Source of the DNA: Psammoneis japonica
Lineage: Eukaryota
Reading direction: 5' to 3'
NCBI GenBank assembly: GCA_008632985.1
Contig: QPGO01000105.1
Location: forward strand, 186,001 to 250,000
Length of the DNA: 64,000 bases
In this document: positions 1 through 64,000 of the stretch, piece after piece
Numbering within the stretch: position 1 is the first letter of the stretch
Layout of the letters: every line of letters starts with the position of its first letter
The notes under the pieces: generated by a model
Database searches by the model: none
The model's input: the letters and a program-made list of their open reading frames with translations, nothing else
Told to the model about the DNA's origin: nothing
Made by a program: the position numbers and the translations under genes

Positions 1-132
1 GAGCTTTGAAGATTTTCCAAGTGACATTTCTCCCTGTTCTTTCGAGCTGACGTTTGAGCCCTCCAGAACTGGGGGTTCCACAGGACCAGTTGATGCCGGT
101 ATCTGCTCTTCTTGTTTGGCCTCGTTATTCAT
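1..132 (-). CDS. 5' end of an unidentified gene running off the left edge (MNNEAKQEEQIPASTGPVEPPVLEG...)
   Basis: ATG at 132-130 with an open frame to base 1; normal TpA/CpG content; no recognisable motif. Confidence 0.35.
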   Translation of the reverse strand, partial: MNNEAKQEEQIPASTGPVEPPVLEGSNVSSKEQGEMSLGKSSKL

Positions 133-469
133 GTTCGTCGAGCTGTCGAGCTGCAGTCAGCCACTTACAATACACGCTATGACGTTCGATGATATTTAGC
201 GAATGCGACTCCCTTCGACGTTCGAATAGTCGGGAAAGGTGTGAATATATACGGTCGGATGAGAACACTCAGAGAATAGAAGGCAGGTGCGGTGCGTGCG
301 TGTCAGCTGCATGTCGATAAAGAATGAAGACGACTGCGCGATTGACGGAGAGATGATGCCCATCACTCACTCATTCGGCAAAGGCAGTGAGTCGTGCGAT
401 TCGTTCTGTCGAATCCTACGCAACGGAGATGTGTTGTCGTACACTTTCACGCCTGCATCGCCTCCAAAT

Positions 470-680
470 TTTCAATTCGAAAATTTGGAACGGGCCAACG
501 CTCTCACGAGGAGGTTCAGGATCCTTTGGATCATGCTGTTGTATTCACGTTGTTTGCCTGCCACTTTTTACACGTGTCATTCTGAAGGACTTCATCCATG
601 CCGCAGTTGCAACAACAACGAAATGACATGTTGCAAACAAGCAGCGCAACTGTGCGGTCACAGTTGAGTCGTCGCAGTGC
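470..680 (+). repeat. Direct repeat copy A (~200 bp), matches 4395-4600
   Basis: Shared ttcacgttgtttgcctgccactttttaca-gtgtcattctgaaggacttcatccatgc-gcagttgcaacaacaac. Confidence 0.9.
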
Positions 681-2605
681 CGTCCACACGTCGCACGGCA
701 CACAGGCTCAGAGCAAACCGGAGCAAGCGTGGTGGGACACTCAATGTGGCACACAAAATGGGAGACATTTCATGTTTCACGGATGCAGCTTCCGGGTCTC
801 AACATTCCCCTTTCGATTTTCTGTGCCGTTTTTGTGTTGTCACGGTGGAAGTGCAATGACCATGATGGTCGATTTTCACATCAATGTGAGTGGGGCCCAA
901 ATGCACTGACCATTGGAACCTCATCAAATCGATGGTGCAGAACACTGTCATGTCACCAGCGCATCTGGGCCCCACTTGCATTGCCATGAAAATCGCGACG
1001 GCATTCTCTCACTCTCATGGCTGATTTCTTTCTGCAGGCGCACCCAGAAAAGTGCTGCGCACCGATGCTGTGCAAGCGCCTGTGCTGATGAGGGGTCACG
1101 GGCTTGATTTCTAGTTTCCTTGGTGCAAAAGAGCACAGCCCTTGGCCTTGAACACCTCGTGCTCCAAAGGATGACGGCCAGCTCGGAGCTCACATGCAAA
1201 GCACACTGCCGTTGTTGGTTTCACAGTGCCGCACAGTTTTTCAGCTTGATCAGTGCAGGCTTGGTGCATTTCCATGTGAAGGAAACAATCCACCTGGCAC
1301 GCAAGCAGTGCAGCAATCGCCCAGCTCACAGACTTCCATTTGTCTGCACCGGTGCTGTTCTTGATTTCGTCTGCGCACCCGCTTGGCGGATTAAATCACT
1401 TTCTCAATGGGAAGCGAGTTGCTTTTGTCTCAGATTTTTTGAATTTTTGATTTCAAAACTTTGCACATGTGCTTCCATTGGTTCTGTTCTGTGTCCCCGC
1501 ATGTCTTGTGTCCTTGTCAGCACTGGGCTGAATCGCGCGCTTCTGCTGAATGAAATGTTGCACCAAGATCCACACAATGCCGACCGACCAACCAACCGAC
1601 GCACCACACGGCATGTGACTGACTCAAGGTGGTCATTGCGCTGTTCACATGTTCATGTCCTTTGAACAATTCAAGTGCAATGTTGTTCAATGCACAAAAG
1701 AATTTTTGCAATCAAGCATGCTGGATCAATGAAAGTTCTAATTTTTGAGTTTCGGCATCGGAGCCACCACACACAAACAAATCACACAAACAACAAAGAC
1801 CAGACTCACACTCAACACTCACAACAGCAAGCTCTCTCTCTCTCTCTCTCTCTTGTTGTGGCTTTCATGTTGCAAGAGTTCTCTTTGTGTGCAATGTTGT
1901 TTCACCCACCATGAAGCGACTCACTGAAATCAACACACAAGCCATTCTCTCCTTTGTGGAGGAGCGCATTCACAATGGAAAATTCCCAAACATTGTGACA
2001 AGGGATGTGGAGGGCATTTCATGTGCAGATCTCCAAGAGCATCAGAGTTGACGATGCACCTGTGACAAGACTGTCCGAGATGGAAACATCTGCTTTGGCC
2101 TGAAATGTGTCAATGGCAGTGATGGGGAGTCCATTTTGCTGCACGTCATTCCATGCCAAAGCGAAGAAGGCAGTGATGCTGTTCTTGCCTGCTGCACAAA
2201 CTGGCTTCTTCACCACAAAGACCTTTGGCACCTTAAGGGCACACACATTTTGGCCCAGTGTGATGATCCAGACAACAGTCTCATGGCAATGGAGGGCATC
2301 TCAATTGTCAAGGAACAGATTGACAGCAAGATTGTTGAAAGAGCAAAGAAACAAGCGTTCACGGATGCTGTTGTCAAGTTTCTTGTTGCCATTTCCAAAC
2401 ACATGGCTTTGACGGATGAGGAAGATTTGTTCGCGGTGCTGCAAGAAGCCCGGTCTGGTCACTTTCAAGAACTCAACAGATGCAAACTGGGGAAACATGG
2501 TGTGTGGGGCAAGCGTGGTGATCAGATCAAAGAAAGTTTCAATTTTGAAACCATGAAGGACAAGGCGCCCGCAAAATCTTTGCATCCCCATTTTCCAGTG
2601 CTGGG

Positions 2606-4057
2606 GTGGATGACAACAGCACCTTTGAGCCTGACTCCACTGGTGTAGAACCCAAAAGCACCAAGAATCCTGACAGCACCCTCGAGCCCAATGAAGAAGA
2701 GGAGCAAGTCGAGGAGGAGTCCATCAAAGCAAAGAAGTCTAAAGAGGAACAGCATGCCGAGGCACAGGCTCTTGCTGAGGAGTGGGCCAAGAAGAGCCCA
2801 GTGCCCATTGCAGAGCACATCAAGCAGCAGGAGCACAAAGAACCCAAGGCTCAGATGCATTTTGAGAACCTGAATCAGCAACCCCATCCCCAGAACCCGG
2901 TCCCGCTGCCAGCTGATGTCCTTGAGGAACCTGCTGGTTGCCAGCACTCCGTTGTGAGTGAAGACAAGGAAGAACACAAAGAAGGCACAGTGGCACCACT
3001 CAAACAAAAGATGAACTCACTTTGGGATGTGGCACGTCACACGATGGTTGTTGTCTGTCTTCTTGTTGCATGCACCCTCCTTGCAGGCAACGAGCCTTCC
3101 ACCAGCACTTCCTTGAGCATGAATGCACCATGCTTTGAACCTGCACCCAGATGTGAGGACCCAAGCACTGAAGCGCCACAATTGCTTTTGGACAAAGGAA
3201 TCAACACTTGTGCTCCCGGTTGCGTCTTGGAACGAGTCCCATGTCCAGAGGGCGGAATTTGCAGTGGCGGCTTTCTTCTCCTCTGCCAGGACAGCCAGTT
3301 CTTCATGGAGCCTGACCCTTGGGGCACCAAGTGCATCCTGAACAGTGGTGCGGTCGCCACACTCTCTGCCATCAAGGACACTTTGACAAATCTCACCGTG
3401 CAATGCACCTGTGACTTGGGGTGCCAGCTCCTCATGAAGAAGCATCCAGTTTTGCCAGCCAAAGTTGATGAGGACAAGGTTCCCTCGTTTGCCGTGCGAG
3501 ATGTCCAAAAGCGGGTTGACACTGACTTGGATTTGCCGCTTCTGGCTTCAAACCACTCTTTGTTTCAACTTGATGCAGAACTCCAACTGATTCGATTGAC
3601 TCGCGAAACTGTGGCCAAGGAGTTGAAAGCTCCTCTTTCGTGCACGATCTTGCACTTTGCAAAGGAGTCAGGTGTGAATGGTTGGATCTGCAGTTTGGCG
3701 AAAATTCTTTTCGACTGGGCAGTGAAGGATCCACTCATTGCAGCATCAGTTGCTGCATGTGTCATGTTGGTTCTTCATGTTGGAATGGCTCGGATCCGCC
3801 ACAAGAAGTTTCGCAACGCCATTGATGGGGTCCGTGACTTGGCCCACACCATGCTGCAAGAACAAGGTAGACCCACGGTGGTGTTGATGTTGCGTGACAT
3901 GGTGGCAAACGAATTGTGTCCTTGGTCCAGGAAGGAGCGCCGCCACTTTACGAATGCGATTTGGAAGCAGGTTGTCGCAGAAGCTAAAAGAGACCATCAC
4001 ATTCACAATTCCACTCAGAAACAATGTGGTTGCTGGCATCATTTAGGGTGGGAGTGA
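2606..4057 (+). pseudogene. Hypermutated Man1/Src1-C-terminal (LEM/MSC inner nuclear membrane)-like gene copy
   Basis: Acidic N-terminus, TM segment, Cys-rich lumenal loop (PCPEGGIC...C), second TM and C-terminal LRD...W motif resembling the MSC domain; no Tyr in 483 aa. Confidence 0.55.
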
Positions 4058-4394
4058 GGGTTGCTTCATGTTGGGCTTTGTGTGTTCTGTTGAACTTCTG
4101 CTTGTTGCTCACGCGGCATGCCTGGGCACAAGGGTTGAGAGTGGGAGCAAGCAAGCCACCAGCAACAGCAAGTGGAGGAGGTTTGGGGAGGTGGCGTCAA
4201 TTGCAAGGTGTCAATGTCACAGAGGGGAGGCAGCAGAGGCAGCTGAGTTGAGCTGAGTGCTTGCATCAATGGGGTGTCTGGCGATGGCATGGGGAGTTGA
4301 GGCTGCAGGGTGAGACAGGGAGGTGCAGCTTGCATGCTGCAGCATGAGGCGGAATTGATCTTCTGGGGCCAAGCATTGTTGGGGTGAGGAGGAG

Positions 4395-4600
4395 CAAAAA
4401 TTTGGAACTCGGCCAGCCCAACAAATGAACAAGGAGCACTCAAGATCCTTTGGAACATGTCATTGTGTTTCACGTTGTTTGCCTGCCACTTTTTACATGT
4501 GTCATTCTGAAGGACTTCATCCATGCTGCAGTTGCAACAACAACAGAATGACATGTTGCAAACAAGTGCAACTGTGCAGTTGAGTCACCGGCGCATTGCG
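4395..4600 (+). repeat. Direct repeat copy B, matches 470-680
   Basis: Direct sequence match to 470-680. Confidence 0.9.
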
Positions 4601-6399
4601 TGTGCACATCGTCGCACAATGGCATCACACTGTGGCCCTGCTCTCTCCAGCAGCAGTGCTGCAGAGAGCCAGCAGCCACTTCCTCCAGCAAGCAACAATT
4701 GTCCACGAGGAAACACCATGTTGTTCTTTTTGGGCCATGCATCGCAGTGCTGCTTCTGCTCAAAATGGCTCAGAGGGAAAAGCATCTGCGACCCACGTCA
4801 AAACATCACATCACATGGAAGCACTGCAGCAACGATGATCGCTCGTGCCATCAACCACTGCTTCACATGACAACAATGCCTCACATCATGGACCCTCCTC
4901 CACCAAGTCCAAGCATCCACTGCATTGGTGCATTGGTGCAGGTGCCGCCGGAACACCTCACGGGACACTGGGACAACTGACAGCACTGCAGCGAAGGTGG
5001 AACAGGCTTCATTGCAGGTTTCAACACTGTCGATGACCAAGTGAATGTGCAGCACACAGTCAACAACAGACTCAGTGTGGATGTCATTCCAACAGACTCT
5101 CTCCAACATCATTGGCTGTTGACAAGGTCTTGGGATTTGTGACAGCAGCATTTGCTCGTAGCAAAAATGATTTTCAGAGAGGGGGGTGCACGTGCACAAG
5201 GTCATTTGTGCTCATGCCAGCAGAAAGGTGAAGGCAAAGAAGGACTCGTGTTGCCCTTCATGTTGGGCTGTCAGAACATTCCATTGTCCAAAGATCCCAG
5301 AGAATTTGTTGCATCGCAAAGGCAAGGATCATTTTCAGAATTGGAGGTCACTGGATCAAATTCGGGGACAGAACGAAATCTGCATGGGATTGCATCCATG
5401 TCATTCTGTTGGCAAAGATGGAAGCAGTTGCTCAGAGGGGAAACAACGACAAGGGAAAACGAGTGCATCTTTTGTTCCAGTGGGACAATGCAACACCGCA
5501 TGTTGATTTGGTTCTTGTGGCCGGTGTTGATGGTGAATTCGCTCGCTCAATGCGGTTTGGAGCTTGTGCCGCAATCACCAAACTCCCCACGTGCATTTCT
5601 TTCCAGCAACAGCTGAGAGGGTCACTGCAGACCAAGGGCTTGAAAATGGTGGTCAACATTTGCAGGGGGGGCAGCTGTGGGCATCCGTTCGTCGCACTTG
5701 TGATCGCCATCCCGAGGGGACCATCTCCCGGTCATTGGTGCGCCACAGTCAAGTGGTGAAGGCTGTTTTTGAGTGTGATGGGAGTGATGATTTTGCAATG
5801 GATTTGCAATCACTTCACTGTGGGATTCGGAAGGTTTGTCAGCGTGTTTGCGCAACTCGGAAGAGATGCAGAATCCCACCGGAGTGGAGGTGAGGACTGA
5901 GCACTGGATCCGGTGGAACAGAACCTGTGGCACATGATGCTGGATGTCATTTGGGATGGGTGCAATCCGGCAGATTTCTTGAGTGAGAATGAACCTTCAA
6001 TGTTGGTGAATGATGTGGCCTGTTCGTGACTGGGAGGATGCTGAAGTGCATCTCATGGCGGAGCTAGAACAGAATCTAGAGAATTGACAGCATGCACTTA
6101 GAATCGGTACTAGAATATCTATGTTATCCTACCATCGCATCAAATTGGCATTTTATACCGTAGTCGGGCCAAAAGAAGCGATTCAATAGAGCGATCTCTC
6201 TCTAGAGGAGGTTTTTGTGGTGGCGCGAAGTCGCGCGTGAACAAAAATATGTAGAAGCAGTACCATGATGTACGGCCCAAAAAGATTAACACGGTGTTTC
6301 CTCGTGGCCAATTACTGTAACCTACTTCATACCGGCAGAACGAGCAAAGAGCAGCAACATTCAGACAAGCGTAGCAGTGTCCTCATAAGTTTCAACGAA

Positions 6400-7413
6400 A
6401 TGGCGTTTCGGTTCTCCATCAGGTGGATGCTGTTGTTATTATTTTGGTGCGGAATGATACTGATACAAATATGGAATTGGAAAGCCATGAGACAGGAAGA
6501 ACAGGAATCATCAACGGGCGTCATGATGCGCTCTAGTCAGAAAACGAGTCGTGAGTCGTCTTCTACTATTTCTCATCGTTTCAAAGTCGAGTCAAAACAA
6601 CGGTCTCTTGTCTCTCCTGGAGACATTGTTTATACACGTGGTTATGATGAAGCACCAGTCGTACTACACGAGCAAAAGTTGGTCTTTTTCACAGTCCCCA
6701 AGGTGGGTTGTACGGTTTGGAAGCAGTTGTTTCGGCGAATCAAAGGCTTTGCGGATTGGAACACAACCAAGGACGAAATCACGCACGAGCCTGATGGAAA
6801 CGGATTAAAGCTGCTGAGTGACTATTCCGTCGAAACTGCGAATGACATTATGACTTCAACGGAATGGACTCGAGCCGTCTTTTTTCGTAATCCTCAAGAG
6901 CGATTGCTGTCGGCGTATCTCGACAAGGCCTTTGATAAGAATGGATTGTACATTTATAATCATTGTTGCGTCGACACTTCGGAAGACGCAAAGAGTCATA
7001 TAGAGCCTGGCACAGTTCCGTGTGTCACTCGAGCGCAAGAGTCACTTGACAATTTCTTTGAGATTGTGCGTGGTGGTTGTACGGATCCTCATTGGCAGCC
7101 TCAGTGGAATCGCATGGAGCCAAAGTACTGGCCGTATATTAATTTTGTTGGGAGCTTTGAGAATGTCAAACATGATGCAGAAGCATTGCTCAAGAAAGTT
7201 GGCTTGTGGGAAGACTATGGGAAGTCGGGTTGGGGTAAATTTGGAAACGAGTCCATCTTTGGAGCCACGCGAACGTGGCATGCCACGGGAGCCTCCACCT
7301 TGATATCCAAGCATTATGGCGCTAAGCTTGCTCGTCAAGTCAAAGAGTACTACAAAATGGATTATGCAAACGATGTGTATGCTCATCTATTTGAAAACAA
7401 CACAGTTGCGTGA
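6400..7413 (+). CDS. Golgi-type carbohydrate sulfotransferase (Sulfotransfer_2 family)
   Basis: N-terminal signal anchor; VPKVGCTVWK (5'-PSB), RNPQERLLSAYLDK (3'-PB), DPHWQPQ. Confidence 0.85.
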   Translation: MAFRFSIRWMLLLLFWCGMILIQIWNWKAMRQEEQESSTGVMMRSSQKTSRESSSTISHRFKVESKQRSLVSPGDIVYTRGYDEAPVVLHEQKLVFFTVPKVGCTVWKQLFRRIKGFADWNTTKDEITHEPDGNGLKLLSDYSVETANDIMTSTEWTRAVFFRNPQERLLSAYLDKAFDKNGLYIYNHCCVDTSEDAKSHIEPGTVPCVTRAQESLDNFFEIVRGGCTDPHWQPQWNRMEPKYWPYINFVGSFENVKHDAEALLKKVGLWEDYGKSGWGKFGNESIFGATRTWHATGASTLISKHYGAKLARQVKEYYKMDYANDVYAHLFENNTVA

Positions 7414-7459
7414 CGTGGCACAGTCAGACTTATAACATGGTTACTACTCCAATCCTGGG

Positions 7460-9147
7460 TCAAACATCTTCCTGACAAAGCTCGTGTAACAACTGGCGAC
7501 AATTCTTTTCCAAAGCTTCATGATACAGCCTTCCATAGTCACTGGCACGCCTTGCGGCAGTAATAGTGTTCCGCTTGGCATTTTTCTTCAACACGTGATT
7601 TCCGAACGCCTTGCAAATCAGGGTCAAACACTTGGCACAAAGGCATGCGTCGTGCGGCTTCTCTGTGGCCTTGCCAAGGTTCTCAATCAGGAGCGGTACC
7701 AACGTCAAATCAAACGCGCGACTATCAAAACCATTGGCCATGCCGGTATAATAATCTGCCCCTTTGCCAAAGACAGGATTCATGGTGCCGTGGTGACGGG
7801 TGAAAACCAAGACCTCCAGCGCGTTTGACAACGTTTTCAAGGCCAAGCTAAAGAGATGGTCAGATGTCTTTCTCGACTTATCATCTTGGTCCTTGGCACC
7901 GCCATGTTCGTTTGGAGACTTTGATTCCGTCTGAATCAAGCTCTTTTCCAGTGCGGACCGCCAGAAACGGCGGATATCAGTAACTTTTGGCACTTCTTGT
8001 GCCGATGGAGCCTTTCCAAACAAAAGCGCTTGGCTTAGCTTTGTTGCTGTGGCAATATCCGTCTTTTTTCCATCCGTGGATAAGCGTAAAAGCTTCATGG
8101 CCGATATTAGCGACTCGATGCATTCAGAGTTCAAGCAATGGTGGAATGTACTTATCAAACTGCTCGCGCTTGAATCGTAATCTGAGCCATTTCGTTCCAT
8201 TGGACTATATAGCGACTCTGTGAGAAAGCGCATGTGGGATAGACCATTCGAATCAGAAATTTCCAGGTGCGGGTATGGGTTCTTCTTTCCGAGCGCCGTA
8301 TCGAGAATGCACTGGGCGTACAGCTGAAAGGTGATGGAGTCACCCCTGTATCGTTCCACCTCGACGAGAATGTCTTTGCCATCGCGGCTGGACCAGAGTG
8401 CCATACGAAATTCAACATGCTCAAGAGTTAGCAGATACCTGAATGTCTGGAAAACCGATTAAAAAAGAAGAGCATGTGAGTACAACGGGGCGTTAAGTTC
8501 GTGCAAGTTGTTCTCCGTCCGAGATTCTCGACTTACCGATTCATTGCGATACCGAACCTGAATGCTCAAACGACGAAACAAGGAAGCCATCCTTTCATTG
8601 AAGCATACCAAACAAAAGTCCGCGCGTCGAATGTATGCGGTTGTGGGTGCGGGAAGGTAGTAGAGTACAATCGGTTTGATTTGTTCCATCGTCATGAGAT
8701 TGTCGTGATGTGTGACGACTCTATTGAACGCCACAATCCAGTCGTGCTCGTCATTCGGACATTCGCAAAGTGTCCCCGCGTTAATGCTGAGACGTGGATT
8801 CCTTCCGACGGCAGTAGGCTCTTGATGGTCGGTAATTGCGACTTCCTCTCTGCAATGGCATTCGACGTACAACAAAAATGTTAGCGAAGGGAATTGGATG
8901 CGTTGTTTCGTCACCTCATAGTTATCGTACGGATGGAACAAGTGTGAACGAATCAATGCGCTTTTGAATGCCATTGCCGAAGTTGGTGTATGCTATCATC
9001 ACCAACGACTTCAAAGCTTACGGACGAATGGAGATCATGAACGTACCTACTACTAGCCTTTTCATCTCGGCCGTCATGGATCCTCTTCATGGTAAGATTC
9101 GGTGTACTTTTACCATTCGATGTGAATTTGTTGTTCTTGTTCATCAT
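7460..9147 (-). CDS. Hypothetical protein, copy 1 (probably spliced; exon limits uncertain)
   Basis: ORFs 7460-8404, 8459-8974 and 8953-9147 match the paralog at 12276-13962. Confidence 0.55.
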
Positions 9148-10305
9148 TTTAGTTTGTGAGAAACTCAGTCTTTTTTGTGGCTACATTGTTTTGCTGCCTG
9201 ACGAACAACATCCTCGATTACGAATCCGTGTCCGAACTTTGTCTGACTCACCCATTGACGGCTCCGCGATTGTATTTCTTGATATATACCAAACGCATAC
9301 GATCCGCGACTACCGAATCGTTGCACATGATAGATATTTGAACGTTGCCTTGAGTCGGACATTTGCGACCGGATCGACTCAATGTCCCATTCGTGCATGG
9401 CATGTGGATCGTCGATTCGATTCGTGCATTGCGAAAACACGAACACCTTTCTTCGGTTTGGTCCGCAGAAGAGAGGTGACTGCTTGTTGACGGCACAACA
9501 AATCCATTCGTGCTTTGACGAAAAGCCACTTGTGCTTTGAGTTGCTGCGTCATGGGAGCTTTGTCAGGAAAGTCTTGCTCATTGCCCAGGGATCGCGAGC
9601 ACTTGTTTCAAAGCCCGGTGGATACATCAATTCTGTTTCTCAAAACTTGAACCACCCCGTCTTTTGCGTTCCCCTTTTCAATGTTTTTCATGGTCATGCG
9701 TTGGTCTAAGCAAAAAATGGTGCTTTTGATATGACGCAATGGCATTTTGAGCCGAGAAATGGCAGTCGTTAGATAGGTATTCAATGTGCAGTTAAATTGA
9801 GTCCAAAAACCCTTATTTGATTGTTTGAAAGTGATAAGAGTTGTGTGACGCCCAATTGTACGTCCTGCATCTCCGTCGCTTTGCGCGCCATGGTCTCTTT
9901 CGAATGACATACATGCTCTGCGCCGCGACTGTGGGATTGGTTCAACGACAGACGGACGGACTTATTAATCACGCATCTTGGACACGTCACCCGTAATTAA
10001 CGATATGTCAGACTTCCCGCCAATAATTTTCTCTCAAGCATTGATAGATGCTGATCTGATCTTCAATATCTTGACGCACTTCTATTCCTTTTGTGGTTGG
10101 GTTCTCTTCCAGCTTGCAGGTACAGCAGTGCCTTCGTTGCGGTCTTACGCCGGTCTTTGTTGCGAAAGGCTTCGCATCAGCGAATTGATTTTTCTTACTT
10201 GTAGAGTAATAAGCAACAACATAGCGACTTGGCGATTAATTAGCAAGGCACTGCATTTTTCTGGGACAGAGACACAAGCCGATTTTACAAACTGAATAAA
10301 GAAAC

Positions 10306-11427
10306 ATGCAAGACCCACCACAAGTCCTTCCTCCCATTCCTTGGACGGTACCAAGAGTAAGCGGAGTGAACGTTGATGAACCTGCAAAGGTGGTTGTGCA
10401 AGGCGAAACCAACGAAGAAGGTGAAATTCCTCGACACGAAATATTTCTCACCTCTGCAGACGACAGTCATCCTCGAGCGTATCAACTCGTAGAGCGAGAA
10501 CCCTTTTACACGTCCGAAGGAAAAAGGGTGTACCGGGGTTATGCGTTGGAGTTTCTCGGTGTAGTACGAAATGAAGAACTCGGCAAATACGATAACTTGT
10601 TTCTAAGGCCAATAGAAGAAGATATCAAGTATGTAGCGATTAAAAGAATTGCACTCCAAAGGCGGAACGCCATAACCGGAAAAATGCAAGACATCATTTG
10701 GGGTGTTGGTGGCGACAACCCCTACGATGAAATCGCAGCCATGCAGAATTTGAATCCCAATTGCAATGTAGATCAAAATGCAATCACAATTGGATGCATG
10801 GACGCGCTTCAAGACGAGAATCACCTTTATATTGTTACTCCTTTTCTCCCCCGCCGTGATTTGTTCAGTTTCACCCGCTTGGCAGTAGGCGAAACCAAGA
10901 ATCAAGTTCGTGACTTTTTTCAAAAGCTTGTGGAAAAAGTGCAAGCCTTGCATGATCGAGGTGTTGTTCATTTTGATTTAAAGAATGAAAATGTTGGTAT
11001 TCTCGGGCAGGAAGTTCCAAATGAACCACAGACAGTAGTAGACAAGGATCCCATATTGATTGACCTCGGACAAGCCCAGCAAGTGGATCGTGATGCTCCC
11101 TTGATGCTTTTTACAGCAAGGACTGGTACTCTCCCATTCCAAGCACCCGAAGTTAGCCGAGGCGACGCCGCTATCGATCCATATGCTGTTGATGTATGGG
11201 CACTCGGTGTCACCCTGTACACCCTCTTGACCGGATACTTTTTGTACTCACGGCCCTTTGATCAGCACTACAGATATTATATTGAAAGGAAAGGATTGTT
11301 GCGTGACGGTAACCTGAACAATTTGGGAGGCGCTAGAGACCCGGTACGTACGCTACTCATGGGAATGCTCGAACCTACTCCAGCCAGAAGAATGAAGTTA
11401 CATGAAGTTCAAGCACACCATTGGTAG
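10306..11427 (+). CDS. Ser/Thr protein kinase, copy 1
   Basis: VAIK, HFDLKNEN, DLG (DFG variant), GTLPFQAPE, DVWALG. Confidence 0.9.
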   Translation: MQDPPQVLPPIPWTVPRVSGVNVDEPAKVVVQGETNEEGEIPRHEIFLTSADDSHPRAYQLVEREPFYTSEGKRVYRGYALEFLGVVRNEELGKYDNLFLRPIEEDIKYVAIKRIALQRRNAITGKMQDIIWGVGGDNPYDEIAAMQNLNPNCNVDQNAITIGCMDALQDENHLYIVTPFLPRRDLFSFTRLAVGETKNQVRDFFQKLVEKVQALHDRGVVHFDLKNENVGILGQEVPNEPQTVVDKDPILIDLGQAQQVDRDAPLMLFTARTGTLPFQAPEVSRGDAAIDPYAVDVWALGVTLYTLLTGYFLYSRPFDQHYRYYIERKGLLRDGNLNNLGGARDPVRTLLMGMLEPTPARRMKLHEVQAHHW

Positions 11428-11713
11428 TGATCTGCAGCAATCGGACGTCCTCAAGAAAATAGTAAAAAGAGAAGTAAGAGTATCTGAAAACTCCAGCCAG
11501 AAGAATGAAGTTACATGAAGTTCAAGCACACCATTGGTAGTGATCTGCAGCAATCGGGCGTCCTCAAGAGAGTAGAAAAAAGAGAAGTAAGAGTATCTGA
11601 AAACTCCAGCCAGAAGAATGAAGTTACATGAAGTTCAAGCACACCATTGGTAGTGATCTGCAGCAATCGGGCGTCCTCAAGAGAGTAGTAAAAAAGAAGT
11701 AAGAGTATCTGAA
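11377..11713 (+). repeat. Three tandem ~113-bp copies of the kinase 3' end/stop region
   Basis: actccagccagaagaatgaagttacatgaagttcaagcacaccattggtagtga... starts at 11377, 11490 and 11603. Confidence 0.95.
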
Positions 11714-12275
11714 ATGTACACAAGAATCTCCACCGAGATAGTTTCAAATAGTCTAACAAAATAGTATGTGATTGATAGATAGTGATGCTCGCTATTGTTC
11801 AGGCTCATATTTCCTTTACCTCTACTAGAGTAGTAGCAGAGTCCTATTTACATTTCAGAATCTTGCTAAAAAGCTCCATTACCATAAATCCTATACGCAC
11901 TTTTTCTCGACATTCTTTTACGCGTAAGTGGAGGTGACACGAGGTTAAACTGTCAAGAGGTGAAGTGGTAGCGAGACAAGGATGCAGTAGTCTTCTCTTG
12001 CCAGAGACCAAACTACACATAGGGCCTAGCTAGCGTGAGTCGATCGCTGAGCCACCGACATGCAAGTATGAACGGAGCGGTACCATAGCGACGAATGAAT
12101 GAAACCGTAAGTGCACCACTGCACGCTCTATTAGTTGTAAACGCCCTCAATCGATTGCACCTTTTCGACTACAAAAGAACAAATAAACAGAAAAGGGCAA
12201 CAAGCTTCATCTAGCACTAATAGCACGGCTACCAAGAAATAGCACGCCTCCACATTTCGCCTCCACATTACTGGG

Positions 12276-13962
12276 TCAAACGTCTTCCTGACAAAGCACG
12301 TGTAACAACTGGCGACAATTCTTTTCCAAAGCTTCATGATACAGCCTTCCATAGTCACTGGCACGCCTGGCGGCAGTAATAGTGTTCCGCTTGGCATTTT
12401 TATTCAACACGTGAATTCCGAACGCCTTGCAAATCAGGGTCAAACACTTGGCACACAGGCATGCGTCGTGCGGCTTCTCTGTGGCCTTGCCAAGGTTCTC
12501 AATCAGGAGCAGTGCCCACGACAAATCAAACGCACAACTATCAAAACCGTTGGCCATGACGGCACAATCTGGCCGTTTGCCAAAGACAGGATTCATGGTG
12601 CCGTGGTGACGGGTGAAAAAAAAGACCTCCAGTGCGTTTGACAACGTTATCAAGGCCAAGCTAAAGAGATGGTCAGATGTCTTTTTCGACCCATCATCTT
12701 GGTCCTTGGCACCGCCATGTTCGTTTGGAGACTTTGCTTCTGTCTGAATCAAGCTCTTTTCCAGTGCGGACCGCCAGACACGGCGGATGTCCATAACTTT
12801 TGGCACGTCTTGTGCCGATGGAGCCTTTCCAAACAAAAGCGCTTGACTTAGCTTTGTTGCTGCGTCAATATCCGTCTTTTTTCCATCCGCAGACATGCGT
12901 AAAAGCTTCATGGCCGAGGTTAGCGACTCGATGCATTCAGAGTTCAAGCAATGGTGGATTGCACTTATCAAACTGCTCGCGCTTGAATCGCAATCTGAGC
13001 CATTTCGTTCCATTGGACTGTAAAGCGACTCTGTGAGAAAGCGCATGTTGGATGGACCATTCGAATCAGAAACTTCCAGGTGCGGGTATGAGTTCTTCTT
13101 TCCGAGCGCCGTATCGAGAATGCATTGGGCGTACAGCTGAAAGGTGATGGAGTCACCCCTGTGTCGTTCCACCTCGACGAGAATGTCTTTGCCATCGCGG
13201 CTGGACCAGAGTGCCATACGAATCTCAACATGCTCAAGATTTAGCAGATACATGAATGTCTGGAAAACGAATAGAACAGGAGAGCTTGTGAGCATAACGG
13301 GGTGTCTTAGTTCGTGCAAGTTGTTCTCCGTCCGAGATTCTCGACTCACCGTTTCATTGCGTTGCTGAACTTGAATGCTCAAACGACGAAACAAGGAAGC
13401 CATTCTTTCATTGAAGCACACCAAACAAAAGTCCGTGCGTCGAATGTATGCGGTTGTGGGGGCGGGAAGGTAGTAGAGTACAATCGGTTTGATTTGGTCC
13501 ATTGTGATGAGATTGTCGTGATGTGTGACGACTCTGTTGAACTCCATAACCAAGTCGTGCTCGTCATTCGGACATTCGCAAAGTGTCCCCACGTTAACGT
13601 TGAGACGTGTATTCCTTCCGACGGCAGCAGGCTCTTGATTGTCGGTCATTGCGACTTCCTCCCTGCAAATGCATTCGACGAACAACGAAAATGTTAGAGA
13701 TCGGCATTGGGATGTGCTGTTTCGTCCTCTCAAGGTTGTCGTACGGATGGAACAGGTTTCAACGAATCAATGTGCGTTTAAACCTCGTTGCCGAAGTTGG
13801 TGTACGCTTTCAGCACCAAATGACTTCACAGCTAACGAATGAATCGAGATGATCAACGTACCTGTGACTAGTCTTTTCATCTCGACTGTCAAGGATCCTC
13901 TTCATGGCAAGATTCGGTGTGCTTTTACCATTCGATGTTAAGTTGTTGTTGTTGTTCATCAT
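12276..13962 (-). CDS. Hypothetical protein, copy 2 (partly TpA-mutated, possibly decaying)
   Basis: 485-aa ORF paralogous to copy 1, with Y->H and Y->C changes (ERYRGD/ERHRGD, SDYDS/SDCDS). Confidence 0.55.
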
Positions 13963-15106
13963 TTTAATTTGTGAGAAGCTCAAGTTAGCTTTTTTTGTGA
14001 CTACGAATGGCATCCGCGATTAACGAATCCAATGTCCGAACTTTGTCTGACCCACCCATTGACTACTCCATGATTGCATTGTTTGATGTGTGCCCAGCGC
14101 ATGCGATCCGCGACTACCGAATCGTTGCATGTGACAGATGTTTGAACGTTGCCCTGACTCGGACGTTTGCGATCGGATCGACTGACTCAACATCCCATTC
14201 GTGCATTGACTCGTGGATCGTGGATTCGATTCGTGCATTGCGAAAACACACACACCTTTCTTTGGTTTGGACCAAAGAAAGAGAGGTGATTGCTTGTTGA
14301 CGGCACAATAAAGCCATTCGTGCTTTGAGTTGCTACGTCATGGGAGCTTTGTCAGGAAAGTCTTGCTCATTACCCAGAGACTGCGAGCACTTGTTTCAAA
14401 GCCCGGTGGATGCATCAATGCTCTTTCTCAAAAATTGGATCACCCCGTCTTTTTCGTTTCCCTCTTAATAATTTTCCATGGTCATGCGTTGGTCTAGTCT
14501 TAAACTCGTAACTTGAGAAACTCAAACAAAAAATGGTGCTTCTGCGACGTCTTGGAATTGCATTTTGAGCCGAGAAGTGACAGTCGTTGGACAGGTATTC
14601 ATTATGCAGTAAAATCCATCAAGGTCCAAAGAGGATTCATTGATCGTTTGAATGTGATAAGAGTTGCGTGACGCCCACTTTTACGTACTCCTTCTCCGTC
14701 GCTTTATCCGCCATGGCGTTTTTTTTTTAGTACGCCATGTTTGAAATGCGGCATGTTGCATGATGCAAGGGATTATACACATGATGTGTGGATTTTGGAT
14801 TGATGTCAACGACAGACGGACGGACATATTCAATCACGCATCTTTGACACGTCATCTGTAATTAACAAAATGTCAGATTTCCCGCCAATAGTTCTTTAAA
14901 GCACTGATACTGTAGATTGATGATTTCCATGTTGTGACAGCATGCGGCTTGAAGCTTGCATGTGCATGCTGGTCTTTGTGCAAGAGGCTTCGTTGCGTCC
15001 AAACGTTAGAAGCACGCACAGTGATTTAGTGATTGATTGATTCGCAAGGCACTGCATTTTTCTGGGACAAAGACCCAAGCCGATTTTACAAACTGAATAA
15101 AGAAAC

Positions 15107-16231
15107 ATGCAAGACCCACCACAAGCCCTTCCTCCCATTCCTTGGCCGGCACCAAGAGTAAGCGGAGTGACCGTTGATGAACCTGCAAAGGTGGTTGTGC
15201 AAGGCGAAACCAACGAAGAAGGTGAAATTCCTCGACCCGAAATATTCCTCACCTCTGCAGACGACAGACATCCTCGAGGGTATCAACTCGTAGAGCGAGA
15301 ACCCTTTTACAAGTCCGAAGGAAAAAGGGTGTACCGGGGCTATGCGTTGGAGTTTCTCGGTGTAGTACGAAATGAAGAACTCGGCAAATACGATAACTTG
15401 TTTCTAAGGCCAATAGAAAAGGATATCAAGTACGCGGCCATTAAAAGAATTGCACTCAAAAAGCGGAACGCCATAACCGGAAAAATGCAAGACATTACTT
15501 GGGGTGTTGGTGGCGACAACCCCTACGATGAAATTGCAGCCATGCAGAGCTTGAATCCCGATTGCGACGTAGATCAAGATGCAATCACAATTGGATGTAT
15601 GGACGCGCTTCAAGACGAGAAGCACCTTTACATTGTCACTCCTTTTCTCCCACGCCGCAGTTTGTTACATTTCACTCGCTTATTTTTTGGCGAAGAGAGG
15701 AATCAAGTTCGTGTCTTTTTTCGAAAGCTCGTAGTAAAAGTGCAAGCCTTGCATGATCGAGGTGTTGTTCATTTTGATTTAAAGAATGGCAACGTTGGGA
15801 TTCTCGGAGAGGAAGTTCGAAATAATGAACCACGGACTGTAGTAGACAAGGATCCCATTCTGATTGACCTTGGAACAGCCAAGCAAGTGGATCGTGATGC
15901 TCCTTTGATGCTTTTATCAGCAGAGTTTGGTACTCTCGCATTCCAAGCACCCGAAATTAGCCGAGGCGACGCCGCTATCGATCCATATGCTGTTGATGTA
16001 TGGTCGCTCGGTGCCACCCTCTACACTCTCTTGACCGGATATCTTTTGTACTCAAAGCCCTTTGATCAGCGCTACATGTATTTTATTGAAAGGAGAAGAT
16101 TGTTGCATGATGGTTACCTGAACAATCTGGGAGACCCGGGAGACCCGGTACGTACATTACTCATGGGAATGCTCAACCCTGATCCAGCCCAAAGAATGAG
16201 GTTACATCAAGTTCAAGCGCATCAATGGTAA
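15107..16231 (+). CDS. Ser/Thr protein kinase, copy 2
   Basis: AAIK, HFDLKNGN, DLG, APE, DVWSLG; paralog of 10306-11427. Confidence 0.9.
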   Translation: MQDPPQALPPIPWPAPRVSGVTVDEPAKVVVQGETNEEGEIPRPEIFLTSADDRHPRGYQLVEREPFYKSEGKRVYRGYALEFLGVVRNEELGKYDNLFLRPIEKDIKYAAIKRIALKKRNAITGKMQDITWGVGGDNPYDEIAAMQSLNPDCDVDQDAITIGCMDALQDEKHLYIVTPFLPRRSLLHFTRLFFGEERNQVRVFFRKLVVKVQALHDRGVVHFDLKNGNVGILGEEVRNNEPRTVVDKDPILIDLGTAKQVDRDAPLMLLSAEFGTLAFQAPEISRGDAAIDPYAVDVWSLGATLYTLLTGYLLYSKPFDQRYMYFIERRRLLHDGYLNNLGDPGDPVRTLLMGMLNPDPAQRMRLHQVQAHQW

Positions 16232-16721
16232 CAAACAGATGTTGGACGTCCTCAATAGAGTAGTGAAGAGAAGTAAGAATTTCTGAAATGTACACAAGAG
16301 TCTCTACTGAATGCCTTAAAAAGTCCGACAAAATGCTGTTTGATTGATAGATTGTGATGCTTGCGACTGTTCAAGCGCATGTTCCTTTACCTCTCGATAA
16401 CAGAGTCTTACATTCCAGAGTCTTGCTAACAAGCTTCATTACCGAAAGTCCTATACGCACGTTCTCTCGACTTTCTTTTTACGCGTAACTGGAGGTAACA
16501 TGACGTTGAACTGTGCAAAGGGTGCAGTGGCAGCGAGACAAGGATAGTAGAGCAACCGACATGCAAGAATGAACGGAGTGGTACCATAGCTACGAATGAA
16601 TAAAACCGTAATTGTACCACTGCACTCTCTATATTTTGTAAATGCAATCAATTGATTGCAACTTTAAGACTATTTCACACTAAAACAAAAAAAGCAAAAG
16701 GCAACAAACTTCATCTAGCAT

Positions 16722-17999
16722 CTACTGCTTCTCGGTAATCTTTTTCTTTTCCATTGGCACACGCGCCACCATGAGATACATGGGTGTGAAGATTTTCGAT
16801 TGTCCACCATCCGACAATCCAAAGGCTGCCTGTTGTAGCATTTGTTGCGTCTTGGACGTGCCCTTGGGTGCCAATTTGCAGAATTCCAAGGCCTTGATGC
16901 AAAAGTTCGTCAAAGGATATCCCACCGCATTGAATTGAAAGCGCTGTGTAAAGGGATTCCAACTCGGCATGAGTGGGAGCATCCACGGTTTGCCATTTTT
17001 GCCATAATCGTCCAACGCCATGTCGCGTTCGTACAAGACATCAAAACCCGCCTTGGACAAGGCTTCCAAACAAACAGAAGTGTGACAAATATCGGGGAGA
17101 CCGTCGCCTTCTTCAATCTGTTTCTTCACCTTCAAATGATGCTTGTCGTTGGGATCAAACTCATCCGTCATGCACCACTCGTAGCATGCAAAGACGGAAC
17201 CGGGTTTGAGGACACGGTAAATCTCGGAATAGACCCCGACCCGATCGGGGGCGTGACAGGTTGCTTCAATGGCATAGGCGGCATCGTAGGAATCATCGTC
17301 AAAGGGCATTTCCATAAAATCACCCTGCACCAAGCGACAATGGTCCTTGATGAGATCCTCGGCTTGGCATAGTTCATTGCCACGCGAAACTTGATAGGGG
17401 TTGAGCGTAAGACCCGTCACGTTGGCTCCGGTAAAGCGACAAATGTTACGCAACGGTCCGCCAATACCGCAGCCGACATCCAGTACTTTTTGCTCGGGTT
17501 CTCCCGTCAATGCCAATTTGCTGGCAAGCTGGTATTCATGACGACGCGTCCCTTCGTTGAAGCTCTCGAAACACCAACGAAAGGAAAAGTGAAAACTCTG
17601 TCCCCAGCCCCATTCGTAAAAGAGGGTCGCCAAGTCGTAGTAGGAATTCACCAAGGTCTTGTAGGAAGCATTCCTTTCAGAAGCGTCTTCCGCCGCGTGC
17701 AAACGATTGTACTCGTCAATGCCACTATCCACACGATCCGAACATGACAAACTGCGCTCCTAATGAAATTATTGATTAAAAAAGTGAGTGTGAGGCCCTT
17801 GCTGAAAAAACACGTCATTGGCATACAGCACGAGACCACACAGACAAGAAATATTATTTGTACTTACATGCTTTCGCAGCTGTTTGAAAAACAGCCAACA
17901 ACGACCAATCGGATCAGCGGGAGTGAGGAGCTGGACCGTGGCTAATGCAGCGGCCGATATGAGGCCAACATTGGCTGGAACGGACAAGGAAGCGCCCAT
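16722..17999 (-). CDS. SMT1: Sterol 24-C-methyltransferase (exons 17999-17868 and 17759-16722)
   Basis: YEWGWGQSFHF, LDVGCGIGGP, AIEATCHAP, YEW, IEEGDGLP; GTAAGT...TTAG intron joins in frame. Confidence 0.93.
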
Positions 18000-18242
18000 G
18001 GCTGTTTCGCTTTGTTGTTCTTTGTGGTGTGGTCGTCGGAGGGAGGTGACGTGTTTCAAAAAAATGCGGGAAACGATTCTGCCGTTAAATACTTCCGTTG
18101 CGAACATAAATAAGTATTCAACTTGAATAAAAATATTTATAAAATCTTCGAAATGATCTTCACCGCAAAGTACAGTAGTTGGAAGTCCTCGCTCACTCGC
18201 TCACTCGCTCACAACAGAAAAAATCTCCTCGACACCATCACG

Positions 18243-21200
18243 ATGAGCCTTATCGAGCCTATTGATTTGACCCACGATAGCGACGATGACAGCGTTGCTC
18301 CACCTGAAGCGGTGCCAAAACATTCGCTGCCACGGGTCGTCAAGAGTGAAGATATTGTGATTGATGACACGGGCAACGAGAGAAACGTTCAAGAAGATTC
18401 TTCTGAAAACGGTGTCATCATGGGAGGGTGGCTTGATGAGATTATGGAAGAAAGTCTGTCGCCTCCTGAAAATTCTTCTGAAGCAGATCAATATGAGGAC
18501 ACTGATCTCAATAGGACAAGCCATAAAGTGAGTGCCGAAGAGAGCGACACTGCTACTGCAACCGACAGTAGCGCTACCGTGGATGAAGCATATCACGCCG
18601 ACGAGCAACGCACGGACGATGGTCCGCCAGCCCGGGTCTCCTCCTCATCGGCCTGGTGGTCAGCCATACTCCACGATGATGATACCCCCAAGAAGGAAGA
18701 CATTACTTGTGATAACGACGATGACAGCAGTAGCAGTAATGATCATGAAAGTGTACTGGGACAAGTCAAAGAGGAAGATGCGGCTGAGATGACCAATGGC
18801 GACAACGACGATCCACACGAGCACGTTCCAAAAGAGGTTGGAACCCGCGTCTATGCGCGTTGGGAGAAAAACAACGAATGGTATCACGGGACGGTAACGC
18901 AAATACACAATAATCTTTTTACGGTAAGATTGTGACTGTTCGTTTTGTGGAAACTTAACTGGCCCCCGTTTTCTCACTGTCTAATTTTTTTTCGGACATA
19001 GGTGAAGTTTGACGACGGCGATATTGCGCACAATCTGACTAGGCGCGATGTATGGGCGGGAAAGGTGCCACCGGCGAAACGACCACCGTCTGCTGCTAGC
19101 GCCAAGAAGAGGAACAAGAACAGCACCAAGAAGAAGGCCAACCGCAAGAAGAAGGCCAACCGCAAGAAGACTGGCACTTTCAAGAAGAACGCCAAAAGTA
19201 CAAACAAGACATCTCAGAAGGCAGTCTCAGTCACGACGCCTAAGGATTTTATGAATCAAGTCGAGAATCAACTCCAGAGCTTTCAGCAGAGGCGTTGTTC
19301 AAAGTGTGAGTTGTGCCTTCGAAAGGACTGTCAAGAGTGTCTGGCTTGTGCGAGCAACAAGAAAAATGGCGCAGCCCGTGGCAATATCCAATCAAAGCTA
19401 GTGTGTCTACAAAAGGTAAGCGTAGCTTTGTTATATCATTGCATTGCAACATGGATGACGACTCACTAGAAGTCAACACCCTTTCAGATTTGTTGTAACA
19501 TTGAAGAGGCGCAAAAGACTCTTCCTGCACCGGGGCTTCCAGCTGAATGGACCTTCAGGTTTGAGAAACAAGGCGTCGTTCTTTTCAATGCCGCCGGAAC
19601 ACGCTACTCTTCATGGGAGCAAGCCAAGAAGCACTACGGCGCTATCTACAAGTCGATTTCGTCGCATTTGTTTTACAAGTCCGTCGGCATGGCGAAAAAA
19701 GTGGCAGGAGCTACAGGAAATGGAAAGGCAACCACAGCGGCGGAAAAGGCACCGGAAAGAGCTACGCCGCGCCGAAAAAGGGAAGTGATGGAGGAATCCT
19801 CAACGGACAGTCAAACATCAAAGCGTGCCTGCAAAGCGTGTTCTGGAGAGGGCAATTTGATCAGCTACGGTGCGTGTAGCCTAGAAGAATTGTATAAACG
19901 CAGGTGCGGTTCCTGTGAACTCTGCTTGAAAGAAGAATGCGGAGTATGCTCTTCTTGTGTTCGAAACCGGAGCCATGCGGATAGCAGTAATGGCGGCAAG
20001 GAGGTGTGCTTGCGCAAGGTAGGTCACGCATGGTGAAACGGATAGCGTTGCTGCTTCTTTGGGTTCTAACATGCAGCATACATTTTTCGTGCAGATGTGC
20101 TGTCAAATTCCGGGAGGAGAAAAGGCACAACCTGCAATCGGTTTTCCCGCGGGGTGGCGCTTCTATTTCGAGAATCCAACTACACGCTCGCATTCGTCCA
20201 AGTATGAAAAAGGTTTAGAAGGACTCGTACTGTGCCCGAATAATGGCCGCAACTACCGAACGGTCACCAAAGCCGTCAACCACAATCCAAAGGCACTGGA
20301 CGCGGTAAGGATTCGCCAAGAGTTTTTTGTTCATGTGGGCGTTGACGTCTTAAATGAACCTTTGCATGATGATTTGGTCGGAAAATCGCTTATACAAGAA
20401 TGGAATGATTTGGAGGGCCGAAGCAAAGTTGTTTATGGTACAGTGGTTGATGTTGAAGCAAGTCTAGGCGACGACGATGAGAAAATGGTTACGATAGAGT
20501 ACAACGAGTCCTCCATTGTGCGAGCCAATAGGACTGTGAGTGCCTGCGGTTCGAAATTACCGAAAAGGCGATCATTGAAACTACCGCTCGCTTTGGGCGC
20601 GATCAATCGCTGCCGGACCAAGATAAACGAGAACCGTACATTTGTTGATAATTCTCCGATTTATAGTCAGGGCACAGGATATACTTGGCTTATCCCCGAA
20701 GACCGTCATGAAGAATTGTTGGACGCCGGGCATGGCGTCATGCTCCCACGTTTGACACTTACCTTTTGCGGCTTCAGTTTGGTCTTTTCAATTCAGGAAT
20801 CAACCATTCCCGGAGCAGGATACGGGGTGTTTGTGAACGCAGAAAGTTTGGTTGCTTCTGCTTCTTCAGGAAAGGAGCCAAAATTTGAATTGCAGAAAGG
20901 CAAACTTTTGGATTTGGGCCGGTACGCTCCTTTTCGTCTACAAGACAGAAAGAGAGATTGCGTCTTCATGGTGAAGAACTACGTGCATTCCTTCAAGTGC
21001 GAAGAGTGGTGTTTCGACACTGGTGAGTCACCCTACAAGAAGCATGCATGTGCATCAACACTCCTGTACTTACGCATTTTGCTGCTCAGACGACAAAGAC
21101 TTCGACTTTGACATAACTGATGATTTCACAGGCACCCTTCACGATGAAGCCAGATGTCACATCCCGGCCTACGTGAATGAATGTAAGTCCACTGAAATCC

Positions 21201-21724
21201 CAACAGTTCAGGCCGAACATGATCCTGAGGGTAACGTGCACTACTTGTTTGGGGTGGTAGCAGGGGAAGGCCTCACTCTGCCAGTTGGCATCGAAACTGA
21301 ACTTTTTGTGAACTATGGCACCAAGCACGAGTCGGTGAGGGTTCGAAAAGGTTACTCGGAGCTCCCATTTGCAGAGAAGCAGCAAAAGCTGCAAGAGATG
21401 GAGAAGGACGACGAGGAATTTCTGGATGAAATCAGGAAATTCTCAGTGACAGATGTGGGTGAATGCGTCGATTTCTTTCATGGGATGTTTGCAGATGGCC
21501 AGAATCGTCTTCTGGCTGCTGGCAAGCTGGGAATAGATGCAGGGAAGCGGGCCCTTGTTGTTTCTAAGTTGCTTGAGGAGCGAGCAAGGAAGCTGAGAGA
21601 CTCCTCTGGCAAAGAAGTTTCCCTGTCATTGTTGGATTCCTCAGCGTCACTTGTCATGACTCTGGAGACACTTTTTGGGAAGCATCGCTTTCTTCGAAAT
21701 GAAATGATGATGAGCAATGTCTAA
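18243..21724 (+). CDS. Tudor-(zf-CXXC/MBD-like)x2-SET chromatin protein, paralog 1 (5 exons; introns ~18924-19001, 19416-19488, 20019-20094, 21023-21089)
   Basis: GTRVYARW..WYHG..VKFDDGD; RCGSCELC..CGVCSSC..CLRKMC; GFPAGW..GRNYRT; STIPGAGYGVF, YVNE, ELFVNYG; GT-AG introns. Confidence 0.8.
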
Positions 21725-22406
21725 ATGCAACACATTGAATTCAAGGGTGCAAGGGAAAAATTTGGATGTTTTGTGTCGTGACACAAGTTTTGGAAAAGTT
21801 TCTCGGCCCTGCCAGAGATTCCACATTGGAAAGTGAGCACAGCTTGTGTGGGCATTGGGTGCTGAGAAAGAGCACAAGTGCTTGTCAGATGCGTGCACAA
21901 TCCTTTGCCAAGCTGTGCACCCGGGTGTGCCCCATGAAGCCCAAGTCGGGGGGAGGGCTTTTGCCTCGAGATTGCAAAACGGAAGTCAATGCACTCTTGC
22001 TGGCGATCAGGAGATTGTGCTGTCCTTCTTTTGCAGCAACTGTTGAGTCAGAAGATTTCTGTAAAGCTTTGTCACCAGAGCACAAGTGTAGATGGTGTGC
22101 CCACACTGACAGCACACTGTACAGTGGAGGCGAGCAAAAACAAACACACGGCCAGACGCTGAAAAGCCGTTAAATGATTCCGTTGTGAATTAAAATCTTT
22201 TCATACGATGCTGAAGTAAACATTTCTTTTAATTAAATATAAACATTGCCACCAAAATATATATATAAAATATAAGATCCATTTCAGCGATTGCGTGATG
22301 ATCCGCGCGCGGGCCTCAAACACAGCTCAAATCTCAAATCTCAAAAAATAAAATAATCTCGGCATACAGGCAGCAAAGCTATTTTACAGCTAGTGCCGGT
22401 GATACC

Positions 22407-25400
22407 ATGGACAGCGACGGCAATCGTGACTGTGCTCTCCCTATGGAAGCGCCTTCCTCCTCCATTGCCGTAAAAGTCAAGCAAGAAGACGTTGTGGATG
22501 AGAATTCGCGAGATGAGAGCGCAAACACGGGTCGAAGAAGCAGAAGGAATGATCATGCTGAAAAAGATGCCGTGGTCGCGGTTCATACCTCGGCTGTTAC
22601 TACGGAACAACAGCATCACGACGATGACGATATGAACAATACATGCCGTCGGGTTAGTGCCGAAGAAGGTGAAGATACAACGAGCAGCAGCGGTGGTACT
22701 TCTGAAGGAAATCATTCCCACGTGTACAGCGTGACAGATCTGTTGATGACGCCCTCGCCGCCTTTCTTCCCTTGGAAGAGTGACAAGAGCGACACCAAGA
22801 TGGAAAGAATTCTTAGTGAAAGTGACGATGGCTACAACAGCAGCGATGAAGAAAATTCCCAGAATATCCTCAAGACAAGCAACACGCAGAAACATATCAT
22901 GGACAGTGACGAGGAGGAGGAGCAAGTGCAAGCCACCCCAAAGTCCCTTCCATACGAAAAGGAAGAAGGCACACGTGTCTATGCCCCATGGGGTAAAACA
23001 GAGGAATGGTATTGGGGTACCATCACCAAACGAAAAAAGATCAAGGTGCAGGGACAACAGAATTCCAGAAATGTGTATACCGTAAGTTTATGCGAGCTCT
23101 GAAGTGTTTGACTTTTTTGTTATCTAACTCCGTGCCTTTTGTACTGACATATAACAGGTTGAATTTGATGACGGTGACATATCTGAGGATATACCGTCGC
23201 ACCATGTGTGGACGATTGCGGCGTACGAAAAGTTGCTGAGCGAAAAGGCACCGCCAGAAGCATATGGCCGCAAAAGCAAGAAGGACGAGGCAGTCGAGGT
23301 CCTGACGGCTAAGGAGTTTTTGTATCAAGTCAAGAAGCAGCTCCAGAGCTTTCACCAGAAGCGGTGTTCAGAGTGCGAGTTGTGTCTTCGAATAGACTGT
23401 CAAGAGTGTCTGGCATGTGCGACCAACAAGAAAAACGACGCGATCACGGTCGACGACAAATCGAAGCTCGTTTGTCTACAGAAGGTACGCACAACACAAT
23501 CGTGATTGTTCACTTTGATTGCATTATACCTTGCCGCAACACAATCTAAACAAGTCACTCCATTCTTTGTCCTTACCCTAGATTTGCTGTAGCATTGGCA
23601 AAGCGCAAAAGGCTCCTCTACCGGCGCCCGGCCTTCCTTTGGGATGGACCTTTATCATGGAAAAACCACGAACGGGTAGCCGATGCAAGAACGGTCTCGT
23701 TCTTTATTCTCCCACTGGTAAACATTTCTTTTCTGTAGAAGCAGCCAAGCGCAACAACAAAAGTATTTTGAAATCGATTTCGCCGCATTTGTTTAACAGG
23801 TACATCGGTATGTCAGAACAAGCAAACAATGATGTAGCCTCTCGAGCTGGAAAGGTCAAAGCAGCTGACCGCCACGCTATGAGCAGCAAGAACGTGCTAC
23901 GACAGCTTTATGACCGTGCTTGTGGAGCGTGTGATGTTTGTCTAATGGAAGAATGCCAAAAGTGTGCTTCTTGTAAAAGTACAACAGGTGTCAGATCAAT
24001 GGTTTGTTTACAAAAGGTAAGAAGGAAAGTTGTGAAATATTGATCCCGTTGACCACTCGTTCTTACACACGTACGATATGCGTTGGCTTGTAGATCTGTT
24101 GCCAAATTCCCGAGAGTGAGAGAGCTCTTCCTATTCCAGGCTTTCCAAATGGTTGGACCTTTGTTTTGGAAGAGCCCCGGAGTGCAACCGATAGTGTGTT
24201 GGACAGGGTTGTTATTTCGCGTGATAAGTACCAACAGAAACGCCTTCGGTCCGTCAGCGCCGCCAAGAAGTTCTGCCCTAATGCTCTTTCAGGCGTGTGC
24301 CAAGACGAGTTCCATCGTTGTATCGGCGCGGACGACAAGGACACGAGTGACATTGAGTCTTCCGACGAAGACGACGAATCTTACTCGGACGAAGAGTCCA
24401 CTATCAATGTTGGATCGGATGTCTTCTGTGCTTGGCCAAATGAGCACTGGTACAAAGCTCATGTGACCAAAAAATGGACTGATGCTAGCGGCAAAGTCTT
24501 GTTTGACGTAAGTAACACAGTAGTTGCGGTTGTACATGGCAGGGTCCAATCTTTTTCTAACTGTTGTTTTCCTTCTAGGTCTGGAGCGTCGATGGCTATA
24601 CGCTCAAAGGAGTACAGGGCCGAGATATCATGTCTGTTGATCGCTACTTTTCTCAAGCTTCGTCCCGTAAGCAGAAGCGTCGGATTACGAGGGAGATTGG
24701 TCGATACACGCCGGACAATACTGCCACGAAATGTGCGCGAAAAGATGATGCTGGCAAGGGCTTTTCCAATAGCTACAGTTTGAAAGAGTTGTACCAACGT
24801 CGGTGCCGAACCAATTTCTGTGAGCTCTGCGTGAAAGTAGACTGCGGAGTATGCGCTTCGTGCGTTCGAAATGGGGGCTGTGACGATGAGGACGGCAAGG
24901 AGGTGTGCTTGCGCAAGGTTAGTCATGATGGCGGATTTGAGTGTATTGCATCACTTTGCTTTTCAGTAGCGCTCATCGGTTACTAACATATTTTTGCTTA
25001 TTTGCTCCAGATGTGCTGCCGCATTCCGAACGACAAGAAAGCGCAACCCGCAGTTGGTTTTCCCGCGGGATGGCGCTACTATTTCGTCCAACCGAAAACT
25101 GGTTATCTTTCCTCTAGGTACCAGAAAGGGTTGGAGGGACTCATGCTAAGCTCGACAAGTGGACGCACCTATCATTCGGTCAACGGAGCCATAAATCACC
25201 ATAAAAAGGCGCTAGATCCTGTCAGGATCCGCAAGGAATTCTATCAGCATGTGGGCTTCGCCATCGCGAACGAGCATTTGCATGATGATTTGATCGGACA
25301 GCGGTTTGTCCAAGAATGGGCTGACGTGGATGGTCGCAAGAAAATTGCGTATGGCACAGTCATTAGTGTCGATGAGAGTCGTGGCGAAGACGAAGAGGAA

Positions 25401-26649
25401 ACGGTTTTAGTCGAATACACCGACTCTTCGATATTGCATGCAAACGCGATGGTTAGCAAATGTTGGTCGAAGGTACCCCAAAGGCTTTCAGTGAAACTCC
25501 TTTTTGCACTGGGCGCAATTGGACAGTACCGGAAAGAGATCAATACGCACCCTGCATCTGTTGAGAGTCCGCTTATTCAAAATGAAAACCAAGGATATAT
25601 TTGGCTTACTCCAATGGACCGTCATGAAGAATTGTTGGACGTCGGGGGCGGCGTGAAGCTCCCTCGTTTGGCACTGACCCTTCGCGGCTTTTGTTTGGTG
25701 TTTTCTGTTCGGGAGTCGACCATCCCCGGAGCAGGTTATGGTGTCTTTGTTCGAGCCGAAGACATGACTTCGGAGAAAAGGACGAACTTTCGATTGAAAC
25801 AGGGCGAGTTCTTGGATATGGGCAGGTACGCTCCGTTGCAGCCAGAAAACAAGGTCAGAGATAGTGTGTTTATGATGAAGAGCTATGTGCATTCCTTCAA
25901 GTGTGAGACGTATTCTTTCAATTCCGGTAAGTCAGCAGTCGAGTTGAGCGAGTTACCTGGTATGTGTTTTACGCCTTTCTAAAGTTGTGCTTTCGCATTC
26001 AGAGGATGAGGACTTTATGTTTGACATTACGGACGATTTCACGGCAGCTCTAAATGATGTGGCGAAGCAGCATATCCCAGCCTATGTGAACGAATGCAAA
26101 AAAGCTGACATCCCGACAGTGCTGGCTGAGTCTGATCCGGAAGGCAACGTTCACTACTTGTGTGGGGTGAGAACTGGGGAGTTCAATCTGGCTGTAGGCG
26201 TTGAGCAGGAACTTTTCATCTACTACGGCAAAGGCTATGAGTCTGCAAGGCTTCGAAATGGTTACTCGGAGCTCCCCTTACAAGAGCAGCAGCGTAGGCT
26301 TCAAGAGATGGAAAAGGATGACGACGAATACCTGGACGAAATCAACACCTTTTCGGTCGAAGACGTCAGCGCTTGTGTTGCTTTCTTCCGCCGAATGTTT
26401 CCAGAGGGCGGTAATTGGCATGCTGCTGCTGACAAGCTTGGAGTACCCGCAGGGAAGAGGGCTCTTGTCGTTTCCAAACGGCTCGCGAAACGAGCAATTG
26501 AGCTGAAGGAGGATGGTGAAGCTGTCCATTTTACCTTCATCGACGCCTCGAAAAAGCTTGTGGAGCTCCTAGAAACGCTTTTTGGCGAGGGTCGCTATCG
26601 TGCAATCGAAGGTCCTTGCGTGGTTCAAAGTAGTAGCTCGCTGGTTTGA
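22407..26649 (+). CDS. Tudor-CXXC-MBD-SET paralog 2 (three CXXC/MBD modules and a second Tudor-like domain), multi-exon
   Basis: PGLPLGW..LYSPTGKHFFS; VFCAWPNEHWYKA; STIPGAGYGVF; ELFIYYG. Confidence 0.8.
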
Positions 26650-27161
26650 TTTGTACGGAATGGGTTTGAGCGTGGCGGTCGAGGCTCGTCCGCGATAGTT
26701 TGCGATCTTTGTGTATTTTAGCATGTGTTTCAATCAACAATTTTGTTCAATAATATCGTCAAAGTAGTGAGGTGTTGTACAGTGGGCATGTCCTTGTCGT
26801 TCTCTACGGTCACTTTCGTATCGACCGATGCTGCGTGCACCGACTTGCAAAGGAAGCCATTCTGCCGGAAGACTAGCTGGGCGCTCTCCTGGTGGCATGA
26901 AATGTAGACAACATGAGGTGGTCTTTCGACAGCACATACCCTTGAGTCGACCTACATAGAGCCAGCTTCATTTTGCTTTCGTCTCTGAGATCGCATGAGA
27001 CACCGCATCATGCTTTTCACCCCGCGACAGACCTCCCAAGCCGAGAGTGCGCGCGCGCCGCCGAAATACTTTTCCGGGTTACTCTTTACTGAGCCGCGCC
27101 ATCCTTTTGCCCGCAAAACGAAAAGAGCTCACACTCATAAAACACTTGACACTGCGACACC

Positions 27162-30100
27162 ATGAACAGCAACTCCGATAATGTCGTTGGTTTGACCATG
27201 GATAGCGACGGCGGTGCAATACCTGTGGTACAGCCGTTTTTGTCTGAAGTAAGGAGTGAAGTAAAGAGTAAAGAAGATGATGATGAGACACTTACGGACA
27301 ACGACGAAATGTCTCGTTCTTCCTCTTTTGCTTCTGCTCAAATCCATATGGAAGAGGAAGAACAAGACAATAAGATGTCCAGAGCCATATTGGCTCCCAA
27401 GAAGCAAGGGAAAATTCAGAAGGGCACTCGCGTCTATGCTTTGTGGGCAACAGACGAGTGGTATTGGGGTGTAGTGGCGGACGTACAACGAAAGCATGTG
27501 GAGGGTCGGTCCAATGCAAGAATCTTTTATACCGTAAGGATTGTGTTTGTCGTTGGAAAGAAATTCGCGCGCTTTTGTTCTCACTACTCTGTGTGTTGTA
27601 TCCCAAATAACAATTTATATGCAGGTGAAGTTTGATGATGGTGATGTCAAAGACAATTTGACTTCTCATCATATATGGACCGAGGAAGCTTACGAAGATT
27701 TGTTCCGAAACCTTGAAAACCATAACAACAGCAACGAAGACAAGAGCGCTACTACCACCCGTAGCAATGGCAGCCCTGTCACCACCATCGTCAGCAGTGA
27801 CAGTAGTAACGACAGCCCTGCCACCACCAGCAGTAGCAGTGACGACAGTGCTACCACCCCCGCCACCAGCAGTAGCAACGACAGTAGCACCACCACCAGC
27901 AACGACAAGCGATGGACCCTTGCAGATTTGTATCGTCGTCGTTGTCAAGCGTGCGACTTGTGCAAGGCTCCAGAATGTGGTCAGTGTGTCACTTGCAAGA
28001 GACGTTCTCAGCCCAAGCAAATTTGTCTTCAAAAGGTAAGCGCGTTCGTGAGGCTATTGTTGCTGAGGCTCATTGCTTCGAATTGGTAGATTCTTACAAC
28101 TGTGACATTGCCATTGCACACAGATGTGTTGCATGATTGATCCCCAAAACAAGGCGCAGCCAGCCAAGGGGTTTCCGGCTGGATGGAAATTTTACTTTGC
28201 CGCACCCAAAGAGATCGTTTTCGTGACTCCCAATTTCGGTCGCAAATTCAGGTCGATTACATCGGCTGCCGGCATATGCCGCATGAAGGGTGATCAAGTG
28301 AGCACGTTCTACAAGCACGTTGGGCTCGTCCAAGACGGTGACGACGTTAACACCGAGCTCGATTGCAGCATCTCCTCTTCGTCTGACGATGATTACGATT
28401 CAGATGATGAATCCTACGTGGACAAAGCGGTTGATCGCCACTTCGCTTTAGCTTCATCCCGTACTCGGAATAAACCGAAAAGAAAGGCTACTGGTCAGTG
28501 CTCGACGGATACTAGGGAGACGAAACGTGCCCAAAAAGAGGGTAGTCACTACAAGGGCGGTTTGAACGGACACAATCCATGCAGCCTGGCAGAGTTGTAT
28601 CAACGCCGTTGCGATGCATGTGCACTCTGCATGAAAGCGGACTGCGGAGCATGCGCGTCGTGTGTTCGAAATGGCAGCATGGCCGATGGTAGCAACAAGG
28701 AAGTTTGTCTGCGCAAGGTTAGATTTGTATTACTATTTCTGCTTCTTGTCAGACGAACGCGTCCTTGTGACTCACTTTCTTTTTGCCGTTTCGTTTTAGA
28801 TGTGTTGTCTAATTCCTGTCGAAGAAAAGGCACAACCGGCAGTTGGGTTCCCCGCGGGATGGCGTTTCCATTTTGTCGTGCCAGAAAAGTCACTCTTGCT
28901 TCTCTCCAGGTATGAGAAGCGTTTAGAAGGGCTCAAGATTGTCCAGCAAGTGGTAGCAGCTACTGTTCAGTCGAGCGAGCCTTCAATCGCCACAGTAGGG
29001 TTCTGAGCAACAAGGATTCGATTCGCAAGGAATTCCTCGAGCACATGGGATTAGCTGTCCCAAACAAACATCAGCATCATGATTTGGTCGGAAGACCGAT
29101 TTTCCAAGAATGGACCGATTTACAAGGCCGTAACAAAGTTGTGTATGGTTCAGTGATAAGCGTTGATAGTAGTCATGGCGAAGACGAGGAGGACATGGTT
29201 ACGGTGGAGTATAGTGACTCTTCAACATGTGATGCAAACACAATGTTGAGCGTCTGCGGGTCGAAAGTGCCTAAGACACGTTCACTGAAACTTCCGATTG
29301 CAGTGGGCGCGATCAACGCATACCAGAGAAAGAAAAGCCAGCATTGCGAATCTGTCGATTTTCCTCCGTTTCACAGTCAATACCTAGGATATACGTGGCT
29401 TACCCCCGAATACCGCAAAGAAGAGTTGTTGGACGTTGGGCATGGCGTCACGCTCCCTCGTTTGACTCTTACCATTTTCGGCTATCGTTTGGTCTTTTCA
29501 GTTATGGAGTCGACCATTCCTGGTGCAGGATACGGGGTCTTTGTGAAGGCCGAAGAATTGGTGTCTTTCACTCCGCCAGGAACAAGAAATGAGGCGACTT
29601 TCAAGATGGAACAAGGCCACCTCTTGGATTTGGGCCGGTACGCTCCTTTTCGGCTACAAGACAGAAAGAGAGATTGCGTCTTCATGGTGAAGAACTACGT
29701 GCATTCCTCGAAGTGCGAAGAGTGGTGTTTCGACACTGGTAAGTCACCTGACAAGAAGCAATCCGGCGCATCAACACTCCTGTACTTACGCATTTTGCTG
29801 CTCAGACGACAAAGACTTCGACTTTGACATAACTGACGATTTCACAGGCACTCTTCACGATGAGGCGAAACGCCACATTCCGGCCTATGTGAATGAATGT
29901 AAGTCTACTATGATCCCAACAGTTCAGGCCGAGCATGATCCCGAGGGCAACGTGCACTACTTGTTTGGTGTGGTGGCGGGAGAAGGCCTCACTCTGCCAA
30001 TTGGCATCGACACTGAAGTCTTTGTGAACTACGGCACCAAGTACGAGTCCGTGAGGGTTCGAAAGGGGTACTCGGAGCTCCCCTTAGAAGAGCAGCAGCG

Positions 30101-30434
30101 TAAGCTGCAGGAGATGGAAAAGGATGATGAGGAATATCTGGACGAAATCAACACCTTTTTGGTCGAAGATGTGGCTGAGTGTGTCGCTTTCTTTCATCGT
30201 ATGTTTCCGCCGGGTGAGAAGCGGTATGTTCTGGCTAATATGCTTGGACTACGTGCTGGGAAACGGGCAATTTCGGTTTCTGAAAAGCTTGAAGAACGAG
30301 CTAGGGAATTGAAGGACTCTGGCGAAACAGTCCCTTTGTCATTGATCGACTCTTCGGCACAGCTGGTGGAAATCCTAAAGACCCTCTTTGGAAAGGATCG
30401 CTTTCGTCCGATTGAACATCCGAGCGTCGTCTGA
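27162..30434 (+). CDS. Tudor-CXXC-MBD-SET paralog 3, multi-exon (apparent 1-nt deletion near 28940)
   Basis: GTRVYALW..WYWG..VKFDDGD; RCQACDLC..CGQCVTC; GFPAGW..GRKFRS; SET motifs with EVFVNYG. Confidence 0.8.
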
Positions 30435-30592
30435 AATGATGGCGCACCAAGTTGAATAGGCTGAGAGCACAAAGATACGTGTATGGAGACACCTTGATCT
30501 ATTGTACGTGAAAGCGTAGGGAGAGCATGCAGTGGGTGTTTTGTACTATAGCATGTGTTTCAAACAACAGTCTTGTGCAACTTCCAATGTTT

Positions 30593-31655
30593 CTACTCCT
30601 GTAGTGTATCATGACGAACATGTACAACAACGCGGCTTTCCTTGTTTCCCTTGAAGTGATGCTTTGTAATGCACATGTCCTTGTCGAGATAGAGAACATC
30701 AATATAATCAATATCCTTCAACTTTCGCAATACCCGTTGTAATAAAAGCAGCGGAATACTGGGAAGTTTCCAAAACTTCCAAGCCGTGCCCAGCAAGGCT
30801 TCGCATGAAATCCTACGAAGAATCACTTTCTTGTCAAAGACGCTGTAATTGTCTGCAACAGGATTGTACTGTGTTTTGAAAAAGTCCAACGTTCAACACC
30901 AGTTAGAATTTTTTAATTCTCCATCGCCATAGGCACAAGCTTTCACATCTCACCTTGATTCTTGACTGCAATTGGCCCAATCCAAGCAGAACTCTGCTAT
31001 CTACTTGGATCGTCAAGTCATCTGTATTGAAAGATGTGGTTCGCTTCGCTTTATTCGTCTTTCGCTTCCATTTTGAGATCCAATCACCCTTAATCAAATC
31101 GGAGTCGTATCCTTTTCCTTGACACGAGAGCAAAGCCACCAAAGGTTCCAAATGCTCTATTTCCTCTACATTTCCACTAACTTTTAACAGGTCACCAAGC
31201 AATACGCCCTTTGGATCGGCCGCCAAAGATTGAACGAGCTCCCAACCACCCAATTGGGCAACGTTGTAGTTGTCCACCAAGGCGGAACGGATCTTTTCCA
31301 AGTTTTGAGCTGCTAGCTTCCCCGTTGCTTTTGTCTCCAAGGCATACCATCCTCCATTTTCAACGATATTTAAGCTCTTTCCAAGAGAACGACGATACTG
31401 TTGGAAATTTTGCAACGTCGCCGGTGTTCGCACTATCGAGATCGTAAATTGAAAAAAATGTGAGACGAGGCAATCAAAAATCAAAAAAACATATTCAGTG
31501 ATGAATAATAGTAAAAAAGATCCCAGAAAATTCGATTCACGACACCATACACAACGAAAAGAAATCTCACAAGGAGCGAGGGCTACGGTACGATGAAGCA
31601 ATCCGCAAGTAGCAATAATCAACCCCACGATTCGAGTTTGGAAGGTATTCTTCAT
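30593..31655 (-). CDS. PAP-fibrillin-like (plastid lipid-associated) protein, spliced
   Basis: Signal-peptide-like start, LIKGDW, C-terminal IDVLYLDKDMCI resembling the fibrillin YLD motif. Confidence 0.5.
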
Positions 31656-31719
31656 TTCTTTTCTTTGTTCTAGTCGGCTTTTTTGGACAACGTGTGCCAA
31701 CCTTCGGGATGAGAGCTCG

Positions 31720-33310
31720 GATGTGAAATTTTGTGTGGGTGGCGGATCTTGTGGCGCGCGTGTGCACAGCAGCGTGCTGGCGTGCGTGGCTTCTTGCGCG
31801 ATGGAACGCGCAACGCCCTAAAATCGATCAATGAACTCCCCCTGGTAGAGACTGGCATCTGGGTGTGGTGTCTTGAATCTCGTTGGTGCCTAAACTCAAG
31901 CAAGATCTAGATCTTGAAAGTTGCCACTTGCACTGACAAATGGGGTAATCAACCAAGGGCAATTTTCTGATGTGTGGTTTGCATGTGTTGTCAGGCAGTT
32001 GTTTTGTGTTTTCTCCAATGTGGCATGAACAGATCCTCTCCGACACAGCAATGCAGCGCCTGTTTGCATCATCAAGGTGGAACAGCATCCCACTGTACTC
32101 ACCAATGCTGCTGTTTCCCACATGTTGCACTTGCTGATGCCGCTGTTTCTCACACCAGAATCATCACAGTGAGTCAAGTCAAGTGCACATCTGGCTCATC
32201 GCACAAAAAGATGTGCGCCAGCTGTCCCACCCTTGAAAGCCATGTTGTCTTCAAACTCACTTTCAACAATGACAAGCTTTGGCATTTGACCCATCAAAGT
32301 TGCAAGACAGCTGCCACCAAAGCTCACCTCATTGTCTCTGAAAGATGTCTTGTGCAAAGTGACAGTTTGCCCTGAAATTGTGGCTGAATGCTGCACAGCA
32401 GTCAGCAGCCCACCTCTGCCAGTGCCAACTGCTTCATTCCTGGTAAAAACACCATCTGTCACTGCCACCTGCAAAGCATCCTCAATGAACAGTCCACTGC
32501 CAGCATGCAACTTCTGTCCATTGAAAAAGATGGAGAGTTTTGGATGAGTGTGCTGTCTGCGGTTTGGATGAACAAGTTTCCACCTCCAAGGTCATGACGA
32601 CCTTCGTCGAATGAGCAGTCCAGCACCCTGTGATTGCCATTTGCAAGAACCTCTGCCACATCCTTCTTTGGTTTTCCCTCCTCTGAGACCAGCGCCAGCA
32701 AGGGAAAAATTGTTTCCAGACACGAGAAGATTTCTGTTGTCACCCGTGCTTGCCATCAAGCACATTTCTCAGATTCACAGCAAAGTGTCACACCTGACTG
32801 AGCAACGTTGATGGCAGATTGAAGATGGTGTTGCAGCTGTGTTTCCTCCACAGAAAGACACAACAGAGTCTTTTTTTGCATTGCCTGCTTTGGATTGAAG
32901 GTTGGAAAAGGTCGAGACACAAGAACCAGATGTCGGTGTGCGGCAGGATGGAGTTGGAGTCGGCTCTGGCAAAGGGGCACGTCGCTGAAAGAAGCAGTCC
33001 AAAGGGGTGACGCAGGATCCATCACAGACATGTCATCATCAAGGAACTTCTCCCAAAAGTTGTTGCTTTCAAAATGTGTTTCATTGGACATGCAGAGTTC
33101 TCCCTCTGCATCTTCTTCTGCTTGTGCTTTTCCTGCTGTTCTGCTGTTTTTGGATCACTCCGCTTGCACAGCATGAAGTTTGTCGCCTGCATTGCTTCAT
33201 TGTCAAACAGCACTGTGGCAGCCAACCAGCATGTCCTGTACATCCCATGATCATGCATCGTGATGGATTGACACTCATTTCTTTCATCGGTTTGTGAGGA
33301 GACTGGTTTT
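31720..33310 (-). pseudogene. TpA/CpG-depleted block with a degraded beta-helix (Pmp/pectin-lyase-like FxxN...GG repeat) gene
   Basis: FTRNEAVGTGRGG, FRDNEVSFGG and FEDNMAFKGG in ORF 32196-32510; fragmented frames; TA nearly absent. Confidence 0.55.
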
Positions 33311-33550
33311 TTTATGGCATTTGTGGATAACTCAAATTTTAGAAATTTTTGAAATCGAAAGTTTTTGGTTTCACCAACGGGACTCGCCGGAATCGTTCGA
33401 CTATGGCCCTGTACACTTCGCAATTTGCTTGGCAATAATTGAGGTGATGTTGACAAGTTGACACAGCCATCATAGATTGTCACGTACTGTATTTCATCAG
33501 ACAATGTAACATTTTGTGCGGCAATTGTGGCTTCGAGGAAAGAAATTGCA

Positions 33551-33988
33551 ATGAACCACTTGACGATCACAAGGCTATTCAACCAGTCTGCGAAAAAGAC
33601 GTGGGAGGCGTACAAGAACTTCAACTCGGTTCCTATACCTGGAGCAGTCGTGACCACGAAAGGCGAGAACAACAAGGTGGGATGCGTTAGAACCATCAAC
33701 TATCCCAGCGGCGTCAAGATTGTGGAGCGCTTGGACGCGTTTGTAGACCGTGGCCCCCAATACATGTTTGCCTATCGGATTATCGAGCCGATGCTAGGAG
33801 TGAAGCAGTATGCAGGAACGTGGATTGTGCATCCCATTGGACGAGACGGCAAGCGTTCTTCTATGTCCTTGTTTCTCACGTGGGTACCAGACAACGAGGA
33901 GACTAATGGTGTGTTCGAGTCTGTTTGTATCGATCTGCTTCAGAACGGATATCTCGCTGCTGCGGATCCAAAAACTACGGATGAGTGA
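33551..33988 (+). CDS. SRPBCC/polyketide cyclase-like (START-fold) protein
   Basis: KTWEAYKNFN...VGCVRTI..G.KIVERL..FAYRII pattern; ~145 aa, no intron. Confidence 0.75.
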   Translation: MNHLTITRLFNQSAKKTWEAYKNFNSVPIPGAVVTTKGENNKVGCVRTINYPSGVKIVERLDAFVDRGPQYMFAYRIIEPMLGVKQYAGTWIVHPIGRDGKRSSMSLFLTWVPDNEETNGVFESVCIDLLQNGYLAAADPKTTDE

Positions 33989-34898
33989 AGTTGCCCCGGA
34001 GAGAAGTCAAAGTGCACGATAGCACCATAGATATGGACTTTCGAAAGCTTGGAAGTGTTTCGTACGCATTGAGAAATTGAGGTCCTCGAAAACGCGAATG
34101 CAGAGACCACCTTTGAACCTTCAGCATAGATGAAATTTCATGCCGTTGCATTTACATTACATGGCTTTATCGATACCCAAATATTATCGCATTGACTTGT
34201 TTGCGCTGGTGGACACAACAGTTATCGCTACTCATCAAATAGTATGTAGGTTATGCCACTAACTACTTTTTGACAACACGCAGCAGGTTGTCCAAAGTGC
34301 GGGACGCGTGCGACCACAATGCCATCATTTCTCATTTTCCAAACTCGGTGTTTATCGCCATCATCTGCTTCTGTTGATCGCTTCCTTCTGCAACATCTGC
34401 TCTGCGGTTGAAGAAGTTGACACCGAACAGCTGCGAAAATGGATCGGCTCGAAAGATCCAGCTGCGTATCCCTGCTGATCAAAAGCGAGATAATAGATAG
34501 AGCTATGGTCAGAACGGTAGAGGAAAGGCAGACGATTACGTACAGTGTATGTGTGACATATCGAAATTATCAAGACAAAAACAATTATTATGACTATGTA
34601 ATAACTATAATTGAAATTAGAATGTCCGTCAAAAGAGTTATTTATAATGCACATTTAAATGTGTCTTCAAGTATTTAAAATAGTATGGGTACTGTAATAT
34701 GAAAAGTTCAGGCAATATGTAGCATCAGCGAATGGCTGGAGATATCATATAGATATTCTTATCTTCAAATATTTATTGACAAAAGAAGTTCCCTATGATA
34801 CTGTCCCCCATTGAGATCGGATTCAGATTCGTCTCACAATTCTTTGAAATCTTCTCGTTTCACTCCTTGCACAAAAGCAACACGCACCAGCGTTTATC

Positions 34899-36648
34899 AT
34901 GGTGAACTTTGCAGCAGTTATCACCAACGCGATTCCACTTGTTGGGTTGGCGGGCTTCGCGTTGGCGGATGATCCCTTTCCGCTAAGCGCGATTCGATCC
35001 ATTGATGGGTCGGAACACCCGGACAGCACCGTGGGAGCTGAGTTACTCCGTGCTATTCCTGCGGACTATCCAGATGATGGATCTGGCGAAACCATTCATG
35101 GAACGCCAAATCCTCGTGATATTAGCAATGCAGTGGCAGCTCAGCCCCTTCCAAAACTCAACGATCGATTCCTGGTAAGTCCGAAGAAACAATCCATCGC
35201 ATCTAGCCCGCTTTCAAACATACGGTAGTCTAACTCTCCTGGTTCTTATGCGACACAGACTGATTTTGTTTGGGCATTTGGACAGTTCATTGACCATGAC
35301 ATTAGCTTAACTGAGATCAAAGAAGAGTTTGGTACGGCCCCCATCTTTGTCACTGATGCTCCGGATCCACTTTTCCCCATCATTCCTTTTGCCAGGTCAG
35401 AGTTTGAACGCAAGCCAGGTACTATCCCTCGAGAAAAAAACCAACATTATCACTGCTGTCATCGACGCCTCCAATGTTTATGGCTCGGATGAAGTCCTTG
35501 CCACGGAGCTGCGATCATTTGTCGGGGGCAAGCTCAAGACAAGCGCTGGAAACTTACTCCCTCTTCGTGATGATGGGAGTTCCTTTTTAGCTGGGGATGA
35601 ACGTGTGAATGAGCAGTCCGGGCTCATTTCTATGCACACTCTCTTTGTGCGTGAACACAATCGATTGGCGGAGCTCATTGCTGACGAAAACGAGGACGCA
35701 ACCGATGAGGAAATCTACCAGTTGGCGCGCAAGATTGTTGGCGCCGAACTTCAAATCATTACCTACAACGAGTTTCTTCCCGCTCTTCTTGGTGACAATG
35801 CACCAAATCTAGCAGAGTATACTGGATGGAAACCATACGTTAGTCCAGGAGTTCTCAATGAGTTCTCCACCGCCATTTTTCGCTTTGGGCACACCATGTT
35901 GTCCCCTAACCTTTTGTTGTAAAGCACCGCGACCGGACAAGGAGTCGGCCAAATTCCACTCCGCGATGCTTTTGATAAGCCATCGATCATACGCGACGAC
36001 CCACAGAAGGTCGATCTGCTATTGGCGGGATTTTGTTTCCAGTTGGCTCAGAATATTGACAACCAGATTATCGACGACGTGCGCAACTTTTTGTTTGGCA
36101 GTCCAGGAAATGGCGGACTTGACTTAGCCTCTCTCAACATTCAGCGTGGACGGGATCATGGTCTTTCGTCCTACAACGCTGTGCGCGCGGCGTTTGGTTT
36201 GAGTACTGCCACGACTTTTGCCGATATTACTTCTGACGTGGCTGTCCAAAATGCGCTTGCTGCAGTGTACACCTCCCCTAACGACGTGGATCTGTGGGTA
36301 GGTGCTTTGGCTGAAGACCACTTCAATGGTGCAAGCGTCGGCGAACTTATCACTACCATTATGGTGGATCAATTTGTTCGCCTTCGCGACGGCGACAAGT
36401 TCTTCCACCTCAACGATAGTGATTTGAGCAGCGACAATCTGGAGGACATTATTGATCTCTCTAATGTGAAGCTCTCAGACATCGTCGAGATGAATACCGG
36501 TGTTGGAAACCTTCGAAGCAACGTTTTCATTCTAGGAAACGAAGCGGGCGGAGATGATGGTGCAGGAGGCAGCGGTAGCCGCCGTTTGGGTATCAGCGCC
36601 AGTGGCAGCGGCAGTGGAGGTGGCAGCGGAAGCGATAGCCGCCGTTAG
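34899..36648 (+). pseudogene. Secreted animal-type heme peroxidase (peroxidase-cyclooxygenase superfamily); intron 35175-35258; +1 A at ~35440 and in-frame TAA at 35920-35922
   Basis: Signal peptide; GQFIDHD, IDASNVYGS, GDERVNE, REHNRL, FRFGH, IQRGRDHG, LRDGDKF. Confidence 0.8.
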
Positions 36649-36923
36649 GTAGTAGGAATCTAAATTAGCTAGCTAGAAAACGCTTTTTTGTGTCTTTCCT
36701 CTGGTGCCGAGATGGATGGTGTATTTGGTGTTGTCCGATGTGCCCGCCAACATGACATGCATGTAGCTACCGGTAATATTTTTGGTCACGACAGCGCAAA
36801 AATGCACATTCAGAGCGGCAGCGATAAGGGTGTGTTCGGAACCATCCACCAAAGATGTGACACTTCCAGTGATTTCACTGTCAAAGATCTCGTACATCAA
36901 AATCAATAGTACTGCTTATAATT

Positions 36924-39224
36924 TCACGACATAGACTTGTTGAGATAGCCATCGCGCAAAAGTCGACGCATTACCTTGTTGGACGCTGTACGCGGTAGCT
37001 TGTCGGTAATGACCACGTCACTAATCCCAAACAATGGATTCAGTTTGGTCTTGATGGAGAGTTGCATGGCCTTTTTTAAGGCATCCTTGTCCACGTCGTC
37101 ATTGCTTTCGTGGACGACGGCATAAATGACAAGCTTGCACGGTCCACCGCGGCTCACGGCAATGGCTGCCGTTTCCTGAACCACTTGTAGTAAATTGCAG
37201 ACGCGTTCAATTTCGACACTGCTTACTTTGATGCCACCGATATTCATGGTATCGTCGCAACGGCCGAGGGCCCTGTAATACGGAGAAGTAGAGAATTTGT
37301 CGCTTGAAACCATTTCAATTTCATCTCCATGTCGTCGTAGCACCTCGCCGTTGGGGCCCTTGCCCATGCCCTTGTAATAGGTATCATAGTGACTACGATT
37401 CAAGAGTTTAGTACTCAATCCAACCGACGGAGGCACGAGGCAAATCTCACCACTGACCGACAAGTTCGTTGTTATCTCGTTGTCGTCTACAAAGTCGCCG
37501 TCTGCATTACTTCTCAATACAAATTTGGATCCCAACACGGGCGAGGAGAACATGGATGGGACATTGGGCTGCACCATGGTGGACGATAAAAAGGAACCAC
37601 CAATTTCGGTTCCACCACAATACTCCATGACGGGCGCATAGCCCGGCACTCGAGACTGAAGCCAAAGGAAATTTTTGGCATCGCTCGCTTCACCCGTGGA
37701 TGAAAAGCGTGTAATGCAACTCCAATCACAACCGTCGGTAGCACCCTGTGCTTGCCACGCTTTGACGAGAGATGGAATGACGCCCAGCATGTTGACTTGG
37801 GATGCCTCGACAAACTCACAAAAGGGTGCCGTGCTGGTAACGCCGTTGAACAAGGCAATTGTGGCGCCATTGATGAGCTGGTAAATCAGCCAAGGGCCCT
37901 TGTATTGAATAGTATGAAAAGAACAACACCAAGAGGTGAGTAAGCGAACTGATTGGAAGAACCAAAACCGTGGCATACTCGCCAACCAAATAGAGATACA
38001 TTACCATCATCCATCCAATGTTACTCGGCCAACAAACAACCTCACCGGGGTGTACATCTTGATGATAATATCCATCCACGGCACACTTGATGGGTGTCGA
38101 ATGTGACCAAACAATGGCTTTGGTTCTCCCGTGGTACCACTCGAAAACAAAATGTTGCACGGCTCCATGCTATCCACCTTGATGGATGTAAATTCGTCAC
38201 TGCAATTTGCAATACAATCGGCAAAGGACATGTCTAGTCCGGGACGCAACGAAATGGACTCGTGCAAGTCTTTGCTTTGACGTGCCGCAAGACAAATGAC
38301 ATTCATGGACGACGACCACTGATCGTCGTCGCCACGGTCCGACTTGGTTTCCTTGTTTTCGTCATGCAAATCCTCCTCCTCCTCGTCGTCTTGCTGCATC
38401 AATATTTCATTGGCTTGTACGACACGGTCGTACAGTGGCAGAAATTTTGTGGTACCACGATAAATGACATCTTGTGTAAAGATGGCACGACACTTGGCGA
38501 GTCGACACCGTGTGGCAATTTCGCTTGCTGAAAAGGAATCGGCAATGGAAACCACGACACAACCCGCCTTTATGATTCCCAAGTAAATCGCCACCGCTTT
38601 GTACGTCATGGGCATGCAAATGCCAACCGCGTCACCATGCGTTAGTCCCAATTTAGTAATGGCATTTGCGACTTGATTGACGAGGGATTGCAATTGTCCC
38701 ATGGAAACTGTTTGTACGTTTCTTGGAGCGGATTCCGTGGCGTAGACAATTGCGGGTTGTTCGGAAGGATATTGGAGACAAGAATCCGATATATTGAAAC
38801 GTCCTTTTGGAAAGTAACTCATATCGGTAGCAATGTCTTCTCCCTCAAACGCAGTCAAGGGAGGCACGTCCCACTTGATGCCAATGGTTTGCATGGATTG
38901 CATCCAAAAGTCATTGCGCGACTCGACAGACCACTTGTAAAGCTCATGATAACTTGTAAAGCCATTCTTGATCATGGCTTGTTCAATGTTGGTAGTTTTC
39001 TTGTTGTTGTTGTTATTGTTTGGAATCCATGATGGAGCGATACTGTTGTTGTTGGAAGCATACACTTGTTGGTAGCACTGTTCATGAATTTCAATGGGAA
39101 TCGAGGGAGAAAGCAAGTCACGATGCAACACGGCCCACACCTCCATGGGAGTAGCAACGTCACTGCCACCGGCAAGCTCGCGTGCCTTGCGGACAAGGTC
39201 GTTGGCGCTCATGGTGGTTGCCAT
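36924..39224 (-). CDS. Acetyl/acyl-CoA synthetase (AMP-forming, plant AAE17/18-like); intron ~38004-37899; apparent 1-nt deletion near 38120
   Basis: ILFSSGTTGEPK, YCGGTEIGG, HGD, GRCDDTMNIGGIK, LPRTASNKVMRR. Confidence 0.9.
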
Positions 39225-40345
39225 GGTTGCTGTTTTTGTTCTGTTGTTGTAGTAGGAATATCCAATGCAACAGACAAGAACAACACAAGAAGGTTGCGTG
39301 GTCTCATTTTTTCTCACAAAAAATACGTGGCACTCAATTGGCTTTCTCGTTGAAATATTATTTAAATACTTGGATAAATATATTCACGTACAAATTCTAC
39401 ACGCGATCTTTGTATCATGTGACTTCTACTCGAGAGTGATACTACTGGATTTATGATTCTATTAGCCCATGTATGCAATTATTACTCACTTCTTGGAGGG
39501 AAAATCCACGCAATATACAAAAAATTCAGGTGCTGAAGAAGAGCATTGAAATTTCGAAAGCATAAACGCCTTTTCCTTCATCAGAATTTTGGCGACGAGC
39601 CAATGAGCAAACCAGCATCGACGCAAGTGACAATGACAACCACAGTATGAAACAACAATCATGACGACGACAACAAATACCACCAGTGACCTTCCGAAAC
39701 GGCAAAGAATACGAAGAAAAGAAGATCAGAGCACACTTTTCCTGTTTTGTTTGGCAGCCTTGGCCATGGTGTGCCACACGCATTGCATTCACAGGGCGGC
39801 TGTCAAGTTGTCGTCGCCGAGTAATGATTTGCATCTGAAATCCTTTCAAGCACCAAGAATACAAAACGAATCGACGAATCGAAAATTTACAATGGGACAA
39901 GTGCTGAAAGCTGCTGTTGCTGAAAAGAAAGAGAAAATGGCAAAAGAACAAACAGCACGGCAAAAACAGCAACAGCACACCGGTCAACCAACACCCGTAA
40001 ATGAGCTCATCACAATGTACCCAGACAAGAAAGAATTATTGGAGATTTTAAGAAACGCCGGAATCACAGAATTGGACGACGAGACGGCATTGAAACTTCC
40101 GACATGGTCCGACGTGACGGCACTCTATGGAACCAAACCCATCCTGTACGGATTGGATCAGTGCAAAGTATTCCGACAAAGAATCGACTTGTCCAAACGC
40201 CACTTGGGGATTGCCGGAACCTTCAATGCGGGTGCCAATCTCTTGTTTGAATTGCTCGAAGCCAATTGTCGTGGACCCCGGGGTCGCATGGCGGATCATC
40301 AAGTTCCGTGGGGTAAACACAATCCACCCCTCAATGAAACGATTC

Positions 40346-40636
40346 TGCCAAGTGGCGCCAAGTAATGGTATAAAGTGGCGTTGTAAAGTTGACTGTTGCT
40401 AATGTTGTGAGAAGAAATGAAAGAGATTCGGCTGCTCCGAAATCTCGTAGAATTAATGCTAAGAAACCGCGTAGAAATATAAAGAAACAATCTTTCGAGA
40501 GGCATCGAGATGTATCGAGAAAGGAGAAGAGGTTTCTAGAAAGTGTCATCGTTGACATCCTTTTGACACTTTTGACACCAGGTTGACACCCACGAATGAA
40601 TATACGAATGAATATAGATGACCGTGATATTCGGCA
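40346..40636 (-). repeat. 3' LTR
   Basis: 280/291 identical to 44331-44621 by manual alignment. Confidence 0.97.
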
Positions 40637-40657
40637 CTCGCTTCCCCAATTGAGACG

Positions 40658-43600
40658 TTAGAAGACAGGGTGAAGACGGCGGATATTGATACGTTCAGTG
40701 ACGTGAGGCGAGCGCTGGATGGTAACGGTTCCATTGGTATGGACACGTACGATACGGAAAGGACCATCTTTGGTGTTGAGTTTGCGTTGGATGTCTTTGG
40801 TCATAACGAAGACTTGATCGCCGATGTTGTAGTCGTAAGTAAGACGTTTTGCGTTTTCGCGGAGATTATTGCGTAGGACATCGCGCTTGCGACGGGTATT
40901 AATCATTTTCCAGTTCGCAAGATAAGTAGCAGAAATGACCATGTCTCGACCGAAGACAATTTGTCCGGGAGACGACATAAGGGCAGTATGGTAGGTACTG
41001 CGCAAGGCCCATGCAACGGATTGCAAAATTCCATGAATTGTGTCTTCATCATGATCGCGAGAAGGGAGATCCATCGCACGGAGAGAATCGGCTATCACTT
41101 GATGAATACGTTCAACGAACGCGTTGGCTTGAGGATTCTTGATTGTTGTAGGTTTCGGTTTAACACCATAACTGTAGAGGAGATCTGTAAACTCGGAAGT
41201 GAATTCGGAACCGTTGTCATAAATGACAATTTCTGGTCGCGGATAGCGACAAAACCACTCGCGATCGACGATAAGTGAAATGTCTTCGGACGTTTTGAAC
41301 TTATAGTTCGCGAGTTCGACCCAACGGGTTGCGACATCAATAATTGAAACGGCTCTGATTTTGCGATCGACACCATTTTTGTCGGTATACGTCCAGGGAC
41401 CGAAAAGATCGACTTGAGTTGCCTGCCAAGGTTTATAAGTAGTATCTGGAAGAGGTAATTCACCATAGTTTGCCGTAGTGCGCTTGGATTTGGAACACGT
41501 GCGGCACTTACGGACAAAAGTACGGACTTTCATCTGCATGTCGCGAATGTAAAAATGTGAAGCCAAAGTTTGGCAGGTGCGATTAGCACCAGGATGGCAG
41601 AGAGTTTCATGGTGCCACCGTAGAACTGCAGGAAAAAGCGTTGGAGGGAGGACAATCTTGTTCTTGTAAAGGATGATCTGTTTTCCGTTGAATGGTTCGG
41701 CTGAGTGGGATTCGGACTTGTCGAGTCGTTGCTGAAGAGCAGAATCTTTTTTCTGATGGTCGGCGATAATGTCGAAAGTAACGGGGAATATTGAAGGATC
41801 GATTTCCAACGAAGTCATTTCCTCGCAATCGCTTTGATCGACTTGGACAATGGGACAGCGACTCAAAAAATCAGCCACGACATTCTTGTGGCCTGGTGGG
41901 TGCTCGAAAGAGCAATCGCATTCCTCGAGAAGCAAACGCCAGCGTTTGACGCGTTCTGACTTGAATTTGTCAAATGTGAGATTTTTGTGATCGGCAAACA
42001 GGTAGCATCGATGACCAAAAAGGATGCTTTTGAAATTTTCGGTCGTTTCCACGAGCGACAGTGGCTCTTTTTCCATTGTCGTGTAGTTTCGTTGCGCTTG
42101 AGATAATTTTCGGCTGTAGAATGCAATTGGCCATTCGTCATCGTCAAAATCTTGAGTAATTGCTGCACCAAGTTGACAATCACTCGCATCCGGATAGATG
42201 TTGAAAGGTTGAGAGAAGTCGGGGAATCGGAGGAGGATTTCGCGCGCCGTGATTTTTTTCATCGGATGCCGTTCGAGACACTCGTTGAGTTTCCGTAAAT
42301 CGGATGAGAAACGGATGCCACCGCTTTTCTTCGATCGGAAAAGACAGGGTGCGCCCCAAGGAGAGTGAAGTTTGCGCGCAACAACATCGATTTTTTCCAA
42401 TTCATCCACTTCTTTGCGAGCCATGGGATGTGACGCTTGCGGAACAGTGTGAGCTTTCGCACAGTGTGGACGCGATCCTGGTTTCAGGGTCAAATGGACG
42501 GGTTTACCGGGTGCAGCTCCAAGTGTACCATCGAATAATTGCGGGTATCGTCCGAAGAGTTCGATGAGTTGGTGCTGTTGATCGTTGTCAAGGTGTTTGC
42601 AGCGTAGAACCATGTCGCGACAATTGTGCTTGTCGTACGCATTGCTCGTCATACCTCGAACCTGACGGTTGACGGCATTCTGGAAGAACTTGGGTAATTC
42701 AGCATCGCCGGGATGAATTGCATTAACTTCGACTTGGTCGAAAGAGCCCTTGGATCGCATGGATAGGGTAACATCGCCCCACGTGATTGTTTGATGTCGA
42801 AAATCAAAAACGAGTCCCATTTCTGTGGCGGTTTTTCTTCCGATGATAATGTCGTGTTTTCCTACGGCTTTGTCTTCCACACAAGCATCGACGGAAACCT
42901 TCTTGGACGATGCGAAGTCTGGGAACTTCAATGTCAGCGTCGCAATCTCGTGTAGATTAACGGCACTGTAACGGCCTTTAACGGGAACGTTACATTTACG
43001 GATTTTGTGAGGAATCCCGCGAAGGGCTGAGCGCTTCACAAAATTGCGATTTGCGCCGGTATCGAGCAGAGCAACACGGAACTTGTGCATTCCAGAATGA
43101 GTGTCAATCATCTGGACACGCGCTTCCGTGGTAAGATTGTCTTCTACTTCGGATTCGATGGAATCGTCTAGAAGAGACGTGACGTCTTCAAAAATGTCGT
43201 TGACATCGTCTGACGCGACGCTGTCGACATCGTTAGAAGCGGAGCGACTGGCTTTGGAGTCCACATTATTGTTTTCGACGTTCCGTGTGCGGCTCCGTGT
43301 AGGATAGCGGTGTGTCGGCTCGTTTCGAGAGTTATTTTGTTGATTCGGCGCATTCCGATTTGCGCGGTTCCGCTCATAATTTTCACGTTCACGACGGATG
43401 ATGTTGCACTCTTGACCGTTCGGATGTACAACGCCATGGATTGGACATGTTTGTTCACGATTGTTTTGATTCCTGTTCCTGGCATCGCGATTTTGGTCGT
43501 TATTCTGGCCGTGACGCGTGTGTCGACCGTTGTTGCGTTGATTCCTATTGTCATTGCGTCTGTTGTTGTCGGTAGACCCTTTGTCACCACGTCGTTCCAT

Positions 43601-44257
43601 ACGTCGGAGAGTCTCGTAGTGTTGAGCTTGGTCGTTCAAGTTTAAGTTGCGAAGACGGGCTTTAGTCTGAGTTTCGGCCCATGATCTTGGTCCACATTTT
43701 CGAAGGATTACGGATAATTCCGCTTCCGTGAATGACGGAACTCTTTCGGCGTCATCTTCGGTTGGCGTAGGCATGATATTAATCAACTTATTAAAGCGAC
43801 GGATGTCATTAACAAATGACTTGACAGTTTGGTTCCTGGGTTTCTTAAGGCTTTGAAGCCATTCCTTAGTATCAAGGGCAATTTCTCTATCCATGTATTG
43901 GAGTAGAAATTCTTCACGACAAGTATCGAATGTAACTTGGTCGCGGTTTTCGTAATCGTCTACGACGATTTCCCAGTCGTCTTTTGGTGTTCCGGTCATA
44001 AGTCTGGTCACGAGCCGGAAACGTGGCTGTCCTTCAGCCGTACCGAGATCGTTGATAAGTTCATCGAAGTTTGACCAGAAGGTAAGAACATCTTCCGGTT
44101 CAGTTGAAGCTAACTTACGTACCTCGATCGTAGTTTTAAGCCCATCTGGATCGTCAGGATCAATGGGGCTTTCAAAAGACACGAATTGGTCTTTGCGCCG
44201 CTCTTCCTCAGAGCGGTCAGGACGCTTAAGTTCGAATGGGCAGTTTTCTGCTGACAT
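40658..44257 (-). CDS. Gag-Pol polyprotein (protease, truncated RT, RNase H, integrase)
   Basis: LLDTGA; SPWGAP..DLRKLN; DAS..LGA, DHKNL, NVVADFLSR; zinc-finger HHCC, VDLFGP, YDNGSEF, NPQANAFVER; GPF. Confidence 0.93.
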   Translation of the reverse strand: MSAENCPFELKRPDRSEEERRKDQFVSFESPIDPDDPDGLKTTIEVRKLASTEPEDVLTFWSNFDELINDLGTAEGQPRFRLVTRLMTGTPKDDWEIVVDDYENRDQVTFDTCREEFLLQYMDREIALDTKEWLQSLKKPRNQTVKSFVNDIRRFNKLINIMPTPTEDDAERVPSFTEAELSVILRKCGPRSWAETQTKARLRNLNLNDQAQHYETLRRMERRGDKGSTDNNRRNDNRNQRNNGRHTRHGQNNDQNRDARNRNQNNREQTCPIHGVVHPNGQECNIIRRERENYERNRANRNAPNQQNNSRNEPTHRYPTRSRTRNVENNNVDSKASRSASNDVDSVASDDVNDIFEDVTSLLDDSIESEVEDNLTTEARVQMIDTHSGMHKFRVALLDTGANRNFVKRSALRGIPHKIRKCNVPVKGRYSAVNLHEIATLTLKFPDFASSKKVSVDACVEDKAVGKHDIIIGRKTATEMGLVFDFRHQTITWGDVTLSMRSKGSFDQVEVNAIHPGDAELPKFFQNAVNRQVRGMTSNAYDKHNCRDMVLRCKHLDNDQQHQLIELFGRYPQLFDGTLGAAPGKPVHLTLKPGSRPHCAKAHTVPQASHPMARKEVDELEKIDVVARKLHSPWGAPCLFRSKKSGGIRFSSDLRKLNECLERHPMKKITAREILLRFPDFSQPFNIYPDASDCQLGAAITQDFDDDEWPIAFYSRKLSQAQRNYTTMEKEPLSLVETTENFKSILFGHRCYLFADHKNLTFDKFKSERVKRWRLLLEECDCSFEHPPGHKNVVADFLSRCPIVQVDQSDCEEMTSLEIDPSIFPVTFDIIADHQKKDSALQQRLDKSESHSAEPFNGKQIILYKNKIVLPPTLFPAVLRWHHETLCHPGANRTCQTLASHFYIRDMQMKVRTFVRKCRTCSKSKRTTANYGELPLPDTTYKPWQATQVDLFGPWTYTDKNGVDRKIRAVSIIDVATRWVELANYKFKTSEDISLIVDREWFCRYPRPEIVIYDNGSEFTSEFTDLLYSYGVKPKPTTIKNPQANAFVERIHQVIADSLRAMDLPSRDHDEDTIHGILQSVAWALRSTYHTALMSSPGQIVFGRDMVISATYLANWKMINTRRKRDVLRNNLRENAKRLTYDYNIGDQVFVMTKDIQRKLNTKDGPFRIVRVHTNGTVTIQRSPHVTERINIRRLHPVF

Positions 44258-44330
44258 GTCTGGTCAGGACAATATGATCGGTAGACATATCTCAAGAGAG
44301 ATGAATAAGTGTTTGGGAGTAAATTTACTA

Positions 44331-44621
44331 TGCCAAGTGGCGCCAAGTAATAGCATAAAGTAGCGTTGTAAAGTTGACTGTTGCCAATGTTGTGAGAAGA
44401 AATGAAAGAGATTCGGCTGCTCCGAAATCTCGTAGAATTAACACTGAGAAACCGCGTAGAAATATAAAGAAACAATCTTTCGAGAGGCATCGAGATGTAT
44501 CGAGAAAGGAGAAGAGGTTTCTAGAAAGTGTCATCGTTGACATCCTTTTGACACTTTTGACACCAGGTTGACACCCACGAATGAACACACGAATGAATGT
44601 AGATGACCGTGATGTTCGGCA
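44331..44621 (-). repeat. 5' LTR
   Basis: Matches 40346-40636; followed on the + strand by TSD GATTC. Confidence 0.97.
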
Positions 44622-45871
44622 GATTCGTCTCCAACGAAAACCAAAGGGATACGAAGCATTTGACGATGTCAATGAAATCTTTCCAATCGTCACAATTCGT
44701 AATCCCTACTTTTGGATGAAGGCCATTTGTAAAAAGCCCTGTGCCGTACGATGGCTTCACGACAACAAGCTGCATTGTCCCAATCTCATTCCGACAAAAC
44801 AAGAATTGCAAAACAATCGTCGCTTTCAACCCAACCATCCTGTACGTGTCGGTGTTTGGTGTCAAAAGACATGGGTCATTCATCACGATTCCCTAGCACA
44901 CATGTGGAATGACATTCACGAATTCTACAAGAATCAAGTGTCCTTTCCCCGCGTCATGGTTCGAATGGAAGATTTGATCTTCTTTGCACCCCAAATCATT
45001 TCCGAGTTGTGCACGACCTGTGTCGGTGGGACGTTGTTGGATCCACAAAAATTTCAATACGCGACAACCAGTGCCAAACCCAAGCATTTCAAAAACGGTG
45101 CAACCGGTACCGGTTTGGTGGATGCCATGATCATGTACGGGAACGCATCACTTCAATGCGAGGGGCGTGCACGGGATGATTTGATGTTTGCAAACAAGAC
45201 GCTATCGAAAGAACTGATGGAGACATTTGGGTATCAGTACGTGCAAATATAGTAGAATTGGAATGAGTGTAAAGTATGAGAGAGCTGCTCCACAAGTCTA
45301 AATCATGGATACACCGTGTTTGTGTGTTTTTTTGGCTTGGCGCTTTGGAGTTGTGCCGCACCTCAAGTCGTTCTGTAGGGCCTAAGATGTGCATGCTTAA
45401 GAAGTATTTCCCCTATACTCTCTCTATGGAGCTAAAGTGGCTCTACTAGAATACTTCTGCTCTCTAGAGAGAATATAACAAAGCTATGGTCGTTTTCATT
45501 CGCGGGAACCGATCCAGATTGGAGATAACGGTAGAAGGCAGGACCGTCACACGACATGACGTCATAAACTACCGTTGATCCAAGACCAAACTTATAGTAA
45601 GTACGATTGAAAACGCGATCCAATTAGAGCATGGCGCTCACAATTTTTACTCAACGCATCGCAACGAATTTTTGGGAACCAACACCAAATCGAACAGCAC
45701 CGTACTGTAGGAAGAATTACGACACAAAGGAGCGAAGAAAAAGAAATTTCGAGATAGATACGCACTGTTCAGACACCAAGGGTTTCGGCATTTGTCCACT
45801 TCATTCATGCCAGTGTGTCTCCCGCAAAAGAAAAAGTGCGGCTGCCAAAACGTTCATTGTGACAAATCAAG

Positions 45872-46924
45872 ATGAAGAGAGGGCCTTTGCGCTCAATCCT
45901 TCATAGATTACCCTTCTGGTTGCTGGGAATAGAAGGCGTGTACCTTTTCTTTTTTAGTGCCCAATACAACGGTCTCTCTGTTTACTTCAATCAACAAGCG
46001 ACCGAGGCCAAGACGACAAGACGGGCACATCACATTCTAGACTGCGACGGTGAAGGTTCGGCATGCGCATATTTTTATCCAACTGAATTCTTTGAAAGTC
46101 CAAGTGGCTTGGGTTACAAACATCGAGCGGCCGCCCAACAACAGCTCTACGGTCATGCTACTCGGACCTTTGATGCTAATTGGATTCGGGCTCGAAACCG
46201 CTACAAACAACGCAACGAAACAGCATACCCGCCAAACGACTTTACATATATACACGTTAGGAAGGCCGGTGGAATGACCATGAAACAAACCTTTTGGAAG
46301 TTTCCGTATCGAGAGGTTGGAACAAATTACACGTCGGATCCAATTTACACCGCAAAGAGCCGATACCGCTTGGAACAAGTCGGAGAAGAAGCCTTCGTGT
46401 CGGAAATGAAAGAGCTTGCCGAATCAACCCTGTTCTTTACCTTTGTTCGAGATCCCTTTTCCCGCTTTCTTTCTGCCATGGGACAATTTGCATCTCGAAT
46501 CTTGTCATATGCAGAGCTGGACTGTCCTGAATTGAAGCATTTGAATACAAGTGACGTCAGGACGTATGCTCAACAGGAGATTCGGTGTGTACTGCGTAGC
46601 AAAAAGAAGGGAATAGAAGTCGATGAACATTTTGTGCTTGCAACACACGAAATGTATCAAATGATGTTTGGGACAAACGCAAAAGTGGCTGTTTTGCCCT
46701 TGGCAAACATTACCGACTTTATGGCTACGTTGCAGGTGTACAACTTACAAGTCAATGTTGCCAGGGGAGTAAAACTGAAGTACAAGAATGTTGACATATT
46801 GGAAGGCGACATGATTCGCGACATTTGTGAGATTTATGAACCGGACGTTCAAATGTTGCGAACGGTTGGTATCCCGGTTCCGCAGTGTGATGAGCATGTG
46901 CCAATTGTTCCTGCCAAGCAATAA
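45872..46924 (+). CDS. Sulfotransferase family protein (type II membrane)
   Basis: Signal anchor; YIHVRKAGGMT, FTFVRDPFSRFLSA, DEHF. Confidence 0.8.
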   Translation: MKRGPLRSILHRLPFWLLGIEGVYLFFFSAQYNGLSVYFNQQATEAKTTRRAHHILDCDGEGSACAYFYPTEFFESPSGLGYKHRAAAQQQLYGHATRTFDANWIRARNRYKQRNETAYPPNDFTYIHVRKAGGMTMKQTFWKFPYREVGTNYTSDPIYTAKSRYRLEQVGEEAFVSEMKELAESTLFFTFVRDPFSRFLSAMGQFASRILSYAELDCPELKHLNTSDVRTYAQQEIRCVLRSKKKGIEVDEHFVLATHEMYQMMFGTNAKVAVLPLANITDFMATLQVYNLQVNVARGVKLKYKNVDILEGDMIRDICEIYEPDVQMLRTVGIPVPQCDEHVPIVPAKQ

Positions 46925-47320
46925 TAGCCCTCTCTCTAGTACAAGAGTCCAGTGCACCTTGGTCAAGCCGGATGGATTCTGCGGACCATGCAGAGTTAAC
47001 CTGCGCATACAATACAACGCTACATATGAAGCAAGACTGGTGGTAGCTTCCAAAGTTTTAACTCAGCATCCTACTGTAACTGGAATACAACTCCACTTTC
47101 ACCGATCGTCTGAAAGCAGTCTCGAGTCTCTTTCAACATGGCATGTGCTCGAAAACCACACACGAGGGAGTGGTGTCCCCATGAGCTTTTCATTATGCAT
47201 TGCTGTGCTATTCTTGTTTTGGACTAGTATCTCACACCACTCGTGTCCTATAGAAGTGTTGCAGTGAGTATGACTTCTTTGAAATATCTGGACTAGCTTA
47301 TCAACTCCATCCCGCAAAAG

Positions 47321-48052
47321 CTAATTCTTAGTCAAACGTCCCCAAAGAAGCAACGACATCAATGTTACAAATTGAAACGTGTCAAATCCATCAGTTTGAT
47401 ATTCAACGTGGCTCATTTTTCTCGCCTTGCAGCCACGCATATAAATGATAAACGTTGATGTCAATGCAACGATTGTGCGACGACCTGACGGCCAAAAGGC
47501 GTGGCGGCGAGAAGTCACAAGAAACAATTTGAAGCCCAATACAACAATACCCCAATCTCTCAAAAAGCCAAAGAGAGGTAACAAGGGATATTCCTCTGAC
47601 TTGACACGAATTTCGTTTTGTTTTTCCAACGTGTATCCGCGTGCAAAGATGACCCAGTGTTTAAAAATGCATCCAGCAACTCTACCAAGCAGAAATGACA
47701 AGCCTCGGGGATGCCTCTCAGCATGAGCAATCGCCAAACCAGCATTAAAACCAAAATAACAAAGCGCGACCGGATCGTTCCAGAAAGCAGCCCAGATGCT
47801 GTCGGGATGTTCCCCACCTCCACGGACAGCCAGAGCTTTGTTCTTGATTAATGTGAATGAGTCCTCGTGTTGTTTCTGTTTGGTGTTTTCCAAGAACGAG
47901 GTCTTGAAAGACACACGTTGAGTTTTGGACGTTTCAACGACAAGCGGTTTCATGAAGGGGACACCATGATTTCGAGCAGGAAGCGGTGAGGCCGACAGAG
48001 AGCGGTCGGAAGTAGGAGAAGCAATAACTGAAACCTGAAACACGTTGTTCAT
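47321..48052 (-). CDS. Hypothetical membrane protein
   Basis: 243-aa ORF with several hydrophobic segments after an RGG motif; normal composition. Confidence 0.55.
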   Translation of the reverse strand: MNNVFQVSVIASPTSDRSLSASPLPARNHGVPFMKPLVVETSKTQRVSFKTSFLENTKQKQHEDSFTLIKNKALAVRGGGEHPDSIWAAFWNDPVALCYFGFNAGLAIAHAERHPRGLSFLLGRVAGCIFKHWVIFARGYTLEKQNEIRVKSEEYPLLPLFGFLRDWGIVVLGFKLFLVTSRRHAFWPSGRRTIVALTSTFIIYMRGCKARKMSHVEYQTDGFDTFQFVTLMSLLLWGRLTKN

Positions 48053-48468
48053 CGTGTTGGTAGCTAGAAGTACTAGTGAAATCGACGAGAGCGAATGATA
48101 TGGGCAGCGTGTCTCGTGCTATCGCTTTAGGAGATGTCTCTCTGCTATCGTATTCCATCATGATTCTTACATGGAAGTTATGTTAGTTTGTACATGGTGT
48201 GATTAGAGTTGACCGCCCTGGTGAAGAACCTCACATCGTGCGTTGTGCATCGTGCTGCGGCGTTTTCGGCTATTTTTTTCGATTTTTCATTGTTTATATA
48301 CATTATTAAATAGAAATAATTATAATTATACTTTACAATTAACGAAGGACAAGCATCACACCGATCCAGCGATTGAACTGAAGATCCTTTTACTGTATGG
48401 CAAATTCTCACATTTTCACCGGAAGTTGAAGGGTGGATCAGCAAGAACTTCAGGTTGAAAGGGAGACA

Positions 48469-49230
48469 ATGAAGATTGCTAATCTTTTTCCGATTCTTGT
48501 CGCCGCTGTCATCCCGTCGGCCGTTGTTGCGGTCGAGCCGACAAGTTCAAGCAGTGGGGTTCAAGTTTATGAGAACTTCTTCTCAAACGATGACATTGAG
48601 ACGATTTACAAGAATCAGAAATCGTCCTCGAAGACTGCGTCTTGGGAGATGCAGTACCGATCGTCTCATTGTGGTGCTACTTTCCTATCAAAGGAGCACA
48701 TCAAGAATCTGAATCAAGTTGTCAATGGTGCTACCACCAAGAACGAAGACCACGACGCGCAGTACGTCATTATGAAAACCATGACCGAGACAACCCCGGC
48801 GCATGTCGACGGTGCCATGAAGGCGGATGGCTCATGTGGGCCCAGTAACGACGACGTTGCCTTTATCTTCTTGAATACCAACCCTGACGCAAATTTTGTT
48901 ATTGAAGGAATGGAAGAACCCATCCCTGTCAAGGAGGGCAGTCTTGTTACGTTTCCTGGCACCAAGTTCCGTCATAACATGGTTGTGAAGAGCGGCTCGG
49001 TGAAGATCGCTGGTCCGTTTACGAAAGCATATCCTCATCGTCTGGCTGGAATGCAACAAACAGGCGGTAATATTATCCGGTGGTTCATTTCGACGCTCAA
49101 GCAATGCTTCGGTAAGGGGAAGGACCCCTTGAGAAACCGCCAGTTGCTGGCTGAGCATTGGCTCCGCGGTGGACTAAACGAAAAAGTCGACGTTACCGAG
49201 AAGGACAATAGCGTCGCCTTGGAAGAATGA
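48469..49230 (+). CDS. Secreted protein, possible 2OG-Fe(II)/cupin-fold oxygenase
   Basis: Signal peptide; HVD...FIFLN...PVKEGSLVTFPG..RH spacing. Confidence 0.55.
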   Translation: MKIANLFPILVAAVIPSAVVAVEPTSSSSGVQVYENFFSNDDIETIYKNQKSSSKTASWEMQYRSSHCGATFLSKEHIKNLNQVVNGATTKNEDHDAQYVIMKTMTETTPAHVDGAMKADGSCGPSNDDVAFIFLNTNPDANFVIEGMEEPIPVKEGSLVTFPGTKFRHNMVVKSGSVKIAGPFTKAYPHRLAGMQQTGGNIIRWFISTLKQCFGKGKDPLRNRQLLAEHWLRGGLNEKVDVTEKDNSVALEE

Positions 49231-51544
49231 ACATAGCTCAGAGTTTCTTTTGAGCTTGAAGATGGAGTTAACACCCTTTTTGTGTAGCTCTCTAGACTTT
49301 AGTAGGAAAATGATTGTACGTATTGCAATGCATGCAGCGCTCTGATTTACATTTTTGCAATGTGCTTTGGGCGCGTTAAGTCTCAGTAAGCTGCCTGACG
49401 TCGCCGATGCTTGCCGGTTACAAAAAGCTCAGAAAATGCAGAGCTGGGAGTGTGTCACTCTGACCCTTCTGTCATGATGCCATTTCTCTCCTTGCCAATG
49501 ACAAAACCAAGCGACACTTTTAGACCCTGTTGTTCCCTTTGAGAAGAAATGCAGCAGGAGCATTCTGAGTGCTTGCTTGACTTTTGTGTGTGTGTGCTGA
49601 AGATGTGATGATGCCTCTCTTGATTTTTTGGAATGAAATTGTCAACTCCTTTTGTGTGCACTGTACTTGGCTTCATCCATCATTGCAGATGATGTCAAAT
49701 GTCAATTGGAGCACTCTGGAGTTGAGATCTCATTCAAGGATTTGTGCTCTTCCATGATTCTGGCAAAGCCACCAAGCCCCTTCTTGTCTCATCAGAAAAT
49801 GCAGTGTGTTGTCAGCTGCTGCAGAGAGTGCAACAATTGCAGCAGGATCCAAGTTCCTTCCTGGCAGAAATCCTTTTGATGGCAGAAGTGCATTTTGCCT
49901 CAAAAGTTGGCCCAGTTGGAGCAGCTCTCTTTGGTTTTTTGTTCAAACAGTCTGCTTGCACCTGTGTTTGATGCACATCATTTTTCATCCAAGCTTTCTT
50001 CCCAAGTCAATTGCCATTTCCAGCAGTGGAGTCATTGCAGCTGAGTTTGCCAAGATCTTTCAAAATTTGGGCACAAAATGGCAAATCTCCACAAAGAGCT
50101 CTGTGACTTGGCTCCACAAAGTGCAGCTGATGAGAAGATCTTCTTGACGGGAGCACACAATGCCAATGTTGCACTTTTGTTTTCAATGAATTGCTTTTGC
50201 AAGCTTGTGAAGTTGAGTTGCTCAAACCTTTGCTCTGTTGAAGTGTGGCCTCATGTCAAACAAAAAAAGGTGATTGTTTGCCCTCACAGTTGTTTGTCCT
50301 TGAGAAATTGGCAGCGGTCAGGTGTGCCAGGCACTCACACATTTGCAGGGGTGGCACATGTGAGCCAATTTGTTTGGCATGGAGCTTGTTTTTGAGCATT
50401 GTCTCAGCAGCAACTTGTCATGAAATGCACACCAAGTGGCTGTCATTGGCGGTGCCAGACCAGGCAGATGTGCCAAGAGAGCAGCAAACAGCTGCCAGAA
50501 AAGCTGCCACAGCCAGGAAGCAGGCATCTTGAGCAAAGTTGTTTCCTTGCTTGCAGTGTCTGAAAATGAATTGTGAGCTGTGAGTGATCTCTGTGAGCAG
50601 AAAACCAGATTTCATCACATTCATGCCAAAGCACAGTGCCATGAGACCACAGACCAGCTTGGGCCAGGCTGAGTTTGAAAACTGAGAAGCTCAGGATGTG
50701 CTTGCATTGAGAAGCTCAAGTGCAACCTTCAAAGGTGAGGTGATGTTGAGAGCAGTTGTCATGAAGAAAAAGTGGCTGGTTTTTGTGTTTTGGGGGGCAT
50801 GGGCAGACTTGGTTGCTTTGCAAACAAGGCCTCATTCAGCACCTTCCCCCTGCTCTCTGCCCCAATGACAACAAGTGACCACAAAATGCTCTGCTGACAA
50901 ATGAAATGTGCCACTCCCAGAAACAAATCACACCATTGACCCTGCAAAGCTGAGAACCACCATGACTCCGGACAAGGGTTTGCAAGTGCCACAAATGAGC
51001 AGAAGGTCTCTTGGAAGGAGCAAACGTCATCTTCTTCTTTGTGAGCATGAGTGTCTTTGAGTGAGATGACTTTGGCAAAAGCACAATTTTTTCCATGAAT
51101 TTTTTAGGTCATGAGTGAGTTGTGGTTTGAGCTGGCATCTTAGAAGTGCTTTCAATGGGACAACAACCAAAGCACCAGCAATGACAGCACAGATGAGATT
51201 CATTTTCTGTTGCCTGGCACAAGAAACTTGGACTCCTGTCCCAGCACAAAGACTCAGCATTGTTTCTGTGCACACAACTTCCTTGATGATCTGTCCCATT
51301 GCAACACCTGGGACAAAAGTGACAGGAGGGCAGAACCATCTGGGCAAAGATTCAGTTCTGCAGAAGTTTGTGCCAGCTTTTTGTGCAAGGCAAATGCACA
51401 TTGTGGAGAGTTGGAAATCTGACAGACAACAATGACAACATCAGAGCAACACATGTGCATGCATGCCACGTGCCAATCCAGTCATTGAAAACTCCAAAAC
51501 AAAAGATCTTTCTTGCAGTTCTCATGATTTCTCCACGAGAAGCA

Positions 51545-52320
51545 CAGTTGAAAAAAGACAATGAAGATTGCCAATCTTGTTCTCATTCTTGTCACCACTG
51601 GACCTTCTCAAACAATGAGAAAACATTGTGGTGCTGTTCTCCTGTCAAAAGAGCAGCACATTGAGAACCTGAATCATGTTGCCAATGGCGCTGCCACCAG
51701 CCAAGGACTGTGATGACCACAATGCACTGCGCATCATTGTGAGGACCATGACCAAGATGACCCTGGCACATGTTGATGGTGCCATGAAGGCAGACAACTC
51801 ATGTGGGCCTGGCAATGACAATGTTGCCTTTGACTCCTTGAGTGCTGGTGACCCTGATGGCGTGCAAATTGTGTTGTTGAAAAGGAGTGGAAGAACCAAT
51901 CCCTGTCAAGAAGGGCAGTCTTGTTGCACTTCCTGGCACCAAGTTCCACCATCACATGGTTGTGAACAGTGGCTCAGTGAAGATCACTGGCCCCTTGGTT
52001 TGCAAAAGCATGTGCTCATCATCTGGCTAAAACCACTGACACAGGAGGTGGCAATTTTTTTGTTGGCTTGTTTTCAACATCAGAAAGTGCCAGCTGCTGC
52101 TGGCATGGCTTTGGCTCTGCAGCAGACTGAGCAAAAAGGTCAATGTTGCCAAGAAGGACAATGCCATCACCTTGGAAGAGTGAGTGCAGCTCAGAGCATC
52201 CATTGCAAACAGCCTGAAGATGGAGGCAACATTTTTGTTGAGTGGCTCCTGCAAACATTGGCAGGAAACTGATTGCAAGGTGTGTTGCAAAGCAGCAATC
52301 TGATTTGCACTGCAATGTTT
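51545..52320 (+). pseudogene. Hypermutated duplicate of the 48469-49230 gene
   Basis: gacaatgaagattgccaatctt, catgttgatggtgccatgaaggc and ccctgtcaagaagggcagtcttgtt are collinear with the intact gene. Confidence 0.92.
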
Positions 52321-55300
52321 TTTGCTCACGCCAAGTTGCAGCAAATTGTGCAACACAGCTGGTGGTTGCTGGTTGCATGAAAAAGCTGAGAATTGTGCAC
52401 TGTTGGGGCAAACCCTGCACCAGGATCATCGCAAACAGCTGCAGCATGACCACACAAACCTTGTTTCCCACTCATGTCCAGGCATCTTTCTTTCATCTGT
52501 TTCCATTCCAACATGAAAACCAATGAGAGACATTGTTTGGTTTTGCCATTGATGGAAAGGAGAAAAGTCAAATGGCATTGAACAGGCTTCCACATGTGTT
52601 TCATGACAGAATGACTGGGGTCACAGATCTCCCAGCTGCACTTCATGGTGTCAAAAAAACATGACAGCAGTTGCCAAACTCACAGGAACACATTCATTCA
52701 TCTGGCAGAAAGTTGACAAATGTTGACGAACAGCAACAAATCCTCCAACTCATTTTGGCCTGAGAACAAGATCAACAGATGGAGAAAAAGCACAGTGCTT
52801 GTGTGGCCAATGGCAAACCAGCAACAACAAGTGCCATGAAAGAACTGCAACAAGAGTTGATGGCCCAGCACCCTGACAATCAGATGCCACAATGCAGAGG
52901 GACAGCACGTGTGCATGCAACTGTGGCTCATTAATTTTTTGACACTTCAACCCCCTCTCATTCAAAATGGGAGGGTTGTTGGTGCTCAATCAACATGCTG
53001 CCATTGCAGCCCCATTTTTGTTTTGCTGTTGAGCACTGCAGGGCTGTGCAAACCTCTTGACACCCATTCTCTGCACCTTTGTGCTTGCTGTGCTTTTTGT
53101 GTGTGTTTGATGTGGCACTCCTTAACTCCAACATGTTCTGGATGATGTTGCACACTTGACAAACAACACAAGGTGTGCTGCTGCAAAATGATTGTGGCAT
53201 GCACACATCAAACTTGAAAAAGCCCTTTTCACATGTGACAGATGTGCTCTTGTTTGGCAAAACTGGCAATGAGCATGAGAAGCTCTCTGATGACAGGTCA
53301 CACAAAATCATGCCATGTGTGCTTTGGTCAAATGTGCTCCAAATCATGTGATGAGGTTCGTGGCTGCTGATGGCCAGGTGTCATGTGGGTTGTTTTTGCA
53401 AAAGCTTGACAGACACCCAGCTCTTGCCAACTTCTCATTTGATCAAGAACAAGCAAACACTTTGACCATTGCTTTGTGTTTGTGCATGTCACACATGTTG
53501 TGGTCACAGCATGAGGGCACACAGTTAGTTGTGTTGAAGAGAGTGCTTTTTCGTCTCCACCTTCTCTCCCCAAAAACACTCTTTTGGGCCACATCAAAGC
53601 TTCAGATGTGAAATGTGTGCCACTGATGTCTCCAACACCTGTTTCAGCAATGTGCTGGTTGCAAAAATCTCACTCACAAAATGCTTGACACAAAGCTTAC
53701 AATGCACTGGTGCTTGACATGCAAAGAATGCAAGCCCATGACATGTTTTAGAAAACATGATGAGCTGCACTAGATGCACGCATTTGACCTTGGTCCAGCA
53801 CTCACAAGACATCACAGAGTGCACTGACATTGGTTGCAGCCATCACAGTGCATGGTGCTCAGCTCTGTCATTGTAAGACACATCATGCAAACAGCCAGTC
53901 AAATGCCACCTGCATGATGTTCTTGTGGAAAAAGTCACAGCTTGTCCCCCCCCCCCCCACACACACAAAAAGCTCAACTTTTGTGAAAATCAACAGTGTT
54001 GTCAACCTTGCAACAGGGCACAGCTGACAAGCAGTGGCATTTGAAGCTCCAAATGTGCAGCTTCTCTTGTGCCAGCACAAAGTGGCCCTGACAAGGGCTT
54101 GACAAATGCACAAGAGTTTGGGGGTGCTTTTTGAGGCAGATCAAAATGACGCAACATGCTGGAAATGCAAACAACTGGCTCAGCTTTGACTGCAGCATGC
54201 AGATTCATCCTCAAAGGCCATCACAATTTGACTGCTGGGGCCTTCATGATGGAAGTGGTGGGCAACCAGATGATGACCACCATTGTCTGCTTCAATGTCA
54301 CACACAAGCAGAACAGCACAAAGATGAGCATCTGTGATGGAAAGCTTGCATGTCTGGCAAGTGCTCCACATGCTCATTTTGTGAGGGAGAAATGTCCATG
54401 AGAGATTTTGCTGCAAAAAAGGACACAATCATTGCCCCAACATTGCGGCAGAGATGGGTGTTGTGACCAACTGGCATCATCTCCAATTGTGCCATCAGGG
54501 AGAAATGCAAACAAGAAACTTCAGCTGCCCTGCAGAAAAGAAGAAGCACACACAACCAAGAAATGTAATCTCAGGGGGCAAACTTTGCACTTGCTTTGCA
54601 GCAGAGTGCTGCACGCACCAAACAATTTCATTTGCAGTGCAGGATGTGTAGAGCAGGGTGAACATGACCCAAAGAGTGGCACACTGTCAGTGGTCTCATT
54701 TGCCAAGCTGCAGTGCTCACTGCCACACAAGCAAGTCCAAAGCAACTGGCATTGTTTGGCGCAGAAATGCCATGCTGTTGAATGTTGCTCATCAAGCTGA
54801 GGGTGAAAGCATGTCACATGCATGACAGAAAGCACAGAATCTCCTCCCCTCGTCCAAGTGAACAGCAGCCAAGCAAGAAAACAGCAGGCACAAGGAGCAC
54901 AAAATGCTCCATGAGACAAGTGACCCTCATCAAACAAGAGCAAAAATTGAAGTGCAGGGCTGATGTGACAGCTGTGGTGTGCAATCTGCGGCACCAGGTT
55001 GTGCTCTCCTGTCATCAGAGCAAGACATCTGGTGCTCTGCAGCCCTTTTCATGGGGGGATTGTGTGCAGCGTGCACTGCACTGGCAACTGCTGGCAGATG
55101 CTGGCAATGTTGAGGGGCTCCTCTGCCAATGTGCAACAACACAAGTGCCACTCATGATCTGCAGAAGATGTGCACAAGCTCAGACTCATTCTGCTGTGCA
55201 GGCACATCACAGCACAATTGCTTGCCAGCCACAAGTGAGCTGAGTCACAAGGATTGTGCACAGCCAGCTGCCCCCCACCACAGCCACACCTTTTCTGGCA

Positions 55301-55469
55301 AGCAAAGCCCCCACGCACATGATGCAACCTGTTTTGCAGGAGCAAGGGTTTGCTGAGAACCACAAGAGATGAGCTTCTGGGGCAAAAACCTTCATTTGCA
55401 GATGAAAACACTCACACATGTGTGCACTGTGTGAGTGCACACTGCCTCATGCTGCAGCTGATAAGTTCT

Positions 55470-55470
55470 C

Positions 55471-55503
<33 letters not shown>
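55470..55503 (+). repeat. (CAG)n microsatellite
   Basis: Direct reading. Confidence 0.9.
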
Positions 55504-56033
55504 CGAGCTGACTCGGGGACAGTGCTCTTGCAGTTGTTGGCAACAACAACAAACTTTTTGTTGCACCCCTGCTCAACGTGCCAGTCTCTCCCAATGTTGA
55601 GCATGCCAAAACTGGCAAGAAGCCTTGGAAACTCCCCAAGATCTTTTTTGAAAACTGTGTTTTGAGACAAACCACGATGACAAGAGAGAATGGAGAGCTG
55701 CACAGCAGTGACGAGCCCAGTGCTGGGGGCACACTGGGGTGTTTGCAACACAACACATCACTCAGTTTGCTGTCTTCTCATTTGATCAACAAGCAAATGC
55801 TTCAATCAGCACAGGATGAGAGAGCATTGCGGTCTGCTTGCCTCCCCTCCCCCAAAAACTCATGCCGAGACGAACGTTCGAGACATTTCAAAAATGACTT
55901 ATTGTTACAAAATGAACAATGTTCATCTTTGAACATAATCATTTGATTATGATGTCCCTAACGCCTATTTTGGCGATACGGCCCCCGCCCGGCCTTCCCT
56001 TGTTGAGACAAATCGGGTCAATTCAAAGACCAC

Positions 56034-56035
56034 CA

Positions 56036-56067
<32 letters not shown>
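56034..56067 (+). repeat. (GCAC)n microsatellite upstream of the giant gene
   Basis: Direct reading. Confidence 0.9.
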
Positions 56068-56163
56068 GACCAACAATGCTGCATTCTGCACTTTGCATCC
56101 TGCAACACTGTGCAATACCGGTAAATCGCTCTCTGTTATTATGAAGAACAACAATTGGCAACA

Positions 56164-59100
56164 ATGACAACACCCCCTAAAACAAAACGCCGTCGTTCGA
56201 AAAAGAGAATACACAATTTACTCCTCGCGTTCATCTTGGGAGCCATTGCCTTGCTCCTGTTTACAGACTCTCTTCATAATGTTGCCTTGCAAAAAATGTC
56301 TACGCACTCGGATCATGTTTCGTTTGAACCACCTCCCAAAAAAGAGGCATCCAAGGAACGTATTGTACAACTCTTAAATCAAGTCGGTGTCCAACATGTT
56401 TCTCCAGAAGTACTCGAGAAATTACCAGCATGGTCCTCTGTACGAAAATTATACGGCGACGGACCACGCATTTATGGCTTAGATACACAATGCCGTGCCT
56501 TTCGAGATCATGTTCCGGCCGCCAAACGTCATGTGGTGTGGCGGGGACGTTTAATTCCGGCACAGATTTGCTCGATAAGCTACTCGTGACAATTGTGTGT
56601 TGCATCAAGCCGACGGTCAAGCACGAAAGTTTGGTATCAAGGTCAAGTCCCGTGGGGCAAACACAATCCTCCGCGTGTGGCACGAAACTCGACTGTAATA
56701 AGCAAGGGTGCCGATACCTACTTGACGGTTGTGACCATTCGAGACCCTACTTTTGGATCAAGGGCATGTGCAAAAAACGCTATGCGGCGTCTTGGAAAAA
56801 TAATACATTACGGCCGTGTCCGAATTTACTAGACGAACACAATAACAAACCCAATCAAGTCAAGGTCAGGCACAACAAGACTTGGACGGAACGTTATGAT
56901 TCTCTTGTGCACATGTGGAATGATTGGTATAACGAATATCGGTTGGAAACGAAATTTCCGCGTATTATAGTTCGCATGGAGGATGTGATTTTTCGTCCTA
57001 CCGAAACCCTCCAACAAATTTGTTCCTGTGCCGGTGGGACACTTCGCAAAAACTTTTCATTTCCACTCACAAGTGCCAAGGACTATCAACATGACGAGAA
57101 TTCGACCGATATCAGCGTGACTGGATTTTTGGATGCTCTGATTCAGTACGGCAATGTCACGGCGCGATTGGATGGATTTACAAAGGAGGATTTGGATTTT
57201 GCCAAGTCCAATCTCGATGCAACGTTACTGCATGAATTTGCCTATGGCAAAAACAAGCCCTTGAAGCAAAAATTGCCCGACCCCGAAAAGGGACGCTTGC
57301 CGAGTTGCTGGATTATTTCTCTAAAGATGGCTTGACCCTTGCGGAATTGCCAACGTGGACCAACATTACGTCTCGTTATGGACACGGACCCGTATGGAAT
57401 GGCAATCGACATTGCCAGTCGTTTCGAAAAGAGGGACAGCAGCACATTGCCGTGGTGGGTCTCAATCACAGTGGAGTGAATCGGTTGCAATCGTTGCTTG
57501 TTCAGAATTGTAAAGTCGACTCGGAAATAATAGTGGTGGGCGAACCCAATCAAGAATTATCTGCCTTGCCAATTGTCACGATTCGAGATCCGTACGTGTG
57601 GATCGAGGCCCAGAACAAGCAGGGTTCTGATTCGTCCTTGTTGTCAAATACTTGGAATCAACATGTGGAAGACTACTTGAAACAAACGAGCCTCGTTGTT
57701 CGCATGGAGGATGTCTTGTTTTATTCTGCCGAGACGATTCGAAATCTTTGCGAGTGCATGGAGGCAACATGACCGAGCCGTTTCAGTACGCTACTGGGGT
57801 TGATCAAGATGTATTTTCCTATGGTGCAAAACATTTGTGGGATGGTTCTGCGCAAGAGGAGATTCGTTCAATCTTTTCAAAACTCAACAAGGAGACAGTA
57901 ACCAAGTTTCGATACGACAGGGTCTTGCGCAACGACGAAATTGGTGTAGAGGAACCACGTGGTGATGATGGCGACAGCGAAAAAGAACCAATCAACAATG
58001 CAAAAGAATCAACTCCTATTAAGCAGCCACCAAATTCAACAAAATCGCTCAAAGAACTTTCACGATGGTTCCCCGACAAGAAACGTTTGCTAGATATCCT
58101 GAAGGACTCGGGCATGACGGAATTGGACATTGCGACAACCGCCAAGCTTCCCACTTGGTCTCAAGTAGCTGCGCTCTATGGAGACGAGCCTCGTTTCTAT
58201 GGATTGGATCAGTGCGAGGTGTTTCGAAACAAGATTGAACGTGAAAAGCGCCACTTGTCCATTGCGGGGACCTTCAATTCGGGCACCAACCTGTTGTTTT
58301 CCTTGCTCGAAGTGAATTGTGAGGCACCCCGGAACATGATTGATTTTCAAGTACCGTGGGGAAAGCACAATCCAGCTACCAATGAAACGAGGCTGCATCT
58401 TCGATCCGCCACCAAGGGTGATGTTTACTCTCATGTCGACGACATCTTTCCGGTTGTTACGATTCGGGATCCGTATTTTTGGATGAAGAGCATGTGCAGC
58501 AAACCGTATGCGGTTCGTTGGCCTCACAGAAACGGCCATTGTCCCAATCTCATTCCTACACCGCTGGAACTCGAGCATAATACGCAATTTCAAAAGGACA
58601 AGCCGATACCGATTGGTGTGTGGTACAATAAAACATGGGTCGTTCACCACGATTCGTTGGCGCACATGTGGAGTGACTGGAACGACTTGTACAAGAGTCA
58701 AGCGACTTTTCCGCGTGTCATGGTTCGAATGGAGGACGTTATCTTTCACGCACCAAAGACTATCGAAACGATCTGTAGCTGCGTAGGCGGAACGATGAGA
58801 ACGGGACGCGGAACCCACAAGCAATTCAGATATGCCGTGAACTCTGCAAAGCCTAGTCATTTTAGGAATGAATATTCCAAAGGTACGGGATTGCTAGACG
58901 CCATGATTCGGTACGGAAACGCTACGCTTCGGTTGGATGGCTACACACCGGAGGACCGTGCGTTGGCTAACAATACGTTGCTTCCGGACTTGATGAAGAC
59001 GTTTGGATATCGGCAAGATCTGGGTCCGGAATCGACTAACCTCGAGACGAGTAGACCCACCCCCGTCGAAACGCCTCGTACTAATCTCGATAGCAAACCA

Positions 59101-62100
59101 AGGAAAACCGTCAAGGAGCTAGTGTCAATGTATCCTGACAAGAAACGTTTGATTGACATTTTGGAAAGTGCAGGACTGTCTGACGCTATTGACGAAGATA
59201 TTGTCCAACAGCTTCCAACGTGGTCTATGGTAACTGAAATGTATGGCAGTCGGCCCCGCATCATTGGTTTAGATCAGTGTGCGGCATTCCGGGAAAAGAT
59301 TGAACCTGAGTACCGGCACCTTGGCGTTGCTGGTACCTTTAACACAGGGACCAACATGTTTTATCAGCTGTTGCAGGCCAACTGTGAAACATCGGAAACG
59401 AGCAAAGATCACGGTATATTTTGGCAAGTGCCCTGGGGTAAGCATAACCCGCCAGTGAATGAAACCTTTCGATGGAAACAGAGATCAAAAGCAACACAGC
59501 ATTTCAAGAACACCGCTCTGTGGTTTACCGCAACAACGGTTCGTAATCCCTACTTCTGGATGAAAAGCATGTGTAAAAAGAATTATGGAATAAGATGGCC
59601 ACACGCCGATGCTCATTGCCCCAACCTCATTGCCGATCAACGCGATAAAGCCGTCAGTAAAGATCTGGAGATGCAGAAGCCAGTTCCTGTGAAGATACAC
59701 TACCAAAAGGACTGGATAGTGCCGTACGAATCGCTGGTGCACGTATGGAATGATTTTCACGCATTGTATCTCAAGGACAAGAGCTTTCCACACATCATGG
59801 TGCGCATGGAGGATTTGATTTTCCATGCCAAGGCAACCATTGCAGTTGTCTGTTCCTGTGTGGGCGGTAGAATAAAAGACCCAAAGAATTTTCAGTATCC
59901 CGTCGAAAGTGCCAAAGCTGATCACTTCAAGAACGGCACCGTTGGTCATGGTCTTTTGCATGCCATGATTCACGCTGGTAATGCGACGTACCAACGCGAA
60001 GGTTTCTCTTCAGACGATCTCAGTTACACCCAGTCAGTTTTGGATCCGGATTTGATGGAAGAATTTGGGTATGGCATTGTACACGAAGAGCGCAAGCCTG
60101 CCCCTGAAACTGCACTTGATTCGGAGCCTGACGACGAGAAAGTTGTCGTCAAGGGACCTACCAATCTCACAATAGAGCTAGCGTCGCTGTATCCCGAAAA
60201 GAGACGTCTCATTGAGATATTAGAGGATGCAGGATTGGCTCACGAGGTAGACAAGGACGTGGTCCAGCAACTTCCAACAGCGTCCGATGTATCCGCGATG
60301 TATGGAGTTCGGCCCCGGATTTTGGGCTTGGAACACTGCGAGGCCTTTCGCAAAACAGTACCCATGGACAGCCGTCGTCTTGGCATTGCGGGAACCTTCA
60401 ACACGGGTACCAATTTGCTCTACAACCTTTTGGAAGCGAATTGCGAAGTGACGCGAGCACGTAAGGATCGCGGAATCATGTGGCAAGTGCCCTGGGGAAA
60501 GCACAACCCGCCCATGAATGAAACCTTCCGGTGGGAATTCAAAACAAAAGGAACGGAGCGTTTCAAAAATCTTACTGAATGGTTACCGGCCGTGACGGTG
60601 CGGGATCCGTACTTTTGGATGAAGAGCATGTGTCGAAAGCCGTACAATGTTCTATGGGAAGCGTCCAAGGATCGTTGCCCGAACCTGGTTGATACTAATA
60701 CCAGCAATTCCATTCCTGTCCAGGTTCATTACCTCAAGAATTGGGTCGTCGAGCACGAGTCCCTTGCCCACTTTTGGGATGACTTCTACTCCCTATATGC
60801 GAATAATCAGAGCTATCCACACATTTTGGTACGTATGGAGGATTTGATTTATCGCGCTCCAGAAACCGTTGACATCATGTGCGACTGCATCGGAGGCAAG
60901 CTGAAGGGCGATTTCCGCTATGCGACCGAAAGCGCCAAGGCGAACCACTTCAAGAACGGAGCTGTTGGCACTGGATTCTTGAAGGCATTGCTTCAGTACG
61001 GAAATGCGACTCTTCGGAGAGAAGGTTATTGGCCTGAGGATCTCGCGTTTGCCAACAAGGTGTTGCAGCCAGAATTGATGCAGAAGCTTGGATATTCCAT
61101 TTTAAAAGAGGACGTGGAGAACGCTTCTTCTGAGGCTACCGAGAAGAAAGCAGTAAAGAGGCATCTCACTGTTGAGAACAAGACGAATGTTGTTGTCAAG
61201 GGCCCTACGAATCTCACGAAAGAGCTAGCGGCGTTGTATCCGGAAAAGAGACGTCTCATTGGGATATTAGAGGATGCAGGATTGGCTCTCGAGGTGGATA
61301 AAGACGTGGTCCAACAACTTCCAACGGCGTCCGAGGTGTCCGCAATGTACGGAGACAAACCTCAAGTTTTGGGCTTGGAGTACTGCAAGGCCTTTCGCGA
61401 AACCGTACCCGTGGACAGCCGTCGACTTGGCGTTGCCGGTACCTTCAACACGGGTACCAATTTGCTGTACAACCTTTTGGAAGTGAATTGCGAAGTGACG
61501 CAAGTACGTAGGGACCGAGGAATCATGTGGCAAGTGCCGTGGGGAAAGCACAACCCGCCCATGAATGAAACGTTTCGTTGGGAATACAAAACAAGAGGCA
61601 CGGAGAATTTGAAGAACATTACGGAATGGTTACCGGCCGTGACGGTGCGGGATCCGTACTTTTGGATGAAGAGCATGTGTCGAAAGCCGTACAGTGTTTC
61701 ATGGCATAAGTCCAAGGATCGTTGTCCGAACTTGCTTGATACTAGCATCAGCAACAAGTCCATCCCTGTCGATGTAAAATACAACAAGAATTGGGTTGTC
61801 AACATGAGTCCCTTGCCCACTTCTGGGATGATTTCTACTCCCTATATGTGAATGATCAAAGCTTTCCACACATTTTGGTACGTATGGAGGATTTGATTTA
61901 TCACGCTCCAGAAACCATTGATATCATGTGCGACTGCGTCGGAGGCAAGAAGAAGGGAGATTTCAAGTATGCGGTCGAAAGTGCCAAGGCGGATCACTTC
62001 GAGAAAGGAGCTGTCGGCACTGGATTCATGAAGGCCATGCTTGAGTACGGAAATGCGACGCGTCAAAGGAAGGTTACTGGCCTGACGATCTCGCGTTTGC

Positions 62101-64000
62101 CAACAAGGTGTTGCAGCCAGAATTGATGCAGAAGCTTGGATATTCCATTTTAAAAGAGGACGTGGAGAACGCTTCTTCTGAGGCTACCGAGAAGAAAACA
62201 GTAAAGAGGCATCTCACTGTTGAGAACAAGACGGATGTTGTTGTCAAGGACCCTACGAATCTCACGAAAGAGCTAGCGGCGTTGTATCCGGAAAAGAGAC
62301 GTCTCATTGGGATATTGGAGGATGCAGGATTGGCTCTCGAGGTGGATAAAGACGTAGTCCAACAACTTCCTATGGCGTCCGAGGTTTCCGCAATGTACGG
62401 AGACAAACCTCGAGTTTTGGGTTTGGAGTACTGCAATGCCTTTCGCAAAACCGTACCCGTGGACAGCCGTCGACTTGGCGTTGCCGGTACCTTCAACACG
62501 GGTACCAATTTGCTCTACAACCTTTTGGAAGCGAATTGCGAAGTGACGCAAGTACGTAGGGACCGCGGAATCATGTGGCAAGTGCCGTGGGGAAAGCACA
62601 ACCCGCCCATGAATGAAACGTTTCGTTGGGAATACAAAACAAGAGGCACGGAGAATTTGAAGAACATTACGGAATGGTTACCGGCCGTGACGGTGCGGGA
62701 TCCGTACTTTTGGATGAAGAGCATGTGTCGAAAGCCGTACAGTGTTTCATGGCATAAGTCCAAGGATCGTTGTCCGAACTTGCTTGATACTAGCATCAGC
62801 AACAAGTCCATCCCTGTCCAGGTAAAATACAACAAGAATTGGGTTGTCAAACATGAGTCCCTTGCCCACTTCTGGGATGATTTCTACTCCCTTTATGTGA
62901 ATGATCAAAGCTTTCCACACATTTTGGTACGTATGGAGGATTTGATTTATCACGCTCCAGAAACCATTGATATCATGTGCGACTGCGTCGGAGGCAAGAA
63001 GAAGGGAGATTTCAAGTATGCGGTCGACAGCGCCAAGGCGGATCACTTCGAGAAAGGAGCTGTCGGCACTGGATTCATGAAGGCAATGCTTGACTATGGA
63101 AATGCGACGCGTCAAAGGGAAGGTTACTGGCCTGACGATCTCGCGTTCGCCAACAAGGTGTTGCAGCCAGAATTGATGCAGAAGCTTGGATATTCCCTCT
63201 TGAAAGATGACGCGGAGAATAACACAGCAAGAAGTCATCTCGCTGTTGAGAACAAGACGGATGTTGTTGTCAAGGGCCCTACGAATCTCACGAAAGAGCT
63301 AGCGTCATTGTTTCCCGAAAAGAAGCGTCTCATTGAGATTTTGGAGGATGCAGGATTGGCTGAAGCTGTCGACACGGACGTTGTCGAGCAACTTCCAACT
63401 TGGTCCACGATAGTTGAACTGTACGGAGACAAGCCTCGCGTTTTGGGCTTGGAGCACTGCGAGCACTATCGCGAAATGGTGCACTTCGACAGGCGTCACC
63501 TTGGCGTTGCCGGTACCTTCAACACGGGTACCAATTTGCTCTTCAACCATTTGCAAGCTAATTGCGAAGTGTCGAAAGCGCGTAATCACGCCGGTATTAT
63601 TTGGCAAGTGCCCTGGGGAAAGCATAACCCGCCCCTAAATGAAACCATGCGTTTGGAATTTAGACCAAAAGGAATGGAGATCTACAAAAATGTTACGGAA
63701 TGGCTGCCGGTAGTCACGGTGCGGGATCCTTACTTTTGGATGAAGAGCGTTTGCAAAAAGCCATATGCATTAAGGTGGCCACGTAAGGAAGCTCATTGTC
63801 CCAATCTCATTGCTAATCGGCATGATCTGAATGTCAGTCGTGAGCTAGAGTTGCTCAAGCCGGTCCCAGTCAAGGCACACTACCTAAAGCACTGGATCAT
63901 TCCGTTTGATTCGCTGGCGCACTTTTGGAATGATTTTCATGAACGGTACCTCCATGAAAGCAGCTTTCCACGAATCATGGTGCGCATGGAGGATTTGATT
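56164..64000 (+). CDS. Giant type II membrane protein with at least 8 tandem sulfotransferase-like domains, incomplete at the window end (several 1-nt frameshifts)
   Basis: N-terminal TM; repeated AGTFN(S/T)GTN, WQVPWGKHNP, VT(I/V)RDPYFW, CPNL and VRMED units. Confidence 0.8.

Follow-up and report, generated by a model that had tools for sequence, protein, structure and literature searches.

A tandem trio of Tudor-(CXXC-MBD)n-SET genes from a diatom-wide family of predicted chromatin proteins

Within the window analyzed here, a 64,000-nucleotide stretch of Psammoneis japonica DNA (assembly GCA_008632985.1, contig QPGO01000105.1, positions 186,001 to 250,000), three intron-containing paralogs (G1, G2, and G3) lie in tandem on the forward strand, to which all coordinates below refer, occupying positions 18243 to 30434 from the ATG of G1 (18243) to the end of the G3 stop codon (30434). 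Gene models were assembled from GT..AG introns. G1 (18243–21724) has five exons (18243–18923, 19002–19415, 19488–20018, 20095–21022, and 21090–21724) that join into an open spliced frame of 1062 residues; G2 (22407–26649) has seven (22407–23081, 23158–23484, 23582–24016, 24094–24507, 24579–24917, 25011–25926, and 26003–26649; 1250 residues); and G3 (27162–30434) is modeled with five (27162–27533, 27625–28035, 28124–28717, 28800–29738, and 29806–30434; about 981 residues). The three genes share their intron positions, and eight of the 15 predicted introns were confirmed by spliced contigs of run X2. Introns 1 and 2 of G1 (78 and 72 nt) are skipped exactly in these contigs, and all six introns of G2 (76, 97, 77, 71, 93, and 76 nt) are removed in a single contig of 3823 nt that spans 22379–26691, the entire G2 mRNA. 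The window sequence of G3 carries a 1-nt frame break at 28943/28944, within its second MBD-fold domain, which had escaped the initial annotation of this locus; in an X1 DNA contig (depth 58), an additional T follows 28943 and brings the gene back into frame, and the frameshift is absent from this independent assembly. G1, G2, and G3 are real genes, with the spliced state seen for G1 and G2.

The three proteins share one domain order, namely an acidic/basic disordered N terminus, a Tudor domain, two or three CXXC-MBD modules (two in the spliced translation of G1, three in G2, and two in G3), a beta-barrel, a SET/PR-fold domain, and a helical bundle. Spliced translations, sequence profiles, and fold searches with homologs bear out the Tudor-(CXXC-MBD)n-SET architecture that the initial annotation had proposed for the three paralogs. 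Because introns split the domains of the window proteins, homologs were folded in their place, and the structure models are those of P0006 (47% identical to G1 exon 4) for the SET domain and of a Seminavis protein for the CXXC-MBD module. G1 also contains a lysine-rich stretch (residues 262–283) that resembles an NLS and may direct nuclear targeting. A second Tudor-like domain in G2, the conserved beta-barrel that separates the last MBD from the SET domain, and the C-terminal helical bundle had gone unnoticed in the initial annotation.

The G1 Tudor domain (18837–19055; residues 199–245) is split by the intron at 18924–19001, and its first half matches Pfam Tudor_5 with 16.8 bits. Once spliced, it aligns to homolog regions assigned to Tudor_5 (E 1e-7 to 2e-11), as do the first Tudor domain of G2 (22965–23211; residues 187–243; E down to 2e-13) and that of G3 (27420–27678; residues 87–142; E down to 7e-13). 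Tudor_5 itself was detected in eight of 23 long homologs at E<=0.01, in three of them above the Pfam cut-off of 31 bits (P0088, 39.2; P0113, 37.3; P0087, 41.1), and P0113 additionally matched 53-BP1_Tudor with 22.5 bits against a cut-off of 22. The curated Tudor match is reached through homologs, and it is exactly these regions to which the spliced window domains align, which identifies the latter as Tudor domains. For the second, divergent Tudor-like domain of G2 (24409–24632; residues 585–635; split by the intron at 24508–24578), the evidence besides inspection by eye is a single weak local alignment to the Tudor region of one homolog, with E 5e-5 in a database of nine proteins.

All seven CXXC fingers of the window have eight cysteines. 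The first finger of G1 (19296–19496; residues 326–368) is interrupted by the intron at 19416–19487 before its last Cys pair, and its exon piece reaches 20.9 bits against Pfam zf-CXXC; the second (19905–20103; residues 505–545) is split by the intron at 20019–20094 and reaches 26.3 bits on the exon piece without the last Cys. The three G2 fingers lie at 23365–23590 (residues 295–337; 20.7 bits), 23921–24102 (residues 448–482; 18.5 bits), and 24804–25019 (residues 693–733), the last being the only one in which C-x4-C replaces the first C-x2-C, and having no Pfam match on its exon piece. In G3, the first finger (27943–28132; residues 231–264; 20.6 bits) has a short linker of nine residues, and the second (28610–28808; residues 424–462) shows the eight-Cys pattern with no Pfam match on the exon piece. 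The scores on window pieces (18.5–26.3 bits) stay just under the Pfam cut-off of 26.5, since the last Cys is lost to introns. When a profile built from 25 homolog modules was searched against the PDB, 26 of 27 matches were CXXC proteins, with DNMT1 the best (E 1.5e-6), and by their eight cysteines and this relation to known CXXC proteins the window fingers qualify as ZF-CxxC domains. The CpG-binding type-1 ZF-CxxC class is marked by a KFGG motif and a KQ or RQ dipeptide in the DNA-binding loop (PMC3685328). KFGG was found in none of the seven window fingers, KQ precedes Cys7 only in the first finger of G3, and in the profile alignment the family consensus has a two-residue gap opposite part of the DNMT1 KFGG. 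Assignment to the type-1, non-methylated-CpG-binding class was rejected on these counts. Since KFGG is absent from all seven fingers and KQ from six, they resemble instead the type-2 fingers of MBD1, which do not bind DNA and are described as protein-protein modules (PMC3685328).

Each finger is followed directly by an MBD-fold domain, at 19497–19691 (residues 369–433) and 20104–20343 (residues 546–625) in G1, at 23591–23812 (residues 338–411), 24103–24330 (residues 483–558), and 25020–25259 (residues 734–813) in G2, and at 28133–28327 (residues 265–329) and 28809–29053 in G3. The second domain of G1 is homologous to residues 1–85 of model m0f3dd5988f5d; the first of G3 has a short hairpin; and the second of G3, which holds the frame break, was located by DNA alignment to G1 and G2. 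The other six were aligned (alignment A3, with the first G3 domain as first member), and the resulting profile matched the PDB weakly but specifically, with MeCP2/ARBP MBDs making up 10 of 11 matches. Pfam MBD (PF01429; cut-off 21 bits) was not reached in the window, the best score being that of the first G2 domain (14.4 bits, E 0.03); one of the six aligned domains matched at E 0.008 and one of 48 homologs at E 0.09. The AlphaFold model of the Seminavis CXXC-MBD unit (pLDDT 91.0, pTM 0.83), compared with 48,161 chains, gave only 34 at Z>=2, of which the top nine were three MBD and six CXXC structures. MBD2 was the best fold match (Z 4.9, rmsd 2.8, 59 of 64 residues aligned), MBD1, MBD4, AtMBD6, SETDB2, and MeCP2 were also among the 34, and the first 30 rows listed by Foldseek were all MBD chains (probability up to 0.99). 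Taken singly, the MBD matches are weak, with Z below 5, Foldseek E of at least 0.015, and HMM E of at least 0.05, and such low absolute fold scores are expected for a domain of 65 residues. Taken together, these searches support an MBD fold.

Methyl-CpG is contacted in MBDs by two arginine fingers, an aspartate, and a tyrosine. Aligned by HMM to MeCP2, the window profile has proline at the first DNA-contacting arginine (in KQRKSG) and e-g-v-v at YDVY, so that Asp is replaced by Gly and Tyr by Val. The second arginine (FRS; AFRSK in MeCP2) is kept in three of the six aligned domains, the first of G3 and the second of G1 and of G2. With the first Arg, Asp, and Tyr positions replaced relative to MeCP2 in this alignment, the window MBDs lack most of the canonical methyl-CpG contact set. 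The initial annotation had seen in the trio a lineage-specific reader of CpG state that could set heterochromatin boundaries. The reading of CpG state is only partly borne out, the contact residues giving it no support in the fingers (KFGG and KQ) or in the MBDs (Arg, Asp, and Tyr positions).

Between the last MBD and the SET domain lies a beta-barrel, with strands and a helix in the homolog model, at 20365–20616 in G1 (residues 633–716), 25281–25532 in G2 (residues 821–904), and 29075–29326 in G3; in alignment A4, the latter two are 47% and 52% identical to the G1 barrel, for which neither Pfam nor PDB sequence matches were found. The SET/PR-fold domain follows at 20677–21367 in G1 (residues 737–944; split by the intron at 21023–21089), 25593–26277 in G2 (residues 925–1127), and 29387–30083 in G3, whose SET core is 87–93% identical to that of G1. 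Pfam SET (PF00856) matched none of the 17 window exon pieces, none of the 23 long homologs, and none of the 48 homologs even at E<=10. The SET fold, defined by beta-sheets with a pseudoknot, emerged from the AlphaFold model of P0006 (pLDDT 90.6), for which the best 16 of 16 VIA-align rows were SET or PR domains (Z 8.3–9.8), led by the PRDM3 PR domain (Z 9.8, rmsd 2.4, 115 of 119 residues aligned) and including EZH2 (9.6), SET1, SET8, and SET7/9 (9.5 each), and PRDM9 (9.2). Foldseek returned 14 matches at E<=1e-3, to SET7/9 and EZH2, with PRDM9 and MLL1 just below. A SET fold is thus assigned from the homolog model search only, and because the Z scores of SET7/9, SET1, SET8, EZH2, and PRDM tie within 1, no SET subfamily is favored. 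For both MBD and SET, HMM searches of the kind foreseen in the initial annotation fail, and it is the structure-based searches that support the two assignments.

SET domains carry SAM-pocket and catalytic motifs, comprising GxG, N-H-x-C, and the tyrosine of E-L-x-F/Y-D-Y. Their likely counterparts in G1, matched by inspection rather than from superposed coordinates, are GxG at residues 784–786, N-E-C at 881–883, and E-L-F-V-N-Y at 922–927. The His of N-H-x-C is Glu throughout the family and the Asn is present; across 48 homologs, GxG, N-E, H-Y, and E-x4-Y reach at least 90% conservation, and of the 35 positions conserved to this degree, G1 keeps 34, G2 33, and G3 34. No Cys-rich pre-SET or post-SET region was found in the spliced sequences. 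The C-terminal helical bundle (21368–21685, residues 945–1050, in G1; 26278–26595, residues 1128–1233, in G2; 30084–30407 in G3) corresponds to helices 394–505 of the homolog model, which gave unspecific helical matches only, and was placed in G2 by alignment to G1 and that model and in G3 by alignment.

Among known proteins, the animal H3K9 methyltransferases SETDB1/ESET and SETDB2 combine Tudor, MBD-fold, and SET-fold domains in an identical N-to-C order; the best Pfam Tudor match of the trio is the SETDB1-type Tudor_5, and fold searches with the CXXC-MBD model recover the MBD of SETDB2. In contrast to the triple Tudor of SETDB1, the trio has a single one (two in G2), two or three MBDs each fused to a CXXC finger, and no Cys-rich pre-SET or post-SET; a bifurcating insert is not evident, the SET model being continuous over residues 190–390; the SET domain goes unrecognized by the Pfam SET model; and the family is diatom-only among named members. 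Membership in the SETDB1/2 subfamily, marked by a triple Tudor, a single MBD, a pre-SET, a bifurcated SET, and a post-SET, is not supported by these features. Vertebrate MBD1 likewise combines an MBD with several (two or three) CXXC fingers, and most trio fingers lack KFGG and KQ as do its CxxC-1 and CxxC-2 (PMC3685328), but MBD1 has one N-terminal MBD with fingers at a distance, whereas each trio finger directly precedes its own MBD, the pair being predicted as one rigid unit (pTM 0.83), and MBD1 has neither Tudor nor SET. The H3K4 methyltransferases KMT2A and KMT2B (MLL1/2) join CXXC and a catalytic SET-fold domain in one protein; their CXXC is among the sequence and fold matches, and the MLL1 SET among the SET fold matches. 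They differ in that PHD, FYRN/FYRC, and KMT2-type domains had no Pfam match on window pieces or scanned homologs, in that the trio fingers are not type-1, and in that the trio has MBD and Tudor domains. The initial annotation had set the trio against SETDB1, noting the absence of CXXC there; its account of known proteins was incomplete in leaving out MBD1 (MBD with CXXC) and KMT2A/B (CXXC with SET) (PMC3685328).

Two further comparisons concern the C-terminal half. PRDM proteins (PRDM3, PRDM9, PRDM5, and PRDM2) provide the best structural match and also lack the classical His; a G-x-G-V-aromatic stretch of the trio aligns weakly to the PRDM16 PR domain (E 0.43), and the trio motif E-L-x-V-x-Y-G resembles the PRDM C-terminal motif. 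Unlike PRDM proteins, the trio has no C2H2 zinc-finger array (two distant homologs have sub-threshold C2H2 matches), and because the Z scores tie within 1 with those of non-PR SET domains, PR membership of the trio is not shown. In plant SUVH proteins (SRA-SET) and other histone methyltransferases coupled to DNA methylation, a SET domain is likewise combined with a reader of DNA modification, and SUVH6 is among the fold matches of the P0006 model (Z 8.1), but the trio reader is CXXC-MBD rather than SRA, and the trio lacks pre-SET and post-SET.

The best overall explanation, to which we give about even odds, is a diatom chromatin family that couples DNA and histone readout to histone methylation. 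In such a protein, the Tudor domain would dock onto a histone methylated at lysine; the CXXC-MBD repeats, with each CXXC packed directly against its MBD as a rigid composite, would give multivalent contact to DNA that probably contains CpG, through non-canonical contact residues; and the SET/PR domain would use S-adenosylmethionine to methylate lysine on a nearby nucleosome, so that a signal in the DNA, together with a histone mark already in place, is coupled to new histone methylation. The parts of this reading differ in strength. A chromatin-bound reader family with a true SET fold is highly probable; catalytic activity of the SET domain on histones is predicted at the level of a coin toss. 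For the direction of the output, there is a mild preference for a repressive, SETDB1-like role over an activating, KMT2-like one. Module number, the KQ dipeptide (in one finger only), and the FRS arginine (in three of six MBDs) vary between paralogs, which suggests divided targets.

Alternatively, the proteins may be readers or scaffolds without catalysis, the SET/PR fold having the role of a pseudo-enzyme or of a binding module, as in many PRDM proteins, while the Tudor, CXXC, and MBD domains recruit other chromatin enzymes in the manner of MBD1, a reading that we consider rather unlikely yet the strongest of the alternatives. The resemblance of the fingers to the type-2 protein-protein fingers of MBD1 is consistent with it (PMC3685328), as is the SETDB2 MBD structure among the matches (8hfp), which is bound to a Cys-rich protein domain rather than DNA. 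The family-wide change of the N-H-x-C His to Glu, the missing post-SET, the failure of Pfam SET to match at all, and the PR domain (PRDM3) at the top of the fold matches point the same way, and many PR domains have little or no activity. Against this, GxG, the Asn, and the H-Y and E-x4-Y tyrosines, conserved as described in the homologs, are kept in G1–G3, the outcome expected if an active site is under purifying selection. PRDM9, a close fold match, lacks the N-H-x-C His as well and is an active enzyme. Less probable still is an active lysine methyltransferase with mainly non-histone substrates, comparable to SET7/9, whose readers would serve localization only; SET7/9 does rank first by Foldseek E-value (1.9e-4 and below) and shares in the tie for the top Z score (9.5), but that tie, within 1, favors no subfamily, and Tudor, CXXC, and MBD are all chromatin or DNA modules.

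The trio belongs to a large family, counted at 274 representatives with E<=1e-3, of which 45 have E<=1e-30. Diatoms of three classes account for all 14 homolog records that name an organism, in agreement with the lineage specificity suggested earlier, and full-text literature searches returned no description of the Tudor-(CXXC-MBD)n-SET architecture. A tree of 52 rows unites the trio in one clade (SH-aLRT 100) with P0006 as its sister (99). Over the C-terminal halves, dN/dS is 0.22–0.28 (G3, 0.28 against G1 and 0.22 against G2) with dS of 0.8–1.3, which is saturated, and these values indicate purifying selection on all three paralogs. The coding regions have a CpG O/E of about 1.0 and a TpA of about 0.55, as in the ordinary genes around them. 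A TpA/CpG-poor, repeat-like tract at about 21250–22000 extends over the 3' end of G1 into the G1–G2 spacer; as to the speculative link with TpA hypermutation in the initial annotation, this is a matter of co-location only. That the genes are multi-copy mobile-element cargo with captured reader domains rather than host genes is very improbable. The size and multi-copy nature of the family, the tandem arrangement of the genes, the repeat-like tract abutting G1, and the capture of MBD readers by transposons noted in a preprint speak for it, but the shared intron positions, the low dN/dS at saturated dS, the absence of Pfam transposase, reverse transcriptase, and integrase matches from all 17 exon pieces, and the ordinary coding dinucleotide make-up all argue against it. 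G1–G3 are best explained as a lineage-specific tandem expansion within a diatom-wide family of nuclear chromatin proteins. The trio thus offers candidate links between DNA signals and histone methylation in diatoms, through a methyltransferase-like domain that standard annotation overlooks.

The forward strand of the window between 18243 and 30434 contains long open frames that switch frame at short intervals, in sequence of about 47-49% G+C that is eukaryotic in character and has short GT..AG introns. Joining these open frames via GT..AG introns of 67-97 nt produced three clean genes encoding tandem paralogs on the + strand: G1 (18243-21724; 5 exons, 1062 amino acids), G2 (22407-26649; 7 exons, 1250 amino acids), and G3 (27162-30434; 5 exons, about 981 amino acids). 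An intron is found just upstream of the last cysteine pair in every CXXC finger of these genes, and the first Tudor domain and the SET-like region each contain one intron, at the same positions in G1, G2, and G3. As read from the table of homologs, Met-Cys-Cys at the start of G1 exon 4 is residue 1 of about 23 of 150 representatives among the matches listed, which points to broad conservation of the intron within the CXXC finger and to ORF callers taking this methionine as their start. Adjoining G1 on the − strand, a 345-amino-acid open frame (16722-17759) resembles by eye a SAM-dependent sterol C-methyltransferase.

Contigs from two public runs of one sample, X1 (DNA) and X2, were aligned over window positions 18000-30600; nine single-base differences were seen between the window and these contigs. 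Introns 1 and 2 of G1 (78 and 72 nt) were skipped in X2 contigs, and a single 3823-nt X2 contig (22379-26691) skipped all six G2 introns (76, 97, 77, 71, 93, and 76 nt); in all, X2 contigs confirmed 8 of 15 predicted introns. The library type of X2 is not on record (a “DNA?” listing is a guess), and the run was read as transcript-derived because its contigs are without introns. A processed DNA copy is an unlikely source of these intronless contigs. With X2 taken as the transcriptome of the same sample, the spliced contigs demonstrate that G1 and G2 are expressed. X2 cover is absent over 26841-28945 and almost absent beyond, and is neutral on expression of G3. The window sequence of G3 carries a 1-nt frame break at 28943/28944, within the second MBD. 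With the additional T that an X1 DNA contig (depth 58) has after 28943, the frame is intact, and the break is therefore most likely a consensus error of the assembly or an allele of the window sequence. A G3 pseudogene was rejected on the absence of the break from this contig and on a dN/dS of 0.22-0.28, a range that holds across G1-G3.

Since introns split the domains in the window, domain identity was studied through homologs. The Tudor-(CXXC-MBD)n-SET architecture that the initial annotation had assigned to the trio was borne out by the spliced gene models together with profile and fold searches. Pfam SET matched none of 17 exon-level window pieces or 23 long homologs, nor, with E relaxed to 10, any of 48 family members; a family profile run against PDB sequences returned only a nonsignificant PRDM16 stretch (E 0.43), in which the GxG segment of the family aligns to the PRDM16 PR domain. 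In contrast, a confident model (pLDDT 90.6) of P0006, a homolog 47% identical to G1 exon 4, built from a 48-sequence alignment, gave 14 Foldseek matches to SET7/9 and EZH2 at E ≤ 1e-3, with PRDM9 and MLL1 just below. In VIA-align, which is independent of Foldseek, the top 16 of 16 rows were SET or PR domains, led by the PR domain of PRDM3 (Z 9.8, rmsd 2.4, 115/119 residues aligned) and including EZH2 (Z 9.6), SET1, SET8, and SET7/9 (Z 9.5 each), and PRDM9 (Z 9.2). The best-supported reading of these predicted structures is that the C-terminal domain has a true SET/PR fold that is cryptic to HMM annotation. As a lead only, the nearest ESM Atlas clusters are diatom SET proteins, at a score of 0.87 that lies under the 0.9 line. 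Conservation across the 48 homologs is at least 90% at a GxG, at paired Asn-Glu and His-Tyr residues, and at a Glu with a Tyr five residues on, and 34, 33, and 34 of the 35 family-conserved positions are kept in G1, G2, and G3, respectively. By inspection, as opposed to superposed coordinates, these positions probably correspond to the GxG of the SAM pocket, to N-H-x-C with its His replaced by Glu, and to the catalytic-tyrosine motif of SET domains. Elsewhere in the model, residues 100-185, between MBD and SET, form a β-barrel with a helix, for which Pfam returned no match and PDB sequences nothing meaningful, and the bundle of helices at residues 394-505 had unspecific matches only.

Among the N-terminal domains, Tudor_5 reached 16.8 bits on the window pieces, which is sub-threshold, and was detected in 8 of the 23 long homologs (3 above cut-off); the spliced window Tudors match exactly the Tudor_5 regions of homologs (E 1e-7 to 2e-13 in a 9-protein database). 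G2 contains an additional divergent Tudor-like domain between modules 2 and 3, recognized from one weak match and otherwise by eye. Pfam zf-CXXC was found in 5 of 17 window pieces at 18.5-26.3 bits, all under the cut-off of 26.5, and in 9 of the 23 long homologs (1 above cut-off). A profile of 25 CXXC-MBD modules searched against PDB sequences identified CXXC proteins in 26 of 27 matches, among them DNMT1 (E 1.5e-6), KMT2B, KDM2A/B, FBXL19, CXXC4/5, CFP1, TET1/3, and MBD1. In P0088, a family homolog of 1622 amino acids, four more CXXC-like 8-Cys units lie N-terminal to the Tudors (residues ~470-800), with a different, non-MBD repeat segment after them; these units are a second CXXC-based repeat type within the family.

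The MBD gave a single Pfam match in one window piece (14.4 bits, E 0.03, sub-threshold) and none in the 23 long homologs. Fold searches and profiles supported it nonetheless, with weak scores. An AlphaFold model of the CXXC-MBD module from a Seminavis homolog is a confident single unit (pLDDT 91.0, pTM 0.83); against 48,161 representative chains, just 34 matched at Z ≥ 2, with MBDs in three of the top nine places and CXXC domains in six. MBD2 matched best (Z 4.9, rmsd 2.8, 59/64 residues aligned), with MBD4, AtMBD6, the SETDB2 MBD, and MeCP2 ranked lower. The best 30 Foldseek matches listed for the module model were all MBD chains (E 0.015-0.8, probability up to 0.99), and in a PDB search with a profile of the six window MBDs, 10 of 11 matches were MeCP2/ARBP MBDs (E 0.05-0.4). 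Single scores are weak but concordant across searches, for a domain of only about 65 residues.

Sequence features of both domains bear on the proposal in the initial annotation that these proteins read CpG state. CpG-binding type-1 CXXC fingers are marked by KFGG and KQ/RQ, type-3 fingers have HQ with a short linker, and the type-2 fingers CxxC-1 and CxxC-2 of MBD1 have no functional loop and a protein-binding role (PMC3685328). KFGG is absent from all seven window CXXC fingers, and KQ is present in only one of them, G3 finger 1, whose linker is short as well, at 9 residues; K-E or K-L takes the place of KQ in most fingers. On alignment with MeCP2, the Arg of “KQRKSG” is replaced by Pro in the window MBD profile and the Asp and Tyr of “YDVY” by Gly and Val, while the Arg of “AFRSK” is retained in three of six window MBDs; in MeCP2, these Arg, Asp, and Tyr residues contact methyl-CpG. 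Given the missing CXXC loop motifs and MBD contact residues, canonical reading of CpG by G1-G3, whether methylated or unmethylated, is not predicted. Other DNA binding, or protein binding, by the CXXC-MBD modules is possible on these sequences; in the SETDB2 MBD structure found among the fold matches, the partner is a Cys-rich protein domain.

Searched exhaustively with HMMER, G1 exon 4 had 274 homologous cluster representatives at E ≤ 1e-3; of these, 155 reached E ≤ 1e-10 and 45 reached E ≤ 1e-30, and the closest has 47% identity. An organism name was present for 10 of 30 clusters looked up, and all 14 organism-named records, in which three diatom classes were checked, are diatoms: Bacillariaceae sp. 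(2), Seminavis robusta, Cylindrotheca fusiformis (2), Proboscia alata, Skeletonema menzelii, Mayamaea pseudoterrestris, Attheya septentrionalis, Entomoneis (2), Nitzschia sp., and Epithemia clementina (2). On these 14 records, the family is provisionally diatom-specific. A 52-row tree has several deep branches across the whole family and places G1-G3 in one clade (SH-aLRT 100) with P0006 as sister (99). The C-terminal halves of the paralogs are 58-66% identical in amino acids with a dS of 0.8-1.3; by dS and dN/dS the paralogs are old and constrained. The SET cores of G1 and G3 are 87-93% identical, and at equivalent sites in these genes (20963-21120 and 29654-29797) the X1 assembly contains very short contigs with depths of 101-125 as compared to about 58, i.e., up to double. 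This pattern fits a near-identical G1/G3 stretch arising through partial gene conversion. A transposon origin of the three genes was considered and judged unlikely.

Three window tracts, at 501-6000 (14 TpA in 5.5 kb, with an internal 84% repeat), 31751-33250 (8 TpA in 1.5 kb), and 49501-55750 (15 TpA in 6.25 kb, CpG O/E 0.09), have a TpA O/E of 0.01-0.23, a CpG O/E of 0.09-0.48, and a TpG/CpA excess of 1.6-2.0. Such depletion of TpA and CpG toward TpG/CpA would fit C-to-T changes at CpG plus A-to-G changes at TpA. Part of the 49501-55750 tract matches 48667-49434 at 69% identity; the tract contains no ORF of at least 250 amino acids. A fourth, short tract at ~21250-22000 (TpA O/E 0.05-0.22, CpG 0.41-0.62) spans the last 300-470 nt of G1 coding sequence and ~300 nt of the G1-G2 spacer; the last exon of G1 has 11 TpA as compared to 21 in G2 and 19 in G3, and where G1 departs from a TA site of G2 or G3, TG and CA do not predominate. 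The remainder of G1-G3 is of ordinary composition (CpG O/E about 1.0, TpA about 0.55). The one relation observed between the trio and the TpA-poor tracts is the adjacency of a single tract to G1, which does not amount to evidence for the functional link that the initial annotation had raised.

The best-supported interpretation is that G1-G3 belong to a family of diatom chromatin proteins that are multivalent and have a cryptic SET/PR fold; the initial proposal is thereby supported in part. In the most likely mechanism, docking would be guided by the Tudor domains and CXXC-MBD modules, and lysine methylation would follow. The leading alternative is a reader or adaptor that lacks catalysis. By defining features, the family falls outside SETDB1, KMT2, and MBD1 and probably outside PRDM, and its working mode would most resemble a SETDB1/MBD1 hybrid. 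No description of the architecture in diatoms was found in full-text searches of literature other than subscription journals and supplements, and the predicted packing of a CXXC finger directly on an MBD fold, in 2-3 repeats, is likewise undescribed in the papers searched.

Diatom transposon silencing involves CG methylation, H3K9me2/3, and H3K27me3 (PMC8566409, PMC9998398), and DNMT5-dependent CG methylation on transposons overlaps H3K9me2/3 and H3K27me3 (PMC9998398). A review describes Phaeodactylum as having no H3K9 methyltransferase, save possibly E(z) (PMC8566409), and a 2011 survey table reports no SETDB1 for either of two diatom genomes (PMC3145265). According to these sources, neither the diatom H3K9 writer nor what connects DNA methylation to histone methylation is known (PMC8566409, PMC9998398). 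This gap makes the family a candidate to fill it. That the family, with its cryptic SET fold joined to a SETDB1-type Tudor and a rigid CXXC-MBD unit, is an unrecognized diatom heterochromatin methyltransferase, reading CpG state and depositing H3K9 methylation or another silencing mark, is nonetheless improbable in our estimate; if true, CpG state would be sensed by the CXXC-MBD unit as a composite sensor of a new kind. If the SET domain is inactive, the family would still be a lineage-specific multivalent chromatin reader, and also a warning that HMM-only catalogues of protist chromatin enzymes are incomplete. The candidate unites, as predicted, a reader of histone marks, a repeated series of DNA-reader modules, and a SET fold that surveys based on Pfam would miss, and its conservation over three diatom classes, with G1 and G2 expressed, makes it a concrete and testable one.

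What the first reader, a model, noticed from the sequence alone, without database searches (positions are those of the whole stretch)
39661..45252. TpA mutation appears to spread from the retroelement into the interrupted host gene
Seen: relative to paralogous units at 58-64 kb, the host gene has GTFNAGAN (ggtgcc) vs G-T-N (ggtacc in several units), KKPCAVRW vs KPYAVRW, and GVWCQKTW vs GVWYNKTW, within a few hundred bp of the LTRs. Inference: leakage into flanking DNA, analogous to RIP leakage or heterochromatin spreading. The insertion is clean (TSD GATTC; frame restored on removal).
Basis: partly seen in the sequence, partly recalled or inferred. Interest (0 to 1): 0.7.

Follow-up and report, generated by a model that had tools for sequence, protein, structure and literature searches.

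The report
TA-erasing mutation hits transposon-broken allele
In this probably diatom genome, a mutation process that turns TA into TG or CA in jumping genes has also rewritten the host gene copy that a retrotransposon landed in, while the uninterrupted copy keeps TA at six of those sites, so the process works on patches of chromosome and not only on the invader.

Summary
Confirmed, with a correction. A Ty3/gypsy element (LTRs 40346-40636 and 44331-44621, TSD GATTC) splits a sulfotransferase-like gene; removal restores a 436-aa frame. The same sample holds the empty-site allele. All 6 listed allele differences within 741 bp of the LTRs are TG/CA here and TA there (including KPC/KPY); 0 of 10 farther ones are of this type. 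A sister copy repeats the effect: 18 of 24 TA lost in a delta-carbonic-anhydrase gene within 1 kb, 0 of 102 beyond. It is not a gradient from the element: hits form a flat patch over LTR and gene, spare 750 bp inside each LTR, are absent at three other insertions, and also occur in a duplicate with no element beside it. Best reading: strand-symmetric A-to-G editing at TpA in silenced patches; enzyme unknown. Signature matches a 2026 Bigelowiella preprint, which does not mention flanks or diatoms; opposite to RIP. This scan noted the same leak at other loci of this genome.

The parts
39661..40345 (+). 5' part of the interrupted host gene (sulfotransferase-like family; ends in the first TSD copy)
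   Evidence: ORF and paralog alignment; fold of paralog unit 1 ranks sulfotransferases on top, best E 0.012
40341..40345 (+). target-site duplication GATTC, left copy
   Evidence: empty-site joint 40340>44622 with 5 letters fitting both sides
40346..40636 (-). 3' LTR of the Ty3/gypsy element (TG...CA, 291 bp)
   Evidence: polypurine tract next to it
40637..40647 (-). polypurine tract
   Evidence: sequence
40658..44263 (-). gag-pol frame of 1201 aa (gag-like, RNase H, integrase); about 620 bp of the RT region present in sister copies is missing near 42267
   Evidence: loose end at 42267
44331..44621 (-). 5' LTR; differs from the 3' LTR at 11 positions, 9 plainly TA vs TG/CA and 2 forming one TG vs CA pair
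   Evidence: the run's majority letter at 40458 is A
44622..44626 (+). target-site duplication GATTC, right copy
44627..45252 (+). 3' part of the interrupted host gene
39605..39605 (+). TG here, TA in the other allele (741 bp from LTR, upstream of ATG)
39732..39734 (+). two CA steps here, TA in the other allele (614 and 612 bp from LTR)
40228..40234 (+). two TG steps giving N-A-G-A-N where homologues have N-T/S-G-T-N; allele state unresolved
   Evidence: contig 39833-40328 shows no difference
44741..44741 (+). TGT (Cys) here, TAT (Tyr) in the other allele; Tyr in 137 of 138 homologues
44861..44861 (+). TGT (Cys) where homologues mostly have Tyr; allele state unresolved
   Evidence: not listed as a difference
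45287..45287 (+). TG here, TA in the other allele (666 bp from LTR, after the stop)
45355..45355 (+). TG here, TA in the other allele (734 bp from LTR); outermost listed hit on the right
39300..39500 (.). TA-rich stretch between the divergent acetyl-CoA synthetase gene and the host gene (10 TA per 100 bp); left limit of the patch
   Evidence: only non-TA differences listed at 39467-39477 (39300-39385 not covered by a listed contig)
45372..45620 (.). TA-rich stretch downstream of the gene (23 TA in 250 bp), no TA difference listed; right limit of the patch
58033..64000 (+). tandem paralog units used as outgroup (six units, the last running past the window end)

Best explanation
The element inserted into one allele of a diploid cell line. 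Afterwards a chromosomal mutator that changes the A of TpA to G on either strand (about twice as often in TAC/TAT as in TAA/TAG) acted on patches of about 0.7-1 kb. Here the patch covers each LTR and the adjoining body of the dead allele and stops at the TA-rich stretches that flank the gene. SHOWN: direction of change, restriction to TpA, both strands equally, action after insertion (LTR pairs; two TSDs of sister copies), action on single-copy host DNA of the element-bearing haplotype only, patchiness and sharp ends. INFERRED: that the patch is defined by silent chromatin set up by the insertion (or by loss of the gene's transcription) and bounded by neighbouring active promoter/terminator DNA; that the chemistry is deamination of adenine by a TadA/ADAT-type enzyme followed by replication (I give this chemistry about 0.5 on its own).
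For: Polarity: among aligned copies (each half of the element covered by up to 14-16 copies) minority letters are TA>TG/CA at 456 of 5145 opportunities against 125 of 28453 for other A>G, 97 of 9478 for CG>TG/CA and 39 of 7407 for TG>TA; 129 of 143 columns holding both TG and CA also hold TA, only 7 hold CG. Empty allele: joint 40340>44622 at depth 28.2 against 48-65 for flanking contigs; 6 of 6 listed differences within 741 bp restore TA, 0 of 10 at 869-1746 bp (p=1.2e-4). Replicate: C122 vs empty copy C84, 18 of 24 TA lost within 1 kb, 0 of 102 at 1-3 kb, 0 lost in the empty copy over 0-3 kb (p=5e-17). TSD mismatches in sister copies: 2 of 3 are TA-type. Strand symmetry after context: TAC 0.187 vs 0.198, TAT 0.208 vs 0.207. 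Each LTR's TA count follows its own flank (rho 0.58, n=29, p=0.001; within-element differences rho 0.65, n=13, p=0.015), while flank and element interior are uncorrelated. Deaminase-family genes exist, one TadA/ADAT2-like.
Against: No chromatin, methylation or expression data were available, so the silencing step is untested. GAN and WC sites unresolved; 64 of 104 difference rows were not shown, among them 4 of the 7 differences of the contig over 44622-46500. Per-TA enrichment depends on the cut: p=0.0005 at 750 bp, 0.04 at 1 kb, 1.0 at 500 bp. No leak at the ADH insertion (0 of 23 TA in 800 bp), none above background beside the C1 copy, none clear at C38, where a coding part cut off by the element keeps normal TA counts. 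At C122 a second, 1.9-kb TIR element also separates the gene from its promoter. The LTR-flank correlation is partly driven by copies that sit in old TA-free blocks, where the direction may be flank to LTR. ADAT2-like genes are expected in any eukaryote for tRNA editing (recalled), so their presence is weak evidence.
Confidence: 0.6

Rival explanations
1. RIP-like leakage: the mutator recognises the repeat itself and runs outward from the element with falling intensity.
For: Hits are on the element-bearing haplotype only and end 740-880 bp from the LTR at two loci; LTRs are themselves repeats and are hit; RIP leakage into single-copy DNA is described in fungi (PMC9453070, passages).
Against: No decay with distance (5 of 6 verified hits at 612-741 bp; delta-CA bins 1/1, 3/3, 4/5, 7/8, 3/7, then 0). 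The delta-CA flank (18 of 24) is hit far harder than its LTR (3 of 18) and the repeat DNA inside it (0 of 39). Pooled flank TA o/e is flat: 0.53, 0.49, 0.49, 0.58, 0.56, 0.50.
Confidence: 0.15
2. The gene was already decaying (silent or redundant beside its paralog array) and was hit before or independently of the insertion; the element only landed in dispensable DNA.
For: The contigs of the run carry G at 40228, 40234 and 44861, which would follow if both alleles had them. A tandem duplicate at 12271-14300 lost TA 28 times against 4 in its twin with no insertion in the aligned peak region, so an adjacent element is not required.
Against: All 6 listed differences run one way (p=0.03), none shows a loss on the empty allele; the same one-sidedness at delta-CA (18 vs 0). 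Contigs collapse heterozygous sites to one letter, so 2 of 7 site clusters showing the window's letter is what a coin toss gives (inference from how the tool describes contigs).
Confidence: 0.12
3. Same targeting, other chemistry: a modified adenine or thymine laid down in silent DNA, or an error-prone repair tract, yields A:T>G:C at TpA without a deaminase.
For: Strand symmetry and a minor parallel CG loss (3 of 54 CG at delta-CA; 97 of 9478 in the element) suit a mark on double-stranded DNA; tract-like patches suit repair tracts.
Against: Nearly pure A>G transitions (456 A>G, 1 A>T, 0 A>C at TpA) and the TAY preference fit an enzyme reading neighbours; the Bigelowiella authors favour deamination, also without proof.
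Confidence: 0.3
4. Relaxed selection on a dead allele with ordinary mutation, or chance.
For: The allele is dead once the element is in it.
Against: Ordinary allele differences nearby are 0 of 10 TA-type, those in the patch 6 of 6; three of the six lie outside the coding frame; 18 of 24 TA lost at delta-CA cannot come from background.
Confidence: 0.03
5. Assembly artefact: modified adenines miscalled as G by long reads in methylated regions.
For: At the six sites the run's contigs show only TA; the library type of assembly and run is not on record.
Against: The same run's contigs carry the derived G at 40228, 40234 and 44861 and TG/CA swaps inside the element at depth 617 (41674-5, 41693-4); depth book-keeping points to two haplotype contigs over 39773-39832.
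Confidence: 0.04

Closest known systems
TpA-restricted A:T>G:C hypermutation of integrated NCLDV and virophage DNA in Bigelowiella natans (bioRxiv 10.64898/2026.01.13.699255; read parts 1-3 of 5, abstract to conclusion, plus a term search; methods not read in full, supplements not seen)
   Same: TpA>TpG and TpA>CpA, confined to regions, nearly pure transitions; authors suspect an ADAT-type deaminase and note TE-like domains among TpA-poor genes.
   Different: Different lineage (here probably a diatom); targets here are LTR elements and single-copy host genes; patches of about 1 kb rather than 25-186 kb; allele-specific. The words flank, leak, spread, border and diatom do not occur in that paper's main text, though it extends one region by about 21 kb on the basis of mutation rate.
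Repeat-induced point mutation (RIP) of ascomycetes and its leakage into single-copy DNA (PMC9453070, passages seen)
   Same: Dinucleotide-specific transitions on chromosomal DNA of repeats that also reach neighbouring unique genes.
   Different: RIP is C-to-T and premeiotic and creates TpA (recalled); here TpA is destroyed by A-to-G. No distance gradient here, and repeat DNA next to the hit flank is spared.
Deamination of methylated CpG in silenced transposons (recalled)
   Same: Also yields TG/CA, goes with silencing, and is present here at low level.
   Different: Starts from CG: rate 1.0% against 8.9% for TA; TG/CA columns trace to TA in 129 of 143 cases.
ADAR / APOBEC editing of retroelement RNA or cDNA before integration (discussed; otherwise recalled)
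   Same: A-to-G with a 5' T/U neighbour resembles the ADAR preference.
   Different: Would mark one strand, leave the two LTRs alike and never touch host DNA; here both strands are equal, LTR pairs differ and host genes are hit.

Membership tests
Bigelowiella-type TpA hypermutation | A:T>G:C transitions almost only at TpA | tested here: met
   456 of 5145 at TpA vs 125 of 28453 at other A; 1 transversion at TpA
Bigelowiella-type TpA hypermutation | Both outcomes, TpG and CpA (both strands) | tested here: met
   equal rates per strand after context; 12 TG and 6 CA at delta-CA
Bigelowiella-type TpA hypermutation | Confined to regions, with ordinary spectrum elsewhere | tested here: met
   0 of 10 TA-type differences beyond 860 bp; 0 of 102 TA lost at 1-3 kb
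Bigelowiella-type TpA hypermutation | Target is integrated viral DNA | tested here: not met
   targets here are a Ty3/gypsy element and host genes; the preprint itself suggests transposons as further targets
Bigelowiella-type TpA hypermutation | Arises during clonal growth at about 1000-fold the background rate, in some lines only | not testable with these tools
   needs mutation-accumulation lines
Bigelowiella-type TpA hypermutation | ADAT2-like candidate enzyme | tested here: inconclusive
   9 PF00383 matches, one TadA/ADAT2-like with HAE...PCxxC; no link to the mutations shown
RIP | C-to-T change | tested here: not met
   TG>TA 39 of 7407 vs TA>TG 456 of 5145; conserved Tyr and the empty allele fix the direction
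RIP | Leaks into adjacent single-copy DNA | tested here: met
   single copy in the assembly for this gene
RIP | Triggered by sequence duplication | tested here: inconclusive
   repeats are hit, but repeat DNA inside the LTRs is spared while unique flank is hit
RIP | Premeiotic timing, RID-type methyltransferase | not tested
   no search for such genes; timing cannot be read from sequence
Pre-integration RNA/cDNA editing (ADAR, APOBEC) | One-strand bias and no change in host flanks | tested here: not met
Ty3/gypsy LTR retrotransposon | Paired LTRs TG...CA, 5-bp TSD, PPT, RNase H before integrase | tested here: met
Ty3/gypsy LTR retrotransposon | Complete reverse transcriptase | tested here: not met
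   no RVT family hit; about 620 bp shorter than sister copies; so a non-autonomous copy
PAPS-dependent sulfotransferases (host gene) | Sulfotransferase fold and N-terminal PAPS-binding loop | tested here: inconclusive
   model pLDDT 93; top Foldseek ranks nearly all sulfotransferases but best E 0.012, TM about 0.35-0.4; no PDB sequence hit; Pfam hit in 1 of 10 homologues at E 0.024. That G-x-F-N-T-G-T-N is the PAPS loop is recalled, not tested

The most novel reading that the evidence does not exclude
Diatoms have a DNA-level adenine-editing defence, running opposite to RIP, that is aimed by chromatin state or by the hemizygous insertion junction and not by sequence repetition: it edits an LTR together with the host gene body beside it up to the next active promoter or terminator, in diploid cells and on one allele only, and so makes transposon-hit alleles irreversibly dead. 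It would be shared with a rhizarian alga and thus old or repeatedly evolved.
Probability: 0.35. Interest if true: 0.85.

Novelty: new variant of a known kind. Interest (0 to 1): 0.66.

Why it matters
A targeted A-to-G mutator on chromosomal DNA has been reported once, for viral inserts in Bigelowiella, with no enzyme and no targeting rule. Hemizygous insertions with an intact sister allele give an internal control and turn the targeting rule into a testable question: the allele pair dates the hits, gives their direction and maps the edge of the patch to within about 100 bp. The pattern here (unique host DNA hit harder than the repeat beside it, sharp ends at gene limits) argues for targeting by chromatin domain rather than by homology. 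It also means that insertions in this genome can carry a local burst of Tyr>Cys/His and Thr>Ala changes into host genes, which matters for reading diatom gene families and pseudogenes, and it points to a natural DNA adenine editor if the deaminase reading holds.

Tried and rejected
Empty-site allele in the assembly: not found for this gene. Allele or orthologue in the protein collection: none closer than 42%. No RNA holder listed, which says nothing on expression. Run X3 laid nothing; X2 laid 4 records, one of depth 2.2 over 45042-45198 with 5 differences that were not displayed: not used. Paralog DNA asymmetry alone: too weak at about 70% identity. Search for empty copies of 8 other flanks: useful for 2 (C122/C84, C186/C316); C1, C35 and C199 flanks are repeats, C308 and C9 have no second copy, C38 only a 78% paralog. 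ADH locus: 0 of 23 TA lost, but the two copies are identical for 756 bp and then about 5% apart, so the insertion may be very young or the tract homogenised. C38: 13 vs 7 against the paralog, not significant by eye, not counted as leak. Older relatives (C263, C161, C233, C218, C69, C163) lie wholly or on one side in TA-free blocks, so flanks tell little. Strand bias from transcription: apparent CA>TG excess vanished after context control. RIP polarity and CpG decay as main cause: rejected. The 21.5-22 kb TA-poor patch: paralogs too diverged or not aligned there. Rows dropped: copy L030 (88.7%) left out; C263 and C161 left out of site calling; C126 left flank dropped as a duplicate of C125 (TSD count); 12 of 150 homologues longer than 620 aa left out; three misaligned columns at the start of the 3' half ignored (first 20 codons cut). 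Literature: searches found no paper on TpA>TpG/CpA in diatoms or on its reach into host genes; the library lacks most subscription papers, and except for the two papers named only listings were seen.


Full report
Anatomy. The finding spans a host gene split by an LTR retrotransposon. The two LTRs (40346-40636, 44331-44621) are 291 bp, begin TG and end CA, and are flanked by GATTC on both sides; without the element and one TSD the gene reads 436 codons from 39661 to a stop at 45252. The element lies on the minus strand with a 1201-aa frame carrying gag-like, RNase H and integrase domains in Ty3/gypsy order and is about 620 bp shorter in the RT region than 13 or more sister copies of 94-98% identity. 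The host gene belongs to a large family (1627 representatives at E up to 0.001) with six tandem paralog units from 58 kb; a confident model of unit 1 ranks sulfotransferases on top, though no match is significant. That the organism is a diatom is inferred from a delta-carbonic-anhydrase family and from earlier notes of this scan; no call names it.

The mutational process is real and its direction is fixed. Across aligned copies, minority letters are TA>TG/CA at 456 of 5145 opportunities (8.9%), other A>G at 125 of 28453, CG>TG/CA at 97 of 9478, and TG>TA (the RIP direction) at 39 of 7407. Of 143 columns where some copies read TG and others CA, 129 also hold TA and 7 hold CG. LTR pairs, identical at insertion, differ mostly at TA steps (9 plain cases plus one TG/CA pair of 11 differences here). 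Rates are the same on both strands once the next base is allowed for, and about twice as high in TAC/TAT as in TAA/TAG. So the change happens in chromosomal DNA after insertion, not in RNA or cDNA.

All are in the sequence, 112-240 bp from an LTR, and none occurs in 134-138 homologues; a fourth, 40228, has the same form. Counting rare residues that one TA-type change would explain gives 5 of 107 conserved columns in the host halves and 3 of 607 in the paralog units.

The empty-site allele. It is not in the assembly but is in the one sample that holds this DNA (it may be the source of the assembly): a contig joins 40340 to 44622 at depth 28.2, about half of the 48-65 of flanking contigs, and the flanking contigs end at the junctions, so the insertion is on one of two alleles. 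Listed differences within 741 bp of the LTRs are 39605, 39732, 39734, 44741, 45287 and 45355; in all six the window has TG or CA and the contig TA, and 44741 turns KPC back into KPY. The ten listed differences at 869-1746 bp are an ordinary mix with no TA-type change (p=1.2e-4). Limits: contigs keep one letter at most heterozygous sites, and 64 of 104 rows were not shown, including 4 of 7 differences of the contig over 44622-46500. At 40228, 40234 and 44861 the contigs read as the window does, so these sites are either collapsed or shared by both alleles. The per-TA enrichment is p=0.0005 with a 750-bp cut, 0.04 at 1 kb and nil at 500 bp, because most verified hits lie at 612-741 bp.

An independent locus. 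A sister copy on contig C122 sits just before a delta-carbonic-anhydrase frame. Contig C84 holds the same region without the element, 98.4% identical and colinear on both sides. Within 1 kb the element-bearing copy has lost 18 of 24 TA (12 TG, 6 CA, from 151 to 876 bp) and 3 of 54 CG; at 1-3 kb it has lost 0 of 102 TA; the empty copy has lost none over these 3 kb. At most sites six paralogs side with the empty copy; at three (1611, 1917, 2139 in L048) they read C like the element copy, so direction there is less sure. Two of three TSD mismatches among 13 sister copies with matching ends are TA-type, which dates those host-DNA changes after insertion.

What does not fit simple spreading. TA content over 30 flanks (one duplicated) is flat with distance. 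At an ADH gene with an empty copy 0 of 23 TA are lost in 800 bp; the C1 left flank and the C38 right flank show background only. In the window's element the LTR bins have lost 14 of 40 TA sites while the 750 bp inside each have lost 2 of 80; at C122 the LTR has lost 3 of 18, the DNA inside it 0 of 39, and the unique gene beside it 18 of 24. An LTR's TA count follows its own flank (rho 0.58, n=29), also between the two ends of one element (rho 0.65, n=13), and flank and interior are unrelated; part of this comes from copies inside old TA-free blocks. At both positive loci hits stop before TA-rich intergenic DNA that shows no loss. Finally a tandem duplicate at 12271-14300 has lost TA 28 times against 4 in its twin, with no insertion in the aligned peak region (no outgroup). 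The unit of mutation is thus a patch of about 1 kb defined by position, which may take in an LTR and the dead gene beside it.

Mechanism. Most likely the insertion silences the allele, and an enzyme that converts the A of TpA to a G-reading base works on silent DNA of both strands until it meets active promoter or terminator DNA. Signature, timing, allele specificity and patch shape are shown; silencing and chemistry are inferred. The genome has nine matches to the deaminase family, one TadA/ADAT2-like and one in a frame with a 2OG-Fe(II) oxygenase; nothing ties them to the mutations.

Comparison. The signature is that of the TpA hypermutation measured in Bigelowiella natans, whose text does not mention flanks, leaks or diatoms (supplements not seen and could hold boundary data). 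It works like RIP leakage but fails the RIP test on the base change. Four searches found no paper on this process in diatoms or on its reach into host genes. Earlier notes of this scan describe the process and the leak at other loci of the same genome; they are unchecked and are not counted as support. What this locus adds is an empty-allele control, a replicate, negative loci and the finding that the profile is a plateau that skips the element's interior.

Verdict. Observation confirmed; interpretation partly supported; new variant of a recently described kind; interest 0.66.

Noticed in passing
window 12271-14300 vs 7455-9500: Tandem duplicate (4.8-kb period) in which the second copy has lost TA 28 times against 4, peaking at 14076-14138, with no element beside it.
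   Followed up: partly
window 501-6000, 21500-22000, 32000-33200, 49500-55800: Blocks with almost no TA and reduced CG, with edges sharp to about 100-200 bp: the end state of the process.
   Followed up: partly
L048:1461-2340 (G000:C122) vs L049 (G000:C84): Delta carbonic anhydrase allele beside a sister element with most Tyr codons turned to Cys; a TA-rich 1.9-kb element with terminal inverted repeats lies between promoter and LTR element.
   Followed up: yes
L021 and L022 (G000:C126, C125): Two copies of the element share an identical 1500-bp left flank but have different right flanks; C126 lacks a matching TSD. Recombination between copies or an assembly join.
   Followed up: no
sister copies L002-L029: Many flanks have open frames running up to the junction (e.g. 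ADH at C186, PC-esterase at C38), suggesting frequent recent insertions into genes.
   Followed up: partly
element positions about 1000-3750 of 4276: The middle of the element has lost TA in most copies (mean 0.26-0.61 per bin) while the ends are mostly spared (0.13-0.22); unexplained.
   Followed up: partly
L089:313-1785 (G000:C79): One frame holds a deaminase domain (HAE...PCxxC) and a 2OG-Fe(II) oxygenase; exon structure not checked.
   Followed up: no
window 57631-64000 and L033: Array of at least six sulfotransferase-like units in one long frame with a frameshift near 61800; upstream units at 56125-57772 look broken.
   Followed up: partly
window 45154-45159: CAA TGC where homologues have Arg at the first codon: may be CG loss inside the patch; not verified.
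   Followed up: no
window 39773-39832: Gap between listed contigs whose depth fits two separate haplotype contigs; the stretch is rich in TG/CA and may hold further hits.
   Followed up: partly
window 6241-7413, 45863-46924, 16722-17759, 36924-39383: Neighbouring genes: Sulfotransfer_2 proteins, a sterol methyltransferase and an acetyl-CoA synthetase.
   Followed up: no

Follow-up and report, generated by a model that had tools for sequence, protein, structure and literature searches.

Probable TpA-restricted A:T to G:C hypermutation of a Ty3/gypsy-type LTR retrotransposon after its insertion

The window, that is the whole stretch of 64,000 nucleotides analysed here, carries an LTR retrotransposon lying within a gene, and the features are summarized in Table 1. 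The element is classed from its sequence as a Ty3/gypsy-type LTR retrotransposon that was inserted into the gene and has lost its reverse transcriptase core. The traits of this type that are present are LTRs of the form TG..CA, a 5-bp target site duplication (TSD), a polypurine tract and an RNase H placed before the integrase. As GATTC stands on both sides, the LTR pair stems from a single insertion, and recombination between elements did not bring it together. The polypurine tract adjoins the LTR at 40346..40636 and the element sense is therefore the minus strand. Pfam search of the polyprotein (1199 codons) identified RT_RNaseH, Integrase_H2C2 and rve and gave no match to RVT_1. The reverse transcriptase core is gone through an in-frame deletion near 42262, where the alignment to P0001 skips residues ~697 to 887; by Pfam and by this alignment the copy has no reverse transcriptase domain of its own for autonomy. 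Fuller copies of the family are present in the reads, and a contig of another copy has 983 letters between 42262 and 42622 against 359 here. The gene flanks at 40010-40348 and 44666-44981 matched 58060-58396 and 58433-58745 with 69-72% identity; in this paralogue the matching segments are only 37 bp apart.

Table 1. Coordinates of the element, the interrupted gene and the TpA-poor blocks in the window
Feature	Position	Strand	Remark
Interrupted gene, upstream half	39661..40365	+	paralogue match
TSD GATTC, left copy	40341..40345	.	read directly from sequence
LTR, 291 bp (3' LTR in element orientation)	40346..40636	-	starts TG, ends CA
Polypurine tract GGGGAAGCGAG (element sense strand)	40637..40647	-	directly adjoins 3' LTR
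Polyprotein ORF, single open frame, 1199 codons	40658..44257	-	gag-like N-terminus, RNase H, integrase
LTR, 291 bp (5' LTR in element orientation)	44331..44621	-	starts TG, ends CA
TSD GATTC, right copy	44622..44626	.	read directly from sequence
Interrupted gene, downstream half	44581..45252	+	paralogue match
Block nearly without TpA	570..6064	.	12 TA in 5495 bp, CA+TG 1175, CpG about half of expectation
Short TpA-free block	31947..33238	.	2 TA in 1292 bp
Block nearly without TpA and CpG	49522..55899	.	6378 bp, TpA 14, CpG 35, CA+TG 1536

The two LTRs were aligned without gaps and were identical at 280 of 291 positions. The realignment returned exactly the 11 differences that the first-pass annotation had named (40367, 40369, 40377, 40400, 40457, 40458, 40461, 40601, 40603, 40614 and 40629 in left-LTR coordinates). 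All 11 were transitions, six A/G and five C/T on the plus strand, and all were located at TpA, as had been claimed; one LTR shows the dinucleotide TA where its partner shows TG or CA, except at 40457-8, where the left LTR has TG and the right LTR has CA. The 15 CpG and 36 ApA of the left LTR were all unaltered, which is in accordance with the earlier remark that some 15 CpG and the AA runs were untouched. The left LTR has lost 3 of its 21 ancestral TpA by derived changes that are all A>G on the plus strand (40367, 40377 and 40458). The right LTR has lost 8 of 21, by T>C at 44354, 44385, 44442, 44586 and 44588 and by A>G at 44446, 44599 and 44614, so that it holds both kinds of change. Two TATA-like words near 44584-44600 were also seen among the altered sites of the right LTR. 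Over both LTRs, TpA was changed in 11 of 42 cases (26%), compared to 0 of 72 for ApA (Fisher p = 7e-6) and 0 of 30 for CpG (p = 2e-3); counted by bases, 11 of 84 TpA bases had changed against 0 of 498 other LTR bases (Fisher p = 3e-10). The chance of all 11 differences being of TA type at a background share of 20% is 2e-8, and the TA-type excess in the LTR pair is not due to chance. The earlier proposal of a process acting after insertion, on both strands and at TpA only, is supported, since the LTRs of one insertion differ, the derived changes comprise six A>G and five T>C on the plus strand and the other bases are unchanged. At the rates in the available text of a 2026 preprint by Mettrop et al. 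on the marine alga Bigelowiella natans (bioRxiv 10.64898/2026.01.13.699255), the 26% loss corresponds to about 2.8e4 generations, for which 0.005 background hits in the LTRs are expected and 0 were observed.

The direction of change is not readable from the two LTRs alone because C>T at CpA/TpG looks identical, and the TG-versus-CA site alone is insufficient for a TA ancestor because an ancestral CG fits equally. The polarity was set in four ways, using other copies of the family, a third LTR copy, outgroup polyproteins, and TG/CA double differences resolved by the outgroups. At 40377, where 17 contigs were compared, A accounted for 4144.7 of 4182.3 summed depth and G for only 37.6; the family state is thus TA and the G of the left LTR is private to this copy. 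A family carrying TG/CA had been named earlier as grounds for reversing the direction, and at this site the contigs gave TA. For eight of the 11 LTR sites the state in other copies follows only from the lack of an alternative among the best-supported 40 of 736 differences, and the runs X1-X3 are one sample, possibly the assembly's own source, so that the bases are not independently confirmed by them. The third LTR copy (X2 record 7, with 8 of its 10 differences listed) has TA at 40376-7 and at 40457-8, which bears out the earlier reading of the latter site as hits on opposite strands of one TA; at 40400-1 it reads TG, as against TA in the left LTR and CA in the right.

The outgroup comparison used 11 polyproteins that are 47-49% identical to the polyprotein of the element. 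Among them 377 columns were invariant, and the element differed at 60 of these. At invariant tyrosines the element showed four Tyr>His and three Tyr>Cys changes (7/19), compared to 0/17 for the reverse change of invariant His or Cys to Tyr (Fisher p = 0.008). Tyrosine was the residue most often lost, at 8/19 against 52/358 for all other invariant residues (p = 0.005). Ten of the outgroup-polarised residue changes fit loss of TA and none fit its gain, a polarity that spans the whole lineage of this copy, beyond the time since insertion. At three residues the element and the other copies showed TG/CA double differences: CAC against TGC at aa 603 (outgroups Tyr 11/11), CCA against CTG at aa 732 (Leu 11/11) and GCA against GTG at aa 699 (Val 11/11). 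The ancestor was TA each time (Tyr TAC, Leu CTA, Val GTA) and never CG; at aa 213 and aa 1005, where the difference is single, the outgroups were Tyr 11/11. All four approaches agree and, by these sequence comparisons, show that the direction is TA>TG/CA, which upholds the one first proposed.

The family is multi-copy, with 628 contig pieces recovered from run X1. Comparison of these contigs with the present copy gave 601 sites with transitions and 134 with transversions, and 27 of the best-supported 40 of 736 differences were of the TA/TG/CA type. The family variants listed within the LTR (40401, 40403/4, 40583 and 40589) are the same in both LTRs. Another copy has A at 40367 and C at 40369, as in the right LTR, and recurrent hits or gene conversion are therefore needed for these common states. 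The pattern among the contigs indicates that the TpA process acted on other family copies too. The composition of the element showed rho values of 0.53 for TpA and 1.38 for CpG, a TpA/ApT ratio of 0.54 and a (CpA+TpG)/(ApC+GpT) ratio of 1.04. Its rho TpA was the lowest beside 76 related loci (0.54-0.92), and its GC content was 0.465 compared to 0.38-0.43 in the nearest relatives. The ORF of 1199 codons contains 0 stops; had C>T acted on its 64 stop-prone codons at the LTR-derived rate, the frame would have stayed free of stops with a probability of ~8e-4. As TA>TG/CA never creates a stop codon, open frames are kept, and the intact frame and the amplification of hypermutated master copies are consistent with such a process.

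The nearby sequences showed ordinary spectra. In control paralogue pairs inside the window the TA-type share of differences was 54/265, 19/130 and 30/257, and in control repeat pairs of related elements it was 19/151. Window duplicates at 85-97% identity had a TA-type share of 12-20% or none. The 113-bp tandem units at 11377-11714 have acquired other changes, yet all 17 of their TpA are still there. For an ACS-like gene of cellular type the Tyr-loss test had no power, having a single conserved Tyr. The process is therefore patchy, because nearby non-transposon DNA and paralogue pairs show ordinary spectra, and its target would be silenced mobile or foreign DNA rather than repeats as such. The first-pass annotation had called the process RIP-like, in the sense of repeat-induced; this description is not supported, as the 85-97% duplicates are spared and, in the available part of the preprint 10.64898/2026.01.13.699255, the main hypermutable region of B. 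natans is single-copy. The spared duplicates rule likewise against a trigger by duplication of the fungal RIP type.

The TpA-poor blocks were analysed by the cluster thresholds that the accessible text of 10.64898/2026.01.13.699255 gives. Two TpA-depleted, CpA+TpG-enriched clusters were obtained in the window, at 1001-6000 and 50001-56000; in the block at 570..6064 five consecutive 1-kb windows passed the thresholds. The block at 49522..55899 is complex sequence and not a simple repeat, and its six consecutive 1-kb windows had rho values of 0.00-0.13 for TpA, 1.82-2.10 for CpA+TpG and 0.06-0.27 for CpG. No homology to retroelements was seen in the blocks: the best tblastn E was 0.033, and a Pfam search of 18 frames gave 0 families. 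The blocks are probably the end state of the same process run to saturation.

Taken as a whole, the element is probably a Ty3/gypsy element that was hit after insertion by A:T to G:C hypermutation restricted to TpA on either strand. The retrotransposon would have inserted into the gene with two equal LTRs, and hypermutation would then have turned TpA into TpG or CpA on either strand. The same process would edit other family copies, and saturation would yield TpA-free blocks. Damage by the process falls on codons for Tyr, Ile, Leu and Val, and on TATA-like words and other signals rich in TA. To our knowledge, no route from A to G in DNA is well known other than that of the adenine deaminases TadA/ADAT2 and of the base editors derived from TadA; a natural activity of such an enzyme on chromosomal TpA would be hypothetical. 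Conversion of adenine to inosine in DNA at 5'-TpA, through deamination by an ADAT2/TadA-like enzyme, is suggested, tentatively, as the most likely route, at slightly short of an even chance. The target was described earlier as adenine; since TpA is its own complement, adenine and thymine targets are indistinguishable and a thymine-directed process, the main alternative to adenine deamination, would give the same result.

A wider version, in which a transposon-directed TpA editor works alongside transposition and one deaminase takes both A at TpA and C at CpG as substrates, is considered unlikely. Under it the edited masters would still be amplified, since TA>TG/CA makes no stops, and TpA and CpG would vanish together in saturated blocks as every self-complementary pyrimidine-purine step becomes TG or CA. 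In its available text, 10.64898/2026.01.13.699255 cites ADAT2 enzymes deaminating both A and C in DNA. Under this version the host might also be other than B. natans, and the system would then be more widespread.

Other chemistry is improbable, be it error-prone repair synthesis as by polymerase eta (WA>WG), or modification of thymine at TpA, for instance to 5-hydroxymethyluracil, which is then miscoded or misrepaired. The self-complementary TpA would accommodate it, as A>G on one strand equals T>C on the other, and 5-hydroxymethyluracil prefers TpA in dinoflagellate DNA. The polymerase-eta type, a candidate of the first-pass annotation, was rejected, as it would also hit A after A and ApA is unchanged at 0/72 against 11/42 for TpA. 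Editing of single-stranded cDNA by a deaminase during reverse transcription, with APOBEC3-like timing and adenine at TpA as target but nothing later in the chromosome, is highly improbable. With the element reading on the minus strand the right LTR is the 5' LTR; by the textbook scheme, the three changes of the 3' LTR, all T>C in the sense strand, would be predicted by late minus-strand editing, and the five of eight 5'-LTR changes that are A>G in the sense strand by editing of plus-strand strong-stop DNA. However, three of the 11 changes (44446, 44599 and 44614) fall on the strand that stays unexposed under this model, the TpA-free blocks are without retroelement homology, and 10.64898/2026.01.13.699255, as far as its available text goes, saw the same spectrum in already integrated single-copy DNA.

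Ectopic gene conversion, in which equal LTRs were later patched from family copies with TA/TG/CA polymorphisms, is hardly credible. The multi-copy family with its TA/TG/CA-type variation and the copy having the states of the right LTR at 40367 and 40369 would suit it. However, the listed LTR family variants are equal in both LTRs, derived states switch between the LTRs over short distances and the G at 40377 is private; even if conversion had occurred, the mutation process and its direction would be unchanged. A reversed polarity, with the TpA arising by deamination of cytosine (at CpA/TpG as in RIP, or from methylated CpG by decay), is equally parsimonious from two LTRs alone, including an ancestral CG at the TG/CA site, and has next to no probability in view of the family TA at 40377, the seven Tyr>His/Cys changes against none in reverse, the three double differences with a TA ancestor, the stop-free frame and the CpG-rich, TpA-poor element. 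An assembly artefact mixing reads of different copies into the two LTRs, for which the hundreds of near-identical contig pieces and the sole run with the locus, possibly the assembly's own source, might speak, is just as negligible: identical TSDs and matching gene halves frame the element, the private G at 40377 is present at low depth, and mixing would also import the non-TA variants of the family.

The preferred reading, TpA-restricted hypermutation after insertion, was compared with known systems. The fungal RIP profile was rejected on its indices (TpA/ApT and (CpA+TpG)/(ApC+GpT) as given above) and on the reversed direction. RIP is similar in its dinucleotide-specific transitions on both strands and its sharply bounded blocks in mobile DNA, but it is C>T at CpA, creating TpA and stops, the opposite direction and base, and it needs duplication, whereas the window duplicates are spared. 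APOBEC3 is alike in that retroelements are hypermutated in the manner of an enzyme, at a fixed dinucleotide context, but it acts on cytosine, on one strand and during reverse transcription, while here A:T pairs are changed on both strands of a single LTR and the two LTRs are unequal. Hyper-editing of dsRNA by ADAR is likewise clustered A>G after T/U on either duplex strand, but its neighbour preference is not absolute and here it is 11/11; by the scheme of reverse transcription, RNA editing cannot make LTR-LTR differences, because an edit in RNA would be copied alike into both LTRs.

The first-pass annotation knew of no described defence of this kind; the preprint 10.64898/2026.01.13.699255 reports the same signature, so the kind of hypermutation is already known. 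According to its available text, TpA>TpG/CpA changes arose de novo in mutation-accumulation lines of B. natans, where two viral regions received 231 of the 302 new mutations; of these 231, 230 were A>G or T>C changes, and every one of those lay at TpA. They arise in resident integrated DNA and in some lines only, the genome has 124 depleted clusters with reverse-transcriptase and DDE domains enriched in TpA-poor genes, and an ADAT2-like protein is named as candidate enzyme. The present case is alike in that integrated foreign DNA is affected and that A:T>G:C transitions are the sole type of change and TpA the sole site, both strands being hit, with TpG and CpA as products and with TpA-depleted, CpA+TpG-enriched clusters as the long-term trace; the window has a rho TpA of 0.45 and a TpA share of 3.1%, compared to 0.45 and 3.3% for the giant-virus region of B. 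natans. By this likeness it is taken to be the same kind of process as in the integrated viral DNA. It differs from the preprint in that the target is an LTR retrotransposon family, that the timing comes from an LTR pair with no de novo events observed, and that the saturated blocks have lost CpG too; the words LTR, retrotransposon and CpG have 0 occurrences in the available text of 10.64898/2026.01.13.699255. The new points are the LTR retrotransposon as target, the proof from an LTR pair of post-insertion action on both strands, and the loss of CpG in saturated blocks.

The spectrum is thus confirmed from sequence alone and extended from viral inserts to a retrotransposon family. An LTR pair serves as internal clock and internal control, with 26% of TpA gone and no other base changed, and LTR pairs offer a genome-wide measure of the process. 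As the process can remove TAA and TAG stops and never creates any, open frames in TpA-free blocks are not to be read as genes. The hypermutation defences known to us so far, RIP and APOBEC, deaminate cytosine. A TpA-restricted A:T>G:C editor would be their mirror image, so far documented in one preprint only, and a natural TpA-specific DNA adenine editor, if it is such, would be of interest for base-editing work.

The two LTRs of the Ty3/gypsy-type element were realigned without gaps over 291 bp each, giving 280/291 identical positions. The target duplications flanking the element are identical, indicating that both LTRs derive from one insertion. Every one of the 11 differences is a transition, with 6 A/G and 5 C/T as read along the + strand, and falls at a position reported by the first-pass annotation. 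One LTR carries TA and the other TG or CA in each case, the sole exception being the dinucleotide 40457-8, where the left LTR has TG and the right CA. The left LTR has 15 CpG and 36 ApA, all of them intact, in line with the earlier remark on about 15 CpG and many AA runs. With TA taken as ancestral, each LTR had 21 TpA, of which the left lost three (40367, 40377, 40458) and the right eight (44354, 44385, 44442, 44446, 44586, 44588, 44599, 44614); the two LTRs do not differ significantly in this loss (p = 0.16). Products of both strands are present within the right LTR. The claim that TA was changed to TG or CA after insertion and on both strands is borne out.

The spectrum was compared with chance expectation. 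The share of TA/TG/CA-type differences was 54/265, 19/130 and 30/257 in three paralogue pairs within the window, and 19/151, with 44/151 transversions, in repeat pairs (identity 90% or higher) within related metagenome elements. At a 20% share, the probability of 11/11 TA-type differences is 2e-8; by base, 11 changes fell in 84 TpA bases against 0 in 498 other LTR bases (p = 3e-10). A marine metagenome contig (L007:414-9783) carrying a related element in two tandem copies, 97.3% alike over 4.7 kb, was used as a control and likewise showed an ordinary spectrum, the 116 differences between the copies including 33 transversions and 16 of TA type.

The older paralogue pairs within the window have ordinary spectra, as does a roughly 4.8-kb tandem duplication, which contains a protein kinase gene (best match of the ORF 30%) and a 314/457-codon frame of unassigned family. 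The 113-bp tandem units kept 17/17 TpA though they gained other changes. The process is therefore patchy, with duplication as such no trigger, and the earlier term RIP-like finds no support in the sense of repeat-induced. The low-TpA stretch 21354-22061 and its two paralogues gave alignments too divergent to read. A RIP profile for the element was ruled out by its composition (rho TpA 0.53, CpG 1.38, TpA/ApT 0.54). Compared with 76 related metagenome loci (0.54-0.92), the element has the lowest rho TpA, and it has a GC of 0.465 where its nearest relatives have 0.38-0.43. None of the 76 loci showed strong TpA depletion, and nothing points to the process in the hosts of these loci.

Two copies alone give no direction, since C>T at CpA/TpG, with CG ancestral at the TG/CA site, fits equally well. 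The direction was tested by four lines, namely family copies, a third LTR copy, outgroup proteins and double differences. The locus is present in only one sample, possibly the source of the assembly itself, to which all three sequencing runs searched (X1, X2 and X3) belong; X2 and X3 contain almost nothing of the locus. In all, 628 contig pieces match the element, and compared with it they show transitions at 601 places and transversions at 134. Among the best 40 of 736 contig differences, position 40377 is A in 17 contigs (4144.7 of 4182.3 depth), so that TA is the family state there and the G of the left LTR is private. The family state at the LTR sites had been set beforehand as the test of direction, and it was TA at 40377, not TG/CA. 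The same best 40 of 736 include 16 positions forming eight adjacent TG/CA doubles, 11 single TA versus TG/CA differences, four CG versus TG/CA and nine others. In the third LTR copy (record 7 of X2, eight of its ten differences listed), the dinucleotides 40376-7 and 40457-8 both read TA. The proposal that 40457-8 records hits on one TA thus gains this copy in its favour, while the pair alone also fits CG. At 40400-1 the third copy has TG, the left LTR TA and the right LTR CA, three states requiring two events if TA is ancestral and four if CG is.

The outgroups were 11 related polyproteins, 47-49% identical to that of the element, with 377 columns invariant among them, 60 of which differ in the element. 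Invariant Tyr was lost at 7/19 columns as Tyr>His (4) or Tyr>Cys (3), compared with 0/17 His/Cys>Tyr (p = 0.008), and Tyr was the most eroded residue (8/19 versus 52/358 for the others, p = 0.005). Counting Ile>Met (ATG), Val>Ala (GCA) and Leu>Pro (CCA) as well, TA loss fits ten changes, and TA gain by transition fits none of the changes in these columns. At the double differences in residues 603, 732 and 699, this copy has CAC, CCA and GCA and other copies have TGC, CTG and GTG, the 11/11 outgroups having Tyr, Leu and Val, which places the ancestors at TAC, CTA and GTA. Tyr is likewise found in 11/11 outgroups at the single differences in residues 213 (CAC here, TAC in other copies) and 1005 (TAT here, CAT in other copies). 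The unanimous outgroups indicate that the hypermutable ancestor was TA, never CG, and that derived states occur in this copy and in other copies alike. The probability that all 64 stop-prone codons stay clean under interior C>T at the LTR-derived rate is about 8e-4; by the genetic code itself, TA>TG/CA cannot create a stop codon. The acetyl/acetoacetyl-CoA synthetase-like ORF, with 60 homologues and 60 conserved columns of which only one is Tyr, gives a Tyr-loss test in a cellular-type gene no power. The four lines agree on the direction from TA to TG/CA first proposed from the LTR pair.

The most likely chemistry, put forward tentatively, is that adenine at TpA is deaminated to inosine in the DNA. 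A thymine-directed route at TpA would have the same outcome and is indistinguishable from adenine deamination on these data, because TpA is its own complement. Editing of cDNA intermediates fits the strand of 8/11 changes and fails for 3/11. Gene conversion from other copies is possible at a few sites, but the underlying mutation process would stay unchanged. Synthesis of the polymerase eta type (WA>WG), one of the candidates initially named, is unlikely, as 0/72 ApA were changed against 11/42 TpA (p = 7e-6). RNA editing would not explain the LTR-LTR differences, since both LTRs are copied from one template. The process itself would have silenced mobile or foreign DNA as its target.

Coordinates of the element, its surroundings and the TpA-poor blocks (window, + strand numbering)
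Feature	Position	Strand	Detail
Target duplications, 5 bp	40341-40345; 44622-44626		GATTC
Left LTR	40346-40636		TG at start, CA at end
Right LTR	44331-44621		TG at start, CA at end
Polypurine tract	40637-40647	- (element's sense strand)	adjoins LTR
Open frame, 1199 codons	40658-44257	-	between the LTRs
Site of missing stretch	42262-42622		359 letters here, 983 in another copy's contig
Tandem duplication	7455-11489; 12271-16288		85-89% identity
Tandem units, 113 bp, n=3	11377-11714		96-97% alike; end of kinase gene
Synthetase-like gene	36924-39224	-	two frames, stop codons and frame change between
Long frame	57769-64000		1360 codons, then at least 625 more; units ~1047 bp, 69-89% alike
Block	570-6064		12 TA in 5495 bp
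Block	31947-33238		2 TA in 1292 bp
Block	49522-55899		14 TA, only 35 CpG in 6378 bp; CA+TG 1536
Direct repeats, ~180 bp	516-696; 4440-4617		first block; 84% identity, 3.9 kb apart

The position of the polypurine tract makes the right LTR the 5' LTR. The 3' LTR (40599-40615) keeps two TATA-like words that in the 5' LTR, the promoter side (44584-44600), are altered by the changes at 44586, 44588 and 44599. Pfam search of the 1199-codon frame revealed RNase H, an integrase zinc-binding domain and the integrase core, and no reverse-transcriptase domain. Its alignment to a related polyprotein of 1415 residues (P0001) skips residues from about 697 to 887 of the latter. About 624 bases, the reverse-transcriptase core, are missing while the single frame is still open, and the alignments point to loss of this core by in-frame deletion. 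The contig of another copy holds the missing stretch, hence fuller copies exist and the movement of this copy would depend on them. Protein searches for same-family copies yielded no match above 64% identity. The flanks of the element match 58060-58396 and 58433-58745, only 37 bp apart in the paralogue, and by this comparison the element sits within a gene. The interrupted gene is a paralogue of the start of the long frame, which matches Effector-associated domain 1 weakly. The neighbouring synthetase-like gene, 58% identical to its closest homologues, has the look of a pseudogene or contains a short intron.

Counts per 500 bp revealed three blocks almost free of TpA, with sharp edges. Their sequence is complex, and simple repeats were excluded. 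No Pfam family was found across 18 read-through frames, no block-to-block similarity was found, and four polyproteins used as tblastn queries reached no better E than 0.033. Two ORFs of the window, compared for a possible viral origin, were unmatched in the viral contig collection. Open frames of up to 400 codons within the blocks (e.g. 2855-4057) have no Pfam match and may be by-products of mutation and not genes, since TA loss removes TAA and TAG. The direct repeats of the first block may be the LTRs of an ancient element edited to completion, with no surviving coding homology. Within 50001-56000 the rho CpG stands at 0.06-0.27, and within 1001-6000 at 0.30-0.56, compared to 1.38 in the element. 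This co-loss of CpG in the TpA-free blocks could reflect a second process (methylation of cytosine in silenced DNA, for instance) or a single editor acting on two substrates.

The finding is real, its direction is right, and it is another instance of a kind of process described once, in 2026. The first-pass annotation knew of no such genome defence; one description of TpA-directed hypermutation was found in the literature, a preprint reporting the same spectrum in Bigelowiella natans (Mettrop et al., bioRxiv 10.64898/2026.01.13.699255). In that study, 231/302 new mutations in mutation-accumulation lines fell within two integrated viral regions, 230/231 of these being A>G or T>C, every one at TpA, and they arose in some lines only. 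It describes 124 clusters genome-wide with TpA depletion and CpA+TpG enrichment, with reverse-transcriptase and DDE domains enriched in TpA-poor genes, and proposes an ADAT2-like protein as editor. The giant-virus region and our window share a rho TpA of 0.45, with TpA shares of 3.3% and 3.1% respectively, and the preprint's thresholds applied to the window gave two clusters, 1001-6000 and 50001-56000. The process here is probably the same. From the preprint's figures (211 hits, 6169 TpA, 3132 generations), the 26% TpA loss would correspond to about 2.8e4 generations, assuming the same rates here; 0.005 background LTR changes are expected in that time and 0 were observed. CpG, LTR and retrotransposon do not occur in the available part of the preprint text, to which the present case adds a retrotransposon as target and an LTR-pair clock. 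TA-rich signals would be eroded by a TpA editor.

Follow-up and report, generated by a model that had tools for sequence, protein, structure and literature searches.

Probable TpA-specific A:T to G:C hypermutation in part of a reverse transcriptase-deleted Ty3/gypsy retrotransposon copy from a diatom-type genome

The main text of a preprint by Mettrop et al. (bioRxiv 10.64898/2026.01.13.699255) describes TpA-restricted hypermutation, from A:T to G:C, of viral DNA integrated in the genome of the chlorarachniophyte Bigelowiella natans, where of the 231 de novo mutations in two such regions 230 were A>G or T>C, all on TpA, at a de novo rate about 1000-fold over background; an ADAT2-like adenine deaminase is proposed there, and Pfam families of the transposable element type are enriched among TpA-poor genes. 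This 2026 preprint, covering the integrated viruses of one rhizarian alga, was the only one found in the literature on TpA-restricted hypermutation. The window analysed here, i.e. the whole 64,000-nucleotide stretch of Psammoneis japonica contig QPGO01000105.1 (positions 186,001 to 250,000), holds a retrotransposon copy that we read, by analogy, as a further case of B. natans-type TpA-only hypermutation, now hitting a retrotransposon in a diatom. A host gene of the window has its best named matches in Nitzschia and Pseudo-nitzschia (64–67%).

The copy occupies 40346-44621 on the minus strand (4276 bp) and was identified as a Ty3/gypsy LTR retrotransposon with a deleted reverse transcriptase (RT) from its LTR pair, a self-match, Pfam domains and diatom relatives. 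Its features are the following:

40341..40345, no strand: target-site duplication GATTC, left copy
40346..40636, minus strand: 3' LTR, 291 bp, 3 of 21 inferred ancestral TpA sites lost
40637..40657, minus strand: purine-rich run adjoining the 3' LTR, by its sequence likely the polypurine tract; sense strand ends GGGGAAGCGAG
40661..44263, minus strand: single open gag-pol frame (P0001) of 1201 codons, first Met 44255-44257, TAA stop 40658-40660
41132..41407, minus strand: integrase core (rve), Tyr kept
41480..41647, minus strand: integrase zinc-binding domain (Integrase_H2C2), WYH changed to WHH at 41612-41614
41921..42259, minus strand: RNase H domain (RT_RNaseH, E=1.6e-24), within the depleted patch described below
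42254..42277, minus strand: in-frame deletion junction between LERHP and MKK, from the alignment gap and the missing RVT_1
43052..43069, minus strand: protease active-site motif LLDTGA, read from the translation
43742..43999, minus strand: weak gag match (Retrotrans_gag, E=0.002, under the Pfam cut-off)
44331..44621, minus strand: 5' LTR, 291 bp, TG..CA, 8 of 21 inferred ancestral TpA sites lost
44622..44626, no strand: target-site duplication GATTC, right copy

The LTRs are in direct orientation with TG..CA ends and share 96.2% identity over 291 bp, and the target-site duplication is 5 bp long, giving the two direct LTRs and short duplication of a Ty3/gypsy insertion. The element interrupts a host reading frame that, after removal of the element and one copy of the duplication, extends over 445 codons with no stop. 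An empty-site allele was present in X1, a DNA sequencing run from one study represented by a k-mer contig set (657,387 records, the longest of 315 kb), where one contig fuses 40340 to 44622 with five letters assignable to either side; its depth of 28, against about 50–90 for the flanks, fits a recent and heterozygous insertion.

In the gag-pol frame, LLDTGA, by its motif the putative protease active site, lies upstream of RNase H, Integrase_H2C2 and rve, in place of the full Pol order of protease, RT, RNase H and integrase. Pfam gave no match on P0001 for a protease domain or for RVT_1, and in the alignment P0001 lacks, in frame, about 225 residues of the RT core that every relative has. Between 42262 and 42622 an X1 contig has 983 letters against 359 in the window copy, and the RT-carrying X1 contig differs from the window copy by 16–17% (34/195 and 30/185 letters). 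The window copy is a non-autonomous deletion derivative of a Ty3/gypsy family. A protein search with P0001 gave 97 matches (best E=0), all with RVT, RNase H and integrase Pfam domains, the named sources being diatoms (Chaetoceros, Amphora, Cylindrotheca and Cyclotella); the diatom relatives, presumably the elements called GyDi in the literature, comprise 1415–1426 residues in the order PR-RT-RNase H-IN and share 47–55% identity with P0001 in the alignment. A short protein-fragment search for the same family returned 77 matches with 67% identity at best, so no close copies were found as proteins.

The original prediction was that conserved tyrosines of Pol had been replaced by Cys or His in a patch, with the integrase core largely spared. 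All the peptide strings quoted for it were found in the translation of 40661-44263 (minus strand):

42425-42469, minus strand: PHCAKAHTVPQASHP, P0001 translation
42161-42190, minus strand: DASDCQLGAA, P0001 translation
41900-41932, minus strand: LLEECDCSFEH, P0001 translation
41852-41869, minus strand: FLSRCP, P0001 translation
41567-41620, minus strand: RWHHETLCHPGANRTCQT, P0001 translation
41201-41221, minus strand: YDNGSEF, P0001 translation
41165-41182, minus strand: LLYSYG, P0001 translation
40829-40840, minus strand: TYDY, P0001 translation

Conserved-Tyr columns were those in which the five closest relatives agree on Tyr (n=24). P0001 carries Cys or His at nine of these, with eight of the 12 within residues 538-900 changed and one of the 12 elsewhere (Fisher P=0.009); leave-one-out counts for the five relatives themselves were 0/29, 2/31, 0/28, 1/30 and 3/25. 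The same substitutions are scarce in the wider family: among 85 relatives, Cys at residues 548, 696, 782, 784, 803 and 897 occurs a single time (1/85, residue 784), and His is rare (none at 605 and 884, one at 853, six at 788 and four at 600). The Cys/His patch is thus real and beyond chance, and the integrase core (rve) keeps its Tyr as predicted. The consensus motifs behind the prediction were accurate only in part, as Tyr follows DASD in just 35 of the 85 relatives and the second Tyr of EEYDY is limited to the closest clade (7/85), its column being Pro in 69/85. The Cys residues of LCHPG and PHC are not clearly derived, because relatives share both.

The tyrosine losses coincide with a local deficit of the dinucleotide itself:

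41600..42510, no strand: TpA-depleted patch, 13 TpA against about 38 expected, CpG unchanged

At the ratio of the remaining internal region, 38.3 TpA would be expected here (Poisson P=2e-6), whereas CpG is intact (rho 1.33 against 1.46 in the rest) and TG and CA are slightly enriched (1.02 and 1.17 against 0.98 and 1.07, respectively). Decay of methylated CpG was rejected for the patch on this CpG value, that feature being present only in old blocks elsewhere in the window. The TpA scans support the predicted restriction to patches; of the extent first given (41560..43100) the upper part falls away, the depleted stretch stopping near 42510-42650. TA-type changes are the biggest class (15) among the 77 single-base departures from the clade consensus; 11 of them fall in the patch and two more a little beyond it, at residues 538 and 548 (42620-42652), these losses being derived from protein conservation and TpA density, not site by site against an ancestral sequence. 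Two further changes, L734P and V701A, strike invariant or nearly invariant columns. There were no inverted repeats in the element and no Rfam families in 39000-46000, so no structure accounts for the position of the patch, and by eye nothing obvious distinguished the flanking bases of kept and lost TpA. In the host flanks, compared with a paralogue at 57.7–59.0 kb, TA-type differences numbered 8 against 4 on the right and 3 against 3 on the left, which is not significant at the 57–63% identity of this comparison.

The LTRs carry the same signature. Their 11 differences are all transitions, with no transversions, and fall on 10 TpA sites; both LTRs retain TpA at another 11. Four control pairs of host duplicates showed an ordinary spectrum of 55% transitions and 45% transversions, with 114 of 561 transitions at such sites, which upholds the claimed TpA specificity. 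Among the 40 of 328 X1 rows listed, other copies of the family polarised two of the ten LTR sites: at 40377 and 40458 the 3' LTR has G where most family copies read A (TA to TG), with a depth for TA of 1088.5 out of 1126.1 and 855.3 out of 1433.3, respectively, and with some X1 depth supporting the window copy's G at 40377. At one site read as TG in one LTR and CA in the other, the family majority is TA, and at residue 853 an abundant X1 copy has TAC (Tyr) against CAC (His) in the window copy. These sites, with the Tyr of the relatives, support the predicted direction from TA to TG/CA. No stop codons are created, since A>G and T>C cannot turn a sense codon into a stop, and the frame is open over its 1201 codons; inactivation by missense, also predicted, is not shown for the window copy because this already lacks the RT core.

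The patch might have been inherited, either as a mosaic arising by template switching during reverse transcription between a heavily TpA-mutated and a cleaner copy RNA, or from a deleted parent that was already mutated; in both cases the same mutation process would have acted on another copy, and we regard such an origin as unlikely. Recombination between co-packaged retroelement RNAs is established, and the depleted patch encloses the deletion junction at 42254-42277, flanking it on both sides, but the window copy's own LTRs diverged at TpA only, so the process acted on this copy too. The family is high-copy, and other copies have TA and CG losses of their own: their differences from the window copy comprise 69 A>G, 70 G>A, 90 T>C and 43 C>T, with 4-10 of each transversion type, and many fall at TA or CG sites (among the 40 of 328 rows listed). 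The RT-carrying contig, at a difference of 16–17% from the window copy, is not a near parent, and abundant X1 contigs are without the window copy's patch letters, none having its letters at 41674-41707 and 42157-42162 (the depth for other letters equals the total depth; among the 40 of 328 rows listed).

The TpA signature extends to non-retroelement sequence. In four window blocks of 0.8-6.5 kb nearly every TpA, and most or nearly every CpG, has given way to TpG or CpA, the CpG loss being no part of the original prediction; rho TA is 0-0.1 and rho TG/CA 1.5-2.2:

451-6050: TA/CG-free block
21301-22100: TA/CG-free block
31951-33300: TA/CG-free block
49401-55900: TA/CG-free block

A host gene at 48.4–49.5 kb was aligned to its copy inside the last of these, at 51.5–52.5 kb. 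The gene's 35 TpA appear in the copy as 18 TG, 10 CA and no TA, the other 7 being gaps or other dinucleotides, and its 61 CpG as 26 CA, 15 TG and 1 CG, with 19 gaps or other dinucleotides; only one member of this paralogous pair is mutated, and it also has gaps and 53 transversions relative to its source. A Pfam search of 73 frames of at least 90 residues from the four blocks gave no credible family. As side observations, one block holds a host-like gene copy, and a frame in another has features resembling Man1/Src1 proteins, a high-scoring lead only. Beyond the window, a metagenome contig (L068) has a rho TA of 0.42, a rho CG of 0.27 and TG/CA of about 1.6, and carries Cys or His at 6 of 11 conserved-Tyr columns, including a change of WYH to WHH. 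TpA-poor stretches of 600 bp in two others (L059 and L037) were rejected as further cases, as they lie in gag or the LTR region, where CpG is normal and Tyr gives no evidence.

It is quite improbable that the pattern is an artefact of a long-read base-caller that took densely modified DNA (5-methyl-CpG and a modified TpA) for TG/CA, with the errors escaping polishing in repeats. Miscalls of A>G and C>T at methylation motifs are known from nanopore consensus sequences, and the X1 contigs without the window copy's letters at patch positions (again among the 40 of 328 rows listed) would fit such errors and give the patch itself no independent confirmation. The X1 k-mer contigs, at up to 315 kb, are however not what noisy reads would yield and themselves contain TA/CG to TG/CA differences among copies, and X1 gives some depth to the G at 40377. 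An unrelated metagenome contig has the same Tyr to Cys/His changes with TA/CG depletion, the 51.5–52.5 kb copy carries transversions and gaps as well, and the main text on B. natans reports its signature de novo with short reads (bioRxiv 10.64898/2026.01.13.699255).

We give still less credence to RNA editing before integration, in which an ADAR- or ADAT-like enzyme favouring a 5' U would have hyper-edited the genomic RNA from A to I before reverse transcription and insertion. Hyper-editing typically leaves A>G changes in clusters. A-to-I editors prefer a 5' U, as discussed in the preprint (bioRxiv 10.64898/2026.01.13.699255), and the TpA context is consistent with this. On the other side, only the sense RNA is copied, yet both strands were changed: the 13 TA-type changes at residues 538-884 consist of six A>G and seven T>C on the sense strand, in mixed order. 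LTRs copied from one template moreover differ at TpA sites, and non-retroelement sequence in the window has the same signature. RNA hyper-editing fixed by retrotransposition was rejected on these grounds, the A>G changes not being confined to one strand and the LTRs not being identical. The same interleaving did not sustain the predicted strand processivity, inferred patch changes alternating between strands and strand choice in a saturated block being random, with no strand runs (34 runs, runs test P=0.66). Because both strands were struck in an interleaved manner, the changes argue for a DNA-level, domain-limited process over strand-processive editing.

That the Cys and His residues serve a function, as substitutions specific to the lineage of a non-autonomous subfamily and kept by selection, is hardly credible, for although the frame is open and the alignment-invariant catalytic Asp/Glu and zinc-finger His/Cys are retained, an open frame is expected anyway from changes unable to make stops, Cys occurs once and His rarely at these positions in the 85 relatives, the overall TpA loss exceeds the conserved Tyr codons, and L734P and V701A fall at constrained columns.

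The Pol region of the window is therefore probably that of a young, RT-deleted Ty3/gypsy copy partly struck by TpA-specific A:T to G:C hypermutation of chromosomal DNA. The signature, with its direction, dinucleotide specificity, patchiness and use of both strands, is shown here, as is its absence from ordinary host duplicates. At a TpA site the A of either strand would be converted, leaving TG or CA; within a coding sequence TAY (Tyr) would become TGY (Cys) or CAY (His), ATA would become ATG and CTA would become CCA, and a stop would never arise. The process would operate in delimited domains, here the 0.9-kb patch with a lighter strike on both LTRs, and reach saturation in the blocks elsewhere. 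The process appears to have acted on DNA after integration, although editing of double-stranded pre-integration DNA could be another source of the LTR differences, and it was presumably host-directed, against silenced or foreign DNA. By analogy with the proposal for B. natans, a deaminase of the ADAT2/TadA type may have deaminated A to inosine, which is then read as G, and the CpG loss in the old blocks may come either from ordinary decay of 5-methylcytosine or from a secondary action of that enzyme on cytosine. More speculatively, and with considerable doubt, one host system might strip marked DNA of TpA and CpG, the two pyrimidine-purine dinucleotides that are self-complementary, as an ADAT2-type dual adenine/cytosine DNA deaminase or a 5-methylpyrimidine oxidase, in bursts of less than 1 kb at a time that then spread until the domain is TA/CG-free. 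If true, a single TpA and CpG system in a diatom and a chlorarachniophyte would amount to an old SAR genome defence that disables invaders while leaving their frames open.

With its footprint also in a diatom-type genome, where the retrotransposon insertion that bears it is still heterozygous, the process would be no single-species curiosity and would attack retroelements as well as viruses. Its targets could be patches smaller than an element, and it would go all the way, until stretches of kilobases contain no TA at all. Gene prediction may call long Tyr-free open frames genes, and the dating of insertions by LTR divergence would be badly inflated. The window would also provide natural examples graded from lightly hit to saturated, in which targeting and chemistry could be studied, in an ecologically dominant algal group.

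Compared with diatom Ty3/gypsy elements, the window copy differs in having no RT core and in its Tyr to Cys/His changes. CpG decay in methylated transposons resembles the saturated blocks in converting CG to TG/CA, but leaves TpA untouched, whereas the patch lost TpA with its CpG intact. ADAR hyper-editing acts on RNA and is strand-specific after reverse transcription, and to our knowledge ADARs are known from animals only. It shares clustered A to G changes and a 5' U/T preference, a point that the discussion of the preprint also takes up (bioRxiv 10.64898/2026.01.13.699255). Fungal RIP, in the parts of its literature used here (PMC2621366, PMC7296669), likewise consists of DNA-level transitions with a dinucleotide preference, is confined to segments and disables mobile elements; it changes C:G to T:A at CpA, making TpA and stops, whereas here TpA is destroyed, the frame stays open, one of two paralogues is mutated and ordinary duplicates are untouched, and RIP was rejected for its opposite direction. 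Vertebrate APOBEC activity on LTR retrotransposons, as outlined in PMC4866542, is similar as a deaminase-type hypermutation fixed in genomic retroelement copies, but edits C to U on minus-strand cDNA with strand-specific G>A; APOBEC-type editing was rejected as TpA sites here show A>G and T>C on the two strands alike, with diverging LTRs. As far as the main text of the B. natans preprint goes (bioRxiv 10.64898/2026.01.13.699255), that system differs in its host (a rhizarian, against a diatom-type genome here), in its targets (giant-virus and virophage inserts, against an LTR retrotransposon and blocks with host-like gene copies) and in scale (a sub-element patch of 0.9 kb here); its mutations were seen de novo, against a footprint here with nothing seen de novo, and the saturated blocks here are also depleted in CpG, while CpG, stop codons, tyrosine and retrotransposons go unmentioned in that main text. 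The resemblance to this system (same source) lies in changes that are nearly all A>G or T>C and that strike TpA on one strand or the other, as in the LTRs here; in long-term TpA depletion with CpA and TpG enrichment, clear in the window blocks and slight in the patch; and in confinement to circumscribed regions, which there mutate far faster than the remaining genome, matched here by a patch and blocks beside host duplicates of ordinary spectrum.

The original prediction placed a run of tyrosine losses within the Pol region of what proved to be one Ty3/gypsy LTR retrotransposon, recognized by an LTR pair, a target duplication and Pfam domains, inserted in a host reading frame.

40346-44621, minus strand: LTR retrotransposon, one element
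40346-40636 and 44331-44621, minus strand: LTRs, 291 bp each, ends TG..CA, 96.2% identical
Both flanks of the element: 5-bp target duplication, GATTC
40661-44263, minus strand: single open frame of 1201 codons
39637-40345 and 44627-45252: host reading frame split by the element, paralogous to 57750-59030

Pfam matches in the element frame comprised RNase H, the integrase zinc-binding domain, the integrase core and a weak gag, with reverse transcriptase (RT) absent from them. The closest proteins were gypsy-type polyproteins of 1415–1426 residues (47–55% identity in alignment), diatoms being the named sources among the hits, and alignment with the nearest polyproteins showed an in-frame loss of about 225 RT-core residues after LERHP. 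In X1, a single DNA sequencing run used as a set of contigs with depths, a stretch of 359 letters in this copy corresponds to 983 in one contig, and the organism therefore also contains relatives that have the RT; as an addition to the original account, this copy was, judging from its sequence, RT-less already. On the sense strand after the 5′ LTR (44300-44330), the first letters are not the TGG with which a tRNA primer-binding site usually begins. Once the element and one target copy are removed, the host frame is open over 445 codons, and an empty-site X1 contig joins 40340 straight to 44622 (5 letters fit either side) at a depth of 28 vs about 50–90 in the flanks. We read the insertion as recent, heterozygous and in a host gene, X1 being possibly the sample behind the window assembly and hence not independent evidence for it. 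The element family is high-copy (summed X1 contig depth of 370–2660 across the element), and a neighboring host gene is 64–67% identical to Nitzschia and Pseudo-nitzschia proteins, indicating a diatom host, or one closely related to diatoms.

Each string quoted in the original prediction was found at the position given for it. Across 24 conserved-Tyr columns, defined by agreement of the five closest relatives, this copy (numbered by its 1201-codon frame) has Cys or His at nine, 8/12 in residues 538–900 and 1/12 outside (Fisher P = 0.009); the same count in a leave-one-out control on the five relatives gave 0/29, 2/31, 0/28, 1/30 and 3/25. The motifs taken as typical were in part looser than claimed, with Tyr after DASD in 35/85 relatives and the Cys of LCHPG common among them. 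Compared with a strong consensus of the clade, this copy departs by a single base in 77 cases, the biggest class being TA to TG/CA (15), of which 13 fall in residues 538–884.

At the DNA level, the patch at 41600-42510 holds 13 TpA vs 38 expected from the ratio in the rest of the element (P = 2e-6), with CpG unchanged. Between the two LTRs there are 11 differences, each a transition (11/11) and all inside 10 TpA sites, and both LTRs keep 11 further TpA sites intact. Four host duplicate pairs in the window served as controls.

7455-16720, 19219-30455 and 59108-64000: host gene segmental and tandem duplications, 67–93% identical, ordinary spectrum

In these pairs 114/561 transitions lay at such TpA sites and transversions made up 45% of differences; at that share, 11 of 11 would have a probability of about 2e-8 (0.20 raised to the 11th power), so the LTR pattern is not the background spectrum. 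The predicted direction, TA to TG/CA, is supported by the Tyr of the relatives and by X1. Among the 40 of 328 X1 rows listed, from which a minority of sites was polarized, the family majority is TA at 40377 and 40458, where the 3′ LTR of this copy has TG, and also at a site with TG in one LTR and CA in the other, which implies that this one TpA was hit in both LTRs. An abundant X1 contig has TAC (Tyr) at residue 853, vs CAC in this copy.

Elsewhere in the window, four saturated blocks are nearly free of TpA, one of them containing a diverged copy of an intact host gene.

451-6050: block with 14 TpA in 5.6 kb
21301-22100: block with 7 TpA in 0.8 kb
31951-33300: block with 3 TpA in 1.35 kb
49401-55900: block with 16 TpA in 6.5 kb
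48430-49434: host gene, intact
51490-52460: diverged copy of this gene, inside a TA/CG-free block

By block, the four show 0–11 TpA per 500 bases vs 15–30 elsewhere in the window, with low CpG, TG/CA at 1.5–2.2 times expectation and sharp edges; no Pfam family was found in them among 73 frames. The gene pair is mutated in one copy only: the 35 TpA of the gene correspond to 18 TG, 10 CA, no TA and 7 gaps or other dinucleotides, and its 61 CpG to 26 CA, 15 TG, 1 CG and 19 gaps or other dinucleotides. CpG too is thus lost in saturated blocks, through either the same process or a second one. In the first block about half of the CpG remains, which together with the CpG-intact TpA loss of the young element indicates that TpA loss runs ahead of CpG loss. 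That block also contains a 502-codon open frame with zero Tyr (2549-4054, plus strand) and Man1/Src1 C-terminal domain-like features (score 0.91, no Pfam match), which, as a lead only, could be a hypermutated host-type gene still callable by gene finders. In the same block, direct repeats of some 185 bp (508-696 and 4440-4617), lying 3.9 kb from each other, are 79–84% identical, or 96% ignoring transitions, and could represent the LTR pair of an element that is old and saturated.

The data establish the signature and the direction of the changes in this copy, their confinement to TpA and to certain stretches, and their presence on both strands. The changes would result from action on chromosomal DNA after integration, perhaps as a host defence, with adenine deamination as the presumed chemistry; an oxidation route via modified thymine would be an alternative. 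The weakest point of the hypermutation reading is that, within the patch, no independent contig among the X1 rows listed has the letters of this copy. Inheritance of the patch by recombination from a copy already mutated is unlikely, and a base-calling artefact at modified DNA more doubtful still. RNA editing before integration has very little probability: the 13 TA-type changes in residues 538–884 are, in sense orientation, an interleaved mix of 6 A>G and 7 T>C, and 69 converted sites in a saturated block form 34 strand runs, not fewer than in shuffles (P = 0.66), which argues against editing of one RNA or DNA strand. These data also argue against the strand processivity proposed in the original prediction, whose observation is confirmed and whose reading is otherwise supported; the pattern is consistent with a palindromic dinucleotide being hit independently from site to site in duplex DNA. 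That Cys and His are functional substitutions is scarcely credible. Cys was found once in 85 relatives at the six Cys positions (1/85, residue 784), and His, at its five positions, in 0–6 of the 85. The condition that would have refuted the original prediction, Cys or His in active relatives, therefore leaves it standing.

Among 75 metagenome loci encoding relatives of this Pol, rho for TpA was mostly 0.6–1.0. One environmental contig encoding a related gypsy Pol (L068; 3444 bases, match 736-2541) gave rho values of 0.42 for TA, 0.27 for CG and about 1.6 for TG/CA, with Cys or His at 6/11 conserved-Tyr columns (WYH to WHH among them), whereas four control loci kept Tyr (His 1, 1, 1 and 3; Cys 0). 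The footprint is therefore present in an unrelated data set. Two further metagenome contigs have 600-base TpA-poor stretches in the LTR/gag region (L059, 3901-4500; L037, 2401-3000; rho 0.07–0.29, CpG normal), reflecting either the same process or natural composition.

Full-text searching found nothing on TpA-type hypermutation in diatoms. In mutation-accumulation lines of Bigelowiella natans, according to the main text of a preprint (bioRxiv 10.64898/2026.01.13.699255), 231/302 de novo mutations lay in two regions of integrated viral DNA, at a rate about 1000 times background; 230 of the 231 were A>G or T>C, all on TpA, for which the preprint puts forward a DNA adenine deaminase resembling ADAT2. 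Transposon-type domains are enriched in TpA-poor, CpA+TpG-rich clusters in other parts of that genome; that main text makes no mention of CpG, stop codons, tyrosine or retrotransposons. By our own rough arithmetic these rates convert to about 1e-5 per TpA per generation, at which the loss of a quarter of LTR TpA sites (11 events among 42 sites, each LTR counted separately) would take some tens of thousands of generations, compatible, as a rough consistency check, with a still-heterozygous insertion. The signature is, as far as that main text describes it, the same as in the integrated viral DNA of B. natans, here on a diatom-type retrotransposon copy, which adds another case to a kind of hypermutation described once before, in another lineage.

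Follow-up and report, generated by a model that had tools for sequence, protein, structure and literature searches.

Introduction

The RIP of fungi, which depends on RID or DIM-2, changes C:G to T:A only, in Neurospora mainly at CpA, and in this way it creates TpA, lowers the GC content and introduces stop codons. It mutates both copies of a duplication and, to our knowledge, is restricted to fungi. Another route to the loss of a dinucleotide is the decay of CpG when the 5-methylcytosine of methylated repeats is deaminated, known in vertebrates and plants, of which the TCG hypermutation of some basidiomycetes is a case. Among the adenine deaminases, the natural substrate of TadA/ADAT is A34, placed after the invariant U33 (UACG in tRNA-Arg for bacterial TadA), and a trypanosome ADAT2/3 also deaminates C in DNA; we know of no natural enzyme that hypermutates chromosomal DNA at adenine. 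As for thymine, base J in the telomere repeats of kinetoplastids and 5hmU in dinoflagellates are found largely at TpA and such marks are restricted to domains, and 5-formyluracil, an oxidised thymine, pairs wrongly with G and leads to T>C. We know of no JBP/TET mark that erases its own target sequence.

CpG methylation of diatom transposons is described in passages of two reports (PMC9998398; PMC2806351), and deaminases particular to stramenopiles, with SAM and Tudor domains as fusion partners, have been predicted (in a section of PMC3239186). Full-text searches outside subscription papers gave no description of a collapse of TA, or of TA and CG together, for diatoms or other stramenopiles, and the portions of PMC9998398, PMC3239186, PMC2806351 and 10.1101/2025.10.24.684338 reached by term look-ups do not describe it either. 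Here we report such a collapse in Psammoneis japonica, with evidence drawn from one window, by which we mean the whole 64-kb stretch of DNA that was analysed (Table 1).

Table 1. Location and main properties of the features of the window.
Feature	Position	Strand	Properties
Block A	570..6065		TA-free, CG half depleted; TA 12 vs 213 expected, CG 167 vs 322 expected
dupA, second copy	12271..14909		Partial, one-sided TA loss; first copy at 7455-10046
Block B	21353..22062		TA-poor; overlaps paralog 1 (one of a family of three) at the 3' end of the latter; TA 3 vs 28 expected, CG 19 vs 41 expected
Block C	31946..33239		TA-free, CG partly depleted; TA 2 vs 50 expected, CG 22 vs 76 expected
Ty3/gypsy-type LTR retrotransposon	40346..44621	-	LTRs at 40346-40636 and 44331-44621; ends TG..CA; GATTC on both sides
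Duplicated unit, unmutated member	48440..49434	+	Coding sequence with ~15-30 bp upstream and ~200 bp downstream; TA and CG content normal
Intact gene	48469..49230	+	ORF of a 253-aa protein; N-terminus signal-peptide-like; predicted 2OG-Fe(II) oxygenase (prolyl-4-hydroxylase-like) fold
Block D	49420..55900		TA- and CG-free domain of 6.4 kb holding the copy; both borders sharp
Duplicated unit, degenerate copy	51547..52392	+	Collapsed at 30/30 aligned TA and 42/43 aligned CG

The Intact Gene and Its Degenerate Copy

The protein encoded by the intact gene is matched by no curated family model of Pfam at E<=0.01, and a word-index protein search with it returned no match, whereas an exhaustive search of representative proteins gave 171 sequences at E<=1e-3. 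Across 41 aligned members of the family, among which Pfam finds only single weak matches to Cupin_2 and PhyH, the residues H112, D114 and H169 of the HxD...H iron-binding triad are invariant. The AF2 model of the protein (pLDDT 73, pTM 0.68) has prolyl hydroxylases and other 2OG oxygenases as its top Foldseek matches in the PDB (5c5t, 2jij, 3gze and PHD2; probability 1.00, E ~1e-5, TM 0.4-0.54), and a double-stranded beta-helix fold of the 2OG-Fe(II) oxygenase / prolyl 4-hydroxylase-like type is predicted on this basis. In the 22 kb around family homologs on five metagenome contigs there is no TA-free stretch of at least 250 bp, a sample too small to show absence elsewhere.

By BLASTN the copy matches the intact unit in two segments (48454-48508 with 51547-51600, and 48667-49434 with 51624-52392). 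Their alignment reveals a deletion of ~158 bp near the 5' end of the copy, together with several other indels and frameshifts, and the residues F134, N136, N138, F143 and F162, invariant in the family, are lost. Dinucleotides were counted on the pairwise alignment of 48440-49445 with 51533-52400. Not one of the 30 aligned TA of the intact unit is kept in the copy, where 18 have become TG, 9 CA and one each CG, TC and TT, so that 27/30 ended on TG or CA; a single CG out of 43 is kept, the others being now CA (24), TG (15), AG (2) and TC (1), that is 39/43 on TG or CA. Over the whole unit, 1 TA and 5 CG are left in the 868 nt of the copy vs 36 TA and 61 CG in the 1006 nt of the intact unit. Per site, the change affects 31/60 positions at TA and 41/86 at CG vs 102/638 at the remaining sites (Fisher P=2e-9 for TA and 3e-10 for CG against the others), and 29 of the 31 changes at TA sites are A>G or T>C. 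Double changes are rare (TA>CG 1/30, CG>TA 0/43). The identity of the two sequences is 92% in a purine/pyrimidine alphabet vs 69% in real letters, and their divergence therefore consists mostly of transitions; 16% of the sites other than TA and CG have changed, the mark of an old copy.

These counts bear out an earlier note on this DNA, which had held that TA and CG both collapse onto TG/CA and that only one of the two copies was mutated: the intact unit is unmutated and the copy saturated, and the four pairs of strings that the note had quoted are all present in the alignment. The count of substitutions by dinucleotide, which it had proposed as a check, gave frequencies per site that are far from equal. 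The outgroup comparison that it had also proposed was made at the level of the protein family, not of DNA, and its result is divided. Over 52 changed codons the intact residue is favoured at 31 and that of the copy at 14, but the polarity is weak when the comparison is restricted to codons with collapse-type substitutions only (intact 9, copy 6, tie 3). One claim, that an expressed copy is protected or preserved by selection, is not borne out in that form: selection on an expressed gene alone does not account for the protection, because ~190 bp of non-coding DNA 3' of the stop codon of the intact gene keep their TA and CG up to the border near 49420, and other paralog pairs are untouched.

TA-Free Blocks in the Window

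The copy is only a part of block D, in which 15 TA and 35 CG are found vs 248 and 374 expected (CG o/e 0.03-0.14) and TG and CA together number 1537 vs 940 expected, in balance between the strands (751 TG vs 786 CA) and at a GC content of 0.47. TA and CG are missing to the same degree from the 2.1 kb that separate the two units and from the 3.5 kb that follow the copy. In the four blocks of the window TA stands at 4-11% of expectation with the GC content unchanged, and at three of the four right-hand borders TA passes from 0 to 3-12 per 100 bp. Given the TA density outside these blocks (38.9 per kb), the probability that at least 900 bp lack TA by chance is ~7e-16; nine TA-free gaps are observed, the shortest of 543 bp and the longest of 1441 bp, and chance is excluded as their origin.

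What could be identified in the blocks is a broken gene copy, gene fragments and unrecognisable sequence. When 198 ORFs lying outside the blocks were searched by tblastn against block DNA, three matches emerged, namely the gene copy, the end of the paralog (block B) and a 5' fragment of a sulfotransferase (block A); no relic of a gypsy pol was among them. The fragment in block A (4697-4757) is inverted and matches the 5' end of the neighbouring sulfotransferase (6253-6313); the same block has a direct repeat (516-700 and 4440-4630). The polarity of block B is weak and the sites are too few, the six TA common to both outgroup paralogs being TA (2), TG (1), TT (2) and AA (1) in copy 1. Pfam returned nothing above noise on 126 stop-to-stop ORFs of at least 70 aa from the four blocks, Rfam had 0 matches on the 64-kb window, and when the window was compared with itself by BLAST in the purine/pyrimidine alphabet the remainder of block D had no partner there (the control with reversed sequence scored 99.6 at most). 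No transposon protein is recognisable in the blocks, so that their being silenced repeats is an inference.

Sequence Context of the Changes

In the gene/copy pair A>G reaches 48% per A at TpA vs 8-11% at ApA, CpA and GpA, and C>T reaches 44% at CpG vs 15% at TpC, 16% at CpC and 18% at ApC. The conversion of TA prefers 5'-TAY-3' (equivalently, 5'-RTA-3' for T): the rate of A>G by 3' base is 11/13 for TAC, 7/12 for TAT, 5/12 for TAG and 3/18 for TAA, and the outcome follows the flanking bases, with YTAY giving TG by 15:2 and RTAR giving CA by 11:5 (P=0.001). In the blocks, 18 of the 32 residual TA are in the form YTAR vs 14% outside (P=3e-8), and trinucleotides are depleted to 0.01 (ATA/TAT), 0.04 (GTA/TAC), 0.10 (CTA/TAG) and 0.12 (TAA/TTA). 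No effect of the flanking bases on the outcomes at CG is evident, and TG and CA outcomes are not clustered by strand (38 runs vs 34 expected).

An LTR Retrotransposon at an Early Stage

The gag-pol frame of the LTR element encodes 1199 aa, in which Pfam recognises RNase H and integrase, and it is without the RT core; since its relatives, of ~1420 aa, carry PF00078, the element is probably a defective member of Ty3/gypsy. A metagenome scan with its pol gave 19 pattern matches, with no relative among them. The GATTC target duplication implies that the two LTRs were identical at insertion, hence the differences between them arose after integration and the action was on integrated DNA. All 11 differences are transitions, nine of them exchanges between TA and TG/CA, the rest being one TG<->CA pair. 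There are 0 differences at the 15 CG shared by the LTRs (P=1e-6), and ~250 other positions per LTR are unchanged. The element shows an early stage of TA collapse, in which TA is affected before CG.

The direction of the changes can be read from Tyr, considered at the 23 columns where this residue is found in 80% or more of 12 relatives. The element has Y at 15 of them, H at 4, C at 3 and F at 1, the replacing His and Cys being encoded by CAC or TGY; its conserved Cys are kept in 6/6 cases and its conserved His in 12/15, none having become Tyr. The retention of Tyr (15/23) vs that of other conserved residues (389/479) is not significantly different (P=0.10), so that the argument on direction derived from the element rests on the kind of replacement.

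Regional Limits and Polymorphism

In dupA, TA in the first copy faces TG/CA in the second at 30 sites and the reverse occurs at 8 (P=5e-4), the corresponding CG counts being 24 vs 13. In the pair dupB (10.6% diverged) and in tandem repeats (7.3% diverged) the conserved fraction of TA, 0.78 and 0.86, respectively, is like that of other dinucleotides and the exchange is symmetric (5:4 and 7:5); tandem repeats at 81% identity are untouched. The absence of a TA excess in dupB and in the tandem repeats indicates a process of regional, not genome-wide, extent. TA is under-represented throughout the window (o/e ~0.5-0.6), and intergenic stretches rich in TA at 11501 and 34501 keep 38-40 TA per 500 bp. 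It is chromosomal domains, not copies, that are targeted.

Contigs built from k-mers of a public sequencing run (X1), which is possibly from the sample behind the assembly of the window and thus not fully independent, cover the whole of block D as single-copy DNA, at a depth of 44-110 (~55) vs 54 in the flanks. The window and this run show TG-vs-CA double differences at 50254/5 and 51464/5, and in the run TA>CA changes reach further left (49285, 49303, 49317 and 49321). The collapse sites are polymorphic between haplotypes. As a separate observation, another run (X2) covers the intact gene deeply but the flanks and block D hardly at all, and it contains a paralog-like contig; this pattern is not taken as evidence of expression.

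Taken with these data, the earlier note is supported in its claim that the changes run away from TA and CG, as seen in the passage of conserved Tyr to His/Cys in the LTR element and in the TG-vs-CA double differences between LTRs and between haplotypes. The two processes that it had supposed to converge on one TG/CA sink can be told apart in blocks A-C and in the LTR element, which have lost TA and kept much or all of their CG. The contrast it had drawn with fungal RIP is also valid, and the phenomenon far exceeds one gene pair.

Proposed Mechanism and Alternative Explanations

The gene pair is probably one instance of a region-restricted and context-specific hypermutation of nuclear DNA, due to a mutator that targets TpA within domains and to a slower decay of CpG on silenced DNA. 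Within discrete domains that end sharply, over 100 bp or less, TpA is turned into TpG or CpA (A:T>G:C, on either strand) until TA is nearly extinct. The change of CpG to TpG/CpA comes later, being slower or separately controlled, and most simply it would be the deamination of methylated CpG. The domains may correspond to silenced chromatin. What they hold is dead DNA: the broken gene copy, the gene fragments, sequence that is unrecognisable and, as an early stage, the defective LTR retrotransposon; neighbouring genes escape along with short non-coding flanks. The favoured candidate for the enzyme behind the TA hits is a TadA/ADAT-like adenine deaminase working on DNA, and the oxidation of thymine to 5hmU/5fU, mispairing with G, could be an alternative. 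The change of TA to TG/CA can only remove and never create TAA or TAG, with the consequence that stop codons, Tyr codons, TATA-like and AT-rich signals are erased and long spurious frames are left.

It is possible, though we hold it only tentatively, that an active DNA mutator targeted to chromatin domains exists in diatoms, or in this lineage, with A:T>G:C at 5'-TAY-3' as the primary change, which together with CpG deamination would act as a genome defence spreading from silenced DNA; that it would be still active is suggested by the collapse sites that differ between haplotypes. With the same reserve, such a mutator might be the first natural hypermutation on adenine/thymine of chromosomal DNA, irreversibly scrubbing the promoters, Tyr and stop codons of dead genes and transposons.

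A genome-wide hypermutability of TA and CG combined with purifying selection would make the blocks old unconstrained DNA at mutational equilibrium, in keeping with their intergenic position, with the pseudogene and gene fragments that they contain, with the low TA o/e found everywhere and with the age of the copy. This is unlikely, as dupB and the tandem repeats exchange symmetrically and without TA excess, TA is kept both in the non-coding DNA beside the intact gene and in the TA-rich intergenic stretches, the borders are step-like, and the LTRs changed at TA only while ~250 other positions of each stayed constant. A premeiotic mutator of the RIP type, triggered by duplication, dependent on RID/DNMT4 and recognising repeats with an altered specificity, would be in keeping with the duplicated material of the blocks (the gene copy, the sulfotransferase fragment, the direct repeat, the paralog end) and with the attack on a retrotransposon; diatoms have DNMT4 enzymes related to fungal RID (as stated in part of PMC9998398). 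A single member of each pair is mutated, however, while dupB and the tandem repeats at 81% identity are not, and most of block D is without a partner in the window, even in the purine/pyrimidine alphabet, and single-copy by depth. Furthermore, the main change, A:T>G:C at TpA, is impossible for a cytosine methyltransferase-like enzyme, and RIP creates the TpA that is here destroyed, which makes this mutator very unlikely.

We consider it highly improbable that RNA underwent A-to-I (and C-to-U) hyperediting and that the edited copies were then reverse transcribed and inserted, despite the A>G changes, which are the signature of inosine, and the nearly mRNA-sized duplicated unit, which extends from ~15-30 bp before the ATG to ~200 bp after the stop. 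The LTR-LTR differences postdate integration and collapse sites vary in situ between the haplotypes; the collapse is contiguous over 6.4 kb, including sequence unrelated to the gene, and equal on both strands; and A>G at ApA, CpA and GpA is not raised, unlike what the neighbour preferences of ADAR would give. TA and CG are both palindromic dinucleotides, of the kind that bears symmetric modifications, and modified bases in heterochromatin (5mC at CG, modified T/A at TA) could be miscalled during sequencing or assembly. Such an artefact is scarcely credible, given that the k-mer contigs of run X1 show block D at the depth of its flanks, that strand-wise miscalls, once merged, should often be double where one change per dinucleotide is the rule, that the copy also has indels and changes at other sites, and that Tyr>His/Cys occurs within an otherwise open frame of 1199 codons.

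Known processes in their standard form were rejected as well. For AID/APOBEC cytosine deamination this was done on the C>T rates at TpC, CpC and ApC vs CpG and on the lack of strand runs, and for ADAR-type hyperediting fixed by retrocopying on the LTR pair, which diverged after integration at TA only, and on the A>G rates at non-TpA vs TpA. Fungal RIP that makes only C:G>T:A and raises TpA is contradicted by the depletion of TpA in the blocks and by the 29/31 TA-site changes that are A>G or T>C, and fungal RIP that mutates both duplicates by the clean intact unit beside a saturated copy and by the unaffected dupB and 81%-identical tandem repeats.

Significance

An enzyme-driven and domain-limited TpA>TpG/CpA mutator would, if real, represent a genome defence of a new class, outside fungi, and could supply a natural editing of DNA directed to adenine or thymine with a defined TAY context; it would then suggest a role to be sought in DNMT4 enzymes and in stramenopile-specific deaminases. 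The series from the LTR element through blocks A-C to block D might serve as a silencing clock or staging series. The annotation of diatom genomes would also be affected, as decayed transposons in TA-free blocks would escape homology searches. Such blocks, being without TAA and TAG, give rise to spurious ORFs of great length, in which Tyr is absent and Cys, His, Gln and Trp abound.

Comparison with Known Systems

As in fungal RIP, context-specific transitions saturate silent or duplicated DNA in situ and the aberrant blocks adjoin normal genes; leakage past the edge of the target also has its counterpart here, in the border placed further left in the other haplotype. Unlike in RIP, the changes are mainly A:T>G:C at TpA, so that TpA is destroyed, the GC content is unchanged and TAA and TAG are erased; moreover, one of the two copies escapes and several duplications show no hit. 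The decay of CpG through 5-methylcytosine may correspond to the CG>TG/CA half of the process, which is limited to silent DNA and slower than that at TA. It differs in depth, the CG o/e of block D being lower than the ~0.2 of vertebrate genomes, and it leaves the loss of TA unexplained.

From the enzymatic side, A>G is the expected result of adenine deamination by TadA/ADAT2 or ADAR, and the natural substrate of TadA/ADAT fits the observed order TAC > TAT > TAG > TAA. These enzymes, however, act on RNA, and ADAR does so on dsRNA with looser neighbour rules. The stramenopile deaminases with SAM and Tudor fusions (predicted in a section of PMC3239186) are candidate enzymes as a lead only. The hydroxylation of thymine by JBP/TET is alike in its location at TpA, in the T>C outcome and in the restriction to domains, with no report of base J or 5hmU marks in diatoms found in the literature searched. 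The signature observed here fits a hit on T or a hit on A equally well.

Regional collapse of TA and CG

In the window, TA dinucleotides have been lost in situ, directionally, in a specific sequence context and within limited domains, and the loss of CG is a separate process. Four TA-poor blocks, A to D, were found by a 500-bp scan, with limits set from the lists of TA and CG gaps. In block D the products of this collapse, TG and CA, together number 1537 against 940 expected, and the GC content of the blocks is unaltered (0.47-0.51). Outside the blocks TA occurs 38.9 times per kb, and chance is excluded as the origin of the gaps that lack TA over 900 to 1441 bp (P < 1e-15).

Coordinates of the features, with dinucleotide counts of the TA-poor blocks
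Feature	Position	Strand	TA observed/expected	CG observed/expected
Block A	570-6065		12/213	167/322
Open frame of 502 codons	2549-4054
dupA, first / second copy	7455-10046 / 12271-14909
dupB (kinase-bearing, adjoining dupA), first / second copy	10234-11489 / 15035-16288
Tandem duplication comprising dupA and dupB	7455-11489 / 12271-16288
Three-member paralog family	19849-21703, 24785-26624, 28554-30430
Block B	21353-22062		3/28	19/41
Block C	31946-33239		2/50	22/76
Acetyl-CoA-synthetase-like gene (ORFs 38010-39224 and 36927-37976)	36927-39224	-
LTR element (Ty3/gypsy-type, defective)	40346-44621	-
Its two LTRs	40346-40636, 44331-44621
Intact unit	48440-49434	+
Intact gene	48469-49230	+
Block D	about 49420-55900		15/248	35/374
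Degenerate copy	51547-52392	+
Microsatellite (CAG)x10.7	55472-55503
Microsatellite (CACG)x8.5	56034-56067
1360-aa ORF of tandem units (with 59113-63765)	57769-61851

The borders are abrupt: on leaving block A or block D on the right, 600 bp with 0 TA per 100 bp give way to 12 and 7 TA per 100 bp, respectively. The left border of block D lies about 190 bp 3' of the stop codon of the intact gene, in the final bases of the duplicated unit; the non-coding 3' flank of the intact unit retains TA and CG, and TA-rich intergenic DNA is retained elsewhere in the window. The degenerate copy represents just 0.85 kb of block D, and the collapse is equal in the 2.1 kb separating the two units and in the 3.5 kb past the copy; it belongs to a chromosomal domain rather than to the copy. 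The earlier note had claimed that only one copy was hit, which holds in that the intact unit is spared, but the collapse reaches far past the copy and is found in four blocks.

No recognisable content was found in the blocks beyond the gene copy, the end of a paralog and a sulfotransferase fragment. Long spurious ORFs are abundant in blocks A, C and D because TA loss takes out TAA and TAG; besides the frame of 502 codons, both strands carry several frames of 100-200 aa. The translations are devoid of Tyr and abundant in Cys, His, Gln and Trp, and gene finders will probably make false protein calls there. Two perfect microsatellites lie at and just past the right border of block D, and the contigs of X1, a public sequencing run, appear broken at both. 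In metagenomes, no such blocks were seen in 22 kb of five contigs around homologs of the intact-gene family.

The intact gene and its degenerate copy

When 48440-49445 and 51533-52400 were aligned globally, 4/4 of the intact/copy string pairs quoted in the earlier note were present. None of the 30 aligned TA of the intact unit is kept in the copy, where they read TG (18), CA (9), CG (1), TC (1) and TT (1), and a single one of the 43 aligned CG is kept, the remainder having become CA (24), TG (15), AG (2) and TC (1). Per site, 31/60 TA and 41/86 CG positions differ, against 102/638 at other sites (Fisher P = 2e-9 and 3e-10, respectively), which bears out the proposed collapse of both dinucleotides onto TG/CA. 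Identity of the pair rises from 69% in real letters to 92% in a purine/pyrimidine alphabet; about 158 bp are absent near the 5' end of the copy, and its frame is shifted by several indels. Double changes are rare (TA to CG 1/30, CG to TA 0/43). A mutational sink predicts just such single changes per dinucleotide; miscalling of modified bases strand by strand would not produce this pattern.

With the protein family as outgroup for 52 changed codons, family members more often have the intact residue at 31 and the copy residue at 14, and the near-invariant F134, N136, N138, F143 and F162 are retained by the intact gene only. Codons with collapse-type substitutions only show a weak split (intact 9, copy 6, ties 3).

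The product of the intact gene has 253 aa, a signal-peptide-like start and no match in Pfam; its family comprises 171 representatives. The protein has an invariant HxD...H triad, and its modelled structure is similar to those of 2OG-Fe(II) oxygenases, prolyl 4-hydroxylases among them. In X1 and in a second run, X2, the gene (48336-49337) shows 2-3 times the depth of its flanks, and a variant contig over 48400-48698 carries 11 substitutions and an 8-base gap relative to the window, which suggests that at least one additional close paralog, or else a divergent allele, lies at another place in the genome. X2 is deep over the intact gene and scarcely covers the flanks or block D.

Other genes of the window

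An acetyl-CoA-synthetase-like ORF has its best named match in Fragilaria crotonensis (49% identity); the gene consists of two adjoining ORFs, a split that an intron or a frameshift could explain. Further content includes sulfotransferases, a kinase and the gypsy-type element. The window is eukaryotic DNA, and its source is read as a diatom or something closely related. The 1360-aa ORF is built of about 1-kb tandem units in at least 4 copies, 68-81% identical and free of TA collapse, with weak Pfam matches to Effector-associated domain 1 and a RelB-like model, neither with a significant stretch. The members of the three-member paralog family, spaced roughly 4-5 kb apart, have no Pfam match, and the first member alone enters a TA-poor block, with its 3' end.

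Two processes and their direction

The LTR element has lost TA and not CG (CG observed/expected 1.2-1.65), blocks A-C lack 89-96% of the expected TA versus 48-71% of the expected CG, and block D has lost both, with CG returning about 400 bp before TA at its right edge. The two processes postulated in the earlier note are accordingly separable, TA being lost first. In dupA, TA in the first copy faces TG/CA in the second at 30 sites and the reverse holds at 8 (P = 5e-4), the corresponding CG counts being 24 versus 13 (P = 0.10). The exchange is symmetric in dupB (5:4) and likewise in tandem repeats at 60142-63221 (7:5), where the conserved fraction of TA, 0.78 and 0.86, is no lower than that of other dinucleotides. 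TA loss thus varies by region: it does not act genome-wide, and duplicates are not hit symmetrically. The tandem duplication of about 4.8 kb contains one gene of unknown kind and a protein kinase gene, and one-sided TA loss in its second copy is confined to the former, whose ORF has 457 aa there versus 314 aa in the first copy, as the erasure of stop codons would predict.

The TG..CA ends of the LTR element and the GATTC on each side imply that its two LTRs were identical at insertion. They differ by 11/11 transitions, of which 9 are TA versus TG/CA and 2 form one TG-versus-CA pair; the 15 shared CG, like all remaining positions, show no difference (P = 1e-6). The 1199-aa frame of the element was also aligned with 12 relatives (43-55% identity): at the 23 columns with Tyr in at least 80% of relatives it has Y at 15, H at 4, C at 3 and F at 1, and each of these seven His/Cys is encoded by CAC or TGY. 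In the reverse direction, conserved Cys is kept in 6/6 cases and conserved His in 12/15, with 0 changes to Tyr; moreover, three conserved Ile positions are now ATG. It is the kind of replacement that carries the direction argument; the rate of Tyr retention is not significantly low (15/23 versus 389/479 for other residues, P = 0.10). Collapse seems to begin locally inside the element: its middle (41600-42500) has 2-6 TA per 300 bp versus 9-18 elsewhere, and 5/7 of the Tyr to His/Cys changes fall within 41612-42622, a wider stretch taking in this dip.

Support in reads and haplotype differences

X1, possibly the source sample of the window, contains 77% of sampled 31-mers of 48400-52400. Its k-mer contigs span 47000-57000 with a depth of 44-110 in block D versus 54 in the flanks, so the block is single-copy and present in raw reads. 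Comparison with the window listed 26 single-letter differences at 49285-53200, a further 52 falling outside this list. Among the 26, six abolish a TA of the window (49285, 49303, 49317, 49321 and 51105 to CA; 49664 to GA), two abolish a CG (51470, 51862), four letters make up two TG-versus-CA doubles (50254/5, 51464/5), three oppose TG of the window to CG in X1 (51562, 51863, 53200) and 11 are of other kinds. Each double requires that a TA or CG of the ancestor was resolved separately in the two lineages, and hence a process active after the haplotypes split. The collapsed zone in X1 extends about 130 bp nearer to the intact gene.

Sequence context

In the gene pair, the A to G rate on a given strand is 11/13 at TAC, 7/12 at TAT, 5/12 at TAG and 3/18 at TAA. 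Pooled from the gene pair, dupA and the LTRs, YTAY gives TG 15 and CA 2, RTAY TG 16 and CA 7, and RTAR TG 5 and CA 11 (P = 0.001 versus YTAY). These counts point to a target 5'-TAY-3' for a hit on adenine, or 5'-RTA-3' for one on thymine. YTAR makes up 18/32 of the residual TA in blocks versus 276/1947 outside (P = 3e-8), which fits its lack of the target context on either strand. Relative to outside, trinucleotides are reduced in blocks to 0.01 (ATA/TAT), 0.04 (GTA/TAC), 0.10 (CTA/TAG) and 0.12 (TAA/TTA), with a twofold gain of GCA/TGC. The strands of block D are about equally hit (TG 751, CA 786), and no strand clustering of hits was found.

Possible mechanisms and comparison with known systems

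A genome-wide bias combined with selection, judged within one 64-kb window, is improbable, being contradicted by the unaffected paralog pairs, the kept non-coding flank and the step-like borders. RIP proper fails because its chemistry differs and because one copy is spared here, and RNA editing followed by retrocopying fails against the LTR argument and the polymorphism in situ. A sequencing or assembly artefact fails as well, given the support in reads and the one-hit rule.

TA would be lost by enzymatic adenine deamination, the route we favour; the domains may be silenced chromatin, and the loss of CG would reflect deamination of methylated CpG. Diatom transposons are described as CpG-methylated in two papers (PMC9998398, PMC2806351). 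Alternatively, T at TpA could be oxidized by a JBP/TET-type enzyme. In other protists 5hmU and base J are located at TpA, and 5-formyluracil pairs wrongly with G. PMC3239186 predicts deaminases that are specific to stramenopiles and carry SAM and Tudor domains, and PMC9998398 describes the RID-related DNMT4 of diatoms as having an unknown function; both serve as leads only.

No published description of such a TA/CG signature was found in the available part of the full-text literature, in which few subscription journals are covered; with this caveat, and from one 64-kb window, the signature is rated as falling outside the known kinds of hypermutation. As regards the favoured adenine deamination, trypanosome ADAT2/3 is also able to deaminate C in DNA. 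The adenine deaminated by TadA/ADAT enzymes, A34, is preceded by an invariant U33, and the UACG substrate of bacterial TadA parallels the TAC preference observed here.
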